Assembly (NCBI GenBank): GCA_945875925.1
Contig: CAMCME010000002.1
Coordinates: forward strand, 1,119-65,118
Source: Rickettsia typhi
Lineage (GTDB): Bacteria > Pseudomonadota > Alphaproteobacteria > Rickettsiales > UBA1997
Direction of reading: 5' to 3'
DNA length: 64,000 nucleotides
Below are positions 1 to 64,000 of this stretch, one piece after another. Positions within the stretch are counted from its first letter, which is position 1. Each line of letters opens with the position of its first letter. Made by a program: the position numbers and the translations under genes. A model generated the notes under the pieces. It was not told the origin of the DNA and made no database searches. It worked only from the letters and a program-made list of their open reading frames with translations.

Positions 1-31
1 GGTCGATAGTGATGAGATCTTTAACCATATT

Positions 32-964
32 TTAAACTTTTGATTTAACTAAATGTTTGAATATCTCTTCCAAATCTGGTTGATTAGTTGAGATGTCTTT
101 AATGTGAATTTGGTTACTTGATAAGGTTCCAAGAATTTTTTCCACTGCAATCTTGGCTGGATCATAAGTTATTGAAACGCGATCTTTACCTAAAATTTTA
201 GTCTTCAAATCACCAAATAAATTAGCTGCTTCATCAGGATTAGAACAGCTAATAATCAACTCTTTGCTACTCATCAACTTCATCAAATTCTCTTTGCGAT
301 CATGAGCAATTACTTGTCCATGATTGATAATAGCAATTTCGTCGCACAATTCTTCAGCTTCTTCCAAGTAATGCGTCGTAAGCAAAATTGTAGTTCCTTC
401 CTTGTTTAATTTTTTCACATATTCCCAAAGCTGATTACGAAGTTCAACATCAACTCCTGCTGTCGGTTCATCTAACACCAAAACCTCTGGATTATGCACT
501 AGGGCTTTAGCAACTAATAATCTGCGTCTCATACCTCCAGAAAGACTTCTAGGTGTCACCAGAGCTTTGTCCTTCAATCCTAAAGCATCTATAATCTCAT
601 CAGTTCTGCGATCTTTTTTTCTGATGCCATAATAGCCAGCGTAAATTTCTAAAGTTTCGCGCACATTGAAAAATGGATCGATCACAAGCTCTTGTGGCAC
701 GATGCCAATTTTAAATTTTGCTAATTGTTGATTTTGATCGAGATCGATGCCGGCTATTTTTACTTGCCCAGAAGTTTTATTTACGAGCCCTGCAAGAATA
801 TTGATGATGGTTGATTTGCCTGCACCATTTGGCCCTAAAAGACCAAAAAATGAGCCTTTTTTAACTTCCAAATTAATCGATTTAAGAGCTTCTTTAGCTG
901 CGGATTTATTGGTTTTCTGATAGATTTTATTGAGATTTTTTATCTCAATTGCAAGTTCGGACAT
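32..964 (-). CDS. ABC transporter ATP-binding protein (ABC-2/DrrA-like exporter ATPase)
   Basis: 310-aa ORF with Walker A GPNGAGKST, ABC signature LSGGMRRRL and Walker B LVLDEPTAGVD. A minus-strand ATG at 26-28 suggests a coupled downstream gene running off the window. Confidence 0.9.
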   Translation of the reverse strand: MSELAIEIKNLNKIYQKTNKSAAKEALKSINLEVKKGSFFGLLGPNGAGKSTIINILAGLVNKTSGQVKIAGIDLDQNQQLAKFKIGIVPQELVIDPFFNVRETLEIYAGYYGIRKKDRRTDEIIDALGLKDKALVTPRSLSGGMRRRLLVAKALVHNPEVLVLDEPTAGVDVELRNQLWEYVKKLNKEGTTILLTTHYLEEAEELCDEIAIINHGQVIAHDRKENLMKLMSSKELIISCSNPDEAANLFGDLKTKILGKDRVSITYDPAKIAVEKILGTLSSNQIHIKDISTNQPDLEEIFKHLVKSKV

Positions 965-993
965 TTTATTTCTGACTTAGATTTTTATACACA

Positions 994-1101
994 TGTCACC
1001 CCGCACTTGCCCGCGGGTTCCACTTCATCGCAAGTAAAGTTGTTAATTATTTATAATAACTACTTATCAAAATGGACCCCGCGGGCAAGTGCTGGGTGAC
1101 A
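994..1101. repeat. Palindromic element, family E (TGTCACCCCGCACTTGCCCGCGGG termini)
   Basis: ~25-bp GC-rich terminal inverted repeats flank an AT-rich centre. Intergenic. A partial second copy lies at 35349-35378. Confidence 0.8.
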
Positions 1102-1113
1102 AAGGAGGGAAAG

Positions 1114-1434
1114 TTAAATCACGCCTTTTTCTTTCAGTAATTCTTGCAACTCACCTGATTGAAACATCTCTTTCACGATGTCGCAGCCACCAATGAATTC
1201 GCCTTTAACATAAAGCTGAGGAATGGTCGGCCAATCAGAATATTCTTTAATTCCTTGTCTAATTTCTGGATCACGAAGCACATCCACATCCACAAAATCT
1301 ACACCAACTTGGTTTAACACATGAGACACAGCTGCAGAAAATCCACATTGTGGCATGTCTTTGCTGCCTTTCATATAAAGGACTACAGCATTATTATCGA
1401 TAGTTTCTTGAATTCTATTTAAGGCGTCTGACAT
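1114..1434 (-). CDS. grxD: Grx4-family monothiol glutaredoxin
   Basis: 106-aa ORF with CGFS active site (PQCGFS), WPTIPQLY and GGCDI motifs. Confidence 0.92.
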   Translation of the reverse strand: MSDALNRIQETIDNNAVVLYMKGSKDMPQCGFSAAVSHVLNQVGVDFVDVDVLRDPEIRQGIKEYSDWPTIPQLYVKGEFIGGCDIVKEMFQSGELQELLKEKGVI

Positions 1435-1456
1435 ATTTTTTAATTTATTATTTTTA

Positions 1457-1693
1457 CTAATTTGTAGGAGCGGATGTTTTCAATTGCATCGCGTGAAGCA
1501 CATCACCAAGAATTTCTTTTAGCGCGATATTCACCATCTTATGTTGTTCAATCCTTGTTTTTCCAGCAAAAATTTTATCAGTGATTTTTACACTGTAATG
1601 ATTGTCGTCATCAACCAAAGCAATCACTTCGATTTGGGCGTCAGGAAAAGAATTTTTTAAGAGTTTCTCTAATTCTGTTTTAGCTATTGGCAT
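1457..1693 (-). CDS. BolA family protein
   Basis: 78-aa ORF with BolA-like pattern (F.GK...EQHKMV...LHA). It lies directly upstream of its known partner grxD. Confidence 0.8.
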   Translation of the reverse strand: MPIAKTELEKLLKNSFPDAQIEVIALVDDDNHYSVKITDKIFAGKTRIEQHKMVNIALKEILGDVLHAMQLKTSAPTN

Positions 1694-1727
1694 GGTTGTA
1701 ATTTTAAAATTTCGAGTTTGTACATTC

Positions 1728-1830
1728 TCCCCACTTTCATTTCGAACGCAGTGAGAAATCTCATGACTCTTAAACTCCGAGCCCCAATTTCATGAGATTT
1801 CTCACTGCGTTCGAAATGAAAGTGGGGGGA
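1728..1830. repeat. Palindromic element, family A (..TCATTTCGAACGCAGTGAGAAATCTCATGA.. arms)
   Basis: Near-perfect ~40-bp inverted arms around a ~25-bp centre. Intergenic between bolA and the pnp terminator. Confidence 0.9.
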
Positions 1831-1841
1831 AAATATAGATA

Positions 1842-1874
1842 TAAAAAAGCCCCTGTAGTTTTGGCTACAGAGGC
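1842..1874 (-). terminator. Rho-independent terminator of pnp
   Basis: Minus-strand hairpin GCCUCUGUAG-CCAAAA-CUACAGGGGC (one G-U pair) followed by UUUUUUAU, about 43 nt after the pnp stop. Confidence 0.75.
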
Positions 1875-1916
1875 TAATTTAGAAAGCTTTGTAAAAAAGA
1901 GCTTTAGTTTTTTTGA

Positions 1917-4247
1917 CTAACCAAAAAAACCACGGCGTTTTTTAACTGGCTCACCGCCACTGTTTCTGTCAGAACCGCGATCATCTCTACGATCAGAACC
2001 ACGGTCGTCTCTTCTTTCTCTTCTTTCACCACCACGATCATCTCTACGATCGTCACCTCTTCTGTCATCTCTTCTTTCTCTTCTTTCGCCACGATCTTCT
2101 CTTTCATCCATTTGCGGTCTAACTGCAAGGGTGCTAGAAATATCTTCGCCGGTTTTTTGATCAACACAACGGTAGCTTAATTTTGGACGACCTTTTTTGT
2201 CGAAACCAATAACTTTAACTTTAACGATATCGCCTTCATTGATTACATCTTCAACGAAATCAACTCTATATTCAGCAAGTTCAGAAATGTGAACGAAGCC
2301 ATCACGGTTATTTGAAATGCTAATGAACGCACCAGCATCAATAACTTTAACAACTGGGCCTTCATAAATATCACCAACTTCTGGTTCGAAAATAATTTCG
2401 TTAACCATAGTCACGGCTTTTTTGATAGCGTCATTACTGTTAGAAGTGATTTTAACTGTTCCATCATCTTCAACATCCATAACCACACCAGCAACAGCGC
2501 AAATTTCTTTAATAACTTTGCCGCGAGAACCGATTACTTCACGAATTTTTTTCGGTGGAATATTCATGATTTCAACTCTTGGTACATTTGAGTTAAGCTC
2601 AGCTCTAGGAGTAGCCATAACTGCAACCATTTTTTCCAAGATATGCATTCTGCCAGCGTAAGCTTGCTCAAGGGCTTTGCCCATGATTTCAGAATTGATG
2701 CCGTTTATTTTGATATCCATTTGTAAAGAAGTGATACCATTTTTAGTGCCAGCAACTTTAAAATCCATATCACCAAGATGATCTTCATCACCCATGATGT
2801 CAGAAAGAACTACATATTCATTTCCTTCTTTGATAAGGCCCATAGCGATACCAGAAACTGGTTCTTTAAGTGGAACACCAGCATCCATAAGAGATAGTGA
2901 ACCGCCGCAAACTGTGGCCATTGAAGAAGAACCGTTTGATTCAGTGATTTCTGAAACAACTCTAGTTACATAAGAGAAAGCTTCGCTGTTTTTTGGAAAT
3001 ACTGGGTTCAAAGCTCTGAAAGCTAATTTACCGTGACCGATTTCTCTTCTTCCAGCTGGCTTCAATTGACCAGTTTCGCCTACTGAGTATGGAGGGAAAT
3101 TGTAATGTAACATGAAAGAATCTTTAGTCATAGCGTCTAATCCTTCGATCATTTGCTCGTCTTTTGTAGAACCAAGAGTTGTGATAACCAAAGCTTGAGT
3201 TTCGCCACGAGTAAATAATGCAGAACCGTGAACTTGTGGCAATAGACCAACTTCAATTTCGATTTGTCTGATTTGATCAGGGCTACGGCCATCAATTCTA
3301 GAACCGCTTTTCAAGATGTCATTACGCACGATATCTTTTTCAAGATGTTTGAAAATTGATGAAACTTTATTTTTAGAAATGCCAGCTTCTTCGTTAACGA
3401 ATTTAGAAACAACATCAGTTTTGATAGCATCAAGCTCGCTAGATCTGATTTGTTTTTCGCGTTTTTTGTAAGCAGACATCATTCTTTCGCCGATGAAAGC
3501 TGTGATTTCTTTTTCTAAAGCAGAATTATCTTCTGTAACAACTTCGATTTTTGCTTTACCAGCTGCAGCAGCGAATTCTTTAATTAATTCGATTACTGGT
3601 TGGAATTGTTGGTGACCAAAATTTACAGCTTCAAGCATTTGAGCTTCTGTAAGTTCTTGAGCTTCTGATTCGATCATCAAAACAGATGATTCGGTACCAG
3701 CAACAACTAGATCTAATTTGCTTTGTTTAACTTCTTCATTGCTTGGGTTAACAACATATTGATCATCAATTATACCAACTCTGATACCAGCAACTGGTTC
3801 CAAGAATGGAGCTTCTGAAATTGCTAAAGCTGCAGAAGATGCAATTAAAGCTAGAATATCAGGAGTGCAGCTAGAATCGTAAGAAAGAACTGTACAAACT
3901 ACATTCACTTCATTGTGGAAATTGCTTGGGAAAAGTGGTCTGATCGGACGATCAATCAATCTTGCAGTAAGAGTAGCGGCATCTGAAGGCTTAGCTTCTC
4001 TTTTGAAGAATCCACCTGGAATTTTTCCAGCAGCGTATGATTTTTCTAGGTAGTTCACAGTAAGAGGAAAAAAATCAACTCCTTCCATTGCTTTTTTAGC
4101 AACTGTTACCGCACAAAGAATTGTAGTATTACCAAGTTTTGCAACAACTGCTCCACCAGCTTGACGGGCAATTTTGCCAGTCTCAAGGGAAAGCATTTTA
4201 CCATTCCAATTGATTTCTTTTTTAACGATATTGAACATATTTTTCAT
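1917..4247 (-). CDS. pnp: Polyribonucleotide nucleotidyltransferase (PNPase) with unusual charged C-terminal tail
   Basis: 776-aa ORF with two RNase PH-like halves plus KH and S1 regions (GDIYEGPVVKVIDAGAFISI). Conserved truB-rpsO-pnp order. The start may be MFNIV at 4238. Confidence 0.95.
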   Translation of the reverse strand: MKNMFNIVKKEINWNGKMLSLETGKIARQAGGAVVAKLGNTTILCAVTVAKKAMEGVDFFPLTVNYLEKSYAAGKIPGGFFKREAKPSDAATLTARLIDRPIRPLFPSNFHNEVNVVCTVLSYDSSCTPDILALIASSAALAISEAPFLEPVAGIRVGIIDDQYVVNPSNEEVKQSKLDLVVAGTESSVLMIESEAQELTEAQMLEAVNFGHQQFQPVIELIKEFAAAAGKAKIEVVTEDNSALEKEITAFIGERMMSAYKKREKQIRSSELDAIKTDVVSKFVNEEAGISKNKVSSIFKHLEKDIVRNDILKSGSRIDGRSPDQIRQIEIEVGLLPQVHGSALFTRGETQALVITTLGSTKDEQMIEGLDAMTKDSFMLHYNFPPYSVGETGQLKPAGRREIGHGKLAFRALNPVFPKNSEAFSYVTRVVSEITESNGSSSMATVCGGSLSLMDAGVPLKEPVSGIAMGLIKEGNEYVVLSDIMGDEDHLGDMDFKVAGTKNGITSLQMDIKINGINSEIMGKALEQAYAGRMHILEKMVAVMATPRAELNSNVPRVEIMNIPPKKIREVIGSRGKVIKEICAVAGVVMDVEDDGTVKITSNSNDAIKKAVTMVNEIIFEPEVGDIYEGPVVKVIDAGAFISISNNRDGFVHISELAEYRVDFVEDVINEGDIVKVKVIGFDKKGRPKLSYRCVDQKTGEDISSTLAVRPQMDEREDRGERRERRDDRRGDDRRDDRGGERRERRDDRGSDRRDDRGSDRNSGGEPVKKRRGFFG
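1920..2110 (-). repeat. Coding low-complexity repeat (R/D/E/G tail of PNPase)
   Basis: Reiterated CGATC/TCTCTTCTTTC units encode REDRGERRERRDDRRGDDRRDDRGGERRERRDDRGSDRRDDRGSDR. Confidence 0.85.
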
Positions 4248-4292
4248 CTTATGATTAATTACTAGGACAACAAAACACTTTGTTGTGTTTTT

Positions 4293-4405
4293 GCAGCAAA
4301 CAATAATGACACCTAAATTTATTTGCTGCGTGGGATACCTGTTTAAGGGTAAGGTATTAGCACCTTGATCGAGATTAGCTCTATTTTAAGTCAATAGAGC
4401 TAATC
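4293..4405 (-). promoter_or_regulatory. rpsO-pnp intergenic hairpins (candidate pnp leader / processing site)
   Basis: Two strong hairpins: 4373-4405 (GATTAGCTCTATT/AATAGAGCTAATC) with no U-tract, and 4293-4329 (GCAGCAAA..TTTGCTGC). The position matches the autoregulated pnp leader known in other bacteria. Confidence 0.45.
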
Positions 4406-4414
4406 CAAATTTAA

Positions 4415-4696
4415 CTATTTTCTGATTTCTAATTTTTTGATTAGATCTTCATAGCGTTGCACTGATCTAGATTTTAGATAGTCAAGCAAGCTTCTTCTTC
4501 TTCCAACCAAAATCAACAGACCTCTTCTTGATGAAAAGTCGCTTTTGTGAACTTTAAGATGCTCTGTAAGATTATTGATTTGTTTAGTGATAACTGCGCA
4601 TTGTACTTCAGTTGAACCTGTATCTTGCTTGCCTTTAGGGCTGGTTACAGCAAATGCTTTTACAACTTCTTTCTTTGATTGTGTAAGAATCGACAT
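4415..4696 (-). CDS. rpsO: 30S ribosomal protein S15
   Basis: 93-aa ORF with S15 hallmarks DTGSTEVQ and HLK.HKKD-like HLKVHKSDFSSRRGLL. Confidence 0.95.
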   Translation of the reverse strand: MSILTQSKKEVVKAFAVTSPKGKQDTGSTEVQCAVITKQINNLTEHLKVHKSDFSSRRGLLILVGRRRSLLDYLKSRSVQRYEDLIKKLEIRK

Positions 4697-4722
4697 TCTT
4701 TTTTCCTCATCTATTACTTTAA

Positions 4723-5742
4723 TTAACTAAAAACATTGACTGGGCTAAGTAGATTTTCTTCAAACTTACCTAAACCAATTAATTCACCATTATTAACAAC
4801 GCGAGCATTACTTAAACAAGATGGCTTGAGAGATGCATGATTTAAATCTGCAGTAGAATCTGAAACAAAATAATTGCCTGAAACAACATTGATTGTGACA
4901 ACCTGACCATTTTTGAACCTAGCGGCATCCAGATCATTTAAGCTGATCTCTATCATAAAATCTAAGACATCGTGCAAACAAAGCATCGAGCTATCAAGAA
5001 AACGGCCGCCATAATTAGCCAGCGTTTTTAACTTAGCAAGTGAAATTGTTTTGTCGTAAAAAAATTTTCCAACTTGCAGCCTAGTAAGCTCAGATACATA
5101 TCCGCAAACGCTAATTTTTCTGCATAAATCACGAGCAAAAGATCGCACATAAGTGCCTTTGGAACATTCAATTTCGAAGTCACCGAATTCTGCAGTATTT
5201 TGAATTAATTTGGCCGAAAAAATTGTCACTTCGCGTTCTTTAATTTCAAAATCTATATCTTTACGAGCCAATTCATAAGCTCTTACACCATTAATTTTTA
5301 TGGCTGAAAATCGCGAAGGAACTTGTCTGATTTTGCCGATAAAATGTGGTAAAGCCGAAATTATTGCCGCAGTTTTTGGCCTTGCTTCACTGGTTTCCAT
5401 AACTTTTCCTTCAATATCATCACTATCACGAAACTCACCCCAAGAAATTCTAAAAAAATATTTCTTCTGAGCTCCTTCAATATATTGGCAAGTTTTAGTG
5501 GCTTTATTTAAAGCTATAGGAAGAACGCCCGAGGCAAATGGATCAAGAGTTCCGGCGTGTCCAACTTTTTTGGCACCCGTAAGTCTTTTTACAATCGCCA
5601 CAACTTTAGCTGATGAATAGCCCAGAGGTTTGTCAATATTAAGCCAGATATTTTGGGATTGGAGATTCAAGGATTTGGGAGATTGGAAATTGCGATCTGT
5701 TATGCATCTTAGCAAAAAAAGAGATTTATGTAAGAAACACAA
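4723..5742 (-). CDS. truB: tRNA pseudouridine(55) synthase TruB
   Basis: Motifs WLNIDKPLGYSS and GHAGTLDPFASGVLPIAL (catalytic Asp). The ORF-track start is TTG. The true start is uncertain (alternative TTG at 5670). Confidence 0.88.
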   Translation of the reverse strand: MCFLHKSLFLLRCITDRNFQSPKSLNLQSQNIWLNIDKPLGYSSAKVVAIVKRLTGAKKVGHAGTLDPFASGVLPIALNKATKTCQYIEGAQKKYFFRISWGEFRDSDDIEGKVMETSEARPKTAAIISALPHFIGKIRQVPSRFSAIKINGVRAYELARKDIDFEIKEREVTIFSAKLIQNTAEFGDFEIECSKGTYVRSFARDLCRKISVCGYVSELTRLQVGKFFYDKTISLAKLKTLANYGGRFLDSSMLCLHDVLDFMIEISLNDLDAARFKNGQVVTINVVSGNYFVSDSTADLNHASLKPSCLSNARVVNNGELIGLGKFEENLLSPVNVFS

Positions 5743-5762
5743 ATCTCTTTTTCTTAAATTTA

Positions 5763-6653
5763 TTAAACCGTATTGGCACCAGAAATGATGTCGATAAGTT
5801 CCTTAGTGATATTAGCTTGTCTAGTTCTGTTATAAACCAGAGTAAGATTTTTGATCATCTTACCAGCATTATTTGAAGCGGCTTCCATGGCGGCCATTCT
5901 GGCACCTTGTTCAGAAGCGCTATTTTCTAGCAATTCATTATAGATTTGCATGGTCAAACTTTTTGGCAAAAGGTCATGAAGAATTTCTTCTTGATCAGGC
6001 TCATATTGCATTGGTGATTCAAGAGCAGTCTCTTGATCAAGTTTAATATTAGCTTGTACAGGAATTAATTGCTTACAAACTTGCTCTTGCAAAATTGCTG
6101 ATTTGAATTTGCTGTAGATAACTTCGCAAACATCGAATTCATGATTAGCGTATTTTTCTACTAATTTTTGAGAGATTTCTTCAGCACTTTTATGCTCAAT
6201 AATGCCTCTGAAAATTCCAAAAACATGATCAATGATTCTTTTTCCGTAAAGTGATTTCAATTGTTCGTAGGCTTTTTTACCAACACAAAGAATTTTTACT
6301 TCGCGGCCTTCAGAGATCAAGTTATTGATGTGATTCTTAGCAAATTTTACAGTAGCGGTATTTAAACCACCGCATAAACCACGGTCAGAAGATAAAATTA
6401 CTACTAAGTGGGTAGTATTTTTACCATTGCCGGTAAGAAGTGGGAATTTTTCACTTAAATTTCCACGCACTGCAGCATTTGAAGCTAGCTCAGAAACAAT
6501 CTCGTGAATTTTTTCAGCATAAGGGCGAGAAATTTCAACCGCATGCTTAGCTTTTTTCAAACGAGAAGCCGCAACCATTTTCATGGCTTTGGTCATTTTT
6601 TGTGTCGATTTTACCGACTTAATTCTGAGTTTTAGCGATTTTAAATTTGCCAT
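5763..6653 (-). CDS. atpG: F0F1 ATP synthase subunit gamma
   Basis: 296-aa ORF with N-terminal IKSVKSTQKMTKAMKMVAASRL and C-terminal NRTRQANITKELIDIISGA. Confidence 0.93.
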   Translation of the reverse strand: MANLKSLKLRIKSVKSTQKMTKAMKMVAASRLKKAKHAVEISRPYAEKIHEIVSELASNAAVRGNLSEKFPLLTGNGKNTTHLVVILSSDRGLCGGLNTATVKFAKNHINNLISEGREVKILCVGKKAYEQLKSLYGKRIIDHVFGIFRGIIEHKSAEEISQKLVEKYANHEFDVCEVIYSKFKSAILQEQVCKQLIPVQANIKLDQETALESPMQYEPDQEEILHDLLPKSLTMQIYNELLENSASEQGARMAAMEAASNNAGKMIKNLTLVYNRTRQANITKELIDIISGANTV

Positions 6654-6667
6654 TGTCCTAGAATTAT

Positions 6668-8257
6668 TTACTGATGAGATAATCTATCATTAAGACCAGC
6701 ATGGTCGAATGAAGCAGAAGGAGTTTGATTCAAGAAAATTGCTAAAAATTCTTCAATCGCTTTTTTAAGAGCAACTTCTGTAGTTTCAGAAATTTTTTGC
6801 TCTTGTTTGATTGAAGCCAAAATTTCTGGATGTTGAGATTTTAATTTGCGTAAGAATTCTTTTTCAAAACGCACAACATCTTTAACCGGAACATTATCTA
6901 AGTAACCTTTAACACCAGTGTAAATTGAAGCAACTTGGTCTTCTAAAGTAACTGGAGAATATTGTTCTTGTTTCAAAAGCTCGGTTAATTTGCGACCTTT
7001 ATCAAGCAATTTTTGAGTAGCTTGGTCAAGATCAGAACCGAATTGAGCAAAAGCTTCAAGCTCACGGAATTGCGCCAAGTCAAGCTTAATAGTTCCAGCA
7101 ACTTGCTTCATAGCTTTCGTTTGTGCGGCAGAACCTACACGAGAAACTGAAAGACCTACATTCACCGCTGGTTTGATACCTTTGTAGAATAATTCTGTTT
7201 CTAAGAAAATTTGTCCGTCAGTAATCGAAATTACATTGGTTGGAATGTAAGCAGATACATCGCCAGCTTGAGTTTCGATGATTGGAAGTGCGGTTAATGA
7301 ACCACCACCCATTGCATCAGACATTTTAGCAGCGCGCTCTAATAAACGAGAGTGAACATAGAATACATCTCCCGGATAAGCTTCGCGTCCTGGTGGGCGA
7401 CGAAGAAGAAGTGACATTTCGCGATAAGCAACAGCGTGCTTAGAAAGATCATCATAAGCAACCAAAGCATGCATGCCATTGTCGCGGAAATATTCGCCAA
7501 CTGTACAACCAGTATAAGGAGCGAAGAATTGTAGAGCCGCACTTTCAGAAGCAGTTGCAGAAACAACCACAGAATATTTCATCGCACCAGCATCTTCCAA
7601 AGTTTTAACGATTTGGGCAACTGTTGATCTTTTTTGGCCGATCGCAACATAGATACAGAAAAGTTTTTGCTTTTCATCATTATCAGCGTGAGCTTTAGCT
7701 TGGTTGATGAATGTATCTAACACGATTGCAGTTTTACCAGTTTGACGATCCCCAATGATCAATTCTCTTTGTCCACGACCAATTGGAATCAAACTGTCAA
7801 TTGCTTTGATACCCGTTTGCATTGGTTCGCCAACTGATTGACGAGCGATAATTCCAGGAGCTTTAACTTCAACACGACGATATTCAACATCTTGTAACGC
7901 ACCTTTTCCGTCGATTGGATTTCCAAGAGCGTCAATAACGCGGCCCAAAAGACCTTTTCCAACTGGAACTTCTACAATTTTACCAGTTCTTTTAACATCA
8001 GAACCTTCCTTGATTGTTTGAGCATCACCGAAAACTACGATACCAACATTGTCAGTTTCAAGGTTAAGTGCCATGCCTTTAACACCAGAAGCAAATTCAA
8101 CAAGTTCACCAGCCTGAACATTATCAAGGCCATAAACTTTTGCAATTCCGTCACCAATTTTAACTACTTCACCGATTTCTTTAAGTTCCGCAGAAGTTCT
8201 GAAATTCTCGATTCTTTTTTGTAGGATGTTGGAAAATTCTTCGACTCTAAATTCCAT
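6668..8257 (-). CDS. atpA: F0F1 ATP synthase subunit alpha
   Basis: 529-aa ORF with P-loop GDRQTGKT and conserved [22 protein letters not shown]. Confidence 0.95.
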
Positions 8258-8302
8258 AATATTTTGATTTTTGGTTGTTATGAATTTTGTTAATTAAGAC
8301 TT

Positions 8303-8851
8303 TTAATTAATGGCGCTGGCGAATTCTTGACTCAAATTCAGCAACTGATTTTTCAGACTTGCATCAATGACATCAGAACCGATTCTAACTTGAAAACCAC
8401 CTAGAATTTGTTGATTGATGGTTTTTTTAACTTCGATCACTTTATCCGAATATTTCTTTTCGATTAAAGCTTTTATTTGGCTTAACTGCGCTGCTTCAGG
8501 CTCGGCAGCAAAGGTTATTTCTGCTTCTAAAATATTTTTTTGTTTTTTTAGTAACACAGAAAATTCTGCGTAAACTTCTAAAAATAAACTCAATCTTTTA
8601 TTGTCAGCAAGAGTTAGAAAGAAGCTAGAAACAATTGGCTCAAAAGAAAATTTTTGAGTAATTTCTTCCATAATTTTAACTAAATCATTTCTTGAAATTA
8701 CCGGATTTTGCAATTCATTAGCAAAATCATAAGTAAAATGACTTTTGAAAACTTCTAATTCTGCTGCGATTTTATCAACAGCATTATTTTTTTTAGCTGC
8801 TGATAACAAGGCTTTAGCATAATTTCTAGCAATGACAGAGGATTTTAGCAT
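8303..8851 (-). CDS. atpH: F0F1 ATP synthase subunit delta (OSCP)
   Basis: 182-aa ORF starting ..IARNYAKAL, with the GG..V.IG....D.S pattern near the C-terminus. Positioned upstream of atpA. Confidence 0.85.
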   Translation of the reverse strand: MLKSSVIARNYAKALLSAAKKNNAVDKIAAELEVFKSHFTYDFANELQNPVISRNDLVKIMEEITQKFSFEPIVSSFFLTLADNKRLSLFLEVYAEFSVLLKKQKNILEAEITFAAEPEAAQLSQIKALIEKKYSDKVIEVKKTINQQILGGFQVRIGSDVIDASLKNQLLNLSQEFASAIN

Positions 8852-9017
8852 TATAGATATTTTCTAAATTCTTTAGGGCTGGAACATCGACTAAGACGAC
8901 GAAAAGGCTGCGCAAATTACTTTTTTGGAAATAAAAAGCAACCCGCGATATGTGATAATTAGACTTTCTATATTCTAAATGTATTTAGAAAGATTTCACA
9001 ATTCACGAGATATTATT

Positions 9018-10976
9018 CTATCTGCCTTTATCCCACACAATAAAAGGAGAAAGACCGAGTTTCCACTTAATATAATCTTTTGAAATAATGCGCACCCATC
9101 TTATTATTATATCGTCAACTTCATTATTAAGTGCTTGTGCTATAGATAATTTTTCAATCTCAGTTGCCCAAGATCCACAGCTAAATAAAAATATTTTATC
9201 AGCATGATCTTTGATCATTTCATGATTTAAGATTTCTTGATAACTACTATGATTCCGATAGCTCTCTCCACCATCGTTAATAATATCTGCAGTTATTCTT
9301 AACATCATTTCTTGTAATAATTTTTCACCATCTGCAATTTCAGAAAAGGCCGATTTTAGAATTGCGAAACTCACTTCCATTTTATCAAAAATTTCTCTTC
9401 TTAATTTTGACATTTTATCTCGGTGCCAATCCATAAAGAAGGCAATGTCGGATATTTTATAAAGAGAAATAAAATGATGATCTTCGTCACCAGAAATTTT
9501 CAGAATTGGTTCTGGAAAATAAAATGGGGCCTGAGACAAATTAATAGATCTTTTTTGCGAATTATCAGAGTTAATTTCCAGATCATTAATCTTTTCATCA
9601 TAGCTATCGAAGATAAAATATTCAGATTCACTATCGCGAATATTCTCAAGAAGAGACCAAATATTGGCAATTGGCAAATATGGCGCTACATCTAAACAAA
9701 CAACTAAATCAGCTTTTGGAATAAACTCATTACTCGCATCTAAAGTGATGAAAGTTTTATTTTCTTCACCTGCGAAATATTTACAATTATCACGGATAAT
9801 TTCTTCAGAAATATTCACCCCAATATAGCGCAAATTTTTGTCGGAAATCAGCTGATTATTTGCAATTTCGTCTCTATTTCCGCATTGAATTTCTAGAATG
9901 GAGCTGATGTTTTGAAGATGCTGTTTGATTGCATCAAAATATGGTTTTACCTGTGAATTGTTAGTCGATTTAGCAAAAATATTTTTTACTTTCTCAATAT
10001 TTGAGACCTCTTGCCATTCTTCAAAAAGACCCTGTTTAGAATGTTCGCGTATTTTTCTGTTTCTAAAATCAAGACCAGAAAATCTTTCGTAATCTCGCAA
10101 AGTTCTTACATTTCCATGAGAATATTTTTCAATATCTTGTAACGCTTCTGGATTAGAAGAAATCTTGGTTCCAGTAATATGCAAAACTCTTTCTTTAGAG
10201 ATCGCATCTCTTTTATTGATTGCAGGATTATCATCCCAAACCAAGGCTCTGTCTTGTTGCCCAACTCCTATAGGATTATAAAGATGAAAAATTATAATAC
10301 GGTGAGGAACAAACAGATCATATCCAGATGTCCAGAGCCTTATCGCCGTAGTTATTTCTTCACCTAAAAAGAAAATAAATGGATCATATGGAATATTTCT
10401 GACATCAGATAAGGTAAAAGAAAATCCTGCTGAAAATAAGGCGTGATGAATTGGAGCGCTAAGATTTAAAGCATATCCTCCCGTAGTTCTGGCGACTCCT
10501 TCATGGCTAAAAAACACTCTTGAATTAGGAGTGTGACCACGAAGTTCTTGACCTATTTCATATCCACATACTGCGGTTGTTAGAAGCGGTTTATGGCCTT
10601 TATCAATAAGATCTTTGCAAGATATTACGCAGGTTTCATCCCAATTTTCTTCAAATCTCATATGAGAATCGATGGTTAGAAACCATTTCTCACCTTGCCA
10701 TAATTTTTGTATTTGGCTTCTTGCCCAACCAACTCCTTTGCTTTCCAAATGATGTATATTTTCAATTCTTAATTGATTTGGTCTTGGAAAAGGAATCTGA
10801 AAAAGACGAGCATCAGAGTCATCTTGCATATTATATTGGTGACATATTCCGATAAAAATATTTTCCGGTCTTTTGGCTTTTTTAAAAATATCTTGAAGAG
10901 TGTGTTGTAATTCTGGATCTCTATAGCTGGCTATTGAAACAAAAATACTATCGTCATCACTATATAAGTTCTGCAT
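9018..10976 (-). CDS. Multidomain protein: GlcNAc-transferase-like (GT60/PF11397-like) N-domain fused to a class-I SAM-methyltransferase-like domain and a helical C-terminus
   Basis: 652 aa. N-terminus has FVSIASYRDPEL..T..DI...A..PENIFIGICHQ and LTIDSHMRFEENWD, as I recall for the cytoplasmic Skp1 HyPro GlcNAc-transferase family. The middle has ILEIQCG..(19)..YIGVNIS...DLVVCLDV, a Rossmann MTase-like pattern. The domain calls are from memory. Confidence 0.55.
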   Translation of the reverse strand: MQNLYSDDDSIFVSIASYRDPELQHTLQDIFKKAKRPENIFIGICHQYNMQDDSDARLFQIPFPRPNQLRIENIHHLESKGVGWARSQIQKLWQGEKWFLTIDSHMRFEENWDETCVISCKDLIDKGHKPLLTTAVCGYEIGQELRGHTPNSRVFFSHEGVARTTGGYALNLSAPIHHALFSAGFSFTLSDVRNIPYDPFIFFLGEEITTAIRLWTSGYDLFVPHRIIIFHLYNPIGVGQQDRALVWDDNPAINKRDAISKERVLHITGTKISSNPEALQDIEKYSHGNVRTLRDYERFSGLDFRNRKIREHSKQGLFEEWQEVSNIEKVKNIFAKSTNNSQVKPYFDAIKQHLQNISSILEIQCGNRDEIANNQLISDKNLRYIGVNISEEIIRDNCKYFAGEENKTFITLDASNEFIPKADLVVCLDVAPYLPIANIWSLLENIRDSESEYFIFDSYDEKINDLEINSDNSQKRSINLSQAPFYFPEPILKISGDEDHHFISLYKISDIAFFMDWHRDKMSKLRREIFDKMEVSFAILKSAFSEIADGEKLLQEMMLRITADIINDGGESYRNHSSYQEILNHEMIKDHADKIFLFSCGSWATEIEKLSIAQALNNEVDDIIIRWVRIISKDYIKWKLGLSPFIVWDKGR

Positions 10977-11010
10977 TTCTATCTAGTTTATTTTTACCTT
11001 ATTGAAAATT

Positions 11011-12072
11011 CTATCTATTTACCGGATCAACATTTTCTAAATTCTCATAATGCCCTGAATCAAGTTCGTGTTTTTTATCAGTCTTGGTGCTAGCAATGTG
11101 AAATAAAGCATCTCCTTTATTGGCCAAAGGCAGCATTGACATGCCAACAATTATTCCATCTTCATTGGCTTTTATTAGAGTTCTGTGATCGCCAAAAGGA
11201 TTGGCAATTTCGCCAAGCACTTCACCTTTTTTAACTAATTTACCTAATTTTTGATGAGGAATATGAATGCCACTTCTTGGAGAGCGCACCCATGAACTTG
11301 AACGAGCAACAAAGATTTTTTTCTTAGAAACTTCGCAAACTTTGGCTTTGATCATGCCAATTTCGCGCATGAAATTTAAAATTCCTTCAACTCCAATATT
11401 AATTACTTCTTCGCTAAATCTTAAAGCTTCACCACCTTCATAAAGCAGCATCGGAATGTCTAAACCAGCTACAGATTCTCGCAAAGAACCGTCGCGCAAA
11501 TTAGAGTCGATAATTACAGGAGCGCCGAAGGCTTTGGCTAAATTAAAAGTTTTTTCATTATCGATATTAGCGCGAACTTGTGGATAATTATTGCGATGAA
11601 AAGCACCAGTATGAAGGTCAATTCCGTAGTCAGATTGCATCACAACTTCACGCATAAATTTATAAGCAAGTTGCGAAGCCAGAGAACCATTTTTCAAACC
11701 CGGAAAACAACGATTTAAATCGCGACGATCTGGCAAATAACGCGAACGATCATTAAAGCCAAAAATATTAACAATTGGAATCGCAATCAAAGTGCCGCGA
11801 ATATTTTTAATAACGCCCGATTTTAAAATTCTTTTAACAATTTCAATGCCGTTAATTTCATCACCATGAATTGTGGAAGAGATGAAAAGAGTTGGACCAT
11901 CTTTTTTCCCGCAAACAACTTCGATAGGAATTTTTACATCGGTGAAATCATAAATCGCACCCATGTCGATATTAACGCGTTTGCGTTCACCTCTTTTGAC
12001 AGAAACACCATCAATCTTAATAACAGTTTTATTTGATAGATTGGCAGATTTGCTAGAAATTTTATCCTGCAT
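11011..12072 (-). CDS. Succinylglutamate desuccinylase/aspartoacylase-family (M14-like) zinc deacylase
   Basis: 353-aa ORF with zinc-binding HGDEINGIE, a later DLHTG histidine, and a C-terminal beta-rich extension typical of this family. Confidence 0.75.
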   Translation of the reverse strand: MQDKISSKSANLSNKTVIKIDGVSVKRGERKRVNIDMGAIYDFTDVKIPIEVVCGKKDGPTLFISSTIHGDEINGIEIVKRILKSGVIKNIRGTLIAIPIVNIFGFNDRSRYLPDRRDLNRCFPGLKNGSLASQLAYKFMREVVMQSDYGIDLHTGAFHRNNYPQVRANIDNEKTFNLAKAFGAPVIIDSNLRDGSLRESVAGLDIPMLLYEGGEALRFSEEVINIGVEGILNFMREIGMIKAKVCEVSKKKIFVARSSSWVRSPRSGIHIPHQKLGKLVKKGEVLGEIANPFGDHRTLIKANEDGIIVGMSMLPLANKGDALFHIASTKTDKKHELDSGHYENLENVDPVNR

Positions 12073-12214
12073 TATTTTTGCATTAAATTGTTAGTCATAT
12101 CAAAATATAAAGGCTTGCCGCTTGAGAATTTTGGCTCATAAAGCGCATTGACAAAGTGGATTTCTTTTTCACAATCGCACCTTCTCTCATAAGTCTTCCG
12201 AACCAATTGCAATC

Positions 12215-12718
12215 TTGATTCAAAATAACATGACCATTACAGATAATAAAATCCTAATCATAGACAATGTTTTTACGCAAGCCGAATGTTCAGCCTTAAT
12301 TGAATATTATAATATTAGCGGCCCCACCCATAAATGGCAGAATTTTCTGCCGATGACTATAAAACAAAATGATGAGTTTTTAAGCCCTAGAATTAAGAAA
12401 ATAGAAAATTTAGCAAAAAATAATTTTGATCAAAATATAGTTATCGATTGGTGTGAAATTGTTAGATGGCCTGTTGAAGCTTTCCAAAATTTGCATTTGG
12501 ACACTTCAAATAAAAACACCATTTTAACATCAATCACTTATTTGAATAATGAATATGATGGCGGCCAAACTTTTATATATGAAGATATTGAGGTCATTCC
12601 AAAAATAGGCAGAACGGTGATTTTTAACGGCCAATTTTACAAACATGGTGTGAGAAAAATTCTATCAGGATCAAGATATACTTTACCAATTTGGTATAAA
12701 ATGAATGATGCTGTTTAA
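12215..12718 (+). CDS. 2OG-Fe(II) dioxygenase, prolyl 4-hydroxylase-like (paralogue 1)
   Basis: HxD...H...R triad (HLDTS, YKHGV, SGSRYTLPIWY) and YLNNEYDGGQT motif. The likely start is the ATG at 12230 rather than the TTG at 12215. Confidence 0.7.
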   Translation: MIQNNMTITDNKILIIDNVFTQAECSALIEYYNISGPTHKWQNFLPMTIKQNDEFLSPRIKKIENLAKNNFDQNIVIDWCEIVRWPVEAFQNLHLDTSNKNTILTSITYLNNEYDGGQTFIYEDIEVIPKIGRTVIFNGQFYKHGVRKILSGSRYTLPIWYKMNDAV

Positions 12719-12850
12719 GCTAAAATTTATAGCATGTTTTTGCTGCTAAAAAATCTAGGAATGAAGCAATTTATCTTTGCTTGATTATTTCCAAGCTGGA
12801 TCCTAGAAGGAAATCAAATTTACAATTACTCGAAAATAAATAAGTTCAAA

Positions 12851-13372
12851 ATGTCCTCTACAAACAATAAAATCATAGTCCTAGATAATGTTTTTACCAA
12901 AGAAGAATGTTTATCAATGACCTCTTATTATGATAACAACATCTCATCTTCTCAATTCAGCAAAGAAACTCTAAATAACTTTATCGACATCAATCTAAAT
13001 GATAGTTTTTTATCTCCTAAAATTAGAAAAGTAGAAAACATCGCCAGAAATAATTATGATCCAAATATAGGAATTGATTGGGGCCATGTTGTAAATTGGC
13101 CAGTTGGAGCTTCTCATAATTTGCATCTTGATTTCAGAAAACAAGACACCGTTTTATCATCAATAACATATTTAAATGATGATTACACTGGCGGAGAAAC
13201 CTTCATAAAAGATGATTTACAGATTATTCCAAAGGTGGGCAGAACTATATTTTTTAATGGTCAGCAATATGTACATGGTGTGAAAAAAATCTTATCAGGA
13301 TCAAGATATTCTTTACCACTTTGGTATAAAATGTATGACCCTGCTTTAAACGGACCGAAAATTACGCGTTAG
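12851..13372 (+). CDS. 2OG-Fe(II) dioxygenase, prolyl 4-hydroxylase-like (paralogue 2)
   Basis: 173 aa. Collinear with the preceding ORF (HLDFR, YVHGV, SGSRYSLPLWY, YLNDDYTGGET). Tandem duplicate. Confidence 0.7.
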   Translation: MSSTNNKIIVLDNVFTKEECLSMTSYYDNNISSSQFSKETLNNFIDINLNDSFLSPKIRKVENIARNNYDPNIGIDWGHVVNWPVGASHNLHLDFRKQDTVLSSITYLNDDYTGGETFIKDDLQIIPKVGRTIFFNGQQYVHGVKKILSGSRYSLPLWYKMYDPALNGPKITR

Positions 13373-13375
13373 AAT

Positions 13376-14323
13376 TTATATTTTTGGACGATTTAAAAAC
13401 GCATAAGATAAAATTTTATAGCATAATTTCGCCGCCAAGAAATCGCATGAATGTAACAATTTTACAGGCGCTAATTCTACCACATCGGCGCCCACAATAT
13501 TACAAATTTTACTAGCTTCGCGAATAATATCTAAAGCATCTTCCCACATCATTCCACCTGGTTCTGGAGTTCCTGTTGCTTGCATTAAACTTGAATCGAA
13601 TCCATCCAAATCAAAGGTTACAAAAACTGGGCGACCTCTTAAAGATTCCACAATTTTTTTGGCATCCCAAGTTCTTTTATCTTTGGCAAAGTGAATGGTG
13701 ATGCGGTGCGCATTGGCTTCAAGATAAGGAATTTCGCTGGCTGAAATATTGCGAATTCCGCAAGAAATTAAAGTTGAGATTGGATTGTCCATCACACGGC
13801 GAAGTGCGGCGGCGTGAGAATAATGTTCGCCATCATAACCATCGCGAAGATCAGCGTGAGCATCAAAATGCAAAATTGCCAAGTCCGGATATTTTTTTAC
13901 AAAAGGACGAATTGAACCCGCGGTGATTGAATGTTCGCCACCCAAAATTAAAGGAAATTTTCCAGCATCTAAAATTTTCTCAGTGATTTTTTCTAACTGT
14001 TTTAAAGATTTTACAACTGAACTTTTATCAATTTTTGGTTCTTTCAAAGTGGCCACGCCATATTTGCGGAAAGCTTCGCACCAAAATTCTTCATCAAAAA
14101 GTTCAACTTGTTTTGAAGATTTAATAATTGCCTTCGCACCATTTTTTGTGCCGCCGCCATAACTAACAGATGCTTCTAAACCAAATGGCACAACGATTAC
14201 TTTCGCTTCATCAATTGATTTTAAATATTTCTCTTCAACACCCAAAAAACCACTTTTTTGCGATACAAATTCTAATGAATCGAGTGGCGATTTTACTGAA
14301 TTTTTAGCAATTATTTTTGTCAT
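13376..14323 (-). CDS. speB: Agmatinase (arginase/ureohydrolase family)
   Basis: 315 aa with Mn-binding motifs GGEHSIT, HFDAHADLRD and VTFDLDGFD. Confidence 0.85.
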   Translation of the reverse strand: MTKIIAKNSVKSPLDSLEFVSQKSGFLGVEEKYLKSIDEAKVIVVPFGLEASVSYGGGTKNGAKAIIKSSKQVELFDEEFWCEAFRKYGVATLKEPKIDKSSVVKSLKQLEKITEKILDAGKFPLILGGEHSITAGSIRPFVKKYPDLAILHFDAHADLRDGYDGEHYSHAAALRRVMDNPISTLISCGIRNISASEIPYLEANAHRITIHFAKDKRTWDAKKIVESLRGRPVFVTFDLDGFDSSLMQATGTPEPGGMMWEDALDIIREASKICNIVGADVVELAPVKLLHSCDFLAAKLCYKILSYAFLNRPKI

Positions 14324-14332
14324 TTTTTGCCC

Positions 14333-15412
14333 TTATTTAGAATTTAAAATATTTACATGTCCCATCTTTCTACCTTCAGCAACCTTGTCTTTGCCATAAA
14401 GATGAATTTTAGCGCGGGGGTTTTTGGTGAATTCTTCTAAGTTATTTACTTCCTGCCCAATCAAATTTTTCATGTGACCTTCCGAGTGAAACTGCGTTGA
14501 TCCTAAAGACAATCCTGAAATTGCGCGAATTAATTGCTCAAATTGTGAAGTAATTGACGCATCCATTGAAAAGTGGCCAGAATTGTGTGGGCGTGGCGCC
14601 AACTCATTTACTAAAAGAGTTTCATCATTCATCACAAAAAATTCTACGGCCAAAACGCCAATCAAATTTAATTTATCGGCAATTTTAATTGCGGTTTTTT
14701 GAGCTTCGATTTTTAAATTTTCTGAGATTTTTGCTGGATAAATACTTTGATCTAAAATGGCGTTTTTGTGAATGTTCGTAAGTGGTTCGTAGCAAGTGAT
14801 TTCATTGTTTTTTGAGCGCGCTACAATTGCTGAAATTTCGCTGGTGAAAGGACAAAATTTTTCTAAAATTAATTTTTGCGAACCAGCTGATGACCAAGCA
14901 TTCTCGGCGTCAGCAGCATTTTCTAAAACAAATTGTCCTTTGCCATCATAACCCATTGTGGCAGTTTTTAAAATGGCTTTACCGAATTTTGTAAGATTTT
15001 TCTGCAAATCTTCCAAGCTTTTAACTTCAGCAAAATCAGCTGTTTTCACATCAATTTCATTCAAAAAACTTTTTTCTAGAATGCGATGTTGCGTAGTTTT
15101 TAAAACATCAGCATTTGGATAAACTGCTTTTAAAGAACTTAAGAATTCCACAGTTGCAGCCGGAATATTTTCAAATTCAAAAGTGGCAACATCAATTAAA
15201 GAGGCGAATTTTTTTAGAGCTTCTTTATCATCATAATCAGCAACAATAGTTTGGTTGGTGACAAAACTGGCGGGCGAATTTTTTTGATCGGTAAAAATTA
15301 CCGTACGAAATCCAAGACTATGCGCCGCAAAGCAAGCCATTCGACCAAGCTGTCCGCCACCAATTATGCCGATGGTTGAATTTGTTTTCAAAATTGTTTC
15401 TTGATTGGGCAT
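14333..15412 (-). CDS. purK: N5-carboxyaminoimidazole ribonucleotide synthase
   Basis: ATP-grasp with IGIIGGGQLGRM at the N-terminus and ELAPRPHNSGH. I place the start at the ATG at 15412. The track ORF extends to 15496 through non-conserved sequence. Confidence 0.88.
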   Translation of the reverse strand: MPNQETILKTNSTIGIIGGGQLGRMACFAAHSLGFRTVIFTDQKNSPASFVTNQTIVADYDDKEALKKFASLIDVATFEFENIPAATVEFLSSLKAVYPNADVLKTTQHRILEKSFLNEIDVKTADFAEVKSLEDLQKNLTKFGKAILKTATMGYDGKGQFVLENAADAENAWSSAGSQKLILEKFCPFTSEISAIVARSKNNEITCYEPLTNIHKNAILDQSIYPAKISENLKIEAQKTAIKIADKLNLIGVLAVEFFVMNDETLLVNELAPRPHNSGHFSMDASITSQFEQLIRAISGLSLGSTQFHSEGHMKNLIGQEVNNLEEFTKNPRAKIHLYGKDKVAEGRKMGHVNILNSK

Positions 15413-15608
15413 TAGCTGTTGAAATAGCTTTATATAGAGAATAGATTGATCTGATTCGATATAAAAATTCATCAGATTCAATGGGGATCCCTGCAAAGCG
15501 GGGCGCGACTCGTGTCGCGTAAAATTTAGAAATATATTTAATCTTGATTAAAGATATTTAAAAGAAGCGCGGGAAAATAGTTTTTACGCAAAATTAATCA
15601 ATAAATTT

Positions 15609-15788
15609 ATGGAAAAAAGAATATCGCCGGAATTATTGGAAATACTGGCCTGCCCTTTATGTAAAGGAGATCTTATTTATGATGAAAAAAACTCAGAATT
15701 ACTTTGCTTGAACGACAAACTTGCTTACAAAATTATTGATGGAACTCCGATCATGTTGATTGATCAAGCGAGAAAAATAGAAGAATAA
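15609..15788 (+). CDS. Trm112/UPF0434-family small protein
   Basis: 59-aa ORF below the track cutoff: MEKRISPELLEILACPLCKGDL..L.C....LAYKIIDGTPIMLIDQA. This is the typical Trm112p-like sequence. Confidence 0.7.
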   Translation: MEKRISPELLEILACPLCKGDLIYDEKNSELLCLNDKLAYKIIDGTPIMLIDQARKIEE

Positions 15789-15801
15789 ATTAATTAAAAA
15801 C

Positions 15802-16485
15802 ATGGGCCGCAAATTTATACCCGTTAGAAAAGCCAAAAGAATGAAGAAATCTTCGCGTCAATGGCTGCTGCGTCAAATTAATGATCCATTTGTGGAAAAG
15901 GCTAAATCTGAAGGCTGGAGATGTCGCGCTGCTTTTAAAATTATCGAAATTGATGAGAAATTTAAGCTGTTTAAAAAAGGCAAAATTGTGGTCGATTTAG
16001 GTGCGGCACCGGGCGGCTGGAGTCAATATGTTGTAACCAAAGTTGGCGACGGAAGAGTTGTGGCAATTGACTTGCTTGAAATGGATGGCCTTCCTGGAGT
16101 TCTTTCTTTTCAGCAAGATTTTTTGGTTCCCGAAGCTTCAGAAAAAATTATCGAACTTCTTAAAACTATTGAGAGAAATAAAATTGGTCGCTGCGATGTA
16201 GTATTGTCGGACATGGCGGCAAACACCACGGGAGACGCTGGAACTGACCATTTACGCATCATTGATCTTTTGGAAGGCGCACTAGATTTGTCAGCAAAAA
16301 TTTTAACCAATGGCGGAAGTTTTGTTGGCAAAATTTTCCAAGGCGGAAGCTCTGATGAAATAATCAAAAAACTGCGTCAAAATTTTTCAATCGTGAAATA
16401 TTTCAAACCAAATTCTTCAAGAAAAGATTCAACTGAAACTTATTTGGTGGCTCTTGGATTTAGGAGCAACCTAAACATTAATTAG
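15802..16485 (+). CDS. rlmE: 23S rRNA (uridine2552-2'-O)-methyltransferase RlmE/FtsJ
   Basis: 227 aa with SSRQWL.RQ..D.FV..AK..GWR.RAA.K, SAM motif VVDLGAAPGGWSQ and DVVLSDMA. Confidence 0.92.
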   Translation: MGRKFIPVRKAKRMKKSSRQWLLRQINDPFVEKAKSEGWRCRAAFKIIEIDEKFKLFKKGKIVVDLGAAPGGWSQYVVTKVGDGRVVAIDLLEMDGLPGVLSFQQDFLVPEASEKIIELLKTIERNKIGRCDVVLSDMAANTTGDAGTDHLRIIDLLEGALDLSAKILTNGGSFVGKIFQGGSSDEIIKKLRQNFSIVKYFKPNSSRKDSTETYLVALGFRSNLNIN

Positions 16486-16490
16486 AAGTA

Positions 16491-17546
16491 ATGAAAACTT
16501 ATACAGAATTGCCATCGTCCAAAAAAACAACTCTTCCTGAAATAGAGAATTTATCAGGAGTAGTTGAAGAAAAGATTAAGAATGTCTTTATAAAAAATAT
16601 TGTAAAAAAATTTCTTGAAAATCTAGAATCACAAGAAGAAATATATGAAATCAACTCATTTATCGATACTTATAGTGAAGATCACGGGCAGAAATGTGAG
16701 GCATTTGTCCGAGCCATTAAAATGATGCGTTCCTTTACAGAAGGAAAATCAAAACCTAGCAATAGGGATATTGATAGGTTTGATAGTTTTGTAAAAAGTG
16801 TTGGAGTAGATTTTTGTTTTCAACTTACCAATGAGAGTAATGGATTGCTGCATTGCTTAACTCAGATTGGTGGACCACTAGAATTTCTAGAAGTTCTAAA
16901 AAATAATAATGCCGATTTTGCTTCCTCTAAAAGCGATTACCTTAACACACCGCTTCTTTGGGCAATAGCAAATGCCCAAAATGATTTCGCTGTAAGTTTT
17001 CTAGATTTCTCTTCTACCAATAATCTAGATGTCGGAATTGATCATCGCGCTTATGGTCACAATACCGCCTTGCATTTGGCCGCTGCAAAGGGATATGTCG
17101 ATCAAGATTATGACAAGGTAAAATTAAGAACATCAAGCGCCCAACTTACTCAAAATCTTATTAACAACGGCGCCAATCCTAATATTCTAAATGATCTTCA
17201 GTATAGCCCTCTTGACTTGGCGGTAATTCGTGGGGATTTAGAAACTACTCAAGCAATTTGTTCATCTTCAATTCTCAGCCACGAAACAATTACAAAGGCA
17301 CAAACTATAATTGAGGAAAGACAAAAAAATTCTCAGAACAATCCTGAATCTGCTAAAGAAGTAATATCTTTAATAACCCCAGAAAAAACTTTTCTAAATC
17401 CAAATGCAGGCAATTTTACAATAGAAAATATTCAAGAATTACAGAATTTATTAGAACAGACAAAATCTAAAGGACCAAGTAGCGCTATATCTCTATCAAA
17501 AGCAAATTCACTTATGCCCATCTCTGAACGCTGCATAATTTCATAA
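16491..17546 (+). CDS. Ankyrin-repeat protein (candidate host-interaction effector)
   Basis: 351 aa with at least three ANK-like units (TPLLWAIANAQNDFAVSFL; NTALHLAAAKGY; SPLDLAVIRGDLETTQAI preceded by LINNGANPN). No signal peptide. Confidence 0.7.
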   Translation: MKTYTELPSSKKTTLPEIENLSGVVEEKIKNVFIKNIVKKFLENLESQEEIYEINSFIDTYSEDHGQKCEAFVRAIKMMRSFTEGKSKPSNRDIDRFDSFVKSVGVDFCFQLTNESNGLLHCLTQIGGPLEFLEVLKNNNADFASSKSDYLNTPLLWAIANAQNDFAVSFLDFSSTNNLDVGIDHRAYGHNTALHLAAAKGYVDQDYDKVKLRTSSAQLTQNLINNGANPNILNDLQYSPLDLAVIRGDLETTQAICSSSILSHETITKAQTIIEERQKNSQNNPESAKEVISLITPEKTFLNPNAGNFTIENIQELQNLLEQTKSKGPSSAISLSKANSLMPISERCIIS

Positions 17547-17582
17547 ATGCTTTTGAAAATCTTTTTTGTGATCAATGTTTAA

Positions 17583-18521
17583 TTAAACAACATTTCCACC
17601 GGAAATAATTGCTAAAATTTTCGGATTTTTTAATTGAGGATTTTTTTGTAAAAACTGCACTGCGCCAGCAATTGTAAGGGCCGAAGTCGTTTCAATTTTT
17701 TGATCCAACATTTCTGATAATTTTTTTTGCCAGAATATTATTTCTTCTTCACTGATTTCGCAAAAGCCAGCTAGTTTTTTTAAGTAACTAAATGACTGCG
17801 GCAAAACCTTTAAAGTTCTAGCTCCGTCAGCAACTGTGTTTGGCGTATCTTCATAACCAACAATTTCTCCTCCGCGCACTGATCTTGCTGCATCATTGCC
17901 ATTCAAAGGTTCGCAGGCAAAAACTTGAGCTTTTGGTGAAAGACCCAAACTTGCTAAATAAGTTCCCGAAGCCAAACCGCCGCCGCCACATGATGCAAAA
18001 ATTGCATCCATTTTACCAATTTCTGAAAGAGCTTCAAAGGCTGCAGTTGCTTGGCCTAAAATTATATCATCGCCATCATTTGGATGAATAAAAACGAAAC
18101 CTTCTTTTTGTTTATCTTCGGCAGCTTTATTCACATCCGCTCTTTTTTCTAATAACACCACTTCAGCGCCGAAGCTTCTGGTGGCAGCAATTTTCACGGG
18201 TGAAGCTTTGGTAATCATGTAAATTAAGGCTGGCACCCCAAACTCTTTACAAGCACAAGCAATTGCCTGAGCGTGGTTTCCCGAACTTTGCGCCACAACT
18301 TTATCTGGAAATTTTCCGAATTTTTCTTTGTAAGCCAAAAGAGAATTGAAAGCGCCGCGAGCTTTGAAAGACTTGGTTTTTTGCTGATTTTCCATTTTCA
18401 GAAAAATCTGCGCGCCCAATTCTTGATTTAATTTTTCGTTAGAAATTACAGGAGTTTTTTCGATGTAATTTTCAAGGCGTCTAGCTGCAATTTTTACTTG
18501 CTCAAAATTTAATTCGGTCAT
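17583..18521 (-). CDS. PLP-dependent threonine/serine dehydratase-family enzyme
   Basis: 312 aa with PLP-lysine motif KSFKARGAFN, the SSGNHAQA pattern and a GGGGL glycine loop. Confidence 0.8.
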   Translation of the reverse strand: MTELNFEQVKIAARRLENYIEKTPVISNEKLNQELGAQIFLKMENQQKTKSFKARGAFNSLLAYKEKFGKFPDKVVAQSSGNHAQAIACACKEFGVPALIYMITKASPVKIAATRSFGAEVVLLEKRADVNKAAEDKQKEGFVFIHPNDGDDIILGQATAAFEALSEIGKMDAIFASCGGGGLASGTYLASLGLSPKAQVFACEPLNGNDAARSVRGGEIVGYEDTPNTVADGARTLKVLPQSFSYLKKLAGFCEISEEEIIFWQKKLSEMLDQKIETTSALTIAGAVQFLQKNPQLKNPKILAIISGGNVV

Positions 18522-18530
18522 TGCTTGAAG

Positions 18531-18944
18531 TTATTTAGCAAATAATTGGGATATGTCTTTAAAGGCTTTAAATTCAAGGGCGTTGCCACTTGGATCACAA
18601 AAAAACATCGTGGCTTGTTCGCCAGTTTGGCCTTTAAATCTAATGTAAGGTTCGATCACAAATTTTACATTGTGAGACTTTAAGCGATCTGCAAAGTCGT
18701 GCCATTGTTGCCAATCTAAAACTACGCCGAAATGAGGAACCGGAACGCCGTGGCCGTCAACTGCATTTACAATTGTTTCGCTTTTTTGGGGATGTAAATG
18801 AGTGACAAATTGATGACCGAAAAAATTCCAATCAATCCAAGACTCGCTTGAGCGACCTTCAGAGAAGCCGAGAAATTCACCGTAAAATTGACGAGTTTTT
18901 TTTAGATCACTGACAGGAACCGCTAAATGAAAGGGCTGAAGCAT
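18531..18944 (-). CDS. VOC (glyoxalase/dioxygenase-fold) family protein
   Basis: 137 aa starting FHLAVPV.DL...R.FY...LG, with a C-terminal [10 protein letters not shown] pattern. Confidence 0.7.
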
Positions 18945-18973
18945 GAGGATTACTTAACAATTTATTCGTGAAT

Positions 18974-19056
18974 GAGATCCCGAAACAAGTTCGGGATGAC
19001 GAAGTCTTGGGTATAGATATTACCACTTTCGTCATCCTGAACTTGTTTCAGGATCT
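18974..19056. repeat. Inside-out pair of palindromic-element arms (..GGGATGAC - spacer - GTCATCC..)
   Basis: Two copies of the arm GTCATCC(C/T)GAACTTGTTTC(G/A)GGATC face away from each other across a 30-bp spacer. A compensatory C/T-G/A change keeps each mini-hairpin. Confidence 0.75.
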
Positions 19057-19063
19057 TTTGCAA

Positions 19064-19528
19064 CTACTTAATTTCGAAAATTGCATCAACTTCAACTGCA
19101 ACTCCGAAAGGCAAAGAACCAGATCCAACAGCCGCGCGAGCATGTTTTCCAGCATCACCCAAAACTTCAACCATCAAGTCAGAAGCGCCATTTGCAACTG
19201 CAGGGTGATCTTTAAAATTAGCATCACCATTAACGAAGATTCCAAGTTTTACGCAGCGAACCACACGCTCTAAATCTCCATCGCAAGCCACTTTCAATTG
19301 AGCCAAAAGACCAATTGCACAAAGACGCGCCGCTTTTTTTGCATCTTCCGCAGAAATTTCTGAACCAACTTTTCCAATTGCCTGCAATTTGCCAGCTTCA
19401 AATGGAAGTTGACCAGAAACGATAACTTGGTTGCCCGATTTCACAAATCCAACATAGTTAGCAACTGGCGCCGCTGGAGTTGGTAGAATGATTCCAAGTG
19501 CTGATAATTTTGCTTCAATTTTTGACAT
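19064..19528 (-). CDS. RidA/YjgF-family reactive intermediate deaminase
   Basis: 154 aa with the typical layout ..G..V.VSGQLP... and a C-terminal R.AVG...LP....VE.D.I.E. Confidence 0.85.
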   Translation of the reverse strand: MSKIEAKLSALGIILPTPAAPVANYVGFVKSGNQVIVSGQLPFEAGKLQAIGKVGSEISAEDAKKAARLCAIGLLAQLKVACDGDLERVVRCVKLGIFVNGDANFKDHPAVANGASDLMVEVLGDAGKHARAAVGSGSLPFGVAVEVDAIFEIK

Positions 19529-19546
19529 TTTTACTCCGTTTTTTGA

Positions 19547-20047
19547 TTAATTTTTTAGTCCAAGATTTTTAACTCTAATTTCTAAAGCTCTCTCAGAAGC
19601 CTGAAAAATTACAGACATCTCCCTTAGAGATTTTTTTTCTTCACAATAATAATATTCTACAGCATCTTTCGGCATTAAAAGAGCGGCCGCAAAAGCATTC
19701 GCTTCAGATTCATGTTCTGAGGTAATATTGGGATTGAAAAGTTCGTCTGCCTTAGAGGTTCTATAAGCGGGGGTATCGTTTACGCCGTCTCCTATTTTAT
19801 CTTTGTGAAGCAAGAAATGACCTAGCTCGTGAGCCATGGTGAAGCGCTTTCTATAATAAAACTCACTTTTTTGGAGTGAAATTTTATAATCTTCTTCTCC
19901 CACTTTTCTAATCTCGCCACTTAGCCCATCGGCCAATTCAGCATTCTTATCGAGCTGAATACCATGAAGACGAATCATGCCCTCGATGTTCACTGGAAGA
20001 CTGTTTAATAACTCTTTTAAGTTTTGGTTTTTCATATTTTGCCTCAT
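19547..20047 (-). CDS. ImmA/IrrE-family zinc metallopeptidase (COG2856-like)
   Basis: 166 aa with HEXXH motif TMAHELGHFLLH and the downstream E.EAN.FAAALLMP motif characteristic of ImmA/IrrE. Confidence 0.75.
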   Translation of the reverse strand: MRQNMKNQNLKELLNSLPVNIEGMIRLHGIQLDKNAELADGLSGEIRKVGEEDYKISLQKSEFYYRKRFTMAHELGHFLLHKDKIGDGVNDTPAYRTSKADELFNPNITSEHESEANAFAAALLMPKDAVEYYYCEEKKSLREMSVIFQASERALEIRVKNLGLKN

Positions 20048-20049
20048 AT

Positions 20050-20499
20050 TTACAAATTTTCGTACTCTTCTTTCATGTCTTTCTTCGCTTCTTGCTTTGC
20101 TTCTTTAACTATGTCAACTCCCATTAAAATCTTTCCCACCACCTCTTCTTTTATTCTCTCTCCATTTTCTCTAATCCATACCGCGGCTACAGACCTAGCA
20201 ATATCCTCAGAGCTTTCCTTAATGTGCAAAAATCCAAAAATCGCTCCAAATCCAATAACTATCCCAAATAAAGCAAGCACTAATGTAATTGTATCAAGCC
20301 TGCCAAGCTGACTAGCATAAGAAATTGAATCAGCAACACTCTCCAACTTTATGCATTTCAAACTTTTTAAATAATATTCCTTAGATTCTTCAATTTTATA
20401 TTTCTCATCTCCTATTTTTAAAAGCATCCAAAGAAAACTTAAGCAGAAGACATTTGTTAGTAAGCTTAGACCAATAAAAAAGTTTTTTAGAATTTTCAT
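20050..20499 (-). CDS. Small membrane protein of unknown function (two predicted TM helices, charged coiled C-terminus)
   Basis: 149-aa ORF ending 2 nt before the ImmA-like start. It has hydrophobic segments FFIGLSLLTNVFCLSFLWMLL and ITLVLALFGIVIGFGAIFGFL. No recognisable family. Confidence 0.55.
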   Translation of the reverse strand: MKILKNFFIGLSLLTNVFCLSFLWMLLKIGDEKYKIEESKEYYLKSLKCIKLESVADSISYASQLGRLDTITLVLALFGIVIGFGAIFGFLHIKESSEDIARSVAAVWIRENGERIKEEVVGKILMGVDIVKEAKQEAKKDMKEEYENL

Positions 20500-20551
20500 G
20501 ATTCGGATTTGTTTGTGATGTTTGCGTCGCCGAGTTGCTCTAGTTTTTTAA

Positions 20552-21553
20552 TTATCTACCAACAATCCCCAATTTTTCAAACAATTTCTGATCCTTCTCA
20601 GCTTCAGGATTAGAAGTAGTTAACAATTTTTCACCATAAAAAATTGAATTAGCGCCCGCCAAGAAACACAAAGCTTGAGTCTGTTCATTCATATTTTCTC
20701 TGCCTGCCGACAAACGCACCACCGATTTTGGCATCATGATTCTAGCAACGGCAATGGTGCGAATAAATTCAAATTGATCTAATTCTGCCACTTCTTCCAT
20801 TGGCGTGCCTTTAACTTTCACCAACATGTTAATTGGAACTGATTGCGGATGTTGTGGCAAATTGGCCAAAATGATCAACATTTTTGCGCGATCTTCAAGC
20901 TTTTCTCCCATACCAACAATACCGCCAGAACAAACATTTAAGCCAGCTTCGCGCACATTTTTTAAAGTGTTTAAACGATCTTCAAAATTTCTAGTTGAGA
21001 TAATTTCAGAATAAAATTCTGGAGAAGTGTCGATATTGTGATTGTAAAAATCTAAGCCCGCTTCCTTCAATTTCTTGCTTTGCTCATCTGTCAACATTCC
21101 CAAAGTCATGCAAGTTTCAAGACCTGTATTTTTAACTTCTCCAATAATGTTACAAATTGTTTCAACATCGCGATCATTAAGATTTCTCCAAGCGGCACCC
21201 ATGCAAAACCTTGAGGCTCCTGCTTCTTTAGCATTTTTAGCGGCATCTAAAATTTTACTAATTTCCATCAAAGATTCTTTTTCTAGGCCAGTGTTGTAAT
21301 GGGCTGATTGCGGACAATATTTACAATTTTCTGGGCAAGAACCAGTTTTAATGCTGAGAAGCGTGCTAATTTGCACGGCGTTTTGATTGTGATTAGCGCG
21401 ATGTATTTGGGCAGCTTTGAAAATTAAGTCGTTAAAAGGCAAATTAAAAAGATCTATAACTTCCTCAACCTTCCAATCATGCTTGGTTTCATTGCCAATT
21501 AAAGTGTCGAAAAGCTGCTTGGCTAAATTTTGTATTTCATGAACTTGTTGCAT
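20552..21553 (-). CDS. bioB: Biotin synthase
   Basis: 333 aa with radical-SAM CxxxCxxC ([11 protein letters not shown]) and the conserved GA.W, YNHN.DTS and NVCSGGI.G.GE motifs. Confidence 0.93.
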
Positions 21554-21612
21554 GCGTTCTTTGTGAGAAATTTATTTATCAGAAATATTGGGAGAAGGCG
21601 AAATTATCAATT

Positions 21613-22818
21613 TTACTTCCAAATAATCAAACACTTAAAAAGCTTGCCCATTTGCTTTTTATCAATCAGGCGATCGATTTCGCTATTGATTTCGTCTTGT
21701 TGCTGAAGCGATTTATTTTCGAGCAGAATTTTTCGGCGCTCTTCAATTCCAAGACTCAAGAAAAAATCTGCTTGTGAAATTAGTGAAGAATTTAGGCTGT
21801 AATTTTTTGCAATATTTTCAAGCATTGGGAAATTGACTAGAGCTGTAATATCAGCCTCTCCTGGAGTTTTTAGACAATCGTAGAATTGATGATTTTTTAA
21901 GGCTTGAAGTGTGTTTACGAAGTCGTTTTTTATGTAACCGTAATCGATGATAAGAGCAATTCCGCCTTGTTTTTGTAAGGCCAAAGACAATTCCTGCATG
22001 AAGTTCGCTGCAGAAAAACTATGTTCAAAAACTGCGCCTTCCCCTACAACCTCGTCATCCTTGGATGCTTCAGCATCCGAGGATCTCATAAGTTCAGCCT
22101 CCGAGCTTGCTGAGTTTAAGATTCCTGAGATCCTCGGCACTGCATGCCAAGGATGACGAGTGTTGGAATTGGTAAGTAATTTCTCAATAATGCCATTTTT
22201 TATTGGATCAAATTTTTCAGTAAAAAATCCTAATTCTTCACCATTAATTCCAACGGTTTTTTCGCACCAGCCTTGAGAATTTTTAATAAATTGATTGATG
22301 GCAAAGCAGTCAAATAGCTCGTTGGCGATGAAATAAATTTCTCTTTCTGGAATATTTTTTTCTAGGGAATTTGTAAAATCTTGAAAATTGCTAAACCAAT
22401 TTATTTGAACACCAATTTCACTTAAATTTTCTTGCTGATTTTTTTGTAAAGCAGGGCTGATTTCAACAATATTAAAAGTGGTTTTTCTTAAAAAATTCTG
22501 TGCTTCTGGAATATTTTTTTCTGCTAATTTTTTTATAACTTGAAGCAAATCTTTAAATAAATTGCCGCGTCCAGCACCCATTTCAACCAGCGCTATTGGC
22601 CTCTTTGCGTGACTTGCCAAATTTATAAAATAAATGGCAATTAACTCGCCAAAAACTTGGCTAATTTCTGGAGCTGTTGTGAAGTCGCCCGCTTTTCCGA
22701 TGGGAATTTTTTTTTGGTAATAGCCATAAGTAGGATTGAACAAAGCCTCATTCATAAATTCGGCGATTGTGATTGGTCCGTTAATTTTGATGAGGGATTT
22801 GAGGCTGTTGATTAGCAT
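21613..22818 (-). CDS. SAM-dependent methyltransferase, MidA/NDUFAF7 (DUF185) family, carrying an in-frame palindromic-element insertion
   Basis: N-terminus GPITIAEFMNEALFNPTYGYY....IGKAGDFTTAPEISQVFGE and EMGAGRG. Residues TRHPWHAVPRISGILNSASSEAELMRSSDAEASKDDEV are encoded by repeat 22051-22160. Confidence 0.8.
   Translation of the reverse strand: MLINSLKSLIKINGPITIAEFMNEALFNPTYGYYQKKIPIGKAGDFTTAPEISQVFGELIAIYFINLASHAKRPIALVEMGAGRGNLFKDLLQVIKKLAEKNIPEAQNFLRKTTFNIVEISPALQKNQQENLSEIGVQINWFSNFQDFTNSLEKNIPEREIYFIANELFDCFAINQFIKNSQGWCEKTVGINGEELGFFTEKFDPIKNGIIEKLLTNSNTRHPWHAVPRISGILNSASSEAELMRSSDAEASKDDEVVGEGAVFEHSFSAANFMQELSLALQKQGGIALIIDYGYIKNDFVNTLQALKNHQFYDCLKTPGEADITALVNFPMLENIAKNYSLNSSLISQADFFLSLGIEERRKILLENKSLQQQDEINSEIDRLIDKKQMGKLFKCLIIWK
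22051..22160. repeat. Palindromic element, family C, inside the MidA-like CDS
   Basis: 14-bp perfect termini CTCGTCATCCTTGG/CCAAGGATGACGAG, inner CGAGGATCTCA/TGAGATCCTCG stem and two side mini-hairpins. The host ORF stays open across it. Confidence 0.9.
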
Positions 22819-22833
22819 GGGAAAATATATTAT

Positions 22834-22922
22834 CTGTCATTTCGAGAACAGCGAGAAATCTCGGGAAGCTTAAACTCCAAGTTTCAATCTCATGAGATTT
22901 CTCGCTGCGCTCGAAATGACAG
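22834..22922. repeat. Palindromic element, family A
   Basis: CTGTCATTTCGAG..GCGAGAAATCTC arms with an inverted partner. Intergenic between hisH and the MidA-like gene. Confidence 0.9.
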
Positions 22923-22957
22923 CTTGGTTAGAAAGATAGTCTGTGTTAAAGACTAAA

Positions 22958-23584
22958 TTAAAAACTAAGAAAATTTTTCAGAATTTTTAAACCTGTTTCG
23001 CCGCTTTTTTCAGGGTGAAATTGCAGGCCGATGATATTGTATTTGGCGACTATGGCGCAGATATTTGAACCATATTCCACAAAAGCCAATTCTTGATTTT
23101 TATCTGCGCATTTAAAGTGATAGCTATTTGCAAAATAAAGGTGATCGCCGCTTTTAACACCTTGTAATATTTTGTGATTTTCGTCCTTAACCACCAATTC
23201 ATTCCAGCCCATATGTGGAACTTTTATTGTTTCGCTAGCTATAATTTTTTTCACCTCACCTTTAATAAATCCAAGGCCTTCATGCTCGCCATCTTCATAA
23301 CCAATTGAAGCTAAAACTTGCATGCCAACGCAGATTCCAACGAAAGGTTTTTTTTCAACCAAAACTTGTTGTTTGATTTCTTCAAGCAAGCCCGAAACTG
23401 ATTTTAAACCAGCCATACAATCAGCAAAAGCGCCAACTCCAGGTAAAATCAAAAGATCGGCAGATTTAATTTCATTAGGATTTTTGGAGATGATAATTTT
23501 GTGATTTTCTTTGATCTTCTCTAGCGAGTTAAGAACCGATTTTATATTTCCCGAACCATAATCAATTATGACAACTTTTTTCAT
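22958..23584 (-). CDS. hisH: Imidazole glycerol phosphate synthase, glutamine amidotransferase subunit HisH
   Basis: 208 aa with IIDYGSGN, the catalytic GICVGMQ cysteine and the QFHPEKS histidine. Confidence 0.88.
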   Translation of the reverse strand: MKKVVIIDYGSGNIKSVLNSLEKIKENHKIIISKNPNEIKSADLLILPGVGAFADCMAGLKSVSGLLEEIKQQVLVEKKPFVGICVGMQVLASIGYEDGEHEGLGFIKGEVKKIIASETIKVPHMGWNELVVKDENHKILQGVKSGDHLYFANSYHFKCADKNQELAFVEYGSNICAIVAKYNIIGLQFHPEKSGETGLKILKNFLSF

Positions 23585-23588
23585 AATT

Positions 23589-24089
23589 TTAGACGGTAAA
23601 ATATGGTTCCTGTTTTTTCAGCTTCATCATTTTGCGATGTAATTTTGGATTCATAATCGCGTCATCAAATTCTATGTCATCAAGCTCGCCTTCAAGGCTT
23701 TTTATAAAACGCATTTTGGCGTTAACTCTGTCACTTCCAAAAACCAAACCTACAAATTCGTAACCTCTTTTTTTCAAATCTTCGGCAAGCCAAAAATTAG
23801 CATTAAGCGCAATGATAAGAAGCAAAGATATTTCAAGCATTGTTTCATCAAAACCCGACAAAGATCCAGACGCACAAAAAGCTGCGAAGAAAATACTAGT
23901 TGCCATCAAGACAAGAGACTCTTTCCACATTTTGTGATATAAAAACCAAAAACTACTGAATATGAATGCTGCGCAGGAAAATCCTTCTTTGAGAAGAATG
24001 ATATCTTCTATTTTTCCTTCTTTATTTTTTTTGATTAGGGCGTTGTAGAGTTTCATGGATGGGAATATTTCTTCTACATTGCGCTCCAC
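23589..24089 (-). CDS. DUF2628-like membrane protein (his-operon associated in alphaproteobacteria)
   Basis: 166 aa with the pattern LLKEGFSCAAFIFSSFWFLYHKMW plus a second TM segment. It lies immediately upstream of hisH, as I recall for alphaproteobacterial his clusters. Confidence 0.5.
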   Translation of the reverse strand: MERNVEEIFPSMKLYNALIKKNKEGKIEDIILLKEGFSCAAFIFSSFWFLYHKMWKESLVLMATSIFFAAFCASGSLSGFDETMLEISLLLIIALNANFWLAEDLKKRGYEFVGLVFGSDRVNAKMRFIKSLEGELDDIEFDDAIMNPKLHRKMMKLKKQEPYFTV

Positions 24090-24142
24090 TGATAAGAGCG
24101 GGAAAAGAGCTTTGGGGCGAGCTTAAAGCCCGCCCTACTAAC

Positions 24143-24502
24143 TTATGCTTTTAAAGCTGATTTAGCTTTTTCAACAATTTTAGCGAAAGTTTCTGGCTCT
24201 CTGATCGCAAGATCAGAAAGAACTTTACGATCTAAATCGATATTAGCCAATTTTAGACCATTGATGAATTTTGAATAAATTAAACCATGCTCTCTAACAG
24301 CAGCGTTGATTCTTTGAATCCAAAGAGCGCGGAAGTCTCTTTTTCTAGCTCTACGATCGCGGTAAGCGTAACGCAATGCTTTTTCAACTTTTTGAATTGC
24401 AATGCGGAAGCAATTTTTTGCTCTGCCGCGATAGCCTTTAGCAAGTTTAAGAATTTTTTTGTGTCTAGCTTTTTTAGTGACACCTCTTTTTACACGACTC
24501 AT
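24143..24502 (-). CDS. rplT: 50S ribosomal protein L20
   Basis: 119 aa: [27 protein letters not shown]...YAYRDRR.RKRDFR.LWI.RINAA. Confidence 0.95.
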
Positions 24503-24527
24503 ATTTTGTCCTTCTTTAAGTTATAAT

Positions 24528-24731
24528 TTAGTGGCTGTAAGGCATTTTGAATTTCATAATGCTGTGAGAATGTCCAGGAGAAAGTACTGCTTGATTACGC
24601 AGCTGTCTGATTCTTCTGTTACTCTTCTTACCTAAATTATGCCTTTTTCCGGCTTGTTTATGAACAAGTTTTCCTGTTCCGGTAACTTTGAATCTCTTCT
24701 TAGCCCCGCTGTGTGTTTTCATTTTCGGCAT
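24528..24731 (-). CDS. rpmI: 50S ribosomal protein L35
   Basis: 67 aa: [21 protein letters not shown].....AGKRH. Directly upstream of rplT. Confidence 0.93.
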
Positions 24732-24930
24732 ATCGTTTTGGTAATTTAAATTTTAAATTAAAGCAGTTTTGAGGCCGCTAATGGACTAGTGCTAACGCAT
24801 AAGTCACTTCTTCAGGCGCAAAGGTAGAAAGCCTTAACCTAGGAACCTAGAGACCACGAAAAACATCTTCGTGGATTATTCTCGAGTATTTTAAAATCAG
24901 CATCCGCCGATATTAAAATTCAAAGAATTT

Positions 24931-25007
24931 TGGTGGGATTGATAGGACTCGAACCTATGACCAAGACGTTATGAGCATCCTGCTCTAACCAACTGAGCTA
25001 CAATCCC
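24931..25007 (-). tRNA. tRNA with CAU anticodon (elongator Met-type or lysidine-modified Ile2; not initiator, as 1:72 is paired)
   Basis: Manual cloverleaf: GGGATTG TA GCTC-AGTTGGTTA-GAGC A GGATG-CTCATAA-CGTCT TGGTC ATAGG-TTCGAGT-CCTAT CAATCCC A CCA. Confidence 0.9.
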
Positions 25008-25074
25008 GTAAAAACTACAACTCCTACCGACCTCAGTTGGTAGTTTAATTTTGCGCTGCTAATGCAGACGGGGG

Positions 25075-25090
25075 CTGAGCTACAATCCCG
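25075..25090 (-). repeat. Duplicated 16-nt copy of the tRNA(CAU) 5' end
   Basis: CTGAGCTACAATCCCG occurs at 24993-25008 (inside the tRNA) and again at 25075-25090, 82 nt upstream on the tRNA strand. Confidence 0.85.
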
Positions 25091-25212
25091 CTGCTGAAAA
25101 ATTCCCAAGCAAAGTAAGTCGGTTTTTTTGAAAAACTATCTTGAATTACATGGAAAGGGCCGCGCAAATTATCGGCCTTGTTGGTTTTTGCAAGGAATTT
25201 GTTGAACCAGCC

Positions 25213-25297
25213 TTGTCATCTCGAACTTTAGTGAGAGATCTAATGAGGCTCCTGCCGACAAACTCATGAGATCTCTAGCTTCGCTCGAGATGACAGG
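25213..25297. repeat. Palindromic element, family A (GTCATCTCGAAC variant)
   Basis: Inverted arms TTGTCATCTCGAAC..GTGAGAGATCT / AGATCTCT..CTCGAGATGACAGG, 18 nt downstream of the grpE stop. Confidence 0.85.
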
Positions 25298-25314
25298 TTG
25301 CATTTAGAATTTAA

Positions 25315-25908
25315 TTAAGCTTTAGGCTTCGCAACTCCAACTAGCGCTGGGCGAATCAAGCGATCAGAAATTGAATATCCAGCTTGAATAACTTGTACAA
25401 CAGTTCCTTTTTCAGCGTCACTTTCAATTTGGGCGATTGCTTCGTGGAAATTGTGATCGAATTTTTCGTTAAGTGGCGAAAGTCTTTTGATCTGATTTTT
25501 TTCTAGAACTTTCATCATTTCTTTTTTGGTCATATTCATGGCCTCGAAGAAATTTTTGAAAGTTGGAGATTTTTCAATTTCTGCTTGTGGAGAATTGTCA
25601 GTGGCTAAAAAGAAATTTTCTACAACCACAACTAAATCTCCAGCAAATCCTGAAATAGCATATTTGCCGATTTTTTCCATTTCTTCACGAGAACGCCTTC
25701 TGACATTTTCAGTTTCAGCCATAGCGCGCAAAACTTTGTCATTTAAATCGATGACAGCTTTTTCTAACAAAGCGATTTTTTCGTCTTTTGCTGATTCAAG
25801 ATTTTGTTCTGGCTGATTTTGCTCAGCTAAATTTTCCTCAGACAAATTTTCTTCAGGCAAATTTTCCTCAGGCAAGTTTTCCTCAGGCAAGTTTTTATTT
25901 TCTTCCAT
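25315..25908 (-). CDS. grpE: Nucleotide exchange factor GrpE with N-terminal pentapeptide repeats
   Basis: 197 aa with a GrpE core (LRA.AE.EN.RRR; C-terminal GY...DR.IRPA.VGV). The N-terminus is (P/S/A)E(E/Q)N(L/Q) repeated six times. Confidence 0.9.
25801..25890 (-). repeat. Tandem 15-bp coding repeat (about 6 units) in the grpE 5' region
   Basis: Consecutive units ATTTTCCTCAGGCAA and variants, in frame, encoding NLPEE-type pentapeptides. Confidence 0.9.
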
Positions 25909-26068
25909 TTTATGTGTAACTCCAAAAAGATTTTTAAAATTGATCTACAAAAGATATGAACCAACCAGCGAATATTCAATAGACAAATTTCGTTGCTTTA
26001 TTTCTGCTAAATATCTTAAATCGCAGACCTTGAACACACACTTCTCCAATACAAAATTAATTACAGAC

Positions 26069-26680
26069 ATGTCAGAAAGAATTATTGAACAGGCCAATTA
26101 TTTGGTCCCGATGGTGGTTGAACAAACAGCTAAAGGCGAAAGATCATTCGACATCTATTCTCGTCTTTTAAAAGAAAGAATCATCTTCTTATCTGGCCAA
26201 GTTAATGACCAAGTTTCTTCTCTGGTAGTGGCGCAATTGCTTTTCTTAGAATCTGAAGATCCAAAAAAAGATATTTATTTTTACATCAATTCACCTGGAG
26301 GCGTTGTAACTTCTGGCCTTGCGATGTATGACACTATGCAATATATTCGTCCAGATGTAGCAACTCTTTGCATCGGACAAGCTGCTTCAATGGGTTCACT
26401 TTTGCTTTGCGCGGGTGCTGCTGGAAAAAGATTTTCTCTACCACATTCTCGCATCATGATTCACCAGCCTTCTGGCGGATATCAAGGTCAAGCAACTGAC
26501 ATTGAAATTCACGCTCAAGAAACTTTGGCTTTAAAAAGAAGATTGAATGAAATTTATGCTAAACATACCGGACAAAAGCTAGCTCATATTGAGAAATCAA
26601 TGGAACGCGACAATTTTATGTCACCTGAAAAAGCTAAAGAATTTGGAATAATTGACGAAGTTATCGAAAAAAGAATCTAA
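26069..26680 (+). CDS. clpP: ATP-dependent Clp protease proteolytic subunit
   Basis: [29 protein letters not shown], catalytic GQAASMGS serine and IHQP histidine. I place the start at the ATG at 26069. The track ORF begins at an upstream TTG (25940). Confidence 0.93.
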
Positions 26681-26697
26681 AAATAAAATCATAAATC

Positions 26698-28005
26698 ATG
26701 TCAAAGAAAGATAACGAAACTCAAGATCTTTGCTGCTCTTTTTGCGGTAAAAATCAAAATGAAGTAAAAAAATTAGTTGCAGGTCCTACTGTTTTCATTT
26801 GCAACGAATGTATCGGACTATGTACTGACATTCTTCGTGAAGACACTAAAAAATCTCCTTTAAATAAAGGCGACGGTTTAAAGCCAACTCCAAAAGAAAT
26901 CATTAAAGTTTTAGATGATTATGCGATTGGTCAAGAATATGCCAAAAAAGTTTTGGCCGTAGCCGTTTACAATCATTACAAACGCATAGATTCTGGCTTC
27001 ACTTCTGCTAATGGTGAAGTTGAACTTAGCAAATCTAACATCTTAATGATTGGGCCAACCGGCTGTGGTAAAACTTTGCTTGCGCAAACTTTAGCTAGAA
27101 TTTTGGATGTGCCTTTCACTATGGCTGACGCCACTTCTTTAACTGAAGCTGGTTATGTTGGTGATGATGTAGAAAATATTATTTCTCGTCTTTTACAAGC
27201 TGCCAATTTTGATATTGAAAAAACTCAACGCGGCATTGTTTACATTGATGAAATTGATAAGATTGCTAGAAAATCTGAAGAAGGCGCGAGAAGTCGCGAC
27301 ATTTCAGGTGAAGGCGTGCAACAAGGTTTGTTAAAAATTATTGAGGGCACGGTGGCTTCTATTCCAACTCAACCTGGAAAAAGAAATTCACAACAAGAAT
27401 ATGTGCAAGTTGATACTCGCAATATTTTATTCATTTGTGCTGGTGCTTTTTCTGGTCTTGAAAAAATTATTGCAACTCGCGGTAAAGGCTCTTCAATTGG
27501 TTTTGGCGCTGATGTTAGAGCTAAAGATGACCATGAAAGAAAAGATATTTTCAACCATGTTGAGCCGGATGATTTAATTAAATTTGGTTTGATTCCTGAA
27601 ATTGTAGGAAGACTTCCGGTAATTGCTCCTTTAGAAGGTTTGACTGAAAAAGATTTAGTAAAAATTTTATCTGAACCAAAAAATTCTGTTTCCAAACAAT
27701 ATCAAAAACTTTTCAGTTTAGATAAAGTTGAACTGAATTTTGAAGAAGATGCTTTGGTAGAAATTGCTAGAAAAGCAATTGACCGCAAAACTGGCGCCAG
27801 AGGTTTGAGAGCTATTGTTGAGAATGTATTACTTGATACAATGTTTGAAGTTCCTTCGAAGAAAGGAGTTAAATCAGTTAAAGTATTTAAAGAAGTTATT
27901 ACTGAAGATAAGAAACCTGAAATCACTTATCTTTCTAAGGATGAGCTTGAGAAAGAAGAAACTACTTCTTTAGCGATTGTTCCAGCAAAGGAGAAGAAGG
28001 CTTAA
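26698..28005 (+). CDS. clpX: ATP-dependent Clp protease ATP-binding subunit ClpX
   Basis: 435 aa with the zinc-finger CSFCGK...FICNECI, Walker A GPTGCGKT, and the [10 protein letters not shown] and GARGLR motifs. Confidence 0.95.
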
Positions 28006-28030
28006 ACTATTCTCTTTTACATCTACACAA

Positions 28031-28115
28031 CCTGTCATCCCGAACGCATGCGAGGGATCTCTTGAGTATTAGCACCGAAACTCAAAAGATCCCTCACTAT
28101 GTTCGGGATGACAGG
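28031..28115. repeat. Palindromic element, family A (GTCATCCCGAAC variant), probable clpX terminator
   Basis: Inverted arms CCTGTCATCCCGAACGCATGCGAGGGATCT / partner. It lies 26 nt after the clpX stop and is followed by TTTTTTT on the plus strand. Confidence 0.85.
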
Positions 28116-28134
28116 TTTTTTTATGTCCAGATCT

Positions 28135-28386
28135 TTACTTCCTTATCTTTATTTCCAGCGCATGCAGACCTTTTTTAAACTCATCTTCTAGCAATTTATT
28201 AACTTCTCGATGTGCATTAACTGGGCTTAAATTCTGAAATTTATCTGCAGAAATAATCACCGCAAAATGTGTTTCGTTAGTACCATTATCTCCAGCGTGG
28301 CCCTGATGTAGGTGAGAATTATTTTTCACTTCTAGAAATTTGGGCTGAAGATTTTTTTCTAACTTCTCAATTATTCTTTCTTTCAT
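28135..28386 (-). CDS. BolA-family protein (second copy)
   Basis: 83 aa with N.SHLH.GHAG....THF...I.S..F...S.V..HR.V...L......LHAL. Confidence 0.75.
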   Translation of the reverse strand: MKERIIEKLEKNLQPKFLEVKNNSHLHQGHAGDNGTNETHFAVIISADKFQNLSPVNAHREVNKLLEDEFKKGLHALEIKIRK

Positions 28387-28647
28387 TGTTAGTAAATCTG
28401 TTGATAAATTGTTAATAACTATCGACTTACCAACAGATAAAATTTTTCATCAAAACTTATCAAATTTTCCAACATTTTATTAACAGTTTTACTAGATGTT
28501 GATAAAGTTTTTTAGAAAAATTTTGCCTGTTAATAACTTTTTTATAAACACTATTTTCAAGTGTTTTGAGGTTTTTAATCTGTTAATAAAATTGTTAGTA
28601 AATTCTAATTAACCAATCAACAGCTCAATTATATTTATAATAATTAA
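28387..28647. other. Candidate chromosomal replication origin (oriC): DnaA-box-like cluster upstream of hemE
   Basis: Exact TGTT(G/A)ATAA (= TTAT(C/T)AACA, one mismatch from TTATNCACA) at 28399-28407, 28410-28418, 28477-28485 (reverse), 28497-28505, 28528-28536 and 28581-28589. Near matches at 28457-28465 and 28593-28601. A very AT-rich tract at 28626-28670 abuts hemE. Confidence 0.55.
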
Positions 28648-29694
28648 ATGAATAAATTAATTAATACTCTTCTCAAGAAAGAGAATCTTGATCAAGAAAA
28701 AATAAATCCGCCAATTTGGATTATGAGACAAGCCGGAAGATATTTACCAGAATATCGCGCCGTAAGATCGAATGTAACTAATTTTTTAGAACTTTGTTAC
28801 ACACCAAAATTAGCTTCAGAAGTTACTCTACAACCAATCTCTAGATTTGATTTTGATGCAGCAATTATATTTTCAGATATTCTTGTAATACCTGACGCTC
28901 TAGGAGTTAAGGTTGAATTTGTAAAAAATGAAGGACCGAAATTACAAAAAATTTCTAAGTTAGAAGATTTAAAAAACTTAAAGACGGGCAATATTAAAAG
29001 ACATTTGCAGCCAGTTTTTGAAGCTCTAGCACTTACCAAATCAAAATTAGATAGCAGTAAAGCCTTAATTGGATTTTCAGGCTCTCCTTGGACTTTAGCT
29101 TGTTATATGATTGAAGGTGGTGGATCGAAAAATTTCGAAAATACTCGTAAAAGTGCAATCAAAGATGAAGAATTTTTTGCACAGTTAATTGAAATTTTAA
29201 CCCAAAGTATAATTGAATATCTATCTCACCAAATCAATGCTGGTGCGGATGTGGTAAAATTATTCGATTCTTGGGCGGGAGTTTTGCCACCATCACAATT
29301 AAGAAAATGGGTGATTGAACCGACTAAAAAAATTGTTTCTGAATTGAGAAAACTTCATCCAAACACTCCTTTAATTTGCTTCCCGCGCGGCATTGGCATT
29401 ATGTATGAAGAATTTTCTAGAGAAGTCGGATCAGCTGGTTTGGCTTTAGATCAAACGGTTGAAAAAAATTGGGCGAAGAAAAATTTGCAGGAAAATTTAG
29501 GACAAGTGGTGCAAGGAAATTTGGATAATATTTTGCTTGCTTGTGGATCGAAAAAAGAAATTGAAAAAGAGGTTTTGAGTATTTTAGAAACTTTTGGAGA
29601 TCAGCCTTTTATTTTCAATTTGGGTCATGGAATTATTCCTGAAACTCCGATTGAAAATGTGGAGTTGGTGATGAAGTTGGTTAGAGGGAATTAG
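28648..29694 (+). CDS. hemE: Uroporphyrinogen decarboxylase
   Basis: 348 aa with PPIWIMRQAGRYLPEYR and the FSDILVIPDALG and DSWAG motifs. Confidence 0.92.
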   Translation: MNKLINTLLKKENLDQEKINPPIWIMRQAGRYLPEYRAVRSNVTNFLELCYTPKLASEVTLQPISRFDFDAAIIFSDILVIPDALGVKVEFVKNEGPKLQKISKLEDLKNLKTGNIKRHLQPVFEALALTKSKLDSSKALIGFSGSPWTLACYMIEGGGSKNFENTRKSAIKDEEFFAQLIEILTQSIIEYLSHQINAGADVVKLFDSWAGVLPPSQLRKWVIEPTKKIVSELRKLHPNTPLICFPRGIGIMYEEFSREVGSAGLALDQTVEKNWAKKNLQENLGQVVQGNLDNILLACGSKKEIEKEVLSILETFGDQPFIFNLGHGIIPETPIENVELVMKLVRGN

Positions 29695-29721
29695 TATAAT
29701 TTGGGGTTATATACTTAAATT

Positions 29722-29829
29722 ATTTCTCGTTGTCATCCTCGCGAAAGCAGGGATCCAGTGCGATTTTTAAACATTTAGGAAACTAACTTCTGGATCCCAG
29801 CTTTCGCGAGGATGACAACGAGAAGAAAT
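29722..29829. repeat. Palindromic element, family B (GTCATCCTCGCGAAAGCAGGGATCCAG..)
   Basis: Long inverted arms including the flanks ATTTCTCGTTGTCATCC/GGATGACAACGAGAAGAAAT. It lies between the convergent hemE and nucleotidyltransferase genes. Sister copy at 60727-60837. Confidence 0.9.
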
Positions 29830-29841
29830 ATTATAACATTC

Positions 29842-30603
29842 CTAAAGATTTTCCTCGGTCATTTTCACCGCATCCACAGTTCCAATGTGAAAATATTTTC
29901 CTTTTAGTTCAATTCCATGAACGCGGTGTAATAGGCCATTTTCTCCAACCGCAGATTTGTAGAAATGTGACATTGAAAAACAATTTCCTGTCACTTCTTT
30001 TTTAGCGCGATTCAAAATTTTTGGATTGATAATTTGTAGCCCCACAAAAACATGGCTCATCGCTTGGTCAGAATATCTAAGTAAAGTTCCGCCGGCAAAA
30101 TTAAAATCTCCGCCACCGTGAATATTTCCGTCATAACCTAAATAATCTTCAGTCTTTTTTAGGCCTAAAAGAATATCACACTGCCCAGGGTTCCAAGCCT
30201 TAGAAATTAAATCAATGTCAGAATTTAATCCTTCATCTTGCCATAAAATATCGCCATTTATGGTAAGAAGTGGTTCGTCAAAATTGATTTTATCTTTAGC
30301 AAATAAAAGCCCGCCACCAGTTTCAACTTTTTCAACTTCGCGAGAAAAAATAATTTTCGGATTATTTAATTTTTTAATGTGAGCTTCCAGCTGATCAGCC
30401 AAATAAAATCCGTTAATAATAATTTTTTTAATATCAGGAATTTGATCTAATTTTTCGATTGAATAATCGATGATAGATTTGTTTTTGATTTTAATAAGTG
30501 GTTTGGGAGTTGTTTCAGTTAAAGGTCTCATGCGTTCTCCGCGACCTGCTGCAAAGATGAAACTTTGTGTAATTTTAGTCATTATTTTCACTGTTATTTT
30601 CAA
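29842..30603 (-). CDS. Sugar-phosphate nucleotidyltransferase (MurU/mannose-1-P guanylyltransferase-like)
   Basis: N-terminal FIFAAGRGERMRPLTETTPKPL nucleotide-binding motif. The likely start is the ATG at 30582 (MTKITQS), giving an 8-nt overlap with the upstream ABC gene. Confidence 0.7.
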   Translation of the reverse strand: MKITVKIMTKITQSFIFAAGRGERMRPLTETTPKPLIKIKNKSIIDYSIEKLDQIPDIKKIIINGFYLADQLEAHIKKLNNPKIIFSREVEKVETGGGLLFAKDKINFDEPLLTINGDILWQDEGLNSDIDLISKAWNPGQCDILLGLKKTEDYLGYDGNIHGGGDFNFAGGTLLRYSDQAMSHVFVGLQIINPKILNRAKKEVTGNCFSMSHFYKSAVGENGLLHRVHGIELKGKYFHIGTVDAVKMTEENL

Positions 30604-32464
30604 TTATAAATCCACCCACTTGTGAATCCCAAAGTTTTTTGTAAATGCCATTAAGATTAAGTAAATCTTGATGTGAACCATCTTCAATAATTTTACCAGC
30701 ATCAAAAACTAAAATGCGATCCATGCGTTTCAGTGTTGAAAGACGATGAGCCACAACCAGTGTGGTTTTATCTTTCATTAAATTTTCTAAACTTTCTTGA
30801 ATTAAATTTTCAGTGATTGAATCAAGTTGGCTGGTTGCTTCATCTAAAATTAAAATCGGTGCATTTTTTAAGAAAGCTCGCGCAATAGCAATTCTTTGGC
30901 GCTGTCCTCCAGATAATTTTACGCCGCGCTCGCCAACTAAAGAATCATAGCCTTCAGGTAAATTCTCGATAAATTCATGAGCGTGGGCTTTTTTAGAAGC
31001 TTCAATGACGGCTTTACTATTTTCGCCGTCATCCTTGGACGCATCTGCGTCCGAGGATCTTTTGAAGTTGAACTCATGAGATCCTCGATGCTGCGCATCA
31101 AGGATGACGAGGTTGGGGTTATTTATGATGACGGATGGGAAAATTCCATAAGAAATATTTTCCAAAAGGCTGCGATGAAAAAGCGACGGATCTTGCGGAA
31201 TCATGCCAATTTTCGCGCGCAGAGATTCTTGCGTAACTTTAGAAATATCTTGTCCGTCAATTAAAATTTTCCCCGAATCAATATCAAAAAATCGTAAAAT
31301 TAAATTTACAAAAGTGGTTTTCCCACTTCCAGAATGACCAACTAAACCAACCTTCTGGCCCGATTTTATTGTAAGAGATTTATTAGAAAAAAGAGGCGAT
31401 AAATTTTTGTAATAATTGAAACCAACATTTTCAAAAATGATTTCTCCGCGATCAACCACAAGAGTTTTAGCGCCTTCAATATCCTTTATTTGCAAAGGTT
31501 CATTGATCACAGATAAAGCCTGATTAATTGTTCCAACATCTTCCAAAAATCCACTCATTTCATTGGCCGACATCCACATTAAATGAATGATCCAATTATT
31601 AATTGTGAAGAGCATTAGAAAATCGCCAAGAGTGACAAGGCCTTCAGAATAAAGCCAAATTAAACCGACAATGCAGAAGATAAAATAAGCGGTAAAAGTG
31701 AAGGAGTGATAGATGTAGAATTTAATCAAAAAAGCGTTTCGGCGTTTAGAAAGTTTGGAATATTCATCTTGAAAAATATTAATTCTATCTCTTTCAAAGC
31801 GTGATCTGGCAAAGAGTCTAACATTTGCAATATTGCTTAAAACATCAACCAAATTACCCATAATTTTGGTTTGTTGATCGGCGGCGGCAACAGAAAGAGG
31901 ATCAGAAATTTTCGCCGCTTTTAGCGCCATTAAAATAAAAATTATGGCCCAAAAAATTAAGGCAAAAGCGAAGGCTTTGTGAATTGAGAAAAGTGCAACA
32001 AAGGCAATTACTAAACTTAAAAATACATTTAAGAAACTGTAAAGAATACGCCCAAGCATTGTTGGCGTGCAGCTCGCAAGATCACGAACTTTATTTGCTA
32101 AAGAACCAGAAAAATTATTTTGGAAAAAATTATGCGAATGTTGCATGGCATAATCCATTGATTCAGCAGTAATTTTTTTCTTCATTGCGGGCGTTAAATG
32201 CATCCAAGAAAAATCACAAAGTCGCCAAACTAAACCCGGCAAGATTGTAAAAATAATCAGCAATAGCGAAATTCCCCAAGTTTCAGAAACTGCATTTTGA
32301 TAAGGTGTGCTGGCTAATTTATCGAGCAGAAGTTTGGAAAGATAAGGCCAAAGAGAAAGATCAACGGCATTATAAAACACCACAAAAAGATGCAGGCCAA
32401 CATAGAATTTGAAAGGCCTGATCGAATTTATAAGAAATGAAAATGCGGTGTATTTTTTGGGCAT
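30575..32464 (-). CDS. ABC exporter, fused permease/ATPase (MsbA/multidrug type), carrying an in-frame palindromic-element insertion
   Basis: 629 aa with six TM segments, Walker A GHSGSGKTT, LSGGQRQRIAIARA and ILILDEATS. The peptide VILDAQHRGSHEFNFKRSSDADASKDD between ENISYG and the AHEFI..LP.GYD region is encoded by repeat 31027-31110. Confidence 0.9.
   Translation of the reverse strand: MPKKYTAFSFLINSIRPFKFYVGLHLFVVFYNAVDLSLWPYLSKLLLDKLASTPYQNAVSETWGISLLLIIFTILPGLVWRLCDFSWMHLTPAMKKKITAESMDYAMQHSHNFFQNNFSGSLANKVRDLASCTPTMLGRILYSFLNVFLSLVIAFVALFSIHKAFAFALIFWAIIFILMALKAAKISDPLSVAAADQQTKIMGNLVDVLSNIANVRLFARSRFERDRINIFQDEYSKLSKRRNAFLIKFYIYHSFTFTAYFIFCIVGLIWLYSEGLVTLGDFLMLFTINNWIIHLMWMSANEMSGFLEDVGTINQALSVINEPLQIKDIEGAKTLVVDRGEIIFENVGFNYYKNLSPLFSNKSLTIKSGQKVGLVGHSGSGKTTFVNLILRFFDIDSGKILIDGQDISKVTQESLRAKIGMIPQDPSLFHRSLLENISYGIFPSVIINNPNLVILDAQHRGSHEFNFKRSSDADASKDDGENSKAVIEASKKAHAHEFIENLPEGYDSLVGERGVKLSGGQRQRIAIARAFLKNAPILILDEATSQLDSITENLIQESLENLMKDKTTLVVAHRLSTLKRMDRILVFDAGKIIEDGSHQDLLNLNGIYKKLWDSQVGGFIIENNSENND
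31027..31110. repeat. Palindromic element, family C, inside the ABC exporter CDS
   Basis: 84 bp (28 codons) with termini CGTCATCCTTG/CAAGGATGACG and side hairpins GGACGC-ATCT-GCGTCC and GATGC-TGC-GCATC. I translated the whole element by hand and it reads through. Confidence 0.9.
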
Positions 32465-32471
32465 GAATTAA

Positions 32472-33173
32472 TTATTTATTCAAATCAAATAACAAAAATT
32501 CTGAATCTTTTTCAGCTTTTATCCGAATCATTTTTTCTTCTGAAATAGCTGCGGCGTCTCCTGCTTCAAGCTTTGAGCCGTTAACTAAAATTTCTCCTGA
32601 AATTATTTGAATCCAAATTTTTCTTTCAGATTTTGTTTGAAAAATCATTTCTTTGCTAGCGGCAAATTTTGCTACAAAAATTTCTGCATCTTGATTAATT
32701 GCAATTGAGCCGTCTCTTCCAGAAGCAGAAACCACAAGCACAAAATCTTCGGTTTCAAAATTTTTGGTGAAAGATTTTTGACCGTAAGTTGGGGTAATTT
32801 GTTTTTCTTTTGGCAAAATCCAAATTTGCAAAAGATGAGTTTCGCTATTTTTTTCATGATTAAATTCAGAGTGAAAAACTCCACTTCCAGCGCTCATGGT
32901 TTGCACTTCACCAGGTAAAATAACTGATGAATTTCCCATGGAATCTTGATGTGCTAAGGCGCCTGAAATTACATAAGTTATAATTTCCATATCCTTGTGT
33001 GGATGCTTACCAAAGCCAGTTCCAGCAGCAATATAATCTTCATTAATCACACGAAGATCGCTGAAACCCATGTGTTTTTTGTCGTAATAATCGGCGAAAG
33101 AAAATGTGTGAAAAGATTTTAACCAACCGTGATCGGCTTGTCCTCTTTCAAGAGATTTGCGAATTTTTAACAT
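32472..33173 (-). CDS. Pirin-family protein
   Basis: 233 aa with cupin motifs GFGKHPHKDMEIITYV..G...H.DS.GN and GVFHSE.N. Confidence 0.9.
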   Translation of the reverse strand: MLKIRKSLERGQADHGWLKSFHTFSFADYYDKKHMGFSDLRVINEDYIAAGTGFGKHPHKDMEIITYVISGALAHQDSMGNSSVILPGEVQTMSAGSGVFHSEFNHEKNSETHLLQIWILPKEKQITPTYGQKSFTKNFETEDFVLVVSASGRDGSIAINQDAEIFVAKFAASKEMIFQTKSERKIWIQIISGEILVNGSKLEAGDAAAISEEKMIRIKAEKDSEFLLFDLNK

Positions 33174-33251
33174 CCGTGCTTTAAAAAAAAAATATAACCA
33201 TTAGATAACTGCCGCGCACTTCAAACTATTTCCAAAAAACCTTAAAATAAA

Positions 33252-33863
33252 ATGAAAACTCTCATAATAAAATATTTGCCGACTGGTGAAAATTCAAAAA
33301 CTAAAAAACTTTTGGATTTATTTTTACAAGAAGCTGCAGGGCAAAAAATCGAAACAGTTGATTTGCTTAAAGAAAAAATACCACTTTTTGATGAAAATAG
33401 CATTCAGGCTTATTACAAAAGAAATTATGGTGGCCAAAAATTAAATGAATCTGAAGCAAAACTTTTAGAGCAAAATGATAAATTGGTGGCTCAATTAAAA
33501 TCGGCTGATGTGATTGTGATGGCTTATCCGATGCATAATTTTGGCATGCCAGCTGCTGTTAAAGCTTATTTAGATGCAGTTGTAATGAAGGGTGAAACTT
33601 TTGATTATGGCCAAAAAATGATGGCTGGGAAAAAAGTTTTGACTCTTTTCACTTCGGGTGGAATTTATAGCGAAAACACCTTCAATTTTGATTATCCAAA
33701 CTGGAATAGTATTACTTTGATGACCAAAGCTAATTTCTCTTTCATGGGATTTGACGAGTCAGAAATTATCGGAACTTCACTTAGAGATGAGGCTACAGAA
33801 GCTGAAAGATTGAATGAAGCGAAAAGCAAGATTTCGACAATTGTAAAAAAATGGTATAACTAA
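33252..33863 (+). CDS. azoR: FMN-dependent NADH-azoreductase / flavodoxin-like quinone reductase
   Basis: 203 aa with a flavodoxin-like-fold pattern (S.T..L...F......AD.IV...PM.NFG.PA..KAY.D). Confidence 0.7.
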   Translation: MKTLIIKYLPTGENSKTKKLLDLFLQEAAGQKIETVDLLKEKIPLFDENSIQAYYKRNYGGQKLNESEAKLLEQNDKLVAQLKSADVIVMAYPMHNFGMPAAVKAYLDAVVMKGETFDYGQKMMAGKKVLTLFTSGGIYSENTFNFDYPNWNSITLMTKANFSFMGFDESEIIGTSLRDEATEAERLNEAKSKISTIVKKWYN

Positions 33864-33874
33864 TTTTTTTAAAT

Positions 33875-34528
33875 ATGAGCTTTGAGCAAGATAAATATGC
33901 AATAATAAGAGGGGCAATTTCTGCGGAATTGGCCGATTTTATTTATGATTATTTTTTGAATAAAAGAATGGTGTCCAAAACTTTACTTGAGGCAAATTTT
34001 GACTTTTATTCTAAAACTGGACTTGTGGGGACTTGGGGGGATACTCAAATTCCTAACACTTATTCTAACTATTCTGACATTGTGATGGAAACTCTGCTGC
34101 AAAGAGTGAAGCCAGTTATGGAGAAAGCAACTCGCTTAAGCCTGATTGAAACTTATTCTTACGCCAGAATTTATAAAAAAGGCGATACTCTTTTTAGACA
34201 TAAAGACAGACCATCTTGCGAAATATCAACTACTTTGAATTTGGGTGGTCCTGCTTGGTCTATATTTTTAGATCCAGATCCGACAATGGGGGGAATGCAA
34301 GATAATAAATATGTTGCTGGCGGCAGAGCTGGTGTGGAAGTTCATCTTAATCCAGGAGACATGTTAATTTATCGCGGATGTGATTTAGAACATTGGAGAG
34401 AACCATATCATTCTGACGGTTGTGCGCAGGTGTTTTTGCATTACAATAATGTCAATTCGCCAAATGCGATAGAAAATAGATTTGATAAAAGACCTCACAT
34501 TGGTCTTCCACCATCATTTAAGAGATAA
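33875..34528 (+). CDS. 2OG-Fe(II) oxygenase superfamily protein (distinct from the 12.2-13.4 kb pair)
   Basis: 217 aa with HxD (RHKDR), a distal His (DLEHWRE) and PGDMLIYRG, typical of the double-stranded beta-helix core. Confidence 0.6.
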   Translation: MSFEQDKYAIIRGAISAELADFIYDYFLNKRMVSKTLLEANFDFYSKTGLVGTWGDTQIPNTYSNYSDIVMETLLQRVKPVMEKATRLSLIETYSYARIYKKGDTLFRHKDRPSCEISTTLNLGGPAWSIFLDPDPTMGGMQDNKYVAGGRAGVEVHLNPGDMLIYRGCDLEHWREPYHSDGCAQVFLHYNNVNSPNAIENRFDKRPHIGLPPSFKR

Positions 34529-34568
34529 ATCTAGAAATTGTTTTTAAGAAAATATTTAAGTTTCTAAC

Positions 34569-35786
34569 TTAAATATTTTCTCCCGCCGCTTTGCCGCTGG
34601 CCCAAGCCCATTGAAAATTAAAGCCGCCAAGCCAGCCAGTTACATCCAAAACTTCTCCGATGAAAAATAAATTTGGTACGGATTTTGCTTCAAAGTTTTT
34701 GGAAGAAATTTCGTTGGTGTCGATGCCGCCAATGGTTACTTCAGCTTTGGCAAATCCTTCCGTACCTTTAGGAATAAAGCTCCAAGCATTTACTGAATTT
34801 GCAATTTCTTTAATTTTTAGATTAGAAAGATCGGCTAAGTTTCCGTTGTGACCCGCTTTTTGTGCTAAATAATGAGATAGGCTTTTTGGTAAAAATTGAC
34901 CGAGAAAATTCTGCAATTCTTGTTTTGGTTTTAGTCTTTTTTCTTCTTGTAATTTTTCAAAAACATTAATGTCGGGCGCTAAATTTATTGAGATTTTTTC
35001 ACCTTTTTTCCAGTAAGATGAAATTTGCAAAATGGCTGGGCCGCTAAGTCCAAAATGGGTGAAAAGAATTCCTTCGCGAAAATTTATTTTGCCGCAAGTT
35101 GCAATGCCATTTACCGAAACGCCAGAGAGATTTTTGGTTTGTTCAAGAGTTTCTTCATCCAAAGCTAAGGGCACTAAAGCGGGAAGAGTTTCGATTATTT
35201 TTAAGCTGAATTTTCGTGCGATGTCATAGCCAAAGCTGGTGGCGCCCATTTTTGGAATTGAGAGTCCGCCAGTGGCGATTACTAAGGATTCGCAGGTTAT
35301 TAGTTCGTCGTCGATTTTTAGTTCAAAGTTATAATTAGACTCCGAGCCAATGGACCCCGCAACAAGTGCGGGGTGACAAGGAGAGATGTTGCTAACCTTA
35401 GTCTCAAGCCTTATCTCAACATTCCCATCGGCGCATTCGGCAAGCAACATTTCAATAATTTGCTTCGAAGAAATATCGCAAAAAAGCTGCCCTAAAGTTT
35501 TTTCATGAAAGGCGATTTGATGTTTTTTTACTAAATTTATGAAGTCGTGTTGAGTAAAGCGTTTCAAGGCCGAAACACAGAAATGAGGATTTTGAGAAAG
35601 GAAGTTTTTTGGAGTGGTGTGAAGATTGGTGAAGTTGCATCGGCCACCACCAGAAATGCGAATTTTATCGCCGACAGATTTGGACGCGTCAATAAGCAAA
35701 ACCTTGCGACCTCTTTGACCAGCGGTGGCGGCGCACATTAGGCCAGCAGCGCCAGCGCCTATGATGATGGAATCGTAAAATTTCAT
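34569..35786 (-). CDS. NAD(P)/FAD-dependent oxidoreductase, HI0933/BaiN family
   Basis: DSIIIGAGAAGLMCA dinucleotide fold, SGGGRCNFTN and C-terminal GGFNFQWAW.SG. I place the start at the ATG at 35786. It contains a translated fragment of a family-E element. Confidence 0.85.
   Translation of the reverse strand: MKFYDSIIIGAGAAGLMCAATAGQRGRKVLLIDASKSVGDKIRISGGGRCNFTNLHTTPKNFLSQNPHFCVSALKRFTQHDFINLVKKHQIAFHEKTLGQLFCDISSKQIIEMLLAECADGNVEIRLETKVSNISPCHPALVAGSIGSESNYNFELKIDDELITCESLVIATGGLSIPKMGATSFGYDIARKFSLKIIETLPALVPLALDEETLEQTKNLSGVSVNGIATCGKINFREGILFTHFGLSGPAILQISSYWKKGEKISINLAPDINVFEKLQEEKRLKPKQELQNFLGQFLPKSLSHYLAQKAGHNGNLADLSNLKIKEIANSVNAWSFIPKGTEGFAKAEVTIGGIDTNEISSKNFEAKSVPNLFFIGEVLDVTGWLGGFNFQWAWASGKAAGENI
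35349..35378. repeat. Solo terminal fragment of a family-E palindromic element inside a CDS
   Basis: AATGGACCCCGCAACAAGTGCGGGGTGACA matches the right end of 994-1101. It is translated as CHPALVAGSI in the flavoprotein. Confidence 0.7.
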
Positions 35787-35835
35787 TAATAAATTTATAT
35801 TGCAAATGCCATAAACCGCTAGGTTGAACCACAAA

Positions 35836-35948
35836 AGACCGCCGGTTGAGCGGAGTCGAAACCAGCGGAAGATTTCTGCTGCGGACTTTATAAAACACTA
35901 TACGGCAGGAACCTTCCGCTGGTTTCGACTCCTCTCAACCGGCGGTCT
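35836..35948. repeat. Palindromic element, family F
   Basis: ~36-bp arms AGACCGCCGGTTGAGCGGAGTCGAAACCAGCGGAAG and the inverted copy, starting 5 nt after the purB stop. Confidence 0.85.
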
Positions 35949-35952
35949 CAAC

Positions 35953-37266
35953 TTATTTTCCGAAAACTTGCGTAAAAATATGATCCACATTTTTAGTGTG
36001 GTAAGACAAATCAAAAATCGAGGCCAATTTTTCATCACTAATTTTTCCTTGAACTTCTGGGTCAGTTTTTAGCAATTCTAAGAAATCTATATTTTCTTTC
36101 CAAACTCTCATAGCATTGGTTTGAACTATGCGGTAAGCGTCCTCGCGAGAAATTCCAGCATCTTCAATTAAAGTTAAAAGCACGCGCTGCGAAAACACTA
36201 GGCCTTTCAAACGATCTAAATTTCTTTTCATATTTTCTGGATAAACCAAAAGATTTTCGATCAATGAAGTCAGACGATTCAGCGCGAAATTTAAAGTTAC
36301 AGTGGCGTCAGGCGCGATCATTCTTTCAACTGAAGAATGAGAAATGTCGCGCTCATGCCATAAAGCAACATTCTCTAAAGCTGGCACAACGGCGCTACGC
36401 ACAATTCTGGCAAGACCCGTTAGATTCTCACTTAAAACTGGATTGCGCTTATGTGGCATTGCTGAGGAGCCTTTTTGGCCTTTAGAGAAAAACTCTTCAA
36501 CTTCTAAAACTTCGGTGCGTTGTAAATGGCGAATTTCGATGGCTAAGTTTTCAACTGAAGAAGCGATAACGCCAAGAACTGAGAAGAAAAATGCGTGACG
36601 ATCTCTAGGAATAACTTGAGTTGAAACTGGCTCTTCAGCAAGGCCCATTTTTTCAGCAACATGTTTTTGCACTGAAGGATCGATGTTAGCGAAAGTGCCA
36701 ACAGCGCCAGAAATTGCGCAAACTGCGATTTCTTTTCTAGCAGCTTTTAAGCGGGCTAAATTTCTTTCAAACTCGGCGTAAAAGCGCGCTAGCTTTAAGC
36801 CGAAAGTTACAGGTTCAGCGTGAATTCCGTGAGAGCGGCCTACACAAACTGTGTCTTTATGTTCAAAAGCGCGTTTTTTTAAGGCGGCTAAAAGCCTTTC
36901 TAAATCGGCAATTAAAATATCTGAAGCTTGAGAAAGTTGCACAGAAAGGCAGGTGTCAAGCACATCTGAGCTGGTCATGCCAAGATGCACGAAGCGAGAA
37001 TTGTCACCAACTAATTCAGCTAAATGAGTTAAAAAAGCGATCACATCATGTTTTGTAACTGATTCAATTTCATCAATGCGGGCCGCATTAAATTTGCCGC
37101 CAGATTTTTTGAAATTTTCGCGAATGGTTGCAGCTGCACCTTGAGGCGCCACACCAATTTCTTCAAATGCTTCCAAAGCATAAGTTTCAATATCAAACCA
37201 AATTTGATATTTATTTTCTTCCAACCAAATTTTGGTCATTTCAGGGCGTGAATAGCGAGGGATCAT
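35953..37266 (-). CDS. purB: Adenylosuccinate lyase
   Basis: MIPRYSRPEM.. start, fumarate-lyase signature GSSAMPHKRNP. The track ORF extension to 37359 reads through repeat 37307-37362 and is rejected. Confidence 0.93.
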   Translation of the reverse strand: MIPRYSRPEMTKIWLEENKYQIWFDIETYALEAFEEIGVAPQGAAATIRENFKKSGGKFNAARIDEIESVTKHDVIAFLTHLAELVGDNSRFVHLGMTSSDVLDTCLSVQLSQASDILIADLERLLAALKKRAFEHKDTVCVGRSHGIHAEPVTFGLKLARFYAEFERNLARLKAARKEIAVCAISGAVGTFANIDPSVQKHVAEKMGLAEEPVSTQVIPRDRHAFFFSVLGVIASSVENLAIEIRHLQRTEVLEVEEFFSKGQKGSSAMPHKRNPVLSENLTGLARIVRSAVVPALENVALWHERDISHSSVERMIAPDATVTLNFALNRLTSLIENLLVYPENMKRNLDRLKGLVFSQRVLLTLIEDAGISREDAYRIVQTNAMRVWKENIDFLELLKTDPEVQGKISDEKLASIFDLSYHTKNVDHIFTQVFGK

Positions 37267-37306
37267 GGGATTTAAAAATAATTTAATAACAAATTTTATC
37301 CGGGCC

Positions 37307-37362
37307 GTCATGTCGACCGCAGTGAGACATCTCATGAGATGTCTCACTGCGTTCGACATGAC
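37307..37362. repeat. Palindromic element, family A, minimal form (arms only)
   Basis: 56-bp hairpin GTCATGTCGACCGCAGTGAGACATCTCAT|ATGAGATGTCTCACTGCGTTCGACATGAC with a single mismatch and no central spacer. Confidence 0.9.
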
Positions 37363-37373
37363 AAAAAGGAGAA

Positions 37374-38744
37374 TTACAAAATAAATTTCGATAAATCAGT
37401 TTTACCTGAAATTAAATCTCCCAAATGAGCATCAACATAAGATTCGTCAATCTTGATGGCCGCACCTTTTTTCATTTCGCTGGCTTCAAAACTTACATCT
37501 TCAAGAATTTTCTCAAGCAAAGTGTGCAGGCGGCGCGCGCCGATATTTTCAACTTCAGAATTCACTTTATAAGCAATTTTTGCAATTTCTTTAATGCCAG
37601 CTTCAGTGAAATCTAATGTTACATTTTCAACCCCAAGTAGCGCCACATATTGTTTAATTAAACTAGATTCTGGCTCGGTTAAAATGCGCACTAAATCATT
37701 TTCGGTAAGCGGTTTTAATTGCACGCGAATTGGGAATCGGCCTTGTAATTCAGGAAGTAAATCTGCAGGTTTGGCAATGTGAAATGCGCCAGAAGCGATG
37801 AATAAAATATGATCGGTTTTAATTAAACCATATTTAGTGCTGACTGTAGTTCCTTCAACCAAAGGTAGAAGATCGCGCTGCACTCCTTCACGGCTGACAT
37901 CGCCGCCTTTAGAGTGATTGCGTACACAAATTTTATCAATTTCATCAATAAAAACTATGCCGTCATTTTCGACAGATTTGATGGCGGTTTTGATAATTTT
38001 ATCTTCATCAATCATCTTTTCAGATTCTTCGTCGATCAAAGTTTTAAGTGCATCTTCGACAGTCATTTTAGCCTTTTTGGTCTTTTCACCATTCATGGCT
38101 TTGCCCAGCATTTCGCTAAGATTGATCATGCCAACTTGACCACCCGGAACTTCAAAAGAACTGGCGAAAGAATTGCCAGAATCTAGAACTTCAATTTCAA
38201 TTTCGCGCTCGTTCATCTCGCCATTTTCAAGCATTTGCGAGAATTTTTCTTTGGTGTCTTCGGAAGAACTTTCGCCAACTAAAATATTAAGAATCTTTTT
38301 CTTAGCATTTTTTTCTGCCTTGTCGCGAACTTCTTTTTTTGTAGCGCTTTTGAGAGTTTTAATCGCCACTTCTGCCAAATCGCGAATGATAGACTCTACA
38401 TCGCGTCCCACATAGCCAACTTCAGTAAATTTAGTTGCTTCAACTTTGATGAAAGGTGCATTAGCAAGCTTGGCTAAACGGCGCGCCACTTCGGTTTTAC
38501 CCACGCCAGTTGGGCCCACCATTAAAATATTTTTTGGCACAATTTCTTCGCGCAGCGGGCTATCAACCAGCTTTCTGCGATAGCGATTTCTTAAGGCAAT
38601 TGCCACGGCTTTTTTAGCCTCATCTTGGCCGATGATGTAGCGATTCAACTCTTCAACTATTTGTTTTGGAGTGAGATTTTGTCCTAAATTTTTGTCAGTA
38701 ATTTTGGCAGTATTTTTCACAGTCGTTTTTTTACTTTTTGTCAT
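37374..38744 (-). CDS. hslU: ATP-dependent protease ATPase subunit HslU
   Basis: 456 aa with [41 protein letters not shown] and [10 protein letters not shown]. Confidence 0.95.
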
Positions 38745-38890
38745 TTTTTAAATTATCTTTTGTAGAGAGCGTTTCTTTTGAATTGGAAGAGCCATTGTAA
38801 CTTGCGGAATTCAATAAAAACATCAAAAAAATTATTACTAAGCTGGTTAGCAGAATTGTTAAAATCATTCTCATGGAAGTAATAAATTAG

Positions 38891-39520
38891 CTAACAATGC
38901 TGCAAAATTTCGACAATTGCATTTTGCAAATCATGAATACCAATTTTGTGAACGCTGCTGGTTCTAATAATTCCTGGATAAAGAGCTGCCCATTTTTTGG
39001 AAGCGGCTAAAATTTGATCTTCGGTTTTTTTAATTTCATGTTCTTTAAGTTTATCAACTTTGGTAAGCACAATTTGAAAACTGACGCCCAAAGTATTGAA
39101 CATATTGATGATGTCTTCGTCTGATTCTTTTAGGCCTTTTACAGGATCAATCAGCAAAAAAACTCTCTTCAAATTGGCGCGTTTGGCTAGATATTCAAAG
39201 CTAGTTTTTTGCCAGCTTTCTACATCTTTTTTACCAGCTTTGGCATAGCCATAACCCGGCATATCCACAAGCACCACGCTGTCGGTTAGCATTTTATCGC
39301 TGCTGAAGAAATTTAATTGGCGAGTGCGCCCTGGTGTGTTTGAAACAATCGCCACTTTGCGCCCCAGAAGCGCATTGATGATGCTAGATTTTCCAACATT
39401 AGAAGCGCCGATAAAAGAAATTTCAGGGTTGCGATGATCAGGAAATTGTTTTGGATGAGCTGCACCAAGAAGGAAATCCCATTCTTTGGAGAATAATTTT
39501 TTTGGGTCGATTTTTTTCAT
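38891..39520 (-). CDS. engB: Ribosome biogenesis GTP-binding protein YihA/EngB
   Basis: 209 aa with G1 GASNVGKSS, the TPGRT.Q.NFF pattern, DMPGYGYA and TKVDK. Confidence 0.9.
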   Translation of the reverse strand: MKKIDPKKLFSKEWDFLLGAAHPKQFPDHRNPEISFIGASNVGKSSIINALLGRKVAIVSNTPGRTRQLNFFSSDKMLTDSVVLVDMPGYGYAKAGKKDVESWQKTSFEYLAKRANLKRVFLLIDPVKGLKESDEDIINMFNTLGVSFQIVLTKVDKLKEHEIKKTEDQILAASKKWAALYPGIIRTSSVHKIGIHDLQNAIVEILQHC

Positions 39521-39570
39521 TTTTGTTTTTAGTTATTTATTTTTTGCAAACATCAAATTTTGTAAATGTT

Positions 39571-39676
39571 CGTCATCCTTGGGCGCTTTAGCGTCCGAAG
39601 ATCTCAGGAGTTCGTCTGATAATTAAAATGGAGTTCAAACTCATGAGATCCTCGGCCACAGGGGCCAAGGATGACG
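39571..39676. repeat. Palindromic element, family C (intergenic)
   Basis: CGTCATCCTTGG..CCAAGGATGACG termini, side hairpins GGGCGC-TTTA-GCGTCC and GGCC-ACAG-GGCC, and the CTCATGAGATCCTCGG core. Confidence 0.9.
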
Positions 39677-39691
39677 AGAATGGCTTAATGA

Positions 39692-40570
39692 CTAACGGCG
39701 TTTTTCTTCCATAAATTTCACAATTGCTTCAGCCACATCAACGCCAGTCGCTGCTTCAATTCCTTCTAGCCCTGGTGAAGAATTTATTTCTAGAATTTTT
39801 GGGCCGTTATCTGATCTAACCATGTCGACTCCCGCCACTTCTAGGCCGATGATTCTTGCGGCGTTGATCGCCATTTCTCTTTCTTCATCAGTAATGTCAG
39901 CAGCGGTGGCAGTGGCGCCTAAGTGAATATTAGCGCGGAATTCTCCTTCTTCGGCTTGGCGCTGCATTGAGGCCACAACTTTATCGCCAATTACAAAACA
40001 TCTAATGTCTTGGCCGCGAGATTCTTTGATGTAATGCTGAACCAAAATATCGGCTTTAAGACTGCGGAAAGCGTTGATCATGCTTTCGGCGGTTTTGGAA
40101 TTTTCGGCTAGAACCACGCCAACGCCTTTAGTTCCTTCAAGCAATTTAACCACCAATGGCGAGCCACCAACCAGCCTGATCAAATCTTTAGTTTCGTAAG
40201 ATGAATTGGCAAAACTGGTGGTTGGAATGTTTAAATTATGTTTCGCCAAAATTTGCAAAGTGTGAAATTTGTCGCGTGATTTTGTAATTGAATAAGAATC
40301 GTTTAAGCAAGGTGTATTCATAGTTTCGAACTGTCTCACCACGGTGGTTCCGTAAAAGGTCATGGCGGGCTTAATACGCGGCACAACATAGTCGATATTT
40401 TCTAACTTGATGCCTTCGCCGTGAAAAATCTCTGAACCGTTAGAAGCGACTTTAATGTAGCAAGAGCCGATATTAATAAATTCAGCATCGTGGCCGCGCT
40501 TCTGCGCTGCTTCGATGATTCTTTGATTGGAGTATAAATTTGGATTTGAAGCCAAAACTATGATTTTCAT
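39692..40570 (-). CDS. rimK: Ribosomal protein S6 L-glutamate ligase RimK (ATP-grasp)
   Basis: 292 aa with LVVKLLEGT.G.GV.LAE, DIRCFVIGDKVVA.M.R and the NSSPGLEGIE C-terminal motif. Confidence 0.9.
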   Translation of the reverse strand: MKIIVLASNPNLYSNQRIIEAAQKRGHDAEFINIGSCYIKVASNGSEIFHGEGIKLENIDYVVPRIKPAMTFYGTTVVRQFETMNTPCLNDSYSITKSRDKFHTLQILAKHNLNIPTTSFANSSYETKDLIRLVGGSPLVVKLLEGTKGVGVVLAENSKTAESMINAFRSLKADILVQHYIKESRGQDIRCFVIGDKVVASMQRQAEEGEFRANIHLGATATAADITDEEREMAINAARIIGLEVAGVDMVRSDNGPKILEINSSPGLEGIEAATGVDVAEAIVKFMEEKRR

Positions 40571-40649
40571 ATTTTATTTTTTTAATTATTGAGCTTGTTG
40601 TTGGTGTCTTGTTTGTTCCTTTTTCACTTCTCTGGGATCACATGCGACT

Positions 40650-41129
40650 TTAATTTTTTTTGTAAAGTTTGCGCACTTGAGCTTTTTTCTGTTTGCCTTG
40701 TAAAAAAGCTTGCGACGGATCAACCAATAATCCAAATTGCTTAATTGCATCGCGGCCCAGCAGCATGCGAAACGACATTGAATCGCGATTTACCAAAGTG
40801 ATTTCAATTTTTATTTTCGTGTCGCAAATACAAACTTCCGACTCGATAACTATTCTTTCTTCTTTTTTCCCGCCTGAATCTGAAACTAATCTGCGATCAA
40901 TAATTTTGGCGATGCAACTTCTTTCTAACTCTAAGTTTTTTTGCAATGGATGAATGTCGAATTTTACATATTCCACGTCATTAACAAAAAAAGTTTCGAT
41001 ATTGAAAGCGTGCAAAGCGGAAGTTTTTGCGCCGGTGTCGATTTTGCCTTTAATGGCTGGAAGGCCCAAGCATTCAAGGTTGAACCATTCTTTCCAGCCA
41101 ATGATCTTTGTTGTTGAATAAATTTCCAT
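40650..41129 (-). CDS. Retropepsin-like 'ATP-dependent zinc protease' family protein (DUF785/RimB-like)
   Basis: 159 aa with the KIDTGAKTSALHA aspartic-protease-like motif. It lies immediately upstream of rimK, the conserved partner arrangement. Confidence 0.7.
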   Translation of the reverse strand: MEIYSTTKIIGWKEWFNLECLGLPAIKGKIDTGAKTSALHAFNIETFFVNDVEYVKFDIHPLQKNLELERSCIAKIIDRRLVSDSGGKKEERIVIESEVCICDTKIKIEITLVNRDSMSFRMLLGRDAIKQFGLLVDPSQAFLQGKQKKAQVRKLYKKN

Positions 41130-41876
41130 TTAGCTTGATGCGATCAATTTTGTTGCGGCCGCAAGGTCTTCTGCTGTATCAACAGAAAGCGGATGAGCAT
41201 CAACAATTTTAACAAAAATTTTCATGTCATTTTCTAGTGCGCGCAGTTGTTCAAGGCTTTCGCGCTTTTCTAAAATTGATGGTTCAAGCTTTACGAATTT
41301 TTCTAAAGCTGATTTTTTATAAGCGTAAATTCCGATGTGATGGTAATAGTCGCCAATATTTTCTTTGTTGTAAGGAATTGGACAGCGCGAGAAATACAAA
41401 GCTTGGCCAAGATTTTTTTCTTTGAAAGCTATTGAGATTTTTACCACATTTGGATTGGTAATTTCTTCAGAATTTTTAATTTTTGAAGCAACTGTGGCAA
41501 TGTCGCAATTGTTTTGAAGAGAGGCTTCAGCTGCGGCCTTGATAACTTCTGGATCGATATTTGGCAAGTCGCCTTGTAAATTAATTATCGCAGAAAAATC
41601 TTCATCTCTAAATTTTTGATAAGCAGCAAAAATACGGTCAGTTCCTGATGGCAAATTTGGATCGGTGATTACAAATTCTGCACCGATTTTTCTAGCTTCT
41701 GCGGCAATTTCTTCGCCGTCGCAGGCAATAATCACTTTTCCTAAATTAGCTTTGATGGCTTGTTCGTAAACTCTTGCAATCATGCTTTTGCCTAAAATAT
41801 CCGCCAAAGGCTTATTTGGAAGGCGCATTGAAGCAAGGCGAACAGGGATGATGATTAGGAATTTGTTATTTGTCAT
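41130..41876 (-). CDS. kdsB: 3-deoxy-manno-octulosonate cytidylyltransferase
   Basis: 248 aa with IIPVRLASMRLPNKPLADI.GK.MI, the INLQGD.P pattern and a C-terminal LEQLR.LENG-like motif. Confidence 0.9.
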   Translation of the reverse strand: MTNNKFLIIIPVRLASMRLPNKPLADILGKSMIARVYEQAIKANLGKVIIACDGEEIAAEARKIGAEFVITDPNLPSGTDRIFAAYQKFRDEDFSAIINLQGDLPNIDPEVIKAAAEASLQNNCDIATVASKIKNSEEITNPNVVKISIAFKEKNLGQALYFSRCPIPYNKENIGDYYHHIGIYAYKKSALEKFVKLEPSILEKRESLEQLRALENDMKIFVKIVDAHPLSVDTAEDLAAATKLIASS

Positions 41877-42176
41877 TTTGTCAGATTTTTTGCTTGTAAG
41901 TTCTTCTTGCAGAAAGCCTTAATAAAAAATATTCGGCTCGAGAATTTTTATTTATCCGTATAGCGTCAGGCTAATTAAATGAGCTTATCTGAGAATTCCA
42001 CAAAATTGTTGCTTTTTACAATCTTTACTCTTTAATGCGCCGCTCTTCTGGCCTTTTTCAAAGGCACAACAGTTGAATCTCTAAAAAGAAATCTCTCGAA
42101 GACCCTCATTTTAGTAAGATAAATCCGATTTTCTCTTCTTTAAATTTAGAATTTATTTTTAAATTTATTTTCAAGG

Positions 42177-42252
42177 GAGCACGTAGCTCAGTCGGTAGAG
42201 CACCTGACTTTTAATTAGGTGGTCGTTGGTTCGATTCCAACCGTGCTCACCA
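42177..42252 (+). tRNA. tRNA-Lys (UUU)
   Basis: Manual cloverleaf: GAGCACG TA GCTC-AGTCGGTA-GAGC A CCTGA-CTTTTAA-TTAGG TGGTC GTTGG-TTCGATT-CCAAC CGTGCTC A CCA. Confidence 0.93.
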
Positions 42253-42366
42253 AAATCTTTTCAAAAGATTTTGTGAATATTTCCCCAAATTAGTTTTTGT
42301 TTTGCCTCGATTTTTTGTGCTGGGTGTTTTTTCCGTTATTTCTTCTTTGCTGTTATTTCTCCTCTG

Positions 42367-42449
42367 CTGTCATTTCGAACGCAGTGAGAAATCTCATTAG
42401 GCTTTACGGATGAACTTATGAGATTTCTCACTGCGTTCGAAATGACAGG
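42367..42449. repeat. Palindromic element, family A
   Basis: CTGTCATTTCGAACGCAGTGAGAAATCTCAT arms. The arm sequence is identical to copy 1728-1830 from TCATTTCGAAC inward. Confidence 0.9.
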
Positions 42450-42459
42450 TTGTAAAAAA

Positions 42460-42513
42460 AGCCAAAAAAAAGCTAAAAAAAAGAGGGGTGAACTTTTTTA
42501 AGTTCACCCCTCT
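42460..42513 (-). terminator. Rho-independent terminator of the DEAD-box helicase gene
   Basis: Perfect 12-bp stem AGAGGGGTGAAC/GTTCACCCCTCT (42482-42513), followed on the minus strand by a long U-rich tract. It lies 22 nt after the stop. Confidence 0.85.
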
Positions 42514-42535
42514 TCTCAGAAACTTATCCGATCAA

Positions 42536-44341
42536 TTAATCGTTAAATTTACCACCTGGTTTTTTGTCTTTAGCTCTAGAAACCAAAGATCTTCCACTGC
42601 TGGAATTTTTTTGGAAACAGTTAAGGATTCTTTCAGCATCTTCGAAAGGAGCAGCGAAGAAAGAGAAAGCGTCGAAGATTTTAACATCATCGATTTTTCT
42701 TTGTTCAACACCTGATTCTTTTTGGATAAAATCAACCAATTTTCTAGGATCCATATTGTCATTTCTGCCTTTAGCGATGAAAAGACGCGCAGTTCCTTTG
42801 CGGTCAACATAGCCTTGGCGATCATTGCCACCTGGTCTGTAATCATCACGATCATCATCACGATCACGATCACGACGATTGAAATCACGGCCACCACGAT
42901 TTCCGAAATTGTCACGATCACGGCCACCATCTCTTCCGCCATCACGAGAGAATTTGTCTTTTTTGTAATTACCGTCAGAACCTCTTCCGCCAGTAACATT
43001 AATTTGGCTGTAGCTTCTTTCGTTAAGCTCGTCTTTGAAGGCAAGTTTTAACAAAGCAGCTAGAACTACTTTAGGATCTGTAAGTTCAGCTGAATGATCA
43101 GTGTTAAGCAAAATTTCTTCTGCAATAACTTCTAAGTCAGAGAATCCGCCAGTTGCAATGATGTCTGCAATAGTGTTTTTAATGCGTTGTTTTTTGCTGT
43201 TAATTACATCCTGAACATTAGGAACAGTTTGTTTAGTAATAGTGGTATTGGCCATTTTTTGGATGGCAATCAATTTACGATATTCTGAAGGAGTGATTAG
43301 AGTAATCGCAGTTCCAGTTTTACCAGCTCTTCCAGTTCTTCCGATTCTGTGAACATAGCTTTCAGGATCTTGAGGAAGAGAATAGTTAATTACATGAGTA
43401 AGATTATCCACATCAATTCCGCGCGCAGCAACATCAGTTGCAACTAGAACTGTAAGTTTTTTATCACGGAATTTTTGTAAGATTTTTTCTCTTTGGCCTT
43501 GTGAAATATCGCCATGCAAAGCTTCAGCGCGGCAACCGCGATTGGTCAATTTGTGAGCAATATCATCAGCATCTAATTTAGTGCGGCAGAAAACTAGACC
43601 GTAGAAACTAGCTTCCACATCGATGATGCGGAAAAGAGCTTCGAATTTATCTGATTGAGAAACTTCAAAATAGATTTGTTGAATATTGTCGCGATTAGTA
43701 GTGTCAGACATTACTGAAATCACTTCATAATCATTCATGTATTTTTTCGCTAAGCGTTCAATGTGAGAAGGCATTGTAGCTGAGAAAAGTACAGTTCTTC
43801 TGTTTTTTGGAGCAGCTTGTAAAATGGTTTCGATATCTTCAACGAAGCCCATGTTCAACATTTCATCAGCTTCATCCAAAATGATGTGAGAAACTTTCGA
43901 AATGTTCAAAGTGCCGCGGCTCAAGTGATCCATAACTCTGCCAGGAGTGCCGACAACGATGTCCACACCTCTTTGAAGTCTTGAAATTTGACGATCAATT
44001 GGTTGGCCTCCGTAAATTGCAACGATGCGAGTTCTTTGAACTTCAGCAAATGAAGCGATTTCTTCAGCAACTTGAATAGCAAGTTCACGAGTTGGTGCAA
44101 GAATGATGGCTTGAACATGTCCAGAATTTGGAACCAAGCTTTCAATAAGCGGAATACCAAATGCAGCTGTTTTACCAGTTCCGGTTTGAGCTTTACCGAT
44201 CAAATCTTTTTCATTAGCTAAAAGAAATGGAATGGCTTTGGCTTGAATTGGAGATGGTTCTTCAAAACCTTTCTTGCGAAGAGATTCAAGCATTACATCA
44301 GAAAGACCTAAGTCTCTGAATTTGACTAAGTTTGTAGGCAT
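42536..44341 (-). CDS. DEAD-box ATP-dependent RNA helicase (DeaD/CsdA-like) with R/D/G-rich linker and DbpA-type C-terminal RNA-binding domain
   Basis: 601 aa with Q-motif F..LGL......L...GFEEPSPIQ, then AQTGTGKT, DEAD, SAT and HRIGRTGRAG. The linker GGRDGGRDRDNFGNRGGRDFNRRDRDRDDDRDD is encoded at 42809-42995. Confidence 0.92.
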   Translation of the reverse strand: MPTNLVKFRDLGLSDVMLESLRKKGFEEPSPIQAKAIPFLLANEKDLIGKAQTGTGKTAAFGIPLIESLVPNSGHVQAIILAPTRELAIQVAEEIASFAEVQRTRIVAIYGGQPIDRQISRLQRGVDIVVGTPGRVMDHLSRGTLNISKVSHIILDEADEMLNMGFVEDIETILQAAPKNRRTVLFSATMPSHIERLAKKYMNDYEVISVMSDTTNRDNIQQIYFEVSQSDKFEALFRIIDVEASFYGLVFCRTKLDADDIAHKLTNRGCRAEALHGDISQGQREKILQKFRDKKLTVLVATDVAARGIDVDNLTHVINYSLPQDPESYVHRIGRTGRAGKTGTAITLITPSEYRKLIAIQKMANTTITKQTVPNVQDVINSKKQRIKNTIADIIATGGFSDLEVIAEEILLNTDHSAELTDPKVVLAALLKLAFKDELNERSYSQINVTGGRGSDGNYKKDKFSRDGGRDGGRDRDNFGNRGGRDFNRRDRDRDDDRDDYRPGGNDRQGYVDRKGTARLFIAKGRNDNMDPRKLVDFIQKESGVEQRKIDDVKIFDAFSFFAAPFEDAERILNCFQKNSSSGRSLVSRAKDKKPGGKFND

Positions 44342-44741
44342 ATTTTATTTTTAAAATTGTGTAGAAAAGTTGGTATTTAGAAGAGTGTTCTAGCAGCTAT
44401 TTTATCAAGACTTCAAATGAATCCGTTTTAATATTATATCTAAAGCATCAAGTTTGATTGGCTTTGATATTGTATCTTCCCCCGAATTTAGGGCCACCAG
44501 ATATGGCTTTGAGAACTTGATTGTGAAACAAGTCGCGAGTTTATTTACAAACTAATTATTGTAAAAAACCGATTTGGGAAAAAATTAGAAAACTTCAAAA
44601 GATAAATTAATCATCTAACAGCAGCGTGGGAGATTCTAGGTGGCGTGTTTTCAAAGCACAAGTTGTTATTGGTTAGAATGTGGGATGGAGAATCTAAGGA
44701 GAAGGATTAGAAGTGTATTTATCAATCGTTATTTCTAACAT

Positions 44742-44755
44742 CTGTCATCTCGAAC
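44742..44755. repeat. Solo left end of a family-A palindromic element
   Basis: CTGTCATCTCGAAC with no inverted partner nearby. Confidence 0.5.
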
Positions 44756-44775
44756 TAATTATTAATTCCGATGCA

Positions 44776-44877
44776 GGACTGGGTTTGTAACCCTGTCCTC
44801 ACTTTCAGTTCTATTGTTAAAATCTTCTAAAATTTAAAGAGGGTATGAACATTTGGACGGGGTTACAAACCCCGTCC
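44776..44877. repeat. Palindromic element, family G
   Basis: 23-bp inverted repeats GGACTGGGTTTGTAACCCTGTCC / GGACGGGGTTACAAACCCCGTCC separated by ~56 bp of AT-rich sequence. Confidence 0.75.
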
Positions 44878-44890
44878 AGCTGGGGGCACC

Positions 44891-45010
44891 TTTTCGAACT
44901 TTTTCTCCAAGTGGTCGGAAGCGTTGATGCTTAAGGCTTTAGGACTTGGTCGGCAATTTCGATATTTTTTAACCGCAGGAGCGGATGATCCTTTTTCGAA
45001 CTTTTTCTCC
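44891..45010. repeat. 18-bp direct repeat pair TTTTCGAACTTTTTCTCC
   Basis: Exact copies at 44891-44908 and 44993-45010. The second ends 4 nt before the stop codon of the orphan ORF. Confidence 0.8.
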
Positions 45011-45013
45011 GTT

Positions 45014-46678
45014 TTATTGATGTAGATTTAGATAGTGCTTTGTTGCTTCAGTATCCAAAAATTTAGGATAAGTTTTTACTAGCCTCTTTCCATTCTCATC
45101 GAAGCTCATTGCTTCCATTAAACCGCTTTCAGCAACATCAATATTTTTTTCTCTTATTCTTAAATAGTTCTTTTGAGTCCATCCTAAAATACATTTATGA
45201 AGAGCTTTAACTGCTCTATAATCAGGCATAATTGTTTTACTTTCCATTTGAAGACCCATGACATTTAGACATAGCCCTAAAATTTTTATAGATAGGTAAT
45301 TAGGGAATTCTTCCATCCTTTTTATTTCTGAATAAATACGGCGACATAGTCGGGAATGAATTATTTTTTGGGCATGATTTCTTTGATCAACAAAGCTAAA
45401 ATAATTATTCCATACTGTATTATGCTGCACTTGCCAGCTAGTATCAAAAGGAGCTTTAACGGAAGCAACATTGGACAAGACATCAAACATCGATTCGACT
45501 AGAACATCATAGTAGTCATTAAAGTGACCACTAGATTTTAATTTTCTCCTAATTGCTGATCCGTCTTTTTCTTTTAACAGCTTTACTAGATCTTTAATAA
45601 AATCTGAAACTACCTCAAGTCTTCGATAAGCATCAGTATTATAAAAATCGGAAACATTATTGATTTTATAAATATCAGTACATCTTCCAGTAATGAATCC
45701 TAGCGTTCTGTTAAAAGTGGTTTGATGAGTATCGATAGTGCTATTCTCTAAGCAGTCTTTTACAAAAATCAGAAAAGATTTTGTGTAAACTTTTAACTGC
45801 GATGCGTCTAAGCTCGACAGTGTTTTGTAGTCTATGTCAAAGGGAGTTTGATGAGATAAAGAGCTGACTAATTTACAGTTTCCAAAAACTGCTTTACTGA
45901 ATGGTTTTATATAGCCAATTAGACCTGAATTATATCCCTCATCTTCATGATACAAAATTGAGTCTTTATCAAGCAATGCTTCAGCAGCAATGTTGGTTGC
46001 AAAAGTACCAATCGGCAGTTGATATTTTCTATTTCGAGTCATTTCCTCAAAGAATGCTATGGCTGTAATCGGAGTGTTAGATACAATGTATTTGCAGAGC
46101 TTTCTATTTCCGATTAACAGAAGTATTTCGTATGCACATTGACCAATATCAAATTTATTTTTTGTGTTACGATTTTTTTCATCCTTCTTTTGCCAGCTTG
46201 GAATAACAATATTTGAATATTTAACAATATTTGGGGCTGATCGATTTAACTCGTTGGCGATAATGGGTAAATCTACTGCTGATCCTTTTACAATCTCCCG
46301 ATAAAGCTCTTGAATAAATCTGGTATAATTTTTCTTAGAAAAAACCGGAGGTATTATGAATGCATACCGAATCCAGCTAGATAATAAGATAACAAAAAAA
46401 GTAGCGAAGCTTGATTGCCAATAAGCCTGAACACTTAAAAAGCTTGGCATCATCCATCCTTTTTCAAACCAAACGTCACTTAATAAAGTTCCAACCGCAA
46501 TTAACAGGGTCAGTAAAAAGGTTTCCGTTAGCAAAGATATCTTTTCGAACGATGTTGGAGCTATAGAGATACGAAATTTGTAGCGCGTATCAGTGATTGT
46601 ATATAGCACCATTAAAAGCGAAAATGCTGCGATAAATTCAGCAAAACCAAAAATCGGATTTTTTATTGGGATTGGCAT
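45014..46678 (-). CDS. Orphan membrane-anchored protein (about 4 N-terminal TM helices plus ~420-aa soluble helical region), no recognisable family
   Basis: Long uninterrupted ORF (554-569 aa depending on the start; ATG at 46678 preferred). It has hydrophobic N-terminal segments and I recognise no catalytic motif. Confidence 0.55.
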   Translation of the reverse strand: MPIPIKNPIFGFAEFIAAFSLLMVLYTITDTRYKFRISIAPTSFEKISLLTETFLLTLLIAVGTLLSDVWFEKGWMMPSFLSVQAYWQSSFATFFVILLSSWIRYAFIIPPVFSKKNYTRFIQELYREIVKGSAVDLPIIANELNRSAPNIVKYSNIVIPSWQKKDEKNRNTKNKFDIGQCAYEILLLIGNRKLCKYIVSNTPITAIAFFEEMTRNRKYQLPIGTFATNIAAEALLDKDSILYHEDEGYNSGLIGYIKPFSKAVFGNCKLVSSLSHQTPFDIDYKTLSSLDASQLKVYTKSFLIFVKDCLENSTIDTHQTTFNRTLGFITGRCTDIYKINNVSDFYNTDAYRRLEVVSDFIKDLVKLLKEKDGSAIRRKLKSSGHFNDYYDVLVESMFDVLSNVASVKAPFDTSWQVQHNTVWNNYFSFVDQRNHAQKIIHSRLCRRIYSEIKRMEEFPNYLSIKILGLCLNVMGLQMESKTIMPDYRAVKALHKCILGWTQKNYLRIREKNIDVAESGLMEAMSFDENGKRLVKTYPKFLDTEATKHYLNLHQ

Positions 46679-46701
46679 AACATGGCATATGCTCAAAACT
46701 A

Positions 46702-47155
46702 TTAATTTACATGCTGGTTCCATACTAGATACTTGTTTAGTCCCCTTGAATAATGGACAGGGTTTTGGTGAAAAACTTTCGAGTTTTTCTTAAACTCTTG
46801 GATAAGAAATTCAAAAGGTGTTTTAAAGGCAAGTGATTTTAGTTTTTTCGCAAAATTATAGGCAAGCATGAATTGATTCAGATGCTTTTCCAAATGCTCT
46901 AAACTGTCATAGTGATAGGTTTTTGTAGTGGCGTCTTTAATCGTTCGATTGGTTCGCTCTACTTGTCCATCTACTTGTCCATTGGTCCAAGGGTGTCTGA
47001 ACTTTGTGAGCTTATGTTTAATCGCATGTTTTTTGCAGAGTAAATCAAATGGGTGAAACGATTTGGGGCGCAAGTGTTTGACTAGCAAAGCGTAAGTGAA
47101 CTGAGCTCCGTTTTCCGTTAAAATTCTGTGAATCTTGTAAGGACAAAGCTCAATT
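46702..47155 (-). mobile_element. Remnant of an IS481/IS3-type transposase (DDE 'rve' integrase core, C-terminal part only)
   Basis: PYKIHRILTENGAQFT...HPWTNGQV(DGQV)ERTNRTIK...YNFAKKLKSLAFKTP. There is no N-terminal HTH part and no terminal inverted repeats were seen. The 5' junction position is approximate. Confidence 0.7.
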
Positions 47156-47304
47156 ACTTCCTGCAAAAACTCAATCACCTTTTCATCTTGATTAATCAAA
47201 GCAAAAACTTCCGCATCATCTTCGCGCCATTGTCGCAGAATTAATCTTTTAGTTTCGATGTTTTTTTGATTATTTGCATGAAACTCCAACTGCCTGCGAA
47301 ACAT
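47156..47304 (-). pseudogene. N-terminal fragment of a GNAT (RimJ/RimL-like) acetyltransferase fused in frame to the IS remnant
   Basis: TKRLILRQWREDDAEVFALINQDEKVIEFL resembles GNAT N-termini. The rest of the acetyltransferase is absent. It overlaps the pyrD 3' end. Confidence 0.45.
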
Positions 47305-48340
47305 TCTTAAACCCATCTTTTTTCACCAGCTCATTCAAGTCTTTTTTAATTCTTTCAACCAGTCCAAATCCTTCATAAATAAAGGCAGAATAAATTTGCA
47401 CCAAAGATGCGCCACTTTTAATTTTTTCGTAAGCATCCGCAGCGCTCGCAATTCCACCCACACCAATCAAAGGAATTTTGCCGCCAGTTAATTTGTAAAA
47501 ATTCTGCAACACTTCATTAGATTTTTTAAGTAAAGGCGCGCCACTTAATCCGCCAGTTTCAGACGCATATTTACTTTTCAAATTCAGGTCGCGCGAAATT
47601 GTAGTATTGCTGATAATCACGCCATCAATTTGGTTTTTTAAAACAGTTGCAGCAATTTGCTCTTGCTCGGCTGTTGTCAAATCTGGCGCTATTTTAAGTA
47701 ATATCGGAACTTCACGATTATATAATTTTTTAAGCTGAGATTTTTTCTTAATAATCTCGCCCAAAAATAAATCCAATTGATCTTCTTTTTGTAAATCACG
47801 CAGATTCTTGGTATTTGGCGAAGAGATATTAATGGTGATGTAAGATGCTGGAGAATAAAACCTGTCCATCAGCTTCAAATAGTCGCTCACAGCATCTTCT
47901 GTATCTTTATTTTTGCCGATATTGGCGCCTAAAATTAGATTATCATTTTTTTCAGAAGCAGTTTTAAAAAGATTTTCAGCAAAATTTATTTCGCCTAAAT
48001 TGTTAAAACCCAAACGATTAATAATCGCTTTATCTTCTTCAAGGCGAAAGATTCTGGGTTTGTTATTTCCGCTCTGCGCTAAAGGCGTCACAGTTCCACA
48101 TTCCACAAATCCAAAACCAAATTTAGACAATTTTCTGACAACTTGGGCATTCTTATCAAAACCAGCGGCCATGCCAATAGGGTTTTTAAAATCAAGGTTC
48201 AGCAACTTCTGATTGAGATTTTCATATTCCTTAACTTGTGGAAAACATGGATTAAATTTTAGAAATTTAATGGCTAAATTATGAGCAGTTTCTGGTTCAA
48301 TTTTGAAAATCAGTGGACGAATAATTTGATAAAAATTCAT
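47270..48340 (-). CDS. pyrD: Dihydroorotate dehydrogenase (quinone), class 2
   Basis: 356 aa with N-terminal MNFYQIIRPLIFK..PE.AH, the GFNN.G pattern, NISSPNT and a C-terminal GAS.VQ.YSA..Y.G. Confidence 0.92.
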   Translation of the reverse strand: MNFYQIIRPLIFKIEPETAHNLAIKFLKFNPCFPQVKEYENLNQKLLNLDFKNPIGMAAGFDKNAQVVRKLSKFGFGFVECGTVTPLAQSGNNKPRIFRLEEDKAIINRLGFNNLGEINFAENLFKTASEKNDNLILGANIGKNKDTEDAVSDYLKLMDRFYSPASYITINISSPNTKNLRDLQKEDQLDLFLGEIIKKKSQLKKLYNREVPILLKIAPDLTTAEQEQIAATVLKNQIDGVIISNTTISRDLNLKSKYASETGGLSGAPLLKKSNEVLQNFYKLTGGKIPLIGVGGIASAADAYEKIKSGASLVQIYSAFIYEGFGLVERIKKDLNELVKKDGFKNVSQAVGVSCK

Positions 48341-49053
48341 TAATTGGTTTCCGGTTTTTTTCTTGATAAAAGCAGTAAAGTTGTGGACACAGCCACTATA
48401 ATTAAAATCACATCTGAAGAGCGTTTAAGCAAAAAATTATCAGATAATTTATCTTTCAAGCGCGTCCATTTTTTTTCATCAACTTCAAAAGTTTGAGATT
48501 TATTTAGCCACACATCTTGGTCTTCTAGTTTTTTGCCTAAATAATATTTTTCAATTTCGCGATGCACAGGATGATTGGTTGAAGTCATAGGATTTTCTGA
48601 CAAAATGTCCTGAGTTTCAACTTTTTGATCATCAACCAAATTAGCAATTTCCGCGACATTTCTGGCCACTAAAAATAAGGCCACAAAAACTATTAAAACA
48701 ATTGCTGCGATGGAAATTGTGCCGAAAAAGATCTCTATCAAAGACTGATTTTCTGTTCTTTTAGGAGATTTTACAAAAATTGTGCTGTGAGTTGAAATCA
48801 AAAATAAAACCACCATCGAATAAGCCACCAAACCCAAAACAATTTCTTTAAAACTATTATAGCTGGAAATAGAAATGCTTAAAAAAAGCACTAAAATTAA
48901 ATGAGAAATTATCAGGCTGATGATAGTGGAAGTGCGAGTTTTGACTTTGGTGATGATCAAAAAATTGATTACCACAAAAACCAATATCACTAATAATTTG
49001 GGGTCAAAAAGCATTGATATATTAGGTTGGTTTTGGATCACAACTGCTGTCAT
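48340..49053 (-). CDS. Polytopic membrane protein of unknown function
   Basis: 237 aa with about five hydrophobic helices. Its TAA overlaps the pyrD ATG by 1 nt (TAATG). The annotated ATG lies inside repeat 49047-49132, and an alternative start MLFDPK lies 13 codons in. Confidence 0.5.
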   Translation of the reverse strand: MTAVVIQNQPNISMLFDPKLLVILVFVVINFLIITKVKTRTSTIISLIISHLILVLFLSISISSYNSFKEIVLGLVAYSMVVLFLISTHSTIFVKSPKRTENQSLIEIFFGTISIAAIVLIVFVALFLVARNVAEIANLVDDQKVETQDILSENPMTSTNHPVHREIEKYYLGKKLEDQDVWLNKSQTFEVDEKKWTRLKDKLSDNFLLKRSSDVILIIVAVSTTLLLLSRKKPETN

Positions 49054-49132
49054 CTCGAACGCTAGTGAGAGATCTCATGAGGCTTTAACTCGATAAACTC
49101 ATGAGATCTCTCACTAGAGTTCGAGATGACAA
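49047..49132. repeat. Palindromic element, family A (GTCATCTCGAAC variant)
   Basis: CTGTCATCTCGAACGCTAGTGAGAGATCTCATGAG arms with an inverted partner, between the dapD stop and the membrane-protein start. Confidence 0.9.
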
Positions 49133-49152
49133 GTGCCTGAAAGGAAAAAAAT

Positions 49153-49992
49153 TTAATCCCTCAACAATTCATTAATCGAAGTTTTAGAACGAGTTTTTTC
49201 ATCAACTCTTTTCACAATAATTGCTGCATAAAGTGACAAATTTTTTGCACCTTTTTCTGAACTCACATTGCCAGGAACCACAACTGAGTAGGCTGGAACG
49301 CGGCCATAGAAAACTTCACCAGTTTCGCGATCAATAATTTTTGTTGAAGCGCCAATATAAACGCCCATCGAAATTACCGAACCTTCTTCCACAATCACGC
49401 CTTCAGCAATTTCACTGCGCGCGCCAATAAAGCAATTATCTTCAATGATCACAGGGTTTGCTTGCAAAGGTTCTAGAACCCCGCCAATTCCAGCGCCACC
49501 AGAAATGTGACAATTTTTTCCAATTTGTGCGCAAGAACCAACTGTCGCCCAAGTATCAATCATCGAACCTTCATCAACATATGCGCCAAGATTTACGAAT
49601 GATGGCAGCAAAACTACATTTTTAGCAATGAATGCTGAATGACGCACAACCGCGCCAGCAACTGCTCTGAATCCTGCTTTTTTGAAATCTTCATCGGTCC
49701 AATTAGCAAATTTCAAAGGCACTTTATCATAATTCACTAGTGAATTTCCATGAGCTGCTTGTTGTTTGCTTAAGAAATTATCATTCAATCTGAAAGACAA
49801 TAAAATCGCTTTTTTGATCCATTGATTTACTTGCCAAACGCCATTTATTTTTTCACAAATTCTAATTTTGCCGGCATCAAGCAAGTTTAGAGTTTCAACA
49901 ACTGCATCACGAATTTCGCCGCCAGTGTTAAGGTTGATTTCGGCTCTATTTTCAAAAGCTTTTTCGATGATTTGTGAAAGATTATTTGTCAT
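49153..49992 (-). CDS. dapD: 2,3,4,5-tetrahydropyridine-2,6-dicarboxylate N-succinyltransferase
   Basis: 279 aa with left-handed beta-helix hexapeptide repeats ([40 protein letters not shown]) and a typical N-terminal helical domain. Confidence 0.92.
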
Positions 49993-50030
49993 AAATTTTG
50001 ATTATTTTTTATTTTCTGTTTTGTAATTTT

Positions 50031-50128
50031 CGTCATCCTTGAGCCTGAAAGGCTCGAGGATCTCATGACTCTTAGTCTCTGAAGCTAAAACTCATGAGAT
50101 CCTCGGCCGCGTGCGGCCAAGGATGACG
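50031..50128. repeat. Palindromic element, family C (intergenic)
   Basis: CGTCATCCTTG..CCAAGGATGACG termini with side hairpins GAGCC-TGAAA-GGCTC and GGCCGC-GT-GCGGCC. Confidence 0.9.
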
Positions 50129-50153
50129 AATCTTTCTTTTGAATTAATTTCTC

Positions 50154-50963
50154 TTAAAACCCAACCGTTAAATCGCCATTTTCAATTTTACTTTCAAAGA
50201 AAAATTTAGTTGTCGATTTTACTGTTTCTTGATTCAAAACCACTTCCAAACTTTCTCCTAAGGTTTGTTCTTGAATGTAAGTTGCAAACTTTTTTGCCAC
50301 TTCCAAAGTTTGGCTATTGGTCGAAAAAATCTTCAAATTAATTCGATCAGAAACATTTAAATCTGCCTCTTTACGATTTTGTTGAATTGCGCGCACGATG
50401 TCTCGCGCCACACCTTCTTCTTCTAATTCTTTAGTCACTTCAATATCAAGTTGAATCAAGCAATCATTGCTTGGAAGTGCCATGATAATATATTTTTTAT
50501 CATCAGTATTTTTGGTGGTAAGTTTAATTTCAAACTCATCATCCACCAAATTAACGCCAGCAATGGCAATTTCTTTATCAGAAATTTTCACCCATTCACC
50601 TTTCTTAATCGCTTCCATAATTTCTTTAACTTTCGAGCTATATTTAGCGCCAATTTTTTTGAAATTTATCTGCAATTTTAATTCAGCCAAATCGCTAATT
50701 TCTTCTTTAATTTCAACGCTTTTTACATTCACTTCTTCAGCGATAATGTCTTTGAAATTAAGGATGCGCGAAGCATTTTTGCCAATCACAATCAATTGGT
50801 TTAAAGGCAATCTCACGCGAAGATTTTTATTATCGCGAATACTCAAAGTTGTGCTGCAAATGCTGCGCACCAAATCCATTTGCATGACCAAATCTTTTTC
50901 ATCATTCAAAAAAGAAACATCAGGAAAATCTTGTAAATGGACGGAAATTTTACGGTCTATCAT
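50154..50963 (-). pseudogene. ileS: 5'-truncated isoleucyl-tRNA synthetase (type 2) - C-terminal ~270 aa only
   Basis: SVHLQDFPD, NLRVRLPLNQL, EEVNVKSVEI......L.INFKKIGAKY and EGVARDIVRAIQQNRKEADLNVSDRI match the C-terminal region of ~1050-1100-aa type-2 IleRS. The purM stop lies 9 nt upstream, so the catalytic body is missing. Confidence 0.7.
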
Positions 50964-50972
50964 GTCTGTAAA

Positions 50973-51971
50973 TTATATTAGTGAACCAATGACAAAAACT
51001 TCTTCACCAGCTTGTCTCAAGATTTCTTGCACTTCTTCAACATCATTTTTATCAACCACTAAAACCATGCCAATTCCGCAATTGAAGGTGCGATGCATTT
51101 CTTCATCAGCCACATTTCCAGTTTTTTGTAACCAAGCAAAAATTTCTGGGGCTTTCCAAGATTTATAATCAATTTTTACCTCAACACCTTCACTCAAAAC
51201 TCTTGGTAAATTTTCTACCAAACCGCCACCAGTAATGTGCGCTAAAGCTTTTACTTTTCCAGTTTTAAGCGCAGCAAGACAAGATTTAACATAAATTTTT
51301 GTTGGAGTTAACAAAACTTCGCCAATCGATTTTCCACCAAGTTCAGCAATTTTATCTTCGAAATTAATGTTATTTTTTTGCAAAATAAATCTGGCTAAAG
51401 AATAGCCATTTGAATGTACACCGCTTGAAGTTAAGCCGATTAGAACATCGCCAGCTTTGGTTTGTGTTGGTAAAATTAAATCGCGCTCAACCGCGCCAAC
51501 TGCGAATCCAGCTAAATCATAATCTCCTTCTTTATACATGCCGGGCATTTCTGCAGTTTCGCCGCCAATTAAAGCGCAACCTGCCAATTTACAACCATCT
51601 GCAATTCCTTTGATTACATCGCTTGCAACTTCTAAAGAAAGTTTTGAACAAGCAAAATAATCTAAAAAGAATAATGGTTCAGCGCCTTGTGCAAGTAGGT
51701 CATTCACTGACATTGCAACTAAGTCAATTCCGATTGTGTCATGCTTATTTAAGTCGATTGCAACTTTTAATTTTGTGCCAACGCCATCAGTTGAAGAAAC
51801 TAAAATTGGATCTTTATAGCCACATTTTTTCAAATCGAAAAGCGCACCAAAGCCACCTAATTCTGAATCGGCACCAATTCTTCTAGTAGATTTTGCAAAA
51901 GGTTTAATGCGATTAATCAGTTCATTGCCTGCATCAATATCAACGCCCGCTTGTTTATAATTTAAAGACAT
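50973..51971 (-). CDS. purM: Phosphoribosylformylglycinamidine cyclo-ligase (AIR synthetase)
   Basis: 332 aa with [26 protein letters not shown] and the TGGG motif. Confidence 0.93.
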
Positions 51972-52106
51972 AATTTTAGATAAATTGAATGGATTTTTTT
52001 TTGCACTAGTTCTAAGTTGCGGGGATCTTTACAGAGCTTGGCTGCAGTAAGACGCAAAGCGCTCGCGCATGTTATGCAGCCGCAAATCCAATGTCAATTT
52101 AAGATT

Positions 52107-53258
52107 ATGTTTCAGCAGCAATTCAGAGTTTTTTTTAGAAACTTTCTAATATTCTTCATTTTTCTCGCAACAAGCTTAGTTAGCGCAAATGCTCAGCAAT
52201 CAAATATTTACATGATTGAAGGCACTGCAATTAGCGCTTCGGCAAAATCATCTGGCGAAGCAAAAGTTGTGGCCACAAATAACGCCAGAAGAAATGCTTT
52301 TATCACTTTACTTTCTAGTCTTTCAATCAATCCAAGCGCCGCAGATACAATCTCTAATGACCGTATTTTTGATATGGTGAGATCAGAACAAATCACTGAA
52401 GAGAAAATTTCAGGTAGCACTTATTCGGCCACTTTTAATATTTTATTTTCTAAAAGTGCGGTTGAGAAAGTTATTAATGTGCAAAAAAATATCGCTAATG
52501 AAGAAAATTATTTATTAATTCCAGTGAAAATTTTGCAGAAGAAAGAAATCAAAGCAGATGCTTATCCAAGCAAATATGCCATATGGGAAGAACATAACGA
52601 TTGGAAAATTGCGATTGCGGAAAAGTTAAAAGAGAAAGCTTTAACAAAATTCATCATTCCTGAAAATGACATCAATAATATCGCCATCATCAATCAAGAT
52701 AATATTGATCATATTGAATATAGCGATCTTGAGCCGATCTTAAATAAATATAAAGTTACAGAAGCTTTCGTGGTGTTTTTTGCTTTTGATGACATTGAAA
52801 ATAAAGTCAGCATTTCAGTACAAAATATTAAAAAATTACAAAAGAAAAAAGTTAAGCTTAGCTTCGTGAATGTCGATTTATTGAATTATAAAGCCTTGCT
52901 GAAAAAGGTTTCAGAAAAAACAATCGATTATCTAATTAGCTCAAAAAGCACTGAAGCTGTGAAGATGGAAACTAGTTTGGTGAAGATTGAAATTCCAATT
53001 TCTAACTTGGTGCAATGGATGGGAATTAAGAATAAAATCGAAACTAGCAATCTAGTAAGTCAGATGAATATCGATTCTATTTCTAAAGATTTTGCGATGA
53101 TCTCGGTAGGCTATGTTGAAGGTCAGGTGGATATTGTGGATGCTTTTGCAAAAGTGGATTTTACTTTAGAAAGAAAGTCAGAAAATTCTTATAAACTTTA
53201 TACATCATCTCCAAAAAAATTAGCGACCATGCCCGCAACTATAACAGAGCAGCAATAA
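52107..53258 (+). CDS. Secreted protein of unknown function (possibly DUF2066-like)
   Basis: Signal-peptide-like start MFQQQFRVFFRNFLIFFIFLATSLVSANA. Divergent from purM and followed by an AI-2E transporter, a context I recall for DUF2066 proteins. The family call is weak. Confidence 0.45.
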   Translation: MFQQQFRVFFRNFLIFFIFLATSLVSANAQQSNIYMIEGTAISASAKSSGEAKVVATNNARRNAFITLLSSLSINPSAADTISNDRIFDMVRSEQITEEKISGSTYSATFNILFSKSAVEKVINVQKNIANEENYLLIPVKILQKKEIKADAYPSKYAIWEEHNDWKIAIAEKLKEKALTKFIIPENDINNIAIINQDNIDHIEYSDLEPILNKYKVTEAFVVFFAFDDIENKVSISVQNIKKLQKKKVKLSFVNVDLLNYKALLKKVSEKTIDYLISSKSTEAVKMETSLVKIEIPISNLVQWMGIKNKIETSNLVSQMNIDSISKDFAMISVGYVEGQVDIVDAFAKVDFTLERKSENSYKLYTSSPKKLATMPATITEQQ

Positions 53259-54313
53259 TGAAATCAAAAGAGAAATTAGTTTATGCAGCCATAATTTTGG
53301 CGGTAATTTTCTGGCTGCTTTATTCGGTTAAATCAATTTTGGCGCCATTCATTTGTTCTTTAATTATCTCTTATTTCCTCGATCCATTGGTGGATCGTCT
53401 TGTTGTAAAACATAAGATGAAACGCCTTAAAGCAACCAGTTTAATTCTTGGTTTGTTTTTTGCTTTATTCATCAGTTTTTGTTTAATATTGCTGCCAATA
53501 ATTTACTCGCAATCGGTTGCTTTATTTGAGGCCATACCAGAATATTTAGAAATTATTACAGTAGATTCTTATCCAAAAATCGCCACTTTTCTCAATAAAT
53601 TTGGATTCAAATTAGATACAGACTTTTCTCATGTGATGCAAAAAGAGCAAGTGAATGAAAGCCTTATCGATTTTTTCCGAAACATTTTAGACAATGCTAT
53701 CAGCTCTTCAGTGTTTTTAATCAACATTCTGTCACTAATTTTTGTCACCCCAATTTTGATTTTTTATCTACTTAATGATTGGGATGTGATGGTAGAAAAA
53801 ATTTCTAATTATTTACCTCGCAATCTTTCTGCACAAATTAAATCAATCTCTAAAGAAATAGATAAAACCCTGTCTGGTTATATTCGCGGCCAGTTTAATG
53901 TTTGTTTAATTTTGGGCATTACTTACGCCACTTTGCTAAGTTTTACAGGCCTTAATTTTGGATTTTTAATTGGCTTATTAACTGGTTTGCTTTCTTTCAT
54001 TCCTTATTTGGGAATGTTTACGGGAGTTACAATCGGAATTGTGGTGGCGCTATTTCAATGGGGTTTTGACGCGACTAATATTTCGACCGTGGGCATTGTG
54101 TTTTTATTCGGACAAATTCTTGAATCGAATTTCTTAACTCCAAAATTAATCGGCTCAAAAATTGGCCTACATCCAGTGTGGATGATTTTTGGCTTATTCT
54201 TTTTTGGAACTTTATTTGGATTTATTGGAGTGTTAGTTGCAGTGCCTTTGACGGCTGTGTGCGGTGTGATAATTAAATATTTCGCTTTGGAATATAAGAA
54301 GAAATATGTGTAG
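53258..54313 (+). CDS. AI-2E (PerM/YdiK) family transporter
   Basis: 351 aa with about eight TM helices and a typical LAPF....II.Y.L.P.V..L N-terminus. Its start overlaps the upstream stop (ATGA-type coupling). Confidence 0.8.
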   Translation: MKSKEKLVYAAIILAVIFWLLYSVKSILAPFICSLIISYFLDPLVDRLVVKHKMKRLKATSLILGLFFALFISFCLILLPIIYSQSVALFEAIPEYLEIITVDSYPKIATFLNKFGFKLDTDFSHVMQKEQVNESLIDFFRNILDNAISSSVFLINILSLIFVTPILIFYLLNDWDVMVEKISNYLPRNLSAQIKSISKEIDKTLSGYIRGQFNVCLILGITYATLLSFTGLNFGFLIGLLTGLLSFIPYLGMFTGVTIGIVVALFQWGFDATNISTVGIVFLFGQILESNFLTPKLIGSKIGLHPVWMIFGLFFFGTLFGFIGVLVAVPLTAVCGVIIKYFALEYKKKYV

Positions 54314-54373
54314 GTAAGGAGGGAGTCTTTAATTGCTACCCTCCTTGAAAAGGAGGGGCTTTAGTTCGAAGAA

Positions 54374-54817
54374 CTAAATAAACCTCGCATCAAACCCATA
54401 AAAAACCAGTGCGTAATAGTAACAAACCTTCCCGATTACAACCAAAATCAAAAACTTCTTCAAATCGGTTTTAAGAAAGCCAGCCAGCACAGCAAAAGGA
54501 TTGCCAATCACGCTGACCCAAGAAAGAAGCAAAATATAAACTAAAAATTTATTCCATTTTCTCTCGGCTTCCAAAAGTTCTTTTTCTTTATTTTTCAGAA
54601 ATTCAGTTTTTTTCACAAATTGAAAATATTTGCCAATCCACCAATCTACACAAGATCCGAGACAGCTGCCAACGCAGGCTAAAATGAAGATTAGATGAAG
54701 ATTATATCCCGAAAAAATTGCCATTAAATGCACCACCATTTCACTTCTTGGGGGCAGAATTAATGCAGAGAAAAAGCTGTCAAAAAATAGGAAGGAGTAA
54801 GATTCGAAAATATCCAT
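54374..54817 (-). CDS. YqaA/DedA-like small membrane protein
   Basis: 147 aa with four hydrophobic helices and the pattern SALILPPRSEMVV...GSCLGS..DWWIGKY. Confidence 0.6.
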   Translation of the reverse strand: MDIFESYSFLFFDSFFSALILPPRSEMVVHLMAIFSGYNLHLIFILACVGSCLGSCVDWWIGKYFQFVKKTEFLKNKEKELLEAERKWNKFLVYILLLSWVSVIGNPFAVLAGFLKTDLKKFLILVVIGKVCYYYALVFYGFDARFI

Positions 54818-54848
54818 GAGTTTTTAAAATGGGTTTCTATTAGGCAAC

Positions 54849-54975
54849 CTGTCATTTCTCAATTTGTCATTTCGAGCGTAGCGAGAAATCTTATGAAATT
54901 GAAGCTCGGAATTTTAGCCTCATGAGATTTCTCGCTACGCTCGAAATGACAAAGTGGAGAAAGCAAATGACAAAG
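54849..54975. repeat. Palindromic element, family A, with duplicated outer ends
   Basis: Core TGTCATTTCGAGCGTAGCGAGAAATC..GATTTCTCGCTACGCTCGAAATGACA (54865-54951) is flanked by extra TGTCATTTCTC / AAATGACAAAG half-sites. Confidence 0.85.
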
Positions 54976-55015
54976 CGGAGAAACGAAATAATAGTTGGTG
55001 AAATAGATTCTTAAA

Positions 55016-55912
55016 CTATTTAGTGCGACCAATCACAAACTCGGCTAGGCGTTCTAACAAAACAGCTTTGCCGCCAAAAATATCTAAGTGAGCCACGGCT
55101 TGTTCTTTAAGCAGGGCTAATTGTTTAACAGCACTTTCCATGCCAATCACATCCACAACGCTGGCATTTTCTGTAGGTTTTTTATGAATTTGTTCATCAA
55201 TATTAATCTTAGCAAAATCAAGGCCGTGATGGTCTAAAATGTCATCTTTAATTTGAAAAGCTAAACCAAGGTCATGAGCGTAATAACGCAAAGCTTTTCT
55301 TTCTTCAACTGAAGCGCGACCAAGAAACGCCCCCATTTCGCAAGCTGCCATAAATAATTCGCCAGTTTTTAAACGATGTAATTTGGCTAATTTTTCTTTA
55401 GAAATTTTTTGATTGGCAGTTTCTAAATCCATCATTTGTCCACCAGCCATGCCTTTAAATCCGGCGGCTGAGGCAGCAACTTTAATTAATTCGCATCTAA
55501 CGAAAGCATCGGCGTGAGTTTCTGGTTCAGCAAGAATTTCAAAAGCGTAAGTTAATAAAGAATCGCCCGCTAAAATTGCAGTGGCTTCATTAAATTTTTT
55601 GTGACAAGTAGGCAGGCCGCGACGCATATCATCATTATCCATCGCTGGCAAATCATCATGAATTAAAGAATAAACATGGATGAATTCTAAAGCTGTGGCC
55701 GCGTTCAAAGAAGCCAAAGGCTGAACTCCTAGAATTTGTGCTGAAACAATAGTTAAAAAGGGGCGAATTCTTTTACCATCCGACATTGCGCTGTAACGCA
55801 TTGCTTCTACTAATTTTGTTTCATCAAAACTATCAGGAAGCAATTCATCCATTCTTTTTTGCACAAGAATTGAACAAGCCAGCAAAGCTTCGGTAATAGT
55901 TCTATCTAACAT
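55016..55912 (-). CDS. ispA: Farnesyl/geranyl diphosphate synthase (polyprenyl synthetase family)
   Basis: 298 aa with the first DDxxD-type motif LIHDDLPAMDNDDMRRG and the second FQIKDDILD. Confidence 0.9.
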   Translation of the reverse strand: MLDRTITEALLACSILVQKRMDELLPDSFDETKLVEAMRYSAMSDGKRIRPFLTIVSAQILGVQPLASLNAATALEFIHVYSLIHDDLPAMDNDDMRRGLPTCHKKFNEATAILAGDSLLTYAFEILAEPETHADAFVRCELIKVAASAAGFKGMAGGQMMDLETANQKISKEKLAKLHRLKTGELFMAACEMGAFLGRASVEERKALRYYAHDLGLAFQIKDDILDHHGLDFAKINIDEQIHKKPTENASVVDVIGMESAVKQLALLKEQAVAHLDIFGGKAVLLERLAEFVIGRTK

Positions 55913-55914
55913 AA

Positions 55915-58776
55915 TTAACCATTTAATGTTTTTGCTAAGAAACTTCCTGTCACAGATTTTTTATTTTTTATAATTTGTTCTGGAGTGCCTTCGGCCACAA
56001 TATATCCGCCTTTTTCACCACCATGAGGTCCAACATCGATAATCCAATCGGCGGTTTTCAAAACATCTAAATTATGTTCGATCACTAAAATTGAATTTCC
56101 AGTTTCAACCAATTTATGTAAAACTTTTAGAAGTTTGCTGATGTCTTCAAAATGCAAACCAGTTGTAGGTTCGTCCAAGATATAAAGCGTGTCTCCAGTT
56201 GCTTTACGGCTTAATTCTTTAGCTAGTTTAATGCGCTGTGCTTCACCACCAGAAAGTGTTGTGGCGCTTTGACCAATTTTCATATAGCCCAAACCCACAT
56301 CGCATAAAGCTTTAAACTTGTCATAAATGTGCGACATGCTTGAGAAGAACGCAGCAGCATCTTCCGCAGTCATTTCCAAAACATCAGAAATAGATTTGTC
56401 TTTATATTTCACTTCCAAAGTTTCGCGATTATAGCGTTTGCCATGACAAGTTTCGCATTTCACATAAACATCGGGCAAGAAATGCATTTCGATTTTAATC
56501 AAACCATCGCCTTGGCAAGTTTCGCATCTTCCACCTTTCACATTGAAAGAGAAGCGGCCAACTTTGTAACCGCGAGCTTTTGACTCAGGAAGCGCGGTAT
56601 AAAATTCACGAATGAAAGTGAAAGCGCCGATATAAGTACAAGGATTTGATCTTGGAGTTCTACCAATTGCTGATTGATCAATCTCAATAATTTTATCAAT
56701 TAAATGAGAGCCAGAAATTGATTCATAAGGCCCTGGAGTAACTTTGGCTTTATTAACAATTTTATCCAAAGCGCGATAAAGAGTTTTAATGATCAAACTT
56801 GATTTTCCGCCACCAGAAATTCCGGACACGGCAGCGAAAACTTTTAATGGTAAATTCAGAGTAACATTTTTCAGGTTATTGGCTGTTGCACCTTTCAAAA
56901 CAATCATCTTTTTTGGATCAAGCTTGCGGCGAGTTTTTGGAATTTCTATTTGTTTTTTGCCGCTTAAATATTGTCCAGTGATACTTGCTGGATTGTTAAT
57001 TACATCATTTGGTAAACCTTCAGCAATAATGCTGCCTCCGTGAACCCCCGCACCCAAACCCACATCGATTAGATAATCTGCTTCACGCATCATTTCTTCA
57101 TCATGTTCAACCACGATTACAGAATTTCCTAAATCGCGAAGATTTTTTAGCGTGGCGATTAGCTTGTTATTATCAGATTGATGCAGCCCAATTGAAGGCT
57201 CGTCTAACACATAAAGAACGCCAGAAAGGCCCGAACCAATTTGTGAGGCAAGGCGAATTCTTTGTGCTTCACCACCAGACAAAGTTCCAGATTCGCGATT
57301 CACGGTTAAATATTCCAAACCAACATTTTTCAAAAAACCTAAGCGGCGACAAATTTCTTTCAGCACGCGTTCAGCAATTTTTTGATGAGTTGGATTAAGT
57401 TTTGAGTTAAGTTCTTCAAACCATTCATTGGCTCTTTCAACCGACATGGCACTAACTTCGCCAATGTGAAGACCAGCGATTTTGATCGATAAAGATTGTT
57501 CGTTTAAGCGATGACCATTACAAGTTTCGCAAGTTTTAAGAGTTTGGAATTTTACTAATTCTTCTCTCATCCACTCACTTTCACTGTCAGAAAATTTCTT
57601 TTTTAAACCGTTAATAATGCCGTCAAAAGGCTTCTTAACTTTGAAAGATTTAAGTCCGTCTTCATATTTAATTTCTACTTCTTCTTCGCCAGTTCCGTAG
57701 AAAATTTTATCTTTAATTTCGCGAGTCAAAGTTTTGAAAGGAACATCTAAACTGAATTTGTATTTTTCAGATAAAGCCTGTAAAACTTGTTGATAGAAGC
57801 GGGCTTGCACACCTTGCCAAACTGCAACTGCACCTTGACGCAGAGAAAGATTTTCATCTTCAATCAGCAAATCTTCGTTAAAATAAAATTCAGTTCCAAG
57901 ACCATCGCAAGATTTACATGCGCCGTATGGGCTGTTGAAAGAGAAGATGCGAGGCTCGATTTCAGAAATTGTAAAACCAGAAATTGGGCAAGAAAATTTT
58001 TGGCTAAATATTAGAATTTCACCTTCTTTGAATTTACTTTTTTTGTCAGGAAGACCGACAATTTCTACTAAAAGTAATCCTCCAGAAATTTTCAAAGCGG
58101 TTTCAACCGAGTCAGCTAAACGGTTGCCAAGATCTTGAGAAACAACGATACGATCAATTACAATCTCAATATCATGTTTTTTATTCTTATCTAAAACTGG
58201 CAGAATTTCGTTAAGATCATGAATTTCTCCGTCAACTTTAATGCGTTGAAAGCCTTGCTTTCTAGCGCTCATCATTTCTTTGCGATATTCACCTTTTTGG
58301 CCGCGAACAATTGGCGCTAGCAAATAAATTTTAGCTTTATTTGGAAGTTCCAAGATTTTTTCCACCATTAAAGATGAAGATTGGCTTTCAATTGCTTTGC
58401 CAGTAGCAGGAGAAAATGGCACTCCGATGCGCGCAAAAAGCAGGCGGAAGTGATCATAAATTTCGGTAACTGTACCAACTGTCGATCTAGGATTTCTAGA
58501 AGTGGTTTTTTGATCAATAGCAATTGAAGGAGAAAGACCTGTGATTGATTCAACATCTGGCTTGTCTTGTAGATCAAGAAATTGACGAGCGTAAGAAGAC
58601 AGACTTTCGATAAAACGGCGTTGTCCTTCGGCATAAATTGTATCGAAAACCAAAGAAGATTTGCCCGAACCACTGAGGCCCGTAACTACAACTAACTGGT
58701 TTTTAGGAATTTCGATACTGACATTTTTTAAATTATGCTCTTTTGCACCAACAACTTTGATGAATTTTTCTTCCAT
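55915..58776 (-). CDS. uvrA: Excinuclease ABC subunit A
   Basis: 953 aa with two ABC modules (GLSGSGKSS; GISGGGKSS; LSGGEAQRI twice) and zinc-finger CxxC pairs. Confidence 0.96.
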   Translation of the reverse strand: MEEKFIKVVGAKEHNLKNVSIEIPKNQLVVVTGLSGSGKSSLVFDTIYAEGQRRFIESLSSYARQFLDLQDKPDVESITGLSPSIAIDQKTTSRNPRSTVGTVTEIYDHFRLLFARIGVPFSPATGKAIESQSSSLMVEKILELPNKAKIYLLAPIVRGQKGEYRKEMMSARKQGFQRIKVDGEIHDLNEILPVLDKNKKHDIEIVIDRIVVSQDLGNRLADSVETALKISGGLLLVEIVGLPDKKSKFKEGEILIFSQKFSCPISGFTISEIEPRIFSFNSPYGACKSCDGLGTEFYFNEDLLIEDENLSLRQGAVAVWQGVQARFYQQVLQALSEKYKFSLDVPFKTLTREIKDKIFYGTGEEEVEIKYEDGLKSFKVKKPFDGIINGLKKKFSDSESEWMREELVKFQTLKTCETCNGHRLNEQSLSIKIAGLHIGEVSAMSVERANEWFEELNSKLNPTHQKIAERVLKEICRRLGFLKNVGLEYLTVNRESGTLSGGEAQRIRLASQIGSGLSGVLYVLDEPSIGLHQSDNNKLIATLKNLRDLGNSVIVVEHDEEMMREADYLIDVGLGAGVHGGSIIAEGLPNDVINNPASITGQYLSGKKQIEIPKTRRKLDPKKMIVLKGATANNLKNVTLNLPLKVFAAVSGISGGGKSSLIIKTLYRALDKIVNKAKVTPGPYESISGSHLIDKIIEIDQSAIGRTPRSNPCTYIGAFTFIREFYTALPESKARGYKVGRFSFNVKGGRCETCQGDGLIKIEMHFLPDVYVKCETCHGKRYNRETLEVKYKDKSISDVLEMTAEDAAAFFSSMSHIYDKFKALCDVGLGYMKIGQSATTLSGGEAQRIKLAKELSRKATGDTLYILDEPTTGLHFEDISKLLKVLHKLVETGNSILVIEHNLDVLKTADWIIDVGPHGGEKGGYIVAEGTPEQIIKNKKSVTGSFLAKTLNG

Positions 58777-58908
58777 GGTTTTACTTAATTTCGGAGTTTT
58801 TTGAATTTTTGCAAAGCGGGCAAATCTAGGAGACTGAGGCTTAATTGCAAGTGGAGATGGCTGGGTAATTTGGGGTATTTTTCCTGATGCTGTTATTCTT
58901 ATCTTGTT

Positions 58909-59140
58909 GTCATTAACTCCGAATCGGGAATCTAGAAGTTAAGATATTATGGCACTGTCGTAAATCAACTTTTTCGTCGAATTTTTCGCAATTCAAAATT
59001 TTTTGGAACGCACGTACATCTAGGTAAGCTTACCTTCCAAAAAATTTTGAATCACAAAAACTTCTTAGAAAAACTTGATTTGCGACAGTGCCATTATTCG
59101 TTGCAAAATCGCACTAGATTTACTCTTTCGTGGGAATGGA
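58909..59140. repeat. Degenerate, reverse-oriented family-B element with a 146-bp palindrome nested in its centre
   Basis: Outer arms GTCATTAACTCCGAATCGGGAATCTAGAAG / CGCACTAGATTTACTCTTTCGTGGGAATGG align to the family-B arms with roughly 30% divergence. The inner 60-bp arms 58949-59008 and 59035-59094 show 8 mismatches over 60 positions around a GGTAAGCTTACC-containing loop. Confidence 0.7.
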
Positions 59141-59180
59141 AAGTAGATAGATGCCTAATTTTATTGGGCAAAAGCCAATT

Positions 59181-59196
59181 TTATCCATGTGGATAA
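59181..59196. promoter_or_regulatory. Palindromic DnaA-box pair (contains a perfect TTATCCACA on the minus strand)
   Basis: TTATCCATGTGGATAA. Positions 59188-59196 are TGTGGATAA, the exact consensus complement. Function unknown. Confidence 0.4.
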
Positions 59197-59220
59197 AATT
59201 CAAATTGTTACTTCTGCACC

Positions 59221-59259
59221 AAAAAATAAAAAACCCGCCACAGAAATTTCTGTGACGGG
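59221..59259 (-). terminator. Rho-independent terminator, minus strand, about 250 nt downstream of pstS
   Basis: CCCGUCACAG-AAAUUU-CUGUGGCGGG (the single non-Watson-Crick position is G-U only on the minus-strand RNA), followed by UUUUUUAUUUUUU. Confidence 0.75.
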
Positions 59260-59511
59260 CCTTCGCCAAATTAGAAATCTGGCTTGTGTAAGAAGCTATC
59301 GCTTGGATAAACTCCTCATCTTTTCAAGAGAAAAGAGCAATTACGCTATCTTAGGTCAATGAAGAAACTACAGATAGGGTAACCAATACAATTAGAGGTA
59401 TAAAAACCATGATTAGTTACGATAGTGAGTAGTTATTAAGACAAGAAATTTATCACAAAACCAGCTTTTAGAAACTGGCTAAGCAACGACTTCTAAATAA
59501 ATGACTGTTTG

Positions 59512-60576
59512 TTATAACAAACTAGCAGTCACCTCATTCCGGACTTTTTTCAATTCAGAATCAGTCAGTGGAATAAGTCCTTTTTGCAGCAAATAGCCAT
59601 CTGGCCCAATTGTATCTTTGCTGATAATTTCTTTTGCAAATTCACGCATTTGCGGAATTAAATCTAAATGTTCTTTCTTGAAATAAATGAAAAGAGGACG
59701 CGAAACCGGATAAGCGCCAGAGACAATATTATTAAAGCTTGGAAGAGTGTTATTAATTAAAGCTGGTTGAATTACTTCGTGATTTTCTTCTAAGAAACTA
59801 AAGCCAAAAATTCCTAAAGCTTGGGCATCATTTTTTAATTTTTGTACAATCAAATTATCATTTTCTCCCGCTTCAATAAATTTGCCGTCACTTCTAATTA
59901 CGCTGCATTTTTTCTTTCTGATTTTGGCATCTGGATAAGCATCTTTAAATGCAGGCATTTTATCACAAGCATCTTGCATAACCAATTCTACAAAGGCATC
60001 GCGAGTTCCTGAAGTTGATGGTGGGCCGTAAATTGCAATATTAGTTTCTGGTAAATTAGCATCAATATCACTCCATTTTTGATAGCGATTTTCTACTAAT
60101 TTTCCGTTTTTCTGATCAGGAGTTTTTTCAGCTAGAGCCAAAAATATTTGTTCTTTAGTTAGGCTGTATTTCACGCCTTTGGTTGAATTGGCTAGCACAA
60201 TTCCGTCATAGCCGATTTTAATTTCGACAATTCCGGCCACGCCATTTTCATTACATTTTTTGATTTCGCTTTTTTCAATTCTTCGTGAAGCATCAGAAAA
60301 ATCTGGATAGTTGTAACCAACACCTGAGCAAAATAATTTAAATCCACCGCCAGTTCCAGTTGATTCAACGATGGGAGTTTTAGTTTTAGGTTTGTTACTA
60401 CGACCAAATTCTTCGGCAATTGCAGCAGTGAAAGGATAAACAGTAGAAGAGCCAACCACATTAATGTGATTGCGGGCAGCAACTTTAAAATCAAACGCTA
60501 GGGCTTGGTTGCCAAGGGAAAAAACTGAGATAAGAGAAATTACAATTCGCAACATAACCGCAAAATTATTTATCAT
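59512..60576 (-). CDS. pstS: Phosphate ABC transporter substrate-binding protein (PstS family)
   Basis: 354 aa with a signal peptide and the VVGSSTVYPF, ESTGTGGGFK and GTRD motifs of the PBP-like-2 phosphate binders. No pstCAB genes are adjacent. Confidence 0.82.
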   Translation of the reverse strand: MINNFAVMLRIVISLISVFSLGNQALAFDFKVAARNHINVVGSSTVYPFTAAIAEEFGRSNKPKTKTPIVESTGTGGGFKLFCSGVGYNYPDFSDASRRIEKSEIKKCNENGVAGIVEIKIGYDGIVLANSTKGVKYSLTKEQIFLALAEKTPDQKNGKLVENRYQKWSDIDANLPETNIAIYGPPSTSGTRDAFVELVMQDACDKMPAFKDAYPDAKIRKKKCSVIRSDGKFIEAGENDNLIVQKLKNDAQALGIFGFSFLEENHEVIQPALINNTLPSFNNIVSGAYPVSRPLFIYFKKEHLDLIPQMREFAKEIISKDTIGPDGYLLQKGLIPLTDSELKKVRNEVTASLL

Positions 60577-60726
60577 TAACTAGCAAAATTGAGAGACTCA
60601 AAAACTAGGCGGATACATCGCCATCAGGGCTGAACTTTCGCGCATCATTCAGATTGATCTCTAAAAGTCAACCCACTTAATTAACTACTATAATTAACCA
60701 CTAAAGTCTTATCCAATCTTCATCCC

Positions 60727-60837
60727 CTCTTTCTCGATGTCATCCCCGCGAAAGCGGGGATCCAGTGCGATTTTTAAACAATTTGGAAACTCACTTCTGG
60801 ATCCCCGCTTTCGCGGGGATGACATCGAGAAAGAAAG
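60727..60837. repeat. Palindromic element, family B
   Basis: CTCTTTCTCGATGTCATCCCCGCGAAAGCGGGGATCCAGTGCGA..TCTGGATCCCCGCTTTCGCGGGGATGACATCGAGAAAGAAAG, between the divergent pstS and bamA. Confidence 0.92.
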
Positions 60838-60953
60838 ACGATTTTGTGTGTGATTATTTCTTTAGATTAAAAAATTGTAGAGTTGAAAATCAAAAACCCG
60901 TCAATATTGTGCAATCTTTTCTTTCCTACCAAAGCCACGCTTATCTAATTTAA

Positions 60954-63302
60954 ATGCGAATAAAAGCAGTCACAAATAGTCATTTTCTTGCTCTGTTTTT
61001 GTTGTGCCTCTTTTTTAATTCTGCTGTTTTTGCCAAAGCTGCCAAACGCCATGTTAAAACTGCTCCAGAAAAAATTACCATTACTGTTAAAGGCAATGAA
61101 AGGGTTGATAATGACAGTGTAGCCTCTTATTTGGCTGTTAGTGACGGCAAGAAATTCTCTCAAAAAAACATAGATGAATCTCTTAAAAAACTTTATGAAT
61201 CGGACCTGTTTTCAGAAGTAAAAATTTATGAAGAAGATGCTAGTGGCAAAAATCTGATCATCGAAGTTAAAGAAAATCCTGTAATCAGCGATATTAAATT
61301 TGTTGGAAATAAAAAGATTGAAGATGACGCTTTGCAAAGTGAAATCAGTTTGAAAAAGCGCTCGGTTTTCACTAAATCTAAGCTGCAATCTGACTTAAAA
61401 AGAGTTAATGAAATCTATCTCAAATCGGGTCGTTTCTTAACTAAAATCGAGCCGAAAATTATTCAAAAAGATCAAAATAGAATTGAATTAATTTTTGAGA
61501 TTTTTGAGGGCCAAAAAGCTAAAATTTCGGATATTTATTTTGTGGGAAATCAGGCTTTTTCTACACAAGATTTATTCGATGAAATTTCTACCAAAAAATC
61601 TAAATGGTATAAATTTTTCTCCTCTTCTGACACTTACGATTCTGATCGCGTAGAATTTGATAAAGAAAAATTACGCCGATTTTACGGCTCTAAAGGTTAC
61701 GCCGATTTCAGCACCATCTCTTCCATTGCCCAAATTTCTCCTAATAAAGAAAAATTCTTCATCACATTTTTAATTGAAGAAGGCATTAAATATAATCTAG
61801 GCGAAATAAATATTATCAATCATGTAGCCAAGTTTGATGCTTCAATTTTAGAGAAAGAAATTCTGATCAAAAAAGGCAAAGTTTATAACTCTGATTTGAT
61901 CGATAAAACAGTTGATAGAATGGTGGAAGTGATGTCACAAAAATCTTACGCTTTCGCTCATATCGAGCCAGTTTTGAAGAGAAATAAAGAAGACAAAATC
62001 ATTGATGTTGACTTCGTGATTAACGAAACGCCGCAAATTTATATTGAGCAAATTGTGATCACGGGAAATACCAGAACCATCGATGAAGTGATTAGAAGAG
62101 AGTTAAGATTTCGGGAGGGCGATCCTTATAACATAACTAAAATTAACCGTTCGAAACAAAGAATTCAAAATTTGGGTTTCTTCGAAAAAGTAGAATTTAA
62201 AACTAAAAGAATTGCCACCGCTGGCATTGATTCGGATAAAGTGATTTTGGAAATTGAAGTAAAAGAAAAAAAGACGGGAGAATTAAATTTGGGTATTGGC
62301 TATTCTACAGTTGATCGAGCCACCGCCAATATTGGTATTAAAGAGCGAAATCTTTTTGGTACGGGGCGCGAAGTTGGAATTAATGTGCAAAAATCATCTC
62401 TAAGATTTACTACCGAACTAAGCTATACCAAGCCTTATTTTATGGGTCGCGCCATTGATGTGGGTTTTGATATTTCCAAATATCAATTAAATAAATTGGC
62501 TACTTTAGTTTATGATCAAAGCTCTGACGCCATAGTTTTTCGTGGCGATTATTCGATGACAGAATTTTTGAAACATCAAATTCGCTATTCCTATCGTGAT
62601 GAAACTGTTAGTAATATCAGCGACACCGCTTCACAAAATATCAAAAATCTGCAAGGTAATTTCACAACTTCTTTGGTTGGGCAAAGTTTCTTTTATGATA
62701 AAAGAGACAGCCGAATTGACCCAAAAGACGGCTATTATGTTTCGATTAGCCAAGATTATGCTGGAGCTGGCGGCACGGTTCACAATATGAAATATGAAGG
62801 CTCTGCTGGATATTATTTACCAACTTTCACCGAGGATTATGTTTTAAAATTCTTAGCTCGCGGCGGTGCAATTGATGGTATCGGCCAAGATGTGCGAAGT
62901 AACTTTGGTTTCTTTTTGGGTGGAAATACTTTCAGAGGTTTCCAATATGCAGGTTTAGGCCCGCGTACTCAAGCCACCAGCACAACTTCTGGCGGCGATG
63001 TAGTTGGTGGTAAATCTTATTATGTAGGAACGGCAGAATTTAGATTCCCGATGGGACTTCCAAAAGAACTCGGAATTAACGGTATTTTATTCAGTGATAA
63101 TGGTACTGTGAAGGGAGTCGATCAAATCAACAAAAATGGCGGCCCTGTTTCAGATACAGGCTCTCTAAGATCTTCTTATGGTTTAAGCATCTCATGGTCT
63201 TCGCCTTTAGGGCCAATCCGCCTAGACTTCTCACGCGTGGCCAAAAAAGAAGCCTTTGACCGCACACAAGCTTTCAGATTTAGTTTTGGCAGCAGCTTTT
63301 AA
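60954..63302 (+). CDS. bamA: Outer membrane protein assembly factor BamA
   Basis: 782 aa with a signal peptide, five POTRA-like units (I.I.GN.....), a C-terminal beta-barrel and a terminal FRFSFGSSF aromatic motif. Confidence 0.93.
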   Translation: MRIKAVTNSHFLALFLLCLFFNSAVFAKAAKRHVKTAPEKITITVKGNERVDNDSVASYLAVSDGKKFSQKNIDESLKKLYESDLFSEVKIYEEDASGKNLIIEVKENPVISDIKFVGNKKIEDDALQSEISLKKRSVFTKSKLQSDLKRVNEIYLKSGRFLTKIEPKIIQKDQNRIELIFEIFEGQKAKISDIYFVGNQAFSTQDLFDEISTKKSKWYKFFSSSDTYDSDRVEFDKEKLRRFYGSKGYADFSTISSIAQISPNKEKFFITFLIEEGIKYNLGEINIINHVAKFDASILEKEILIKKGKVYNSDLIDKTVDRMVEVMSQKSYAFAHIEPVLKRNKEDKIIDVDFVINETPQIYIEQIVITGNTRTIDEVIRRELRFREGDPYNITKINRSKQRIQNLGFFEKVEFKTKRIATAGIDSDKVILEIEVKEKKTGELNLGIGYSTVDRATANIGIKERNLFGTGREVGINVQKSSLRFTTELSYTKPYFMGRAIDVGFDISKYQLNKLATLVYDQSSDAIVFRGDYSMTEFLKHQIRYSYRDETVSNISDTASQNIKNLQGNFTTSLVGQSFFYDKRDSRIDPKDGYYVSISQDYAGAGGTVHNMKYEGSAGYYLPTFTEDYVLKFLARGGAIDGIGQDVRSNFGFFLGGNTFRGFQYAGLGPRTQATSTTSGGDVVGGKSYYVGTAEFRFPMGLPKELGINGILFSDNGTVKGVDQINKNGGPVSDTGSLRSSYGLSISWSSPLGPIRLDFSRVAKKEAFDRTQAFRFSFGSSF

Positions 63303-63415
63303 AACCTAAATTATTTTATTGATAAAGGGGAGCATTTTTAAGTTAAATGCATGTATTTCAAGGATAGCAAATAAAAATATGCTCAGAAAATTATTAATTA
63401 TGTATAATAAAGTTT

Positions 63416-64000
63416 ATGACTTCAGTAACGATAGATCTAAATAGCGAAGAATTTTTAAGAAATTTCCTATCAGAATTTGAGAGTAAGGCCAGAAAAGATG
63501 AGAATGGAGTCGAATTTTGGTTTGCTCGAGATCTACAAAATCTCTTGGGTTATGAGGCCTCTTGGCAAAACTTCGAGCAAGTTATTGAAAAGGCTAAAAT
63601 AGCTTGTGAAGGATTCGGACAGAAGGTCGAAGACCATTTTAATGATGTCATTAAAATGGTGAAAAGTGGTGTGGCTCCTAAGCCGACAAAAGATTTAAAA
63701 CTCAACAGGTATGCTTGTTATTTAATAGCTCAAAATGCTGATGTAAGAAAAAAACCAGTGGCATTTGCTCAAACTTATTTTGCAGTTCAAACAAGAAGAA
63801 GAGAGTTAGATGATATTGAATTAAATAAGCTGAGTGAGAATGAAAAAAGAATTCAACTTAGGTCTGATATAAAAAAACATAATGCTCTTCTTTCTGGAGT
63901 AGCTAAAAGTGCAGGAGTTGTGCAGCCCTTGGATTACGCTATTTTCCAAAACCATGGTTACAAAGGTTTGTACGGCGGTTTAGATAAGAGTGGAATTGCA
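63416..64000 (+). CDS. dinD: DNA damage-inducible protein D (DinD-like), 3' end beyond the window
   Basis: Open frame from the ATG at 63416 to the window edge (195 codons): FE..ARKDENGVEFWFARDLQNLLGY..W.NF..VI.KAK.AC, LNRYACYLIAQNAD..K..VAFAQTYFAVQTRR and GYKGLYGGL match my recollection of DinD. Confidence 0.7.
   Translation, partial: MTSVTIDLNSEEFLRNFLSEFESKARKDENGVEFWFARDLQNLLGYEASWQNFEQVIEKAKIACEGFGQKVEDHFNDVIKMVKSGVAPKPTKDLKLNRYACYLIAQNADVRKKPVAFAQTYFAVQTRRRELDDIELNKLSENEKRIQLRSDIKKHNALLSGVAKSAGVVQPLDYAIFQNHGYKGLYGGLDKSGIA

What the first reader, a model, noticed from the sequence alone, without database searches (positions are those of the whole stretch)
31027..31110. Second in-frame family-C insertion, in the ATPase domain of an ABC exporter; shared peptide with the first
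The 84-bp (28-codon) element is read through as VILDAQHRGSHEFNFKRSSDADASKDD. It lies between the conserved ENISYG and A..FI..LP.GYD segments of the nucleotide-binding domain. The distal arm is read in the same frame as in the MidA-like gene, giving RSSDA(E/D)ASKDD(E/G) in both proteins. The proximal arm is read in different frames (RHPW versus VILD). Both host genes otherwise keep all catalytic motifs, which suggests the proteins tolerate or exploit the insert.
Basis: seen in the sequence. Interest (0 to 1): 0.65.

Follow-up and report, generated by a model that had tools for sequence, protein, structure and literature searches.

The report
Palindromic repeat inside ABC transporter gene
A small selfish palindromic DNA repeat, of the kind long known from Rickettsia, has landed in frame in a floppy surface loop of an ABC exporter's ATPase domain in an uncultured freshwater bacterium; the protein probably just tolerates it, so the case is real but mostly ordinary.

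Summary
An 83-bp nested palindrome (31027-31109) is read through in frame in the ABC exporter gene 30575..32464 (-), giving VILDAQHRGSHEFNFKRSSDADASKDD between ENISYG and the next helix.

The extra DNA is longer than 84 bp. Against an insert-free allele at about 96% identity, the window has 134 nt where that allele has 29 (+105 nt, 35 codons). This includes a unique 34-nt tail.

The element is a head-to-head pair of CGTC-tagged REP hairpins, the superfamily that includes Rickettsia palindromic elements RPE-4 and RPE-6. In-frame insertion of these is well documented.

The peptide shared with the MidA-like gene is a by-product. TGA codons close the other frames of that arm. Open readings end in KDD or RMT, and the two copies have similar arm sequences.

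AlphaFold2 models the insert as low-confidence loop. The catalytic motifs are intact, dN/dS against the insert-free allele is 0.12, and the insert-bearing allele occurs in lake and river metagenomes from at least four studies. Tolerance is supported; use of the insert is not.

One feature is less ordinary. At least five independent palindromic insertions, from several families, sit in this same loop in orthologues, next to the residue that aligns with CFTR F508.

Verdict: new member of a known kind.

The parts
30575..32464 (-). Host gene: ABCB-type half-transporter (transmembrane domain plus nucleotide-binding domain), 629 aa. Walker A (GHSGSGKT), Q-loop (IPQDP), signature (LSGGQ), Walker B (ILILDE) and H-loop (AHRLS) are all present.
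   Evidence: ORF. Pfam ABC_membrane 2.1e-19 and ABC_tran 1.6e-34. PDB hits to ABCB19, P-gp, Sav1866, Atm1 and MsbA. 120 orthologues listed, mostly 586-610 aa.
31027..31109 (-). Family-C palindrome, 83 bp: a head-to-head pair of CGTC-tagged REP-like hairpins. Read in frame as (L)VILDAQHRGSHEFNFKRSSDADASKDD.
   Evidence: Folds as a four-way junction: RNA -48.8 kcal/mol, z = -6.1; DNA z = -5.7.
31080..31109 (-). Gene-proximal arm: GATCCTCG-ATGCTGCGCAT-CAAGGATGACG on the + strand, with a hairpin of 11-nt inner part. Read as VILDAQHRGS.
31027..31059 (-). Gene-distal arm: CGTCATCCTTG-GACGCATCTGCGTC-CGAGGATC on the + strand, with a hairpin of 14-nt inner part. Read as RSSDADASKDD. Frame-by-frame translation of copies C1-C4 shows this arm open only in the KDD frame.
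31110..31143 (-). 34-nt non-palindromic tail that is part of the extra DNA relative to the empty allele. It encodes IFPSVIINNPN(L), is unique in the data held, and carries a second partial terminus, GATGACGG, at 31127-31134.
   Evidence: Similar second termini lie beside other copies.
31010..31143 (-). Whole stretch that cannot be aligned to the insert-free allele: 134 nt here against 29 nt in L001-L003 and run X14.
31004..31011 (.). AATGACGG, a direct repeat of GATGACGG at 31127-31134. The two flank the palindrome at 15 and 17 nt. This may be a target duplication or a coincidence with the V-I-E codons.
   Evidence: Read from the sequence. Unresolved.
22053..22158 (-). Family-C copy C1 (106 bp), in frame in the MidA-like (Methyltransf_28) gene 21613..22818. 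It is also present in the sister lineage L001. Only 1 of its 6 frames is open, and that is the one used.
39571..39676 (.). Family-C copy C3 (106 bp), intergenic between the engB-like and rimK genes. Shared with L001. 0 of 6 frames open.
50031..50128 (.). Family-C-like copy C4 (98 bp), intergenic. 0 of 6 frames open.

Best explanation
A mobile, non-autonomous palindromic repeat inserted into the ABC exporter gene of this freshwater bacterium, whose closest named relatives are labelled Rickettsiales.

The repeat is a head-to-head pair of CGTC-tagged REP-type hairpins. This is the superfamily to which Rickettsia palindromic elements RPE-4 and RPE-6 belong.

It landed in the short surface loop that follows ENISYG, at the start of the helical subdomain of the nucleotide-binding domain. 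It happened to be in an open frame, so the gene now encodes about 35-39 extra residues, which are modelled as a low-confidence loop.

The insert is a tolerated passenger. Selection removed copies that hit structured regions or brought stop codons, and this one survived.

The peptide shared with the MidA-like protein exists for two reasons. The arm has TGA in TCA-TGA and in GGA-TGA-CG, which close the other frames in these copies, and the two copies have similar arm sequences. The proximal frames differ because the two copies differ in length by 23 nt.

Shown: the anatomy, the empty allele, the frames, the family's distribution, covariation of the hairpins, purifying selection on the host gene, and the model with a low-confidence loop.

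Inferred: the act of transposition, the enzyme that moves the element, and the neutrality of the insert.
For: Empty site. The closest orthologue P0002 (594 aa, 97% identity over aligned residues) on three JGI lake contigs lacks the insert. So does run X14, and so do almost all of about 118 orthologues.

Recent mobility. In 22 kb shared with L001 at about 96% identity there are five length differences. In each, the DNA that only the window has is built around a palindromic element.

Family.
- The same architecture occurs in many freshwater MAGs labelled Rickettsiales, Holosporaceae or Alphaproteobacteria.
- Most copies are intergenic; about 6 of 65 lie in long ORFs.
- The arm hairpin is strongly supported by covariation: 96.3% of cells are paired, there are 88 double changes against 27 in shuffles (0 of 500 shuffles reach this), and slid controls give 31-47%.

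Frames. C1 has 1 of 6 frames open and C2 has 3 of 6. The intergenic copies C3 and C4 have 0 of 6. Open readings end in KDD (49) or RMT (40). The family mean of open frames is no higher than shuffled sequence.

Host gene.
- dN/dS is 0.12 overall and 0.16 in the nucleotide-binding domain.
- The motifs are intact.
- AlphaFold2 gives mean pLDDT 85, with residues 444-478 below 50, between helices 433-438 and 480-492.
- There is no terminator-like site at the element.
- The insert-bearing allele is found in lakes and rivers in four studies.

Precedent. RPEs insert in frame in many Rickettsia genes (PMC10969869, PMC1779305). CGTC REPs and their dimers are catalogued inside genes, with peptides ending GND or GMT (PMC3733652).
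Against: - No RNA or protein data exist for this organism, so expression of the insert-bearing protein is inferred.
- The boundaries are not clean. There is a 34-nt unique tail, a 12-nt difference beside it, and no clear target duplication, so a simple cut-and-paste picture is not shown.
- One insert-bearing river lineage (X10, X13) has 8 nonsynonymous against 9 synonymous codon changes in the nucleotide-binding half. These include P423Q, at a position conserved in at least 90% of 81 orthologues, and R529Q, at a position invariant in them. This could mean relaxed constraint after insertion.
- X10 is a mosaic: its transmembrane half resembles L001. Loss of the insert in L001, or spread of the insert by recombination, cannot be fully excluded.
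- Recurrent insertions at one loop could reflect targeting or benefit rather than a pure selection filter.
Confidence: 0.85

Rival explanations
1. The insert has been put to use. It could act as a lengthened loop next to the domain-coupling interface that tunes the transporter. Or it could act as a strong RNA structure inside the coding region that slows translation or changes mRNA stability.
For: - The allele persists in several lakes and rivers.
- At least five independent palindromic insertions occur in this same loop in orthologues.
- The loop directly follows the residue aligned with CFTR F508.
- The palindrome is still perfect and folds at -48.8 kcal/mol.
Against: - The insert is modelled with pLDDT below 50.
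- The inserted peptides in orthologues are unrelated in sequence.
- Polymorphisms inside the insert include two amino-acid changes.
- The older MidA insert evolves faster than its host.
- The family shows no enrichment of open frames.
- The closest relative does without the insert.
Confidence: 0.08
2. The insertion disabled the gene, or is disabling it. The ABC exporter is a young pseudogene whose frame merely has not broken yet.
For: - The river lineage carrying the insert has P423Q and R529Q at conserved positions, and roughly equal numbers of nonsynonymous and synonymous changes in the nucleotide-binding half.
- The insert lies next to the aromatic residue that aligns with CFTR F508. From general knowledge, that residue contacts the transmembrane domain.
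Against: - The ORF is intact in every population seen.
- dN/dS is 0.12 against the insert-free allele.
- The window allele keeps every conserved residue of 81 orthologues.
- The loop varies in length among orthologues.
Confidence: 0.05
3. The difference is a deletion in the sister lineage rather than an insertion here. The element would be old in this gene, and L001 lost it, leaving the odd loop NENTLHLFDP.
For: - All five length differences with L001 go the same way, which would also fit a lineage that purges repeats.
- L001's loop is about 4 residues longer than usual.
- P0016 has a short family-C-like remnant (PVILES...LQAKDG), and P0052 has family C at the same site.
- X10 is L001-like in half the gene yet has the insert.
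Against: - About 110 of 118 orthologues, including all those at 73-81% identity except P0005 and P0016, have a short loop.
- The family-C copies in the window and in P0052 have unrelated hairpin and spacer sequences.
- The palindrome here is undecayed.
Confidence: 0.1
4. The insert is removed after transcription or translation, like an intron or an intein, so the mature protein lacks it.
For: None found.
Against: - The insert is 83-117 nt, far too small for a group I or II intron or an intein.
- Rfam finds nothing there.
- The same family is mostly intergenic.
- From general knowledge, RPE-bearing Rickettsia genes are described as transcribed and translated with the insert; this was not checked in the papers read here.
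Confidence: 0.01

Closest known systems
Rickettsia palindromic elements (RPE-1 to RPE-10; Ogata et al. 2000 and 2002; Claverie and Ogata 2003)
   Same: - Dispersed palindromic repeats of about 100-150 bp in an AT-rich alphaproteobacterial genome.
- Found both between genes and in frame inside unrelated housekeeping genes.
- Each family gives a recurring peptide.
- The papers read here describe RPE-bearing proteins as predicted to stay compatible with fold and function.
   Different: - The host here is an uncultured freshwater bacterium, not the genus Rickettsia.
- Sequence homology to a particular RPE family could not be tested, because no RPE models or sequences were at hand.
- The palindrome is shorter (83-106 bp) and has a clear four-way-junction layout.
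CGTC-tagged REPs and their head-to-head dimers (Di Nocera, De Gregorio and Rocco 2013, PMC3733652; CGTC-1 = RPE-6, CGTC-4 = RPE-4)
   Same: - A CGTC tag at the outer end.
- A stem that starts with A-T then T-A.
- Head-to-head dimers with a structured spacer.
- Mainly alphaproteobacterial.
- Many intragenic copies read as (VIP|RHP|SF)...(GND|GMT), matching VIL/RHP...KDD here.
- No associated transposase.
   Different: - The stem is 11-12 bp, not 8-9.
- The loop is 3-4 nt, not 4-5.
- The tail is CTC(A), not CCA.
- So it fits none of the four described CGTC families exactly.
REPINs mobilised by RAYT transposases (GTAG REPs; Bertels and Rainey 2011; Nunvar et al. 2010)
   Same: Two inverted REP hairpins form one larger mobile hairpin, with compensatory changes in the stems and insertion polymorphism between close relatives.
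   Different: The tag is CGTC, not GTAG. No RAYT or IS200/IS605 gene was seen in the 64-kb window. The rest of the genome was not available.
Classical bacterial MITEs (Correia/NEMIS, ERIC, RUP, BOX)
   Same: Short, non-autonomous, terminal inverted repeats, occasional in-frame fusions with host ORFs.
   Different: No clear target-site duplication and no parent IS with matching ends were identified. The internal hairpins covary, which is typical of REPs rather than of IS-derived MITEs.

Membership tests
CGTC-tagged REP superfamily (head-to-head dimers) | Unpaired CGTC (or TGTC/CCTC) tetranucleotide at one end of each hairpin unit | tested here: met
   Both arms start with CGTC-ATCC. The same holds in the 59 distinct arms aligned in A5.
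CGTC-tagged REP superfamily (head-to-head dimers) | Stem-loop whose stem begins with complementary A-T, T-A pairs | tested here: met
   Pairs 4-28 (AU in 53 of 59) and 5-27 (UA in 59 of 59).
CGTC-tagged REP superfamily (head-to-head dimers) | Stem of 8-9 bp, loop of 4-5 nt, tail fitting CCA (families CGTC-1 to CGTC-4) | tested here: not met
   The stem is 11 bp with a 3-nt loop in the short arm and 12 bp with a 4-nt loop in the long arm. The tail is CTC(A). It is a new variant, not one of the four described families.
CGTC-tagged REP superfamily (head-to-head dimers) | Units mostly paired in opposite orientation (head-to-head dimers), able to fold into a larger structure | tested here: met
   65 paired elements of 60-130 bp were recovered. 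The fold is a four-way junction with z = -6.1.
CGTC-tagged REP superfamily (head-to-head dimers) | No dedicated flanking transposase | tested here: inconclusive
   No Y1 or RAYT gene among the window ORFs scanned, only an rve_3 fragment at 46702-47316. Only 64 kb of the genome was seen.
Rickettsia palindromic elements (RPE) | Palindromic dispersed repeat found both between genes and in frame inside protein-coding genes | tested here: met
   Four family-C copies in the window, two of them in frame. About 17 palindromic elements of several families in the window, of which only these two are intragenic.
Rickettsia palindromic elements (RPE) | Insertion at a site compatible with the protein fold (a surface loop away from catalytic residues) | tested here: met
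   AlphaFold2 gives pLDDT below 50 for residues 444-478 between two confident helices. The loop length varies among orthologues. The motifs are intact.
Rickettsia palindromic elements (RPE) | Sequence match to one of the RPE-1 to RPE-10 models; host in the genus Rickettsia | not testable with these tools
   No RPE models or Rickettsia genomes were available. Rfam has no such family. The closest named relatives of the host are 'MAG: Rickettsiales bacterium'.
REPIN / RAYT system | GTAG tag and an associated RAYT gene flanked by the repeats | tested here: not met
   The tag is CGTC. No RAYT in the window.
MITE (IS-derived) | Terminal inverted repeats plus a target-site duplication of fixed length | tested here: inconclusive
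   Terminal inverted repeats are present: (CT)CGTCATCCTTG. At the one coding site with a known empty allele no clean duplication is seen. A 7-8-nt direct repeat (A/G)ATGACGG lies 15-17 nt outside the palindrome.
ABCB-type (type IV) exporter half-transporter (host gene) | N-terminal six-helix ABC_membrane domain, C-terminal ABC_tran domain, all ATPase motifs | tested here: met
   Pfam, PDB hits and the AlphaFold2 model with pTM 0.78.

The most novel reading that the evidence does not exclude
The loop just after the F508-equivalent aromatic residue of this ABC exporter orthogroup may be a true insertion hot spot for CGTC-type palindromic elements. At least five independent events by several families are seen, and family C appears twice in orthologues only 63% identical.

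That would mean either that the elements choose their target, for example through a CGTCAT-like cue or a local DNA or RNA structure, or that a longer loop (or an RNA roadblock at this point of the nucleotide-binding domain) is advantageous for folding or for coupling to the membrane domain.
Probability: 0.1. Interest if true: 0.6.

Novelty: new member of a known kind. Interest (0 to 1): 0.33.

Why it matters
- It extends the 'selfish DNA inside protein genes' phenomenon, described for Rickettsia and some other Alphaproteobacteria, to uncultured freshwater relatives.
- It comes with a rare natural control. Insert-bearing and insert-free alleles of the same gene differ by about 4% at the DNA level and co-occur in public lake metagenomes.
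- It shows that these CGTC-type repeats were mobile recently: five presence/absence differences in 22 kb. The 2013 survey of CGTC repeats left open whether they still move.
- It shows that a shared 'insert peptide' needs no functional explanation.
- The repeated hits on one loop of the nucleotide-binding domain, beside the residue aligned with CFTR F508, mark that loop as exceptionally permissive. This is of some use for protein engineering, and it gives a testable case of targeting versus selection.

Tried and rejected
- Exact look-up of the window's protein found nothing. The recorded cluster member P0001/L004 differs by E464K.
- A search of the protein database with the insert peptide failed. 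The 30-aa query was too short, and the 44-aa query shared too few indexed words with any protein. It was replaced by a DNA scan of species-representative genomes and an ORF test.
- A scan of metagenome contigs for the native/tail junction TATGGAATTTTCCCATCC, meant to find an allele with the tail but without the palindrome, returned 23 unrelated chance matches. The insert boundaries stay ambiguous.
- RNA runs: none listed.
- Rfam: only two tRNAs in the window.
- Terminator and promoter scan: nothing at the element.
- An outgroup contig (P0003, L122) was fetched to tell whether the intergenic differences are insertions or deletions. Gene order differs beyond the neighbouring gene, so it did not help.
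- Search for a transposase in the window: no IS200/IS605 or RAYT gene, only an rve_3 fragment.
- Assembly artefact was considered and rejected.
- Intron or intein was considered and rejected on size, and because the family is mostly intergenic.
- Many single hits of the DNA pattern in GC-rich Actinomycetota, Planctomycetota and similar genomes are treated as chance. By my own estimate, 19 specified bases in 596 Gb should give tens of chance matches.
Full report
**1. What is at the coordinates**

Window 31027-31109 holds an 83-bp nested palindrome, CGTCATCCTTG...CAAGGATGACG. It lies inside a 629-aa ORF on the minus strand (30575..32464). That ORF has an ABC_membrane domain and an ABC_tran domain. 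Its best solved relatives are ABCB-type exporters: ABCB19, P-glycoprotein, Sav1866, Atm1 and MsbA.

The ORF reads ...ENISYG IFPSVIINNPNL VILDAQHRGSHEFNFKRSSDADASKDD GENSKAVIEASKKAHAHEFIENLPEGYD.... Its 27 codons run from 31108 down to 31028. The interval 31027-31110 is off the codon grid by one to two bases, and gives another frame if translated as written.

The arm pattern GATCCTCG-N11-CAAGGATGACG occurs three times in the window, against 0.00 expected in shuffles. There are four copies in all:
- C1, 22053-22158, inside the MidA-like (Methyltransf_28) gene.
- C2, 31027-31109, the copy under study.
- C3, 39571-39676, intergenic.
- C4, 50031-50128, intergenic and slightly different.

**2. An empty site exists, and the insert is longer than the palindrome**

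The closest orthologue, P0002, is 594 aa and 97% identical over aligned residues. It reads ENISYGNENTLHLFDPVIEAAKK. Its gene lies on three JGI lake contigs (L001-L003) that are collinear with the window at about 96% DNA identity.

At the DNA level, window 31010-31143 (134 nt) stands against 29 nt in that allele, a net +105 nt or 35 codons. The most economical alignment keeps GAAAATA on the gene-3' side of the insert in both alleles. It then makes the insert 2 + 83 + 34 nt, with a separate 12-nt difference further on.

The 34-nt tail (31110-31143, encoding IFPSVIINNPN) is not repeated anywhere else in the data held. It contains a second partial terminus, GATGACGG. A direct repeat of that, AATGACGG, lies on the other side at 31004-31011.

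Other parsings are possible. The tail could be a diverged native loop, or the 7-8-nt repeat could be a target duplication around a 123-nt unit. I could not decide among them. A metagenome scan for an intermediate allele gave only chance hits.

The same pattern is seen at other loci. About a dozen of some 130 termini have a second CGTCATC 15-35 nt outside the palindrome (my count from the listings). These include the family-C copy in the orthologue on L120.

**3. The insert is real and widespread**

An independent ENA contig (L004) carries the insert with one change, E464K. Contigs from seven public runs in four studies of lakes and rivers span it without gaps. They show 1 to 19 differences per 800-1000 nt.

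Run X14 carries the empty allele. A second, more divergent contig in X3 is 123 nt shorter across the same region. No RNA run could be found.

**4. What the element is**

Folded as RNA or as DNA, the element forms a four-way junction:
- an outer stem, CGTCATCCTTG paired with CAAGGATGACG;
- two arm hairpins;
- a central stem, CGAGGATCTC paired with AAGATCCTCG in this copy (consensus CGAGGATCTCATGAG / CTCATGAGATCCTCG).

The RNA fold is -48.8 kcal/mol with z = -6.1. The DNA fold has z = -5.7.

A scan of one genome per species found the same architecture in many freshwater MAGs. Their labels include Rickettsiales, Holosporaceae and 'uncultured Alphaproteobacteria', and some are mislabelled Rickettsia typhi or Rhizobium. 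Single matches in unrelated GC-rich genomes I take as chance.

Among 212 arms there are 175 different inner sequences, yet most form a 4-6-bp stem right next to the conserved flanks. The mean perfect stem is 3.35, against 0.60 when shuffled. A formal count was made on 59 distinct arms of equal length:
- 96.3% of cells are paired, against 83.1% in shuffles and 31-47% in slid controls.
- There are 88 double-sided changes against 27 expected.
- None of 500 shuffles reaches either value.

Each arm is therefore a conserved hairpin with this layout: tag CGTC, a stem starting A-T then T-A, about 11-12 bp, a 3-4-nt loop, and tail CTC(A). The two arms face each other.

This is the layout of the CGTC-tagged REPs and their head-to-head dimers described by Di Nocera et al. 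(PMC3733652). Those authors equate CGTC-1 and CGTC-4 with the Rickettsia palindromic elements RPE-6 and RPE-4. They list dozens of intragenic copies, whose peptides run VIP.../RHP.../SF... to ...GND/...GMT. The peptides here run VIL.../RHP... to ...KDD.

Stem, loop and tail lengths differ from the four described CGTC families. This is a new variant within that superfamily.

In-frame insertion of such palindromes is the hallmark of RPEs. Nearly half of the copies in R. conorii sit in ORFs (PMC10969869, PMC1779305).

**5. Why the two proteins share a peptide**

I translated every copy in all six frames. The arm contains TCA-TGA (in CTCATGAG) and GGA-TGA-CG (in the terminus). In copies C1-C4 the distal arm is open only in the frame ...(M/K)RSS...KDD.

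Whole-element readings that stay open end in KDD (49 cases) or RMT (40 cases) across the 65 elements.

C1 has 1 open frame of 6, and it is the one the MidA-like gene uses. C2 has 3 of 6. The intergenic C3 and C4 have none.

C1 and C2 also have similar long arms, GGATGC-TGAA-GCATCC against GGACGC-AGAT-GCGTCC, which differ by a compensatory pair. So the shared RSSDA(E/D)ASKDD follows from the DNA.

The proximal frames differ (RHPW versus VILD) because the copies differ in length by 23 nt.

The family as a whole is not enriched for open frames: 1.57 of 6, against 1.45 for shuffled copies. About 6 of 65 copies lie inside long ORFs. This is what a selection filter on random insertions would leave, not a design for translation.

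**6. Is the host protein still working?**

The evidence in favour:
- Walker A, Q-loop, signature, Walker B and H-loop are all present.
- The window allele keeps every column that is invariant in 81 orthologues.
- dN/dS against the insert-free allele is 0.12 (0.16 in the nucleotide-binding domain), much like the 0.10 of the MidA-like gene outside its insert.
- An AlphaFold2 model built on 81 sequences has mean pLDDT 85 and pTM 0.78. Residues 444-478 are below 50, between helix 433-438 (ENISYG) and helix 480-492. The extra residues are thus modelled as a low-confidence loop.
- No terminator-like site lies at the element.

Inside the inserts, constraint looks weak:
- Two of three polymorphisms in C2 change the amino acid: E464K and A473T.
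- The older C1 insert has dN/dS of about 0.59, on three changes.

One caveat concerns a river lineage that also carries the insert (X10, confirmed at depth 16.5 in X13). In the nucleotide-binding half it differs from the window by 9 synonymous and 8 nonsynonymous codon changes. These include P423Q, at a position conserved in at least 90% of the 81 orthologues, and R529Q, at an invariant position. That lineage may be drifting.

X10 also looks recombinant, since its membrane half resembles L001. The history of the insert among these populations is therefore not a simple tree.

**7. Recent mobility**

In the 22 kb shared with L001 there are five length differences. In each, the DNA that only the window has is built around a palindromic element, and several families are involved. 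The five are at 22819-22956, 29694-29842, 31010-31143, 35789-35962 and 37269-37373. C1 and C3 are shared with L001.

For the ABC gene, the many insert-free orthologues make absence the ancestral state. For the intergenic sites the direction could not be set.

No IS200/IS605 or RAYT gene is in the window, only an rve_3 fragment at 46702-47316. This agrees with the published remark that CGTC repeats lack a dedicated transposase.

**8. The less ordinary part: one loop, many hits**

Among about 118 close orthologues, eight have an enlarged loop at exactly this place. DNA was read for five of them, counting the window. All five are strong palindromes, with G+C above the rest of the gene in every case, most clearly in the window, L118 and L120:
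- the window: family C;
- L120/P0052: family C again, in an orthologue 63% identical, with unrelated hairpin sequences;
- L119/P0029: a TGTC-tagged family, also present in P0096;
- L118/P0005: a 126-nt near-perfect palindrome of another family;
- L121/P0073: 318 nt.

P0016 has what looks like a decayed family-C remnant.

No palindromic insert was seen elsewhere in the protein. The other insertions are N-terminal extensions, one 20-residue block in P0110, and a clade-wide 27-39-residue block between strands of the nucleotide-binding domain.

So the loop follows the residue equivalent to F508, which in ABC exporters contacts the coupling helix (general knowledge).

Either this is simply the most permissive loop, which I think most likely, or the elements have a target preference, or a longer loop brings some benefit. 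Di Nocera et al. note one similar coincidence, in Xanthomonas recB.

**9. Verdict**

The insert is tolerated, but there is no sign that it is exploited.
- The thing is a new variant of a known kind of element doing a known thing: in-frame RPE / CGTC-REP insertion.
- The natural pair of insert-bearing and insert-free alleles, and the repeated hits on one loop, give it modest extra interest.

Noticed in passing
window 22819-22956, 29694-29842, 35789-35962, 37269-37373: Four further length differences against the sister lineage L001 (about 96% identity). In each, the DNA that only the window has is built around a strong palindrome of a different family. Each also carries 15-50 nt of non-palindromic flank. 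In L001 the neighbouring genes abut or overlap instead.
   Followed up: partly
window 46702-47316 and 45014-46723: A 204-aa ORF with an integrase-core (rve_3) match sits next to a 569-aa ORF with no Pfam match. This may be a remnant of an IS or another mobile element. It is the only transposase-like gene seen in the window.
   Followed up: no
window 12215-12718 and 12851-13372: Two tandem paralogous 2OG-Fe(II) oxygenase genes, with DNA repeat D1 at 71% identity over 300 nt.
   Followed up: no
window 16491-17546: An ankyrin-repeat protein (351 aa). Ankyrin repeats are common in host-associated bacteria, so this hints that the organism may live with a eukaryotic host.
   Followed up: no
orthologues P0092, P0095, P0107-P0110, P0112-P0115, P0118-P0120 (alignment A4, after window residue 357): A clade-wide 27-39-residue insertion with a DW(E/S)L(V/I)G motif lies between the first strands of the nucleotide-binding domain. 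It is duplicated in P0092. It appears conserved rather than palindromic.
   Followed up: no
runs X10 and X13, laid on window 30575-32464: A river population carries the insert, but its membrane-domain half matches the insert-free L001 type at many sites. This suggests recombination within the gene between lineages. It also has P423Q and R529Q at conserved positions.
   Followed up: partly
L014, L115, L080 (both flanks of family-C copies): In some MAGs the 25-40 nt on both sides of a family-C copy are themselves near-identical inverted repeats, for example ...TTCGCCGATAAAAAAACCTTCAAAACT|CGTC. Some copies therefore sit inside a larger repeated unit.
   Followed up: no
L027 68-222; L038 2-263: Tandem arrays of partial family-C termini: CGTCATYCTTTTACRAGCT repeated three times in L027, and a 116-bp periodic array in a rumen Bacteroidales MAG (L038). 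Both resemble the clustered CGTC repeats reported for Wolbachia and Neisseria.
   Followed up: no
window 1917-4247 and 4723-5742: The PNPase ORF (776 aa) and the TruB ORF (339 aa) look somewhat longer than I recall as typical. I did not check whether this reflects start-codon choice or further in-frame inserts. TruB is a known RPE-1 target in R. conorii.
   Followed up: no
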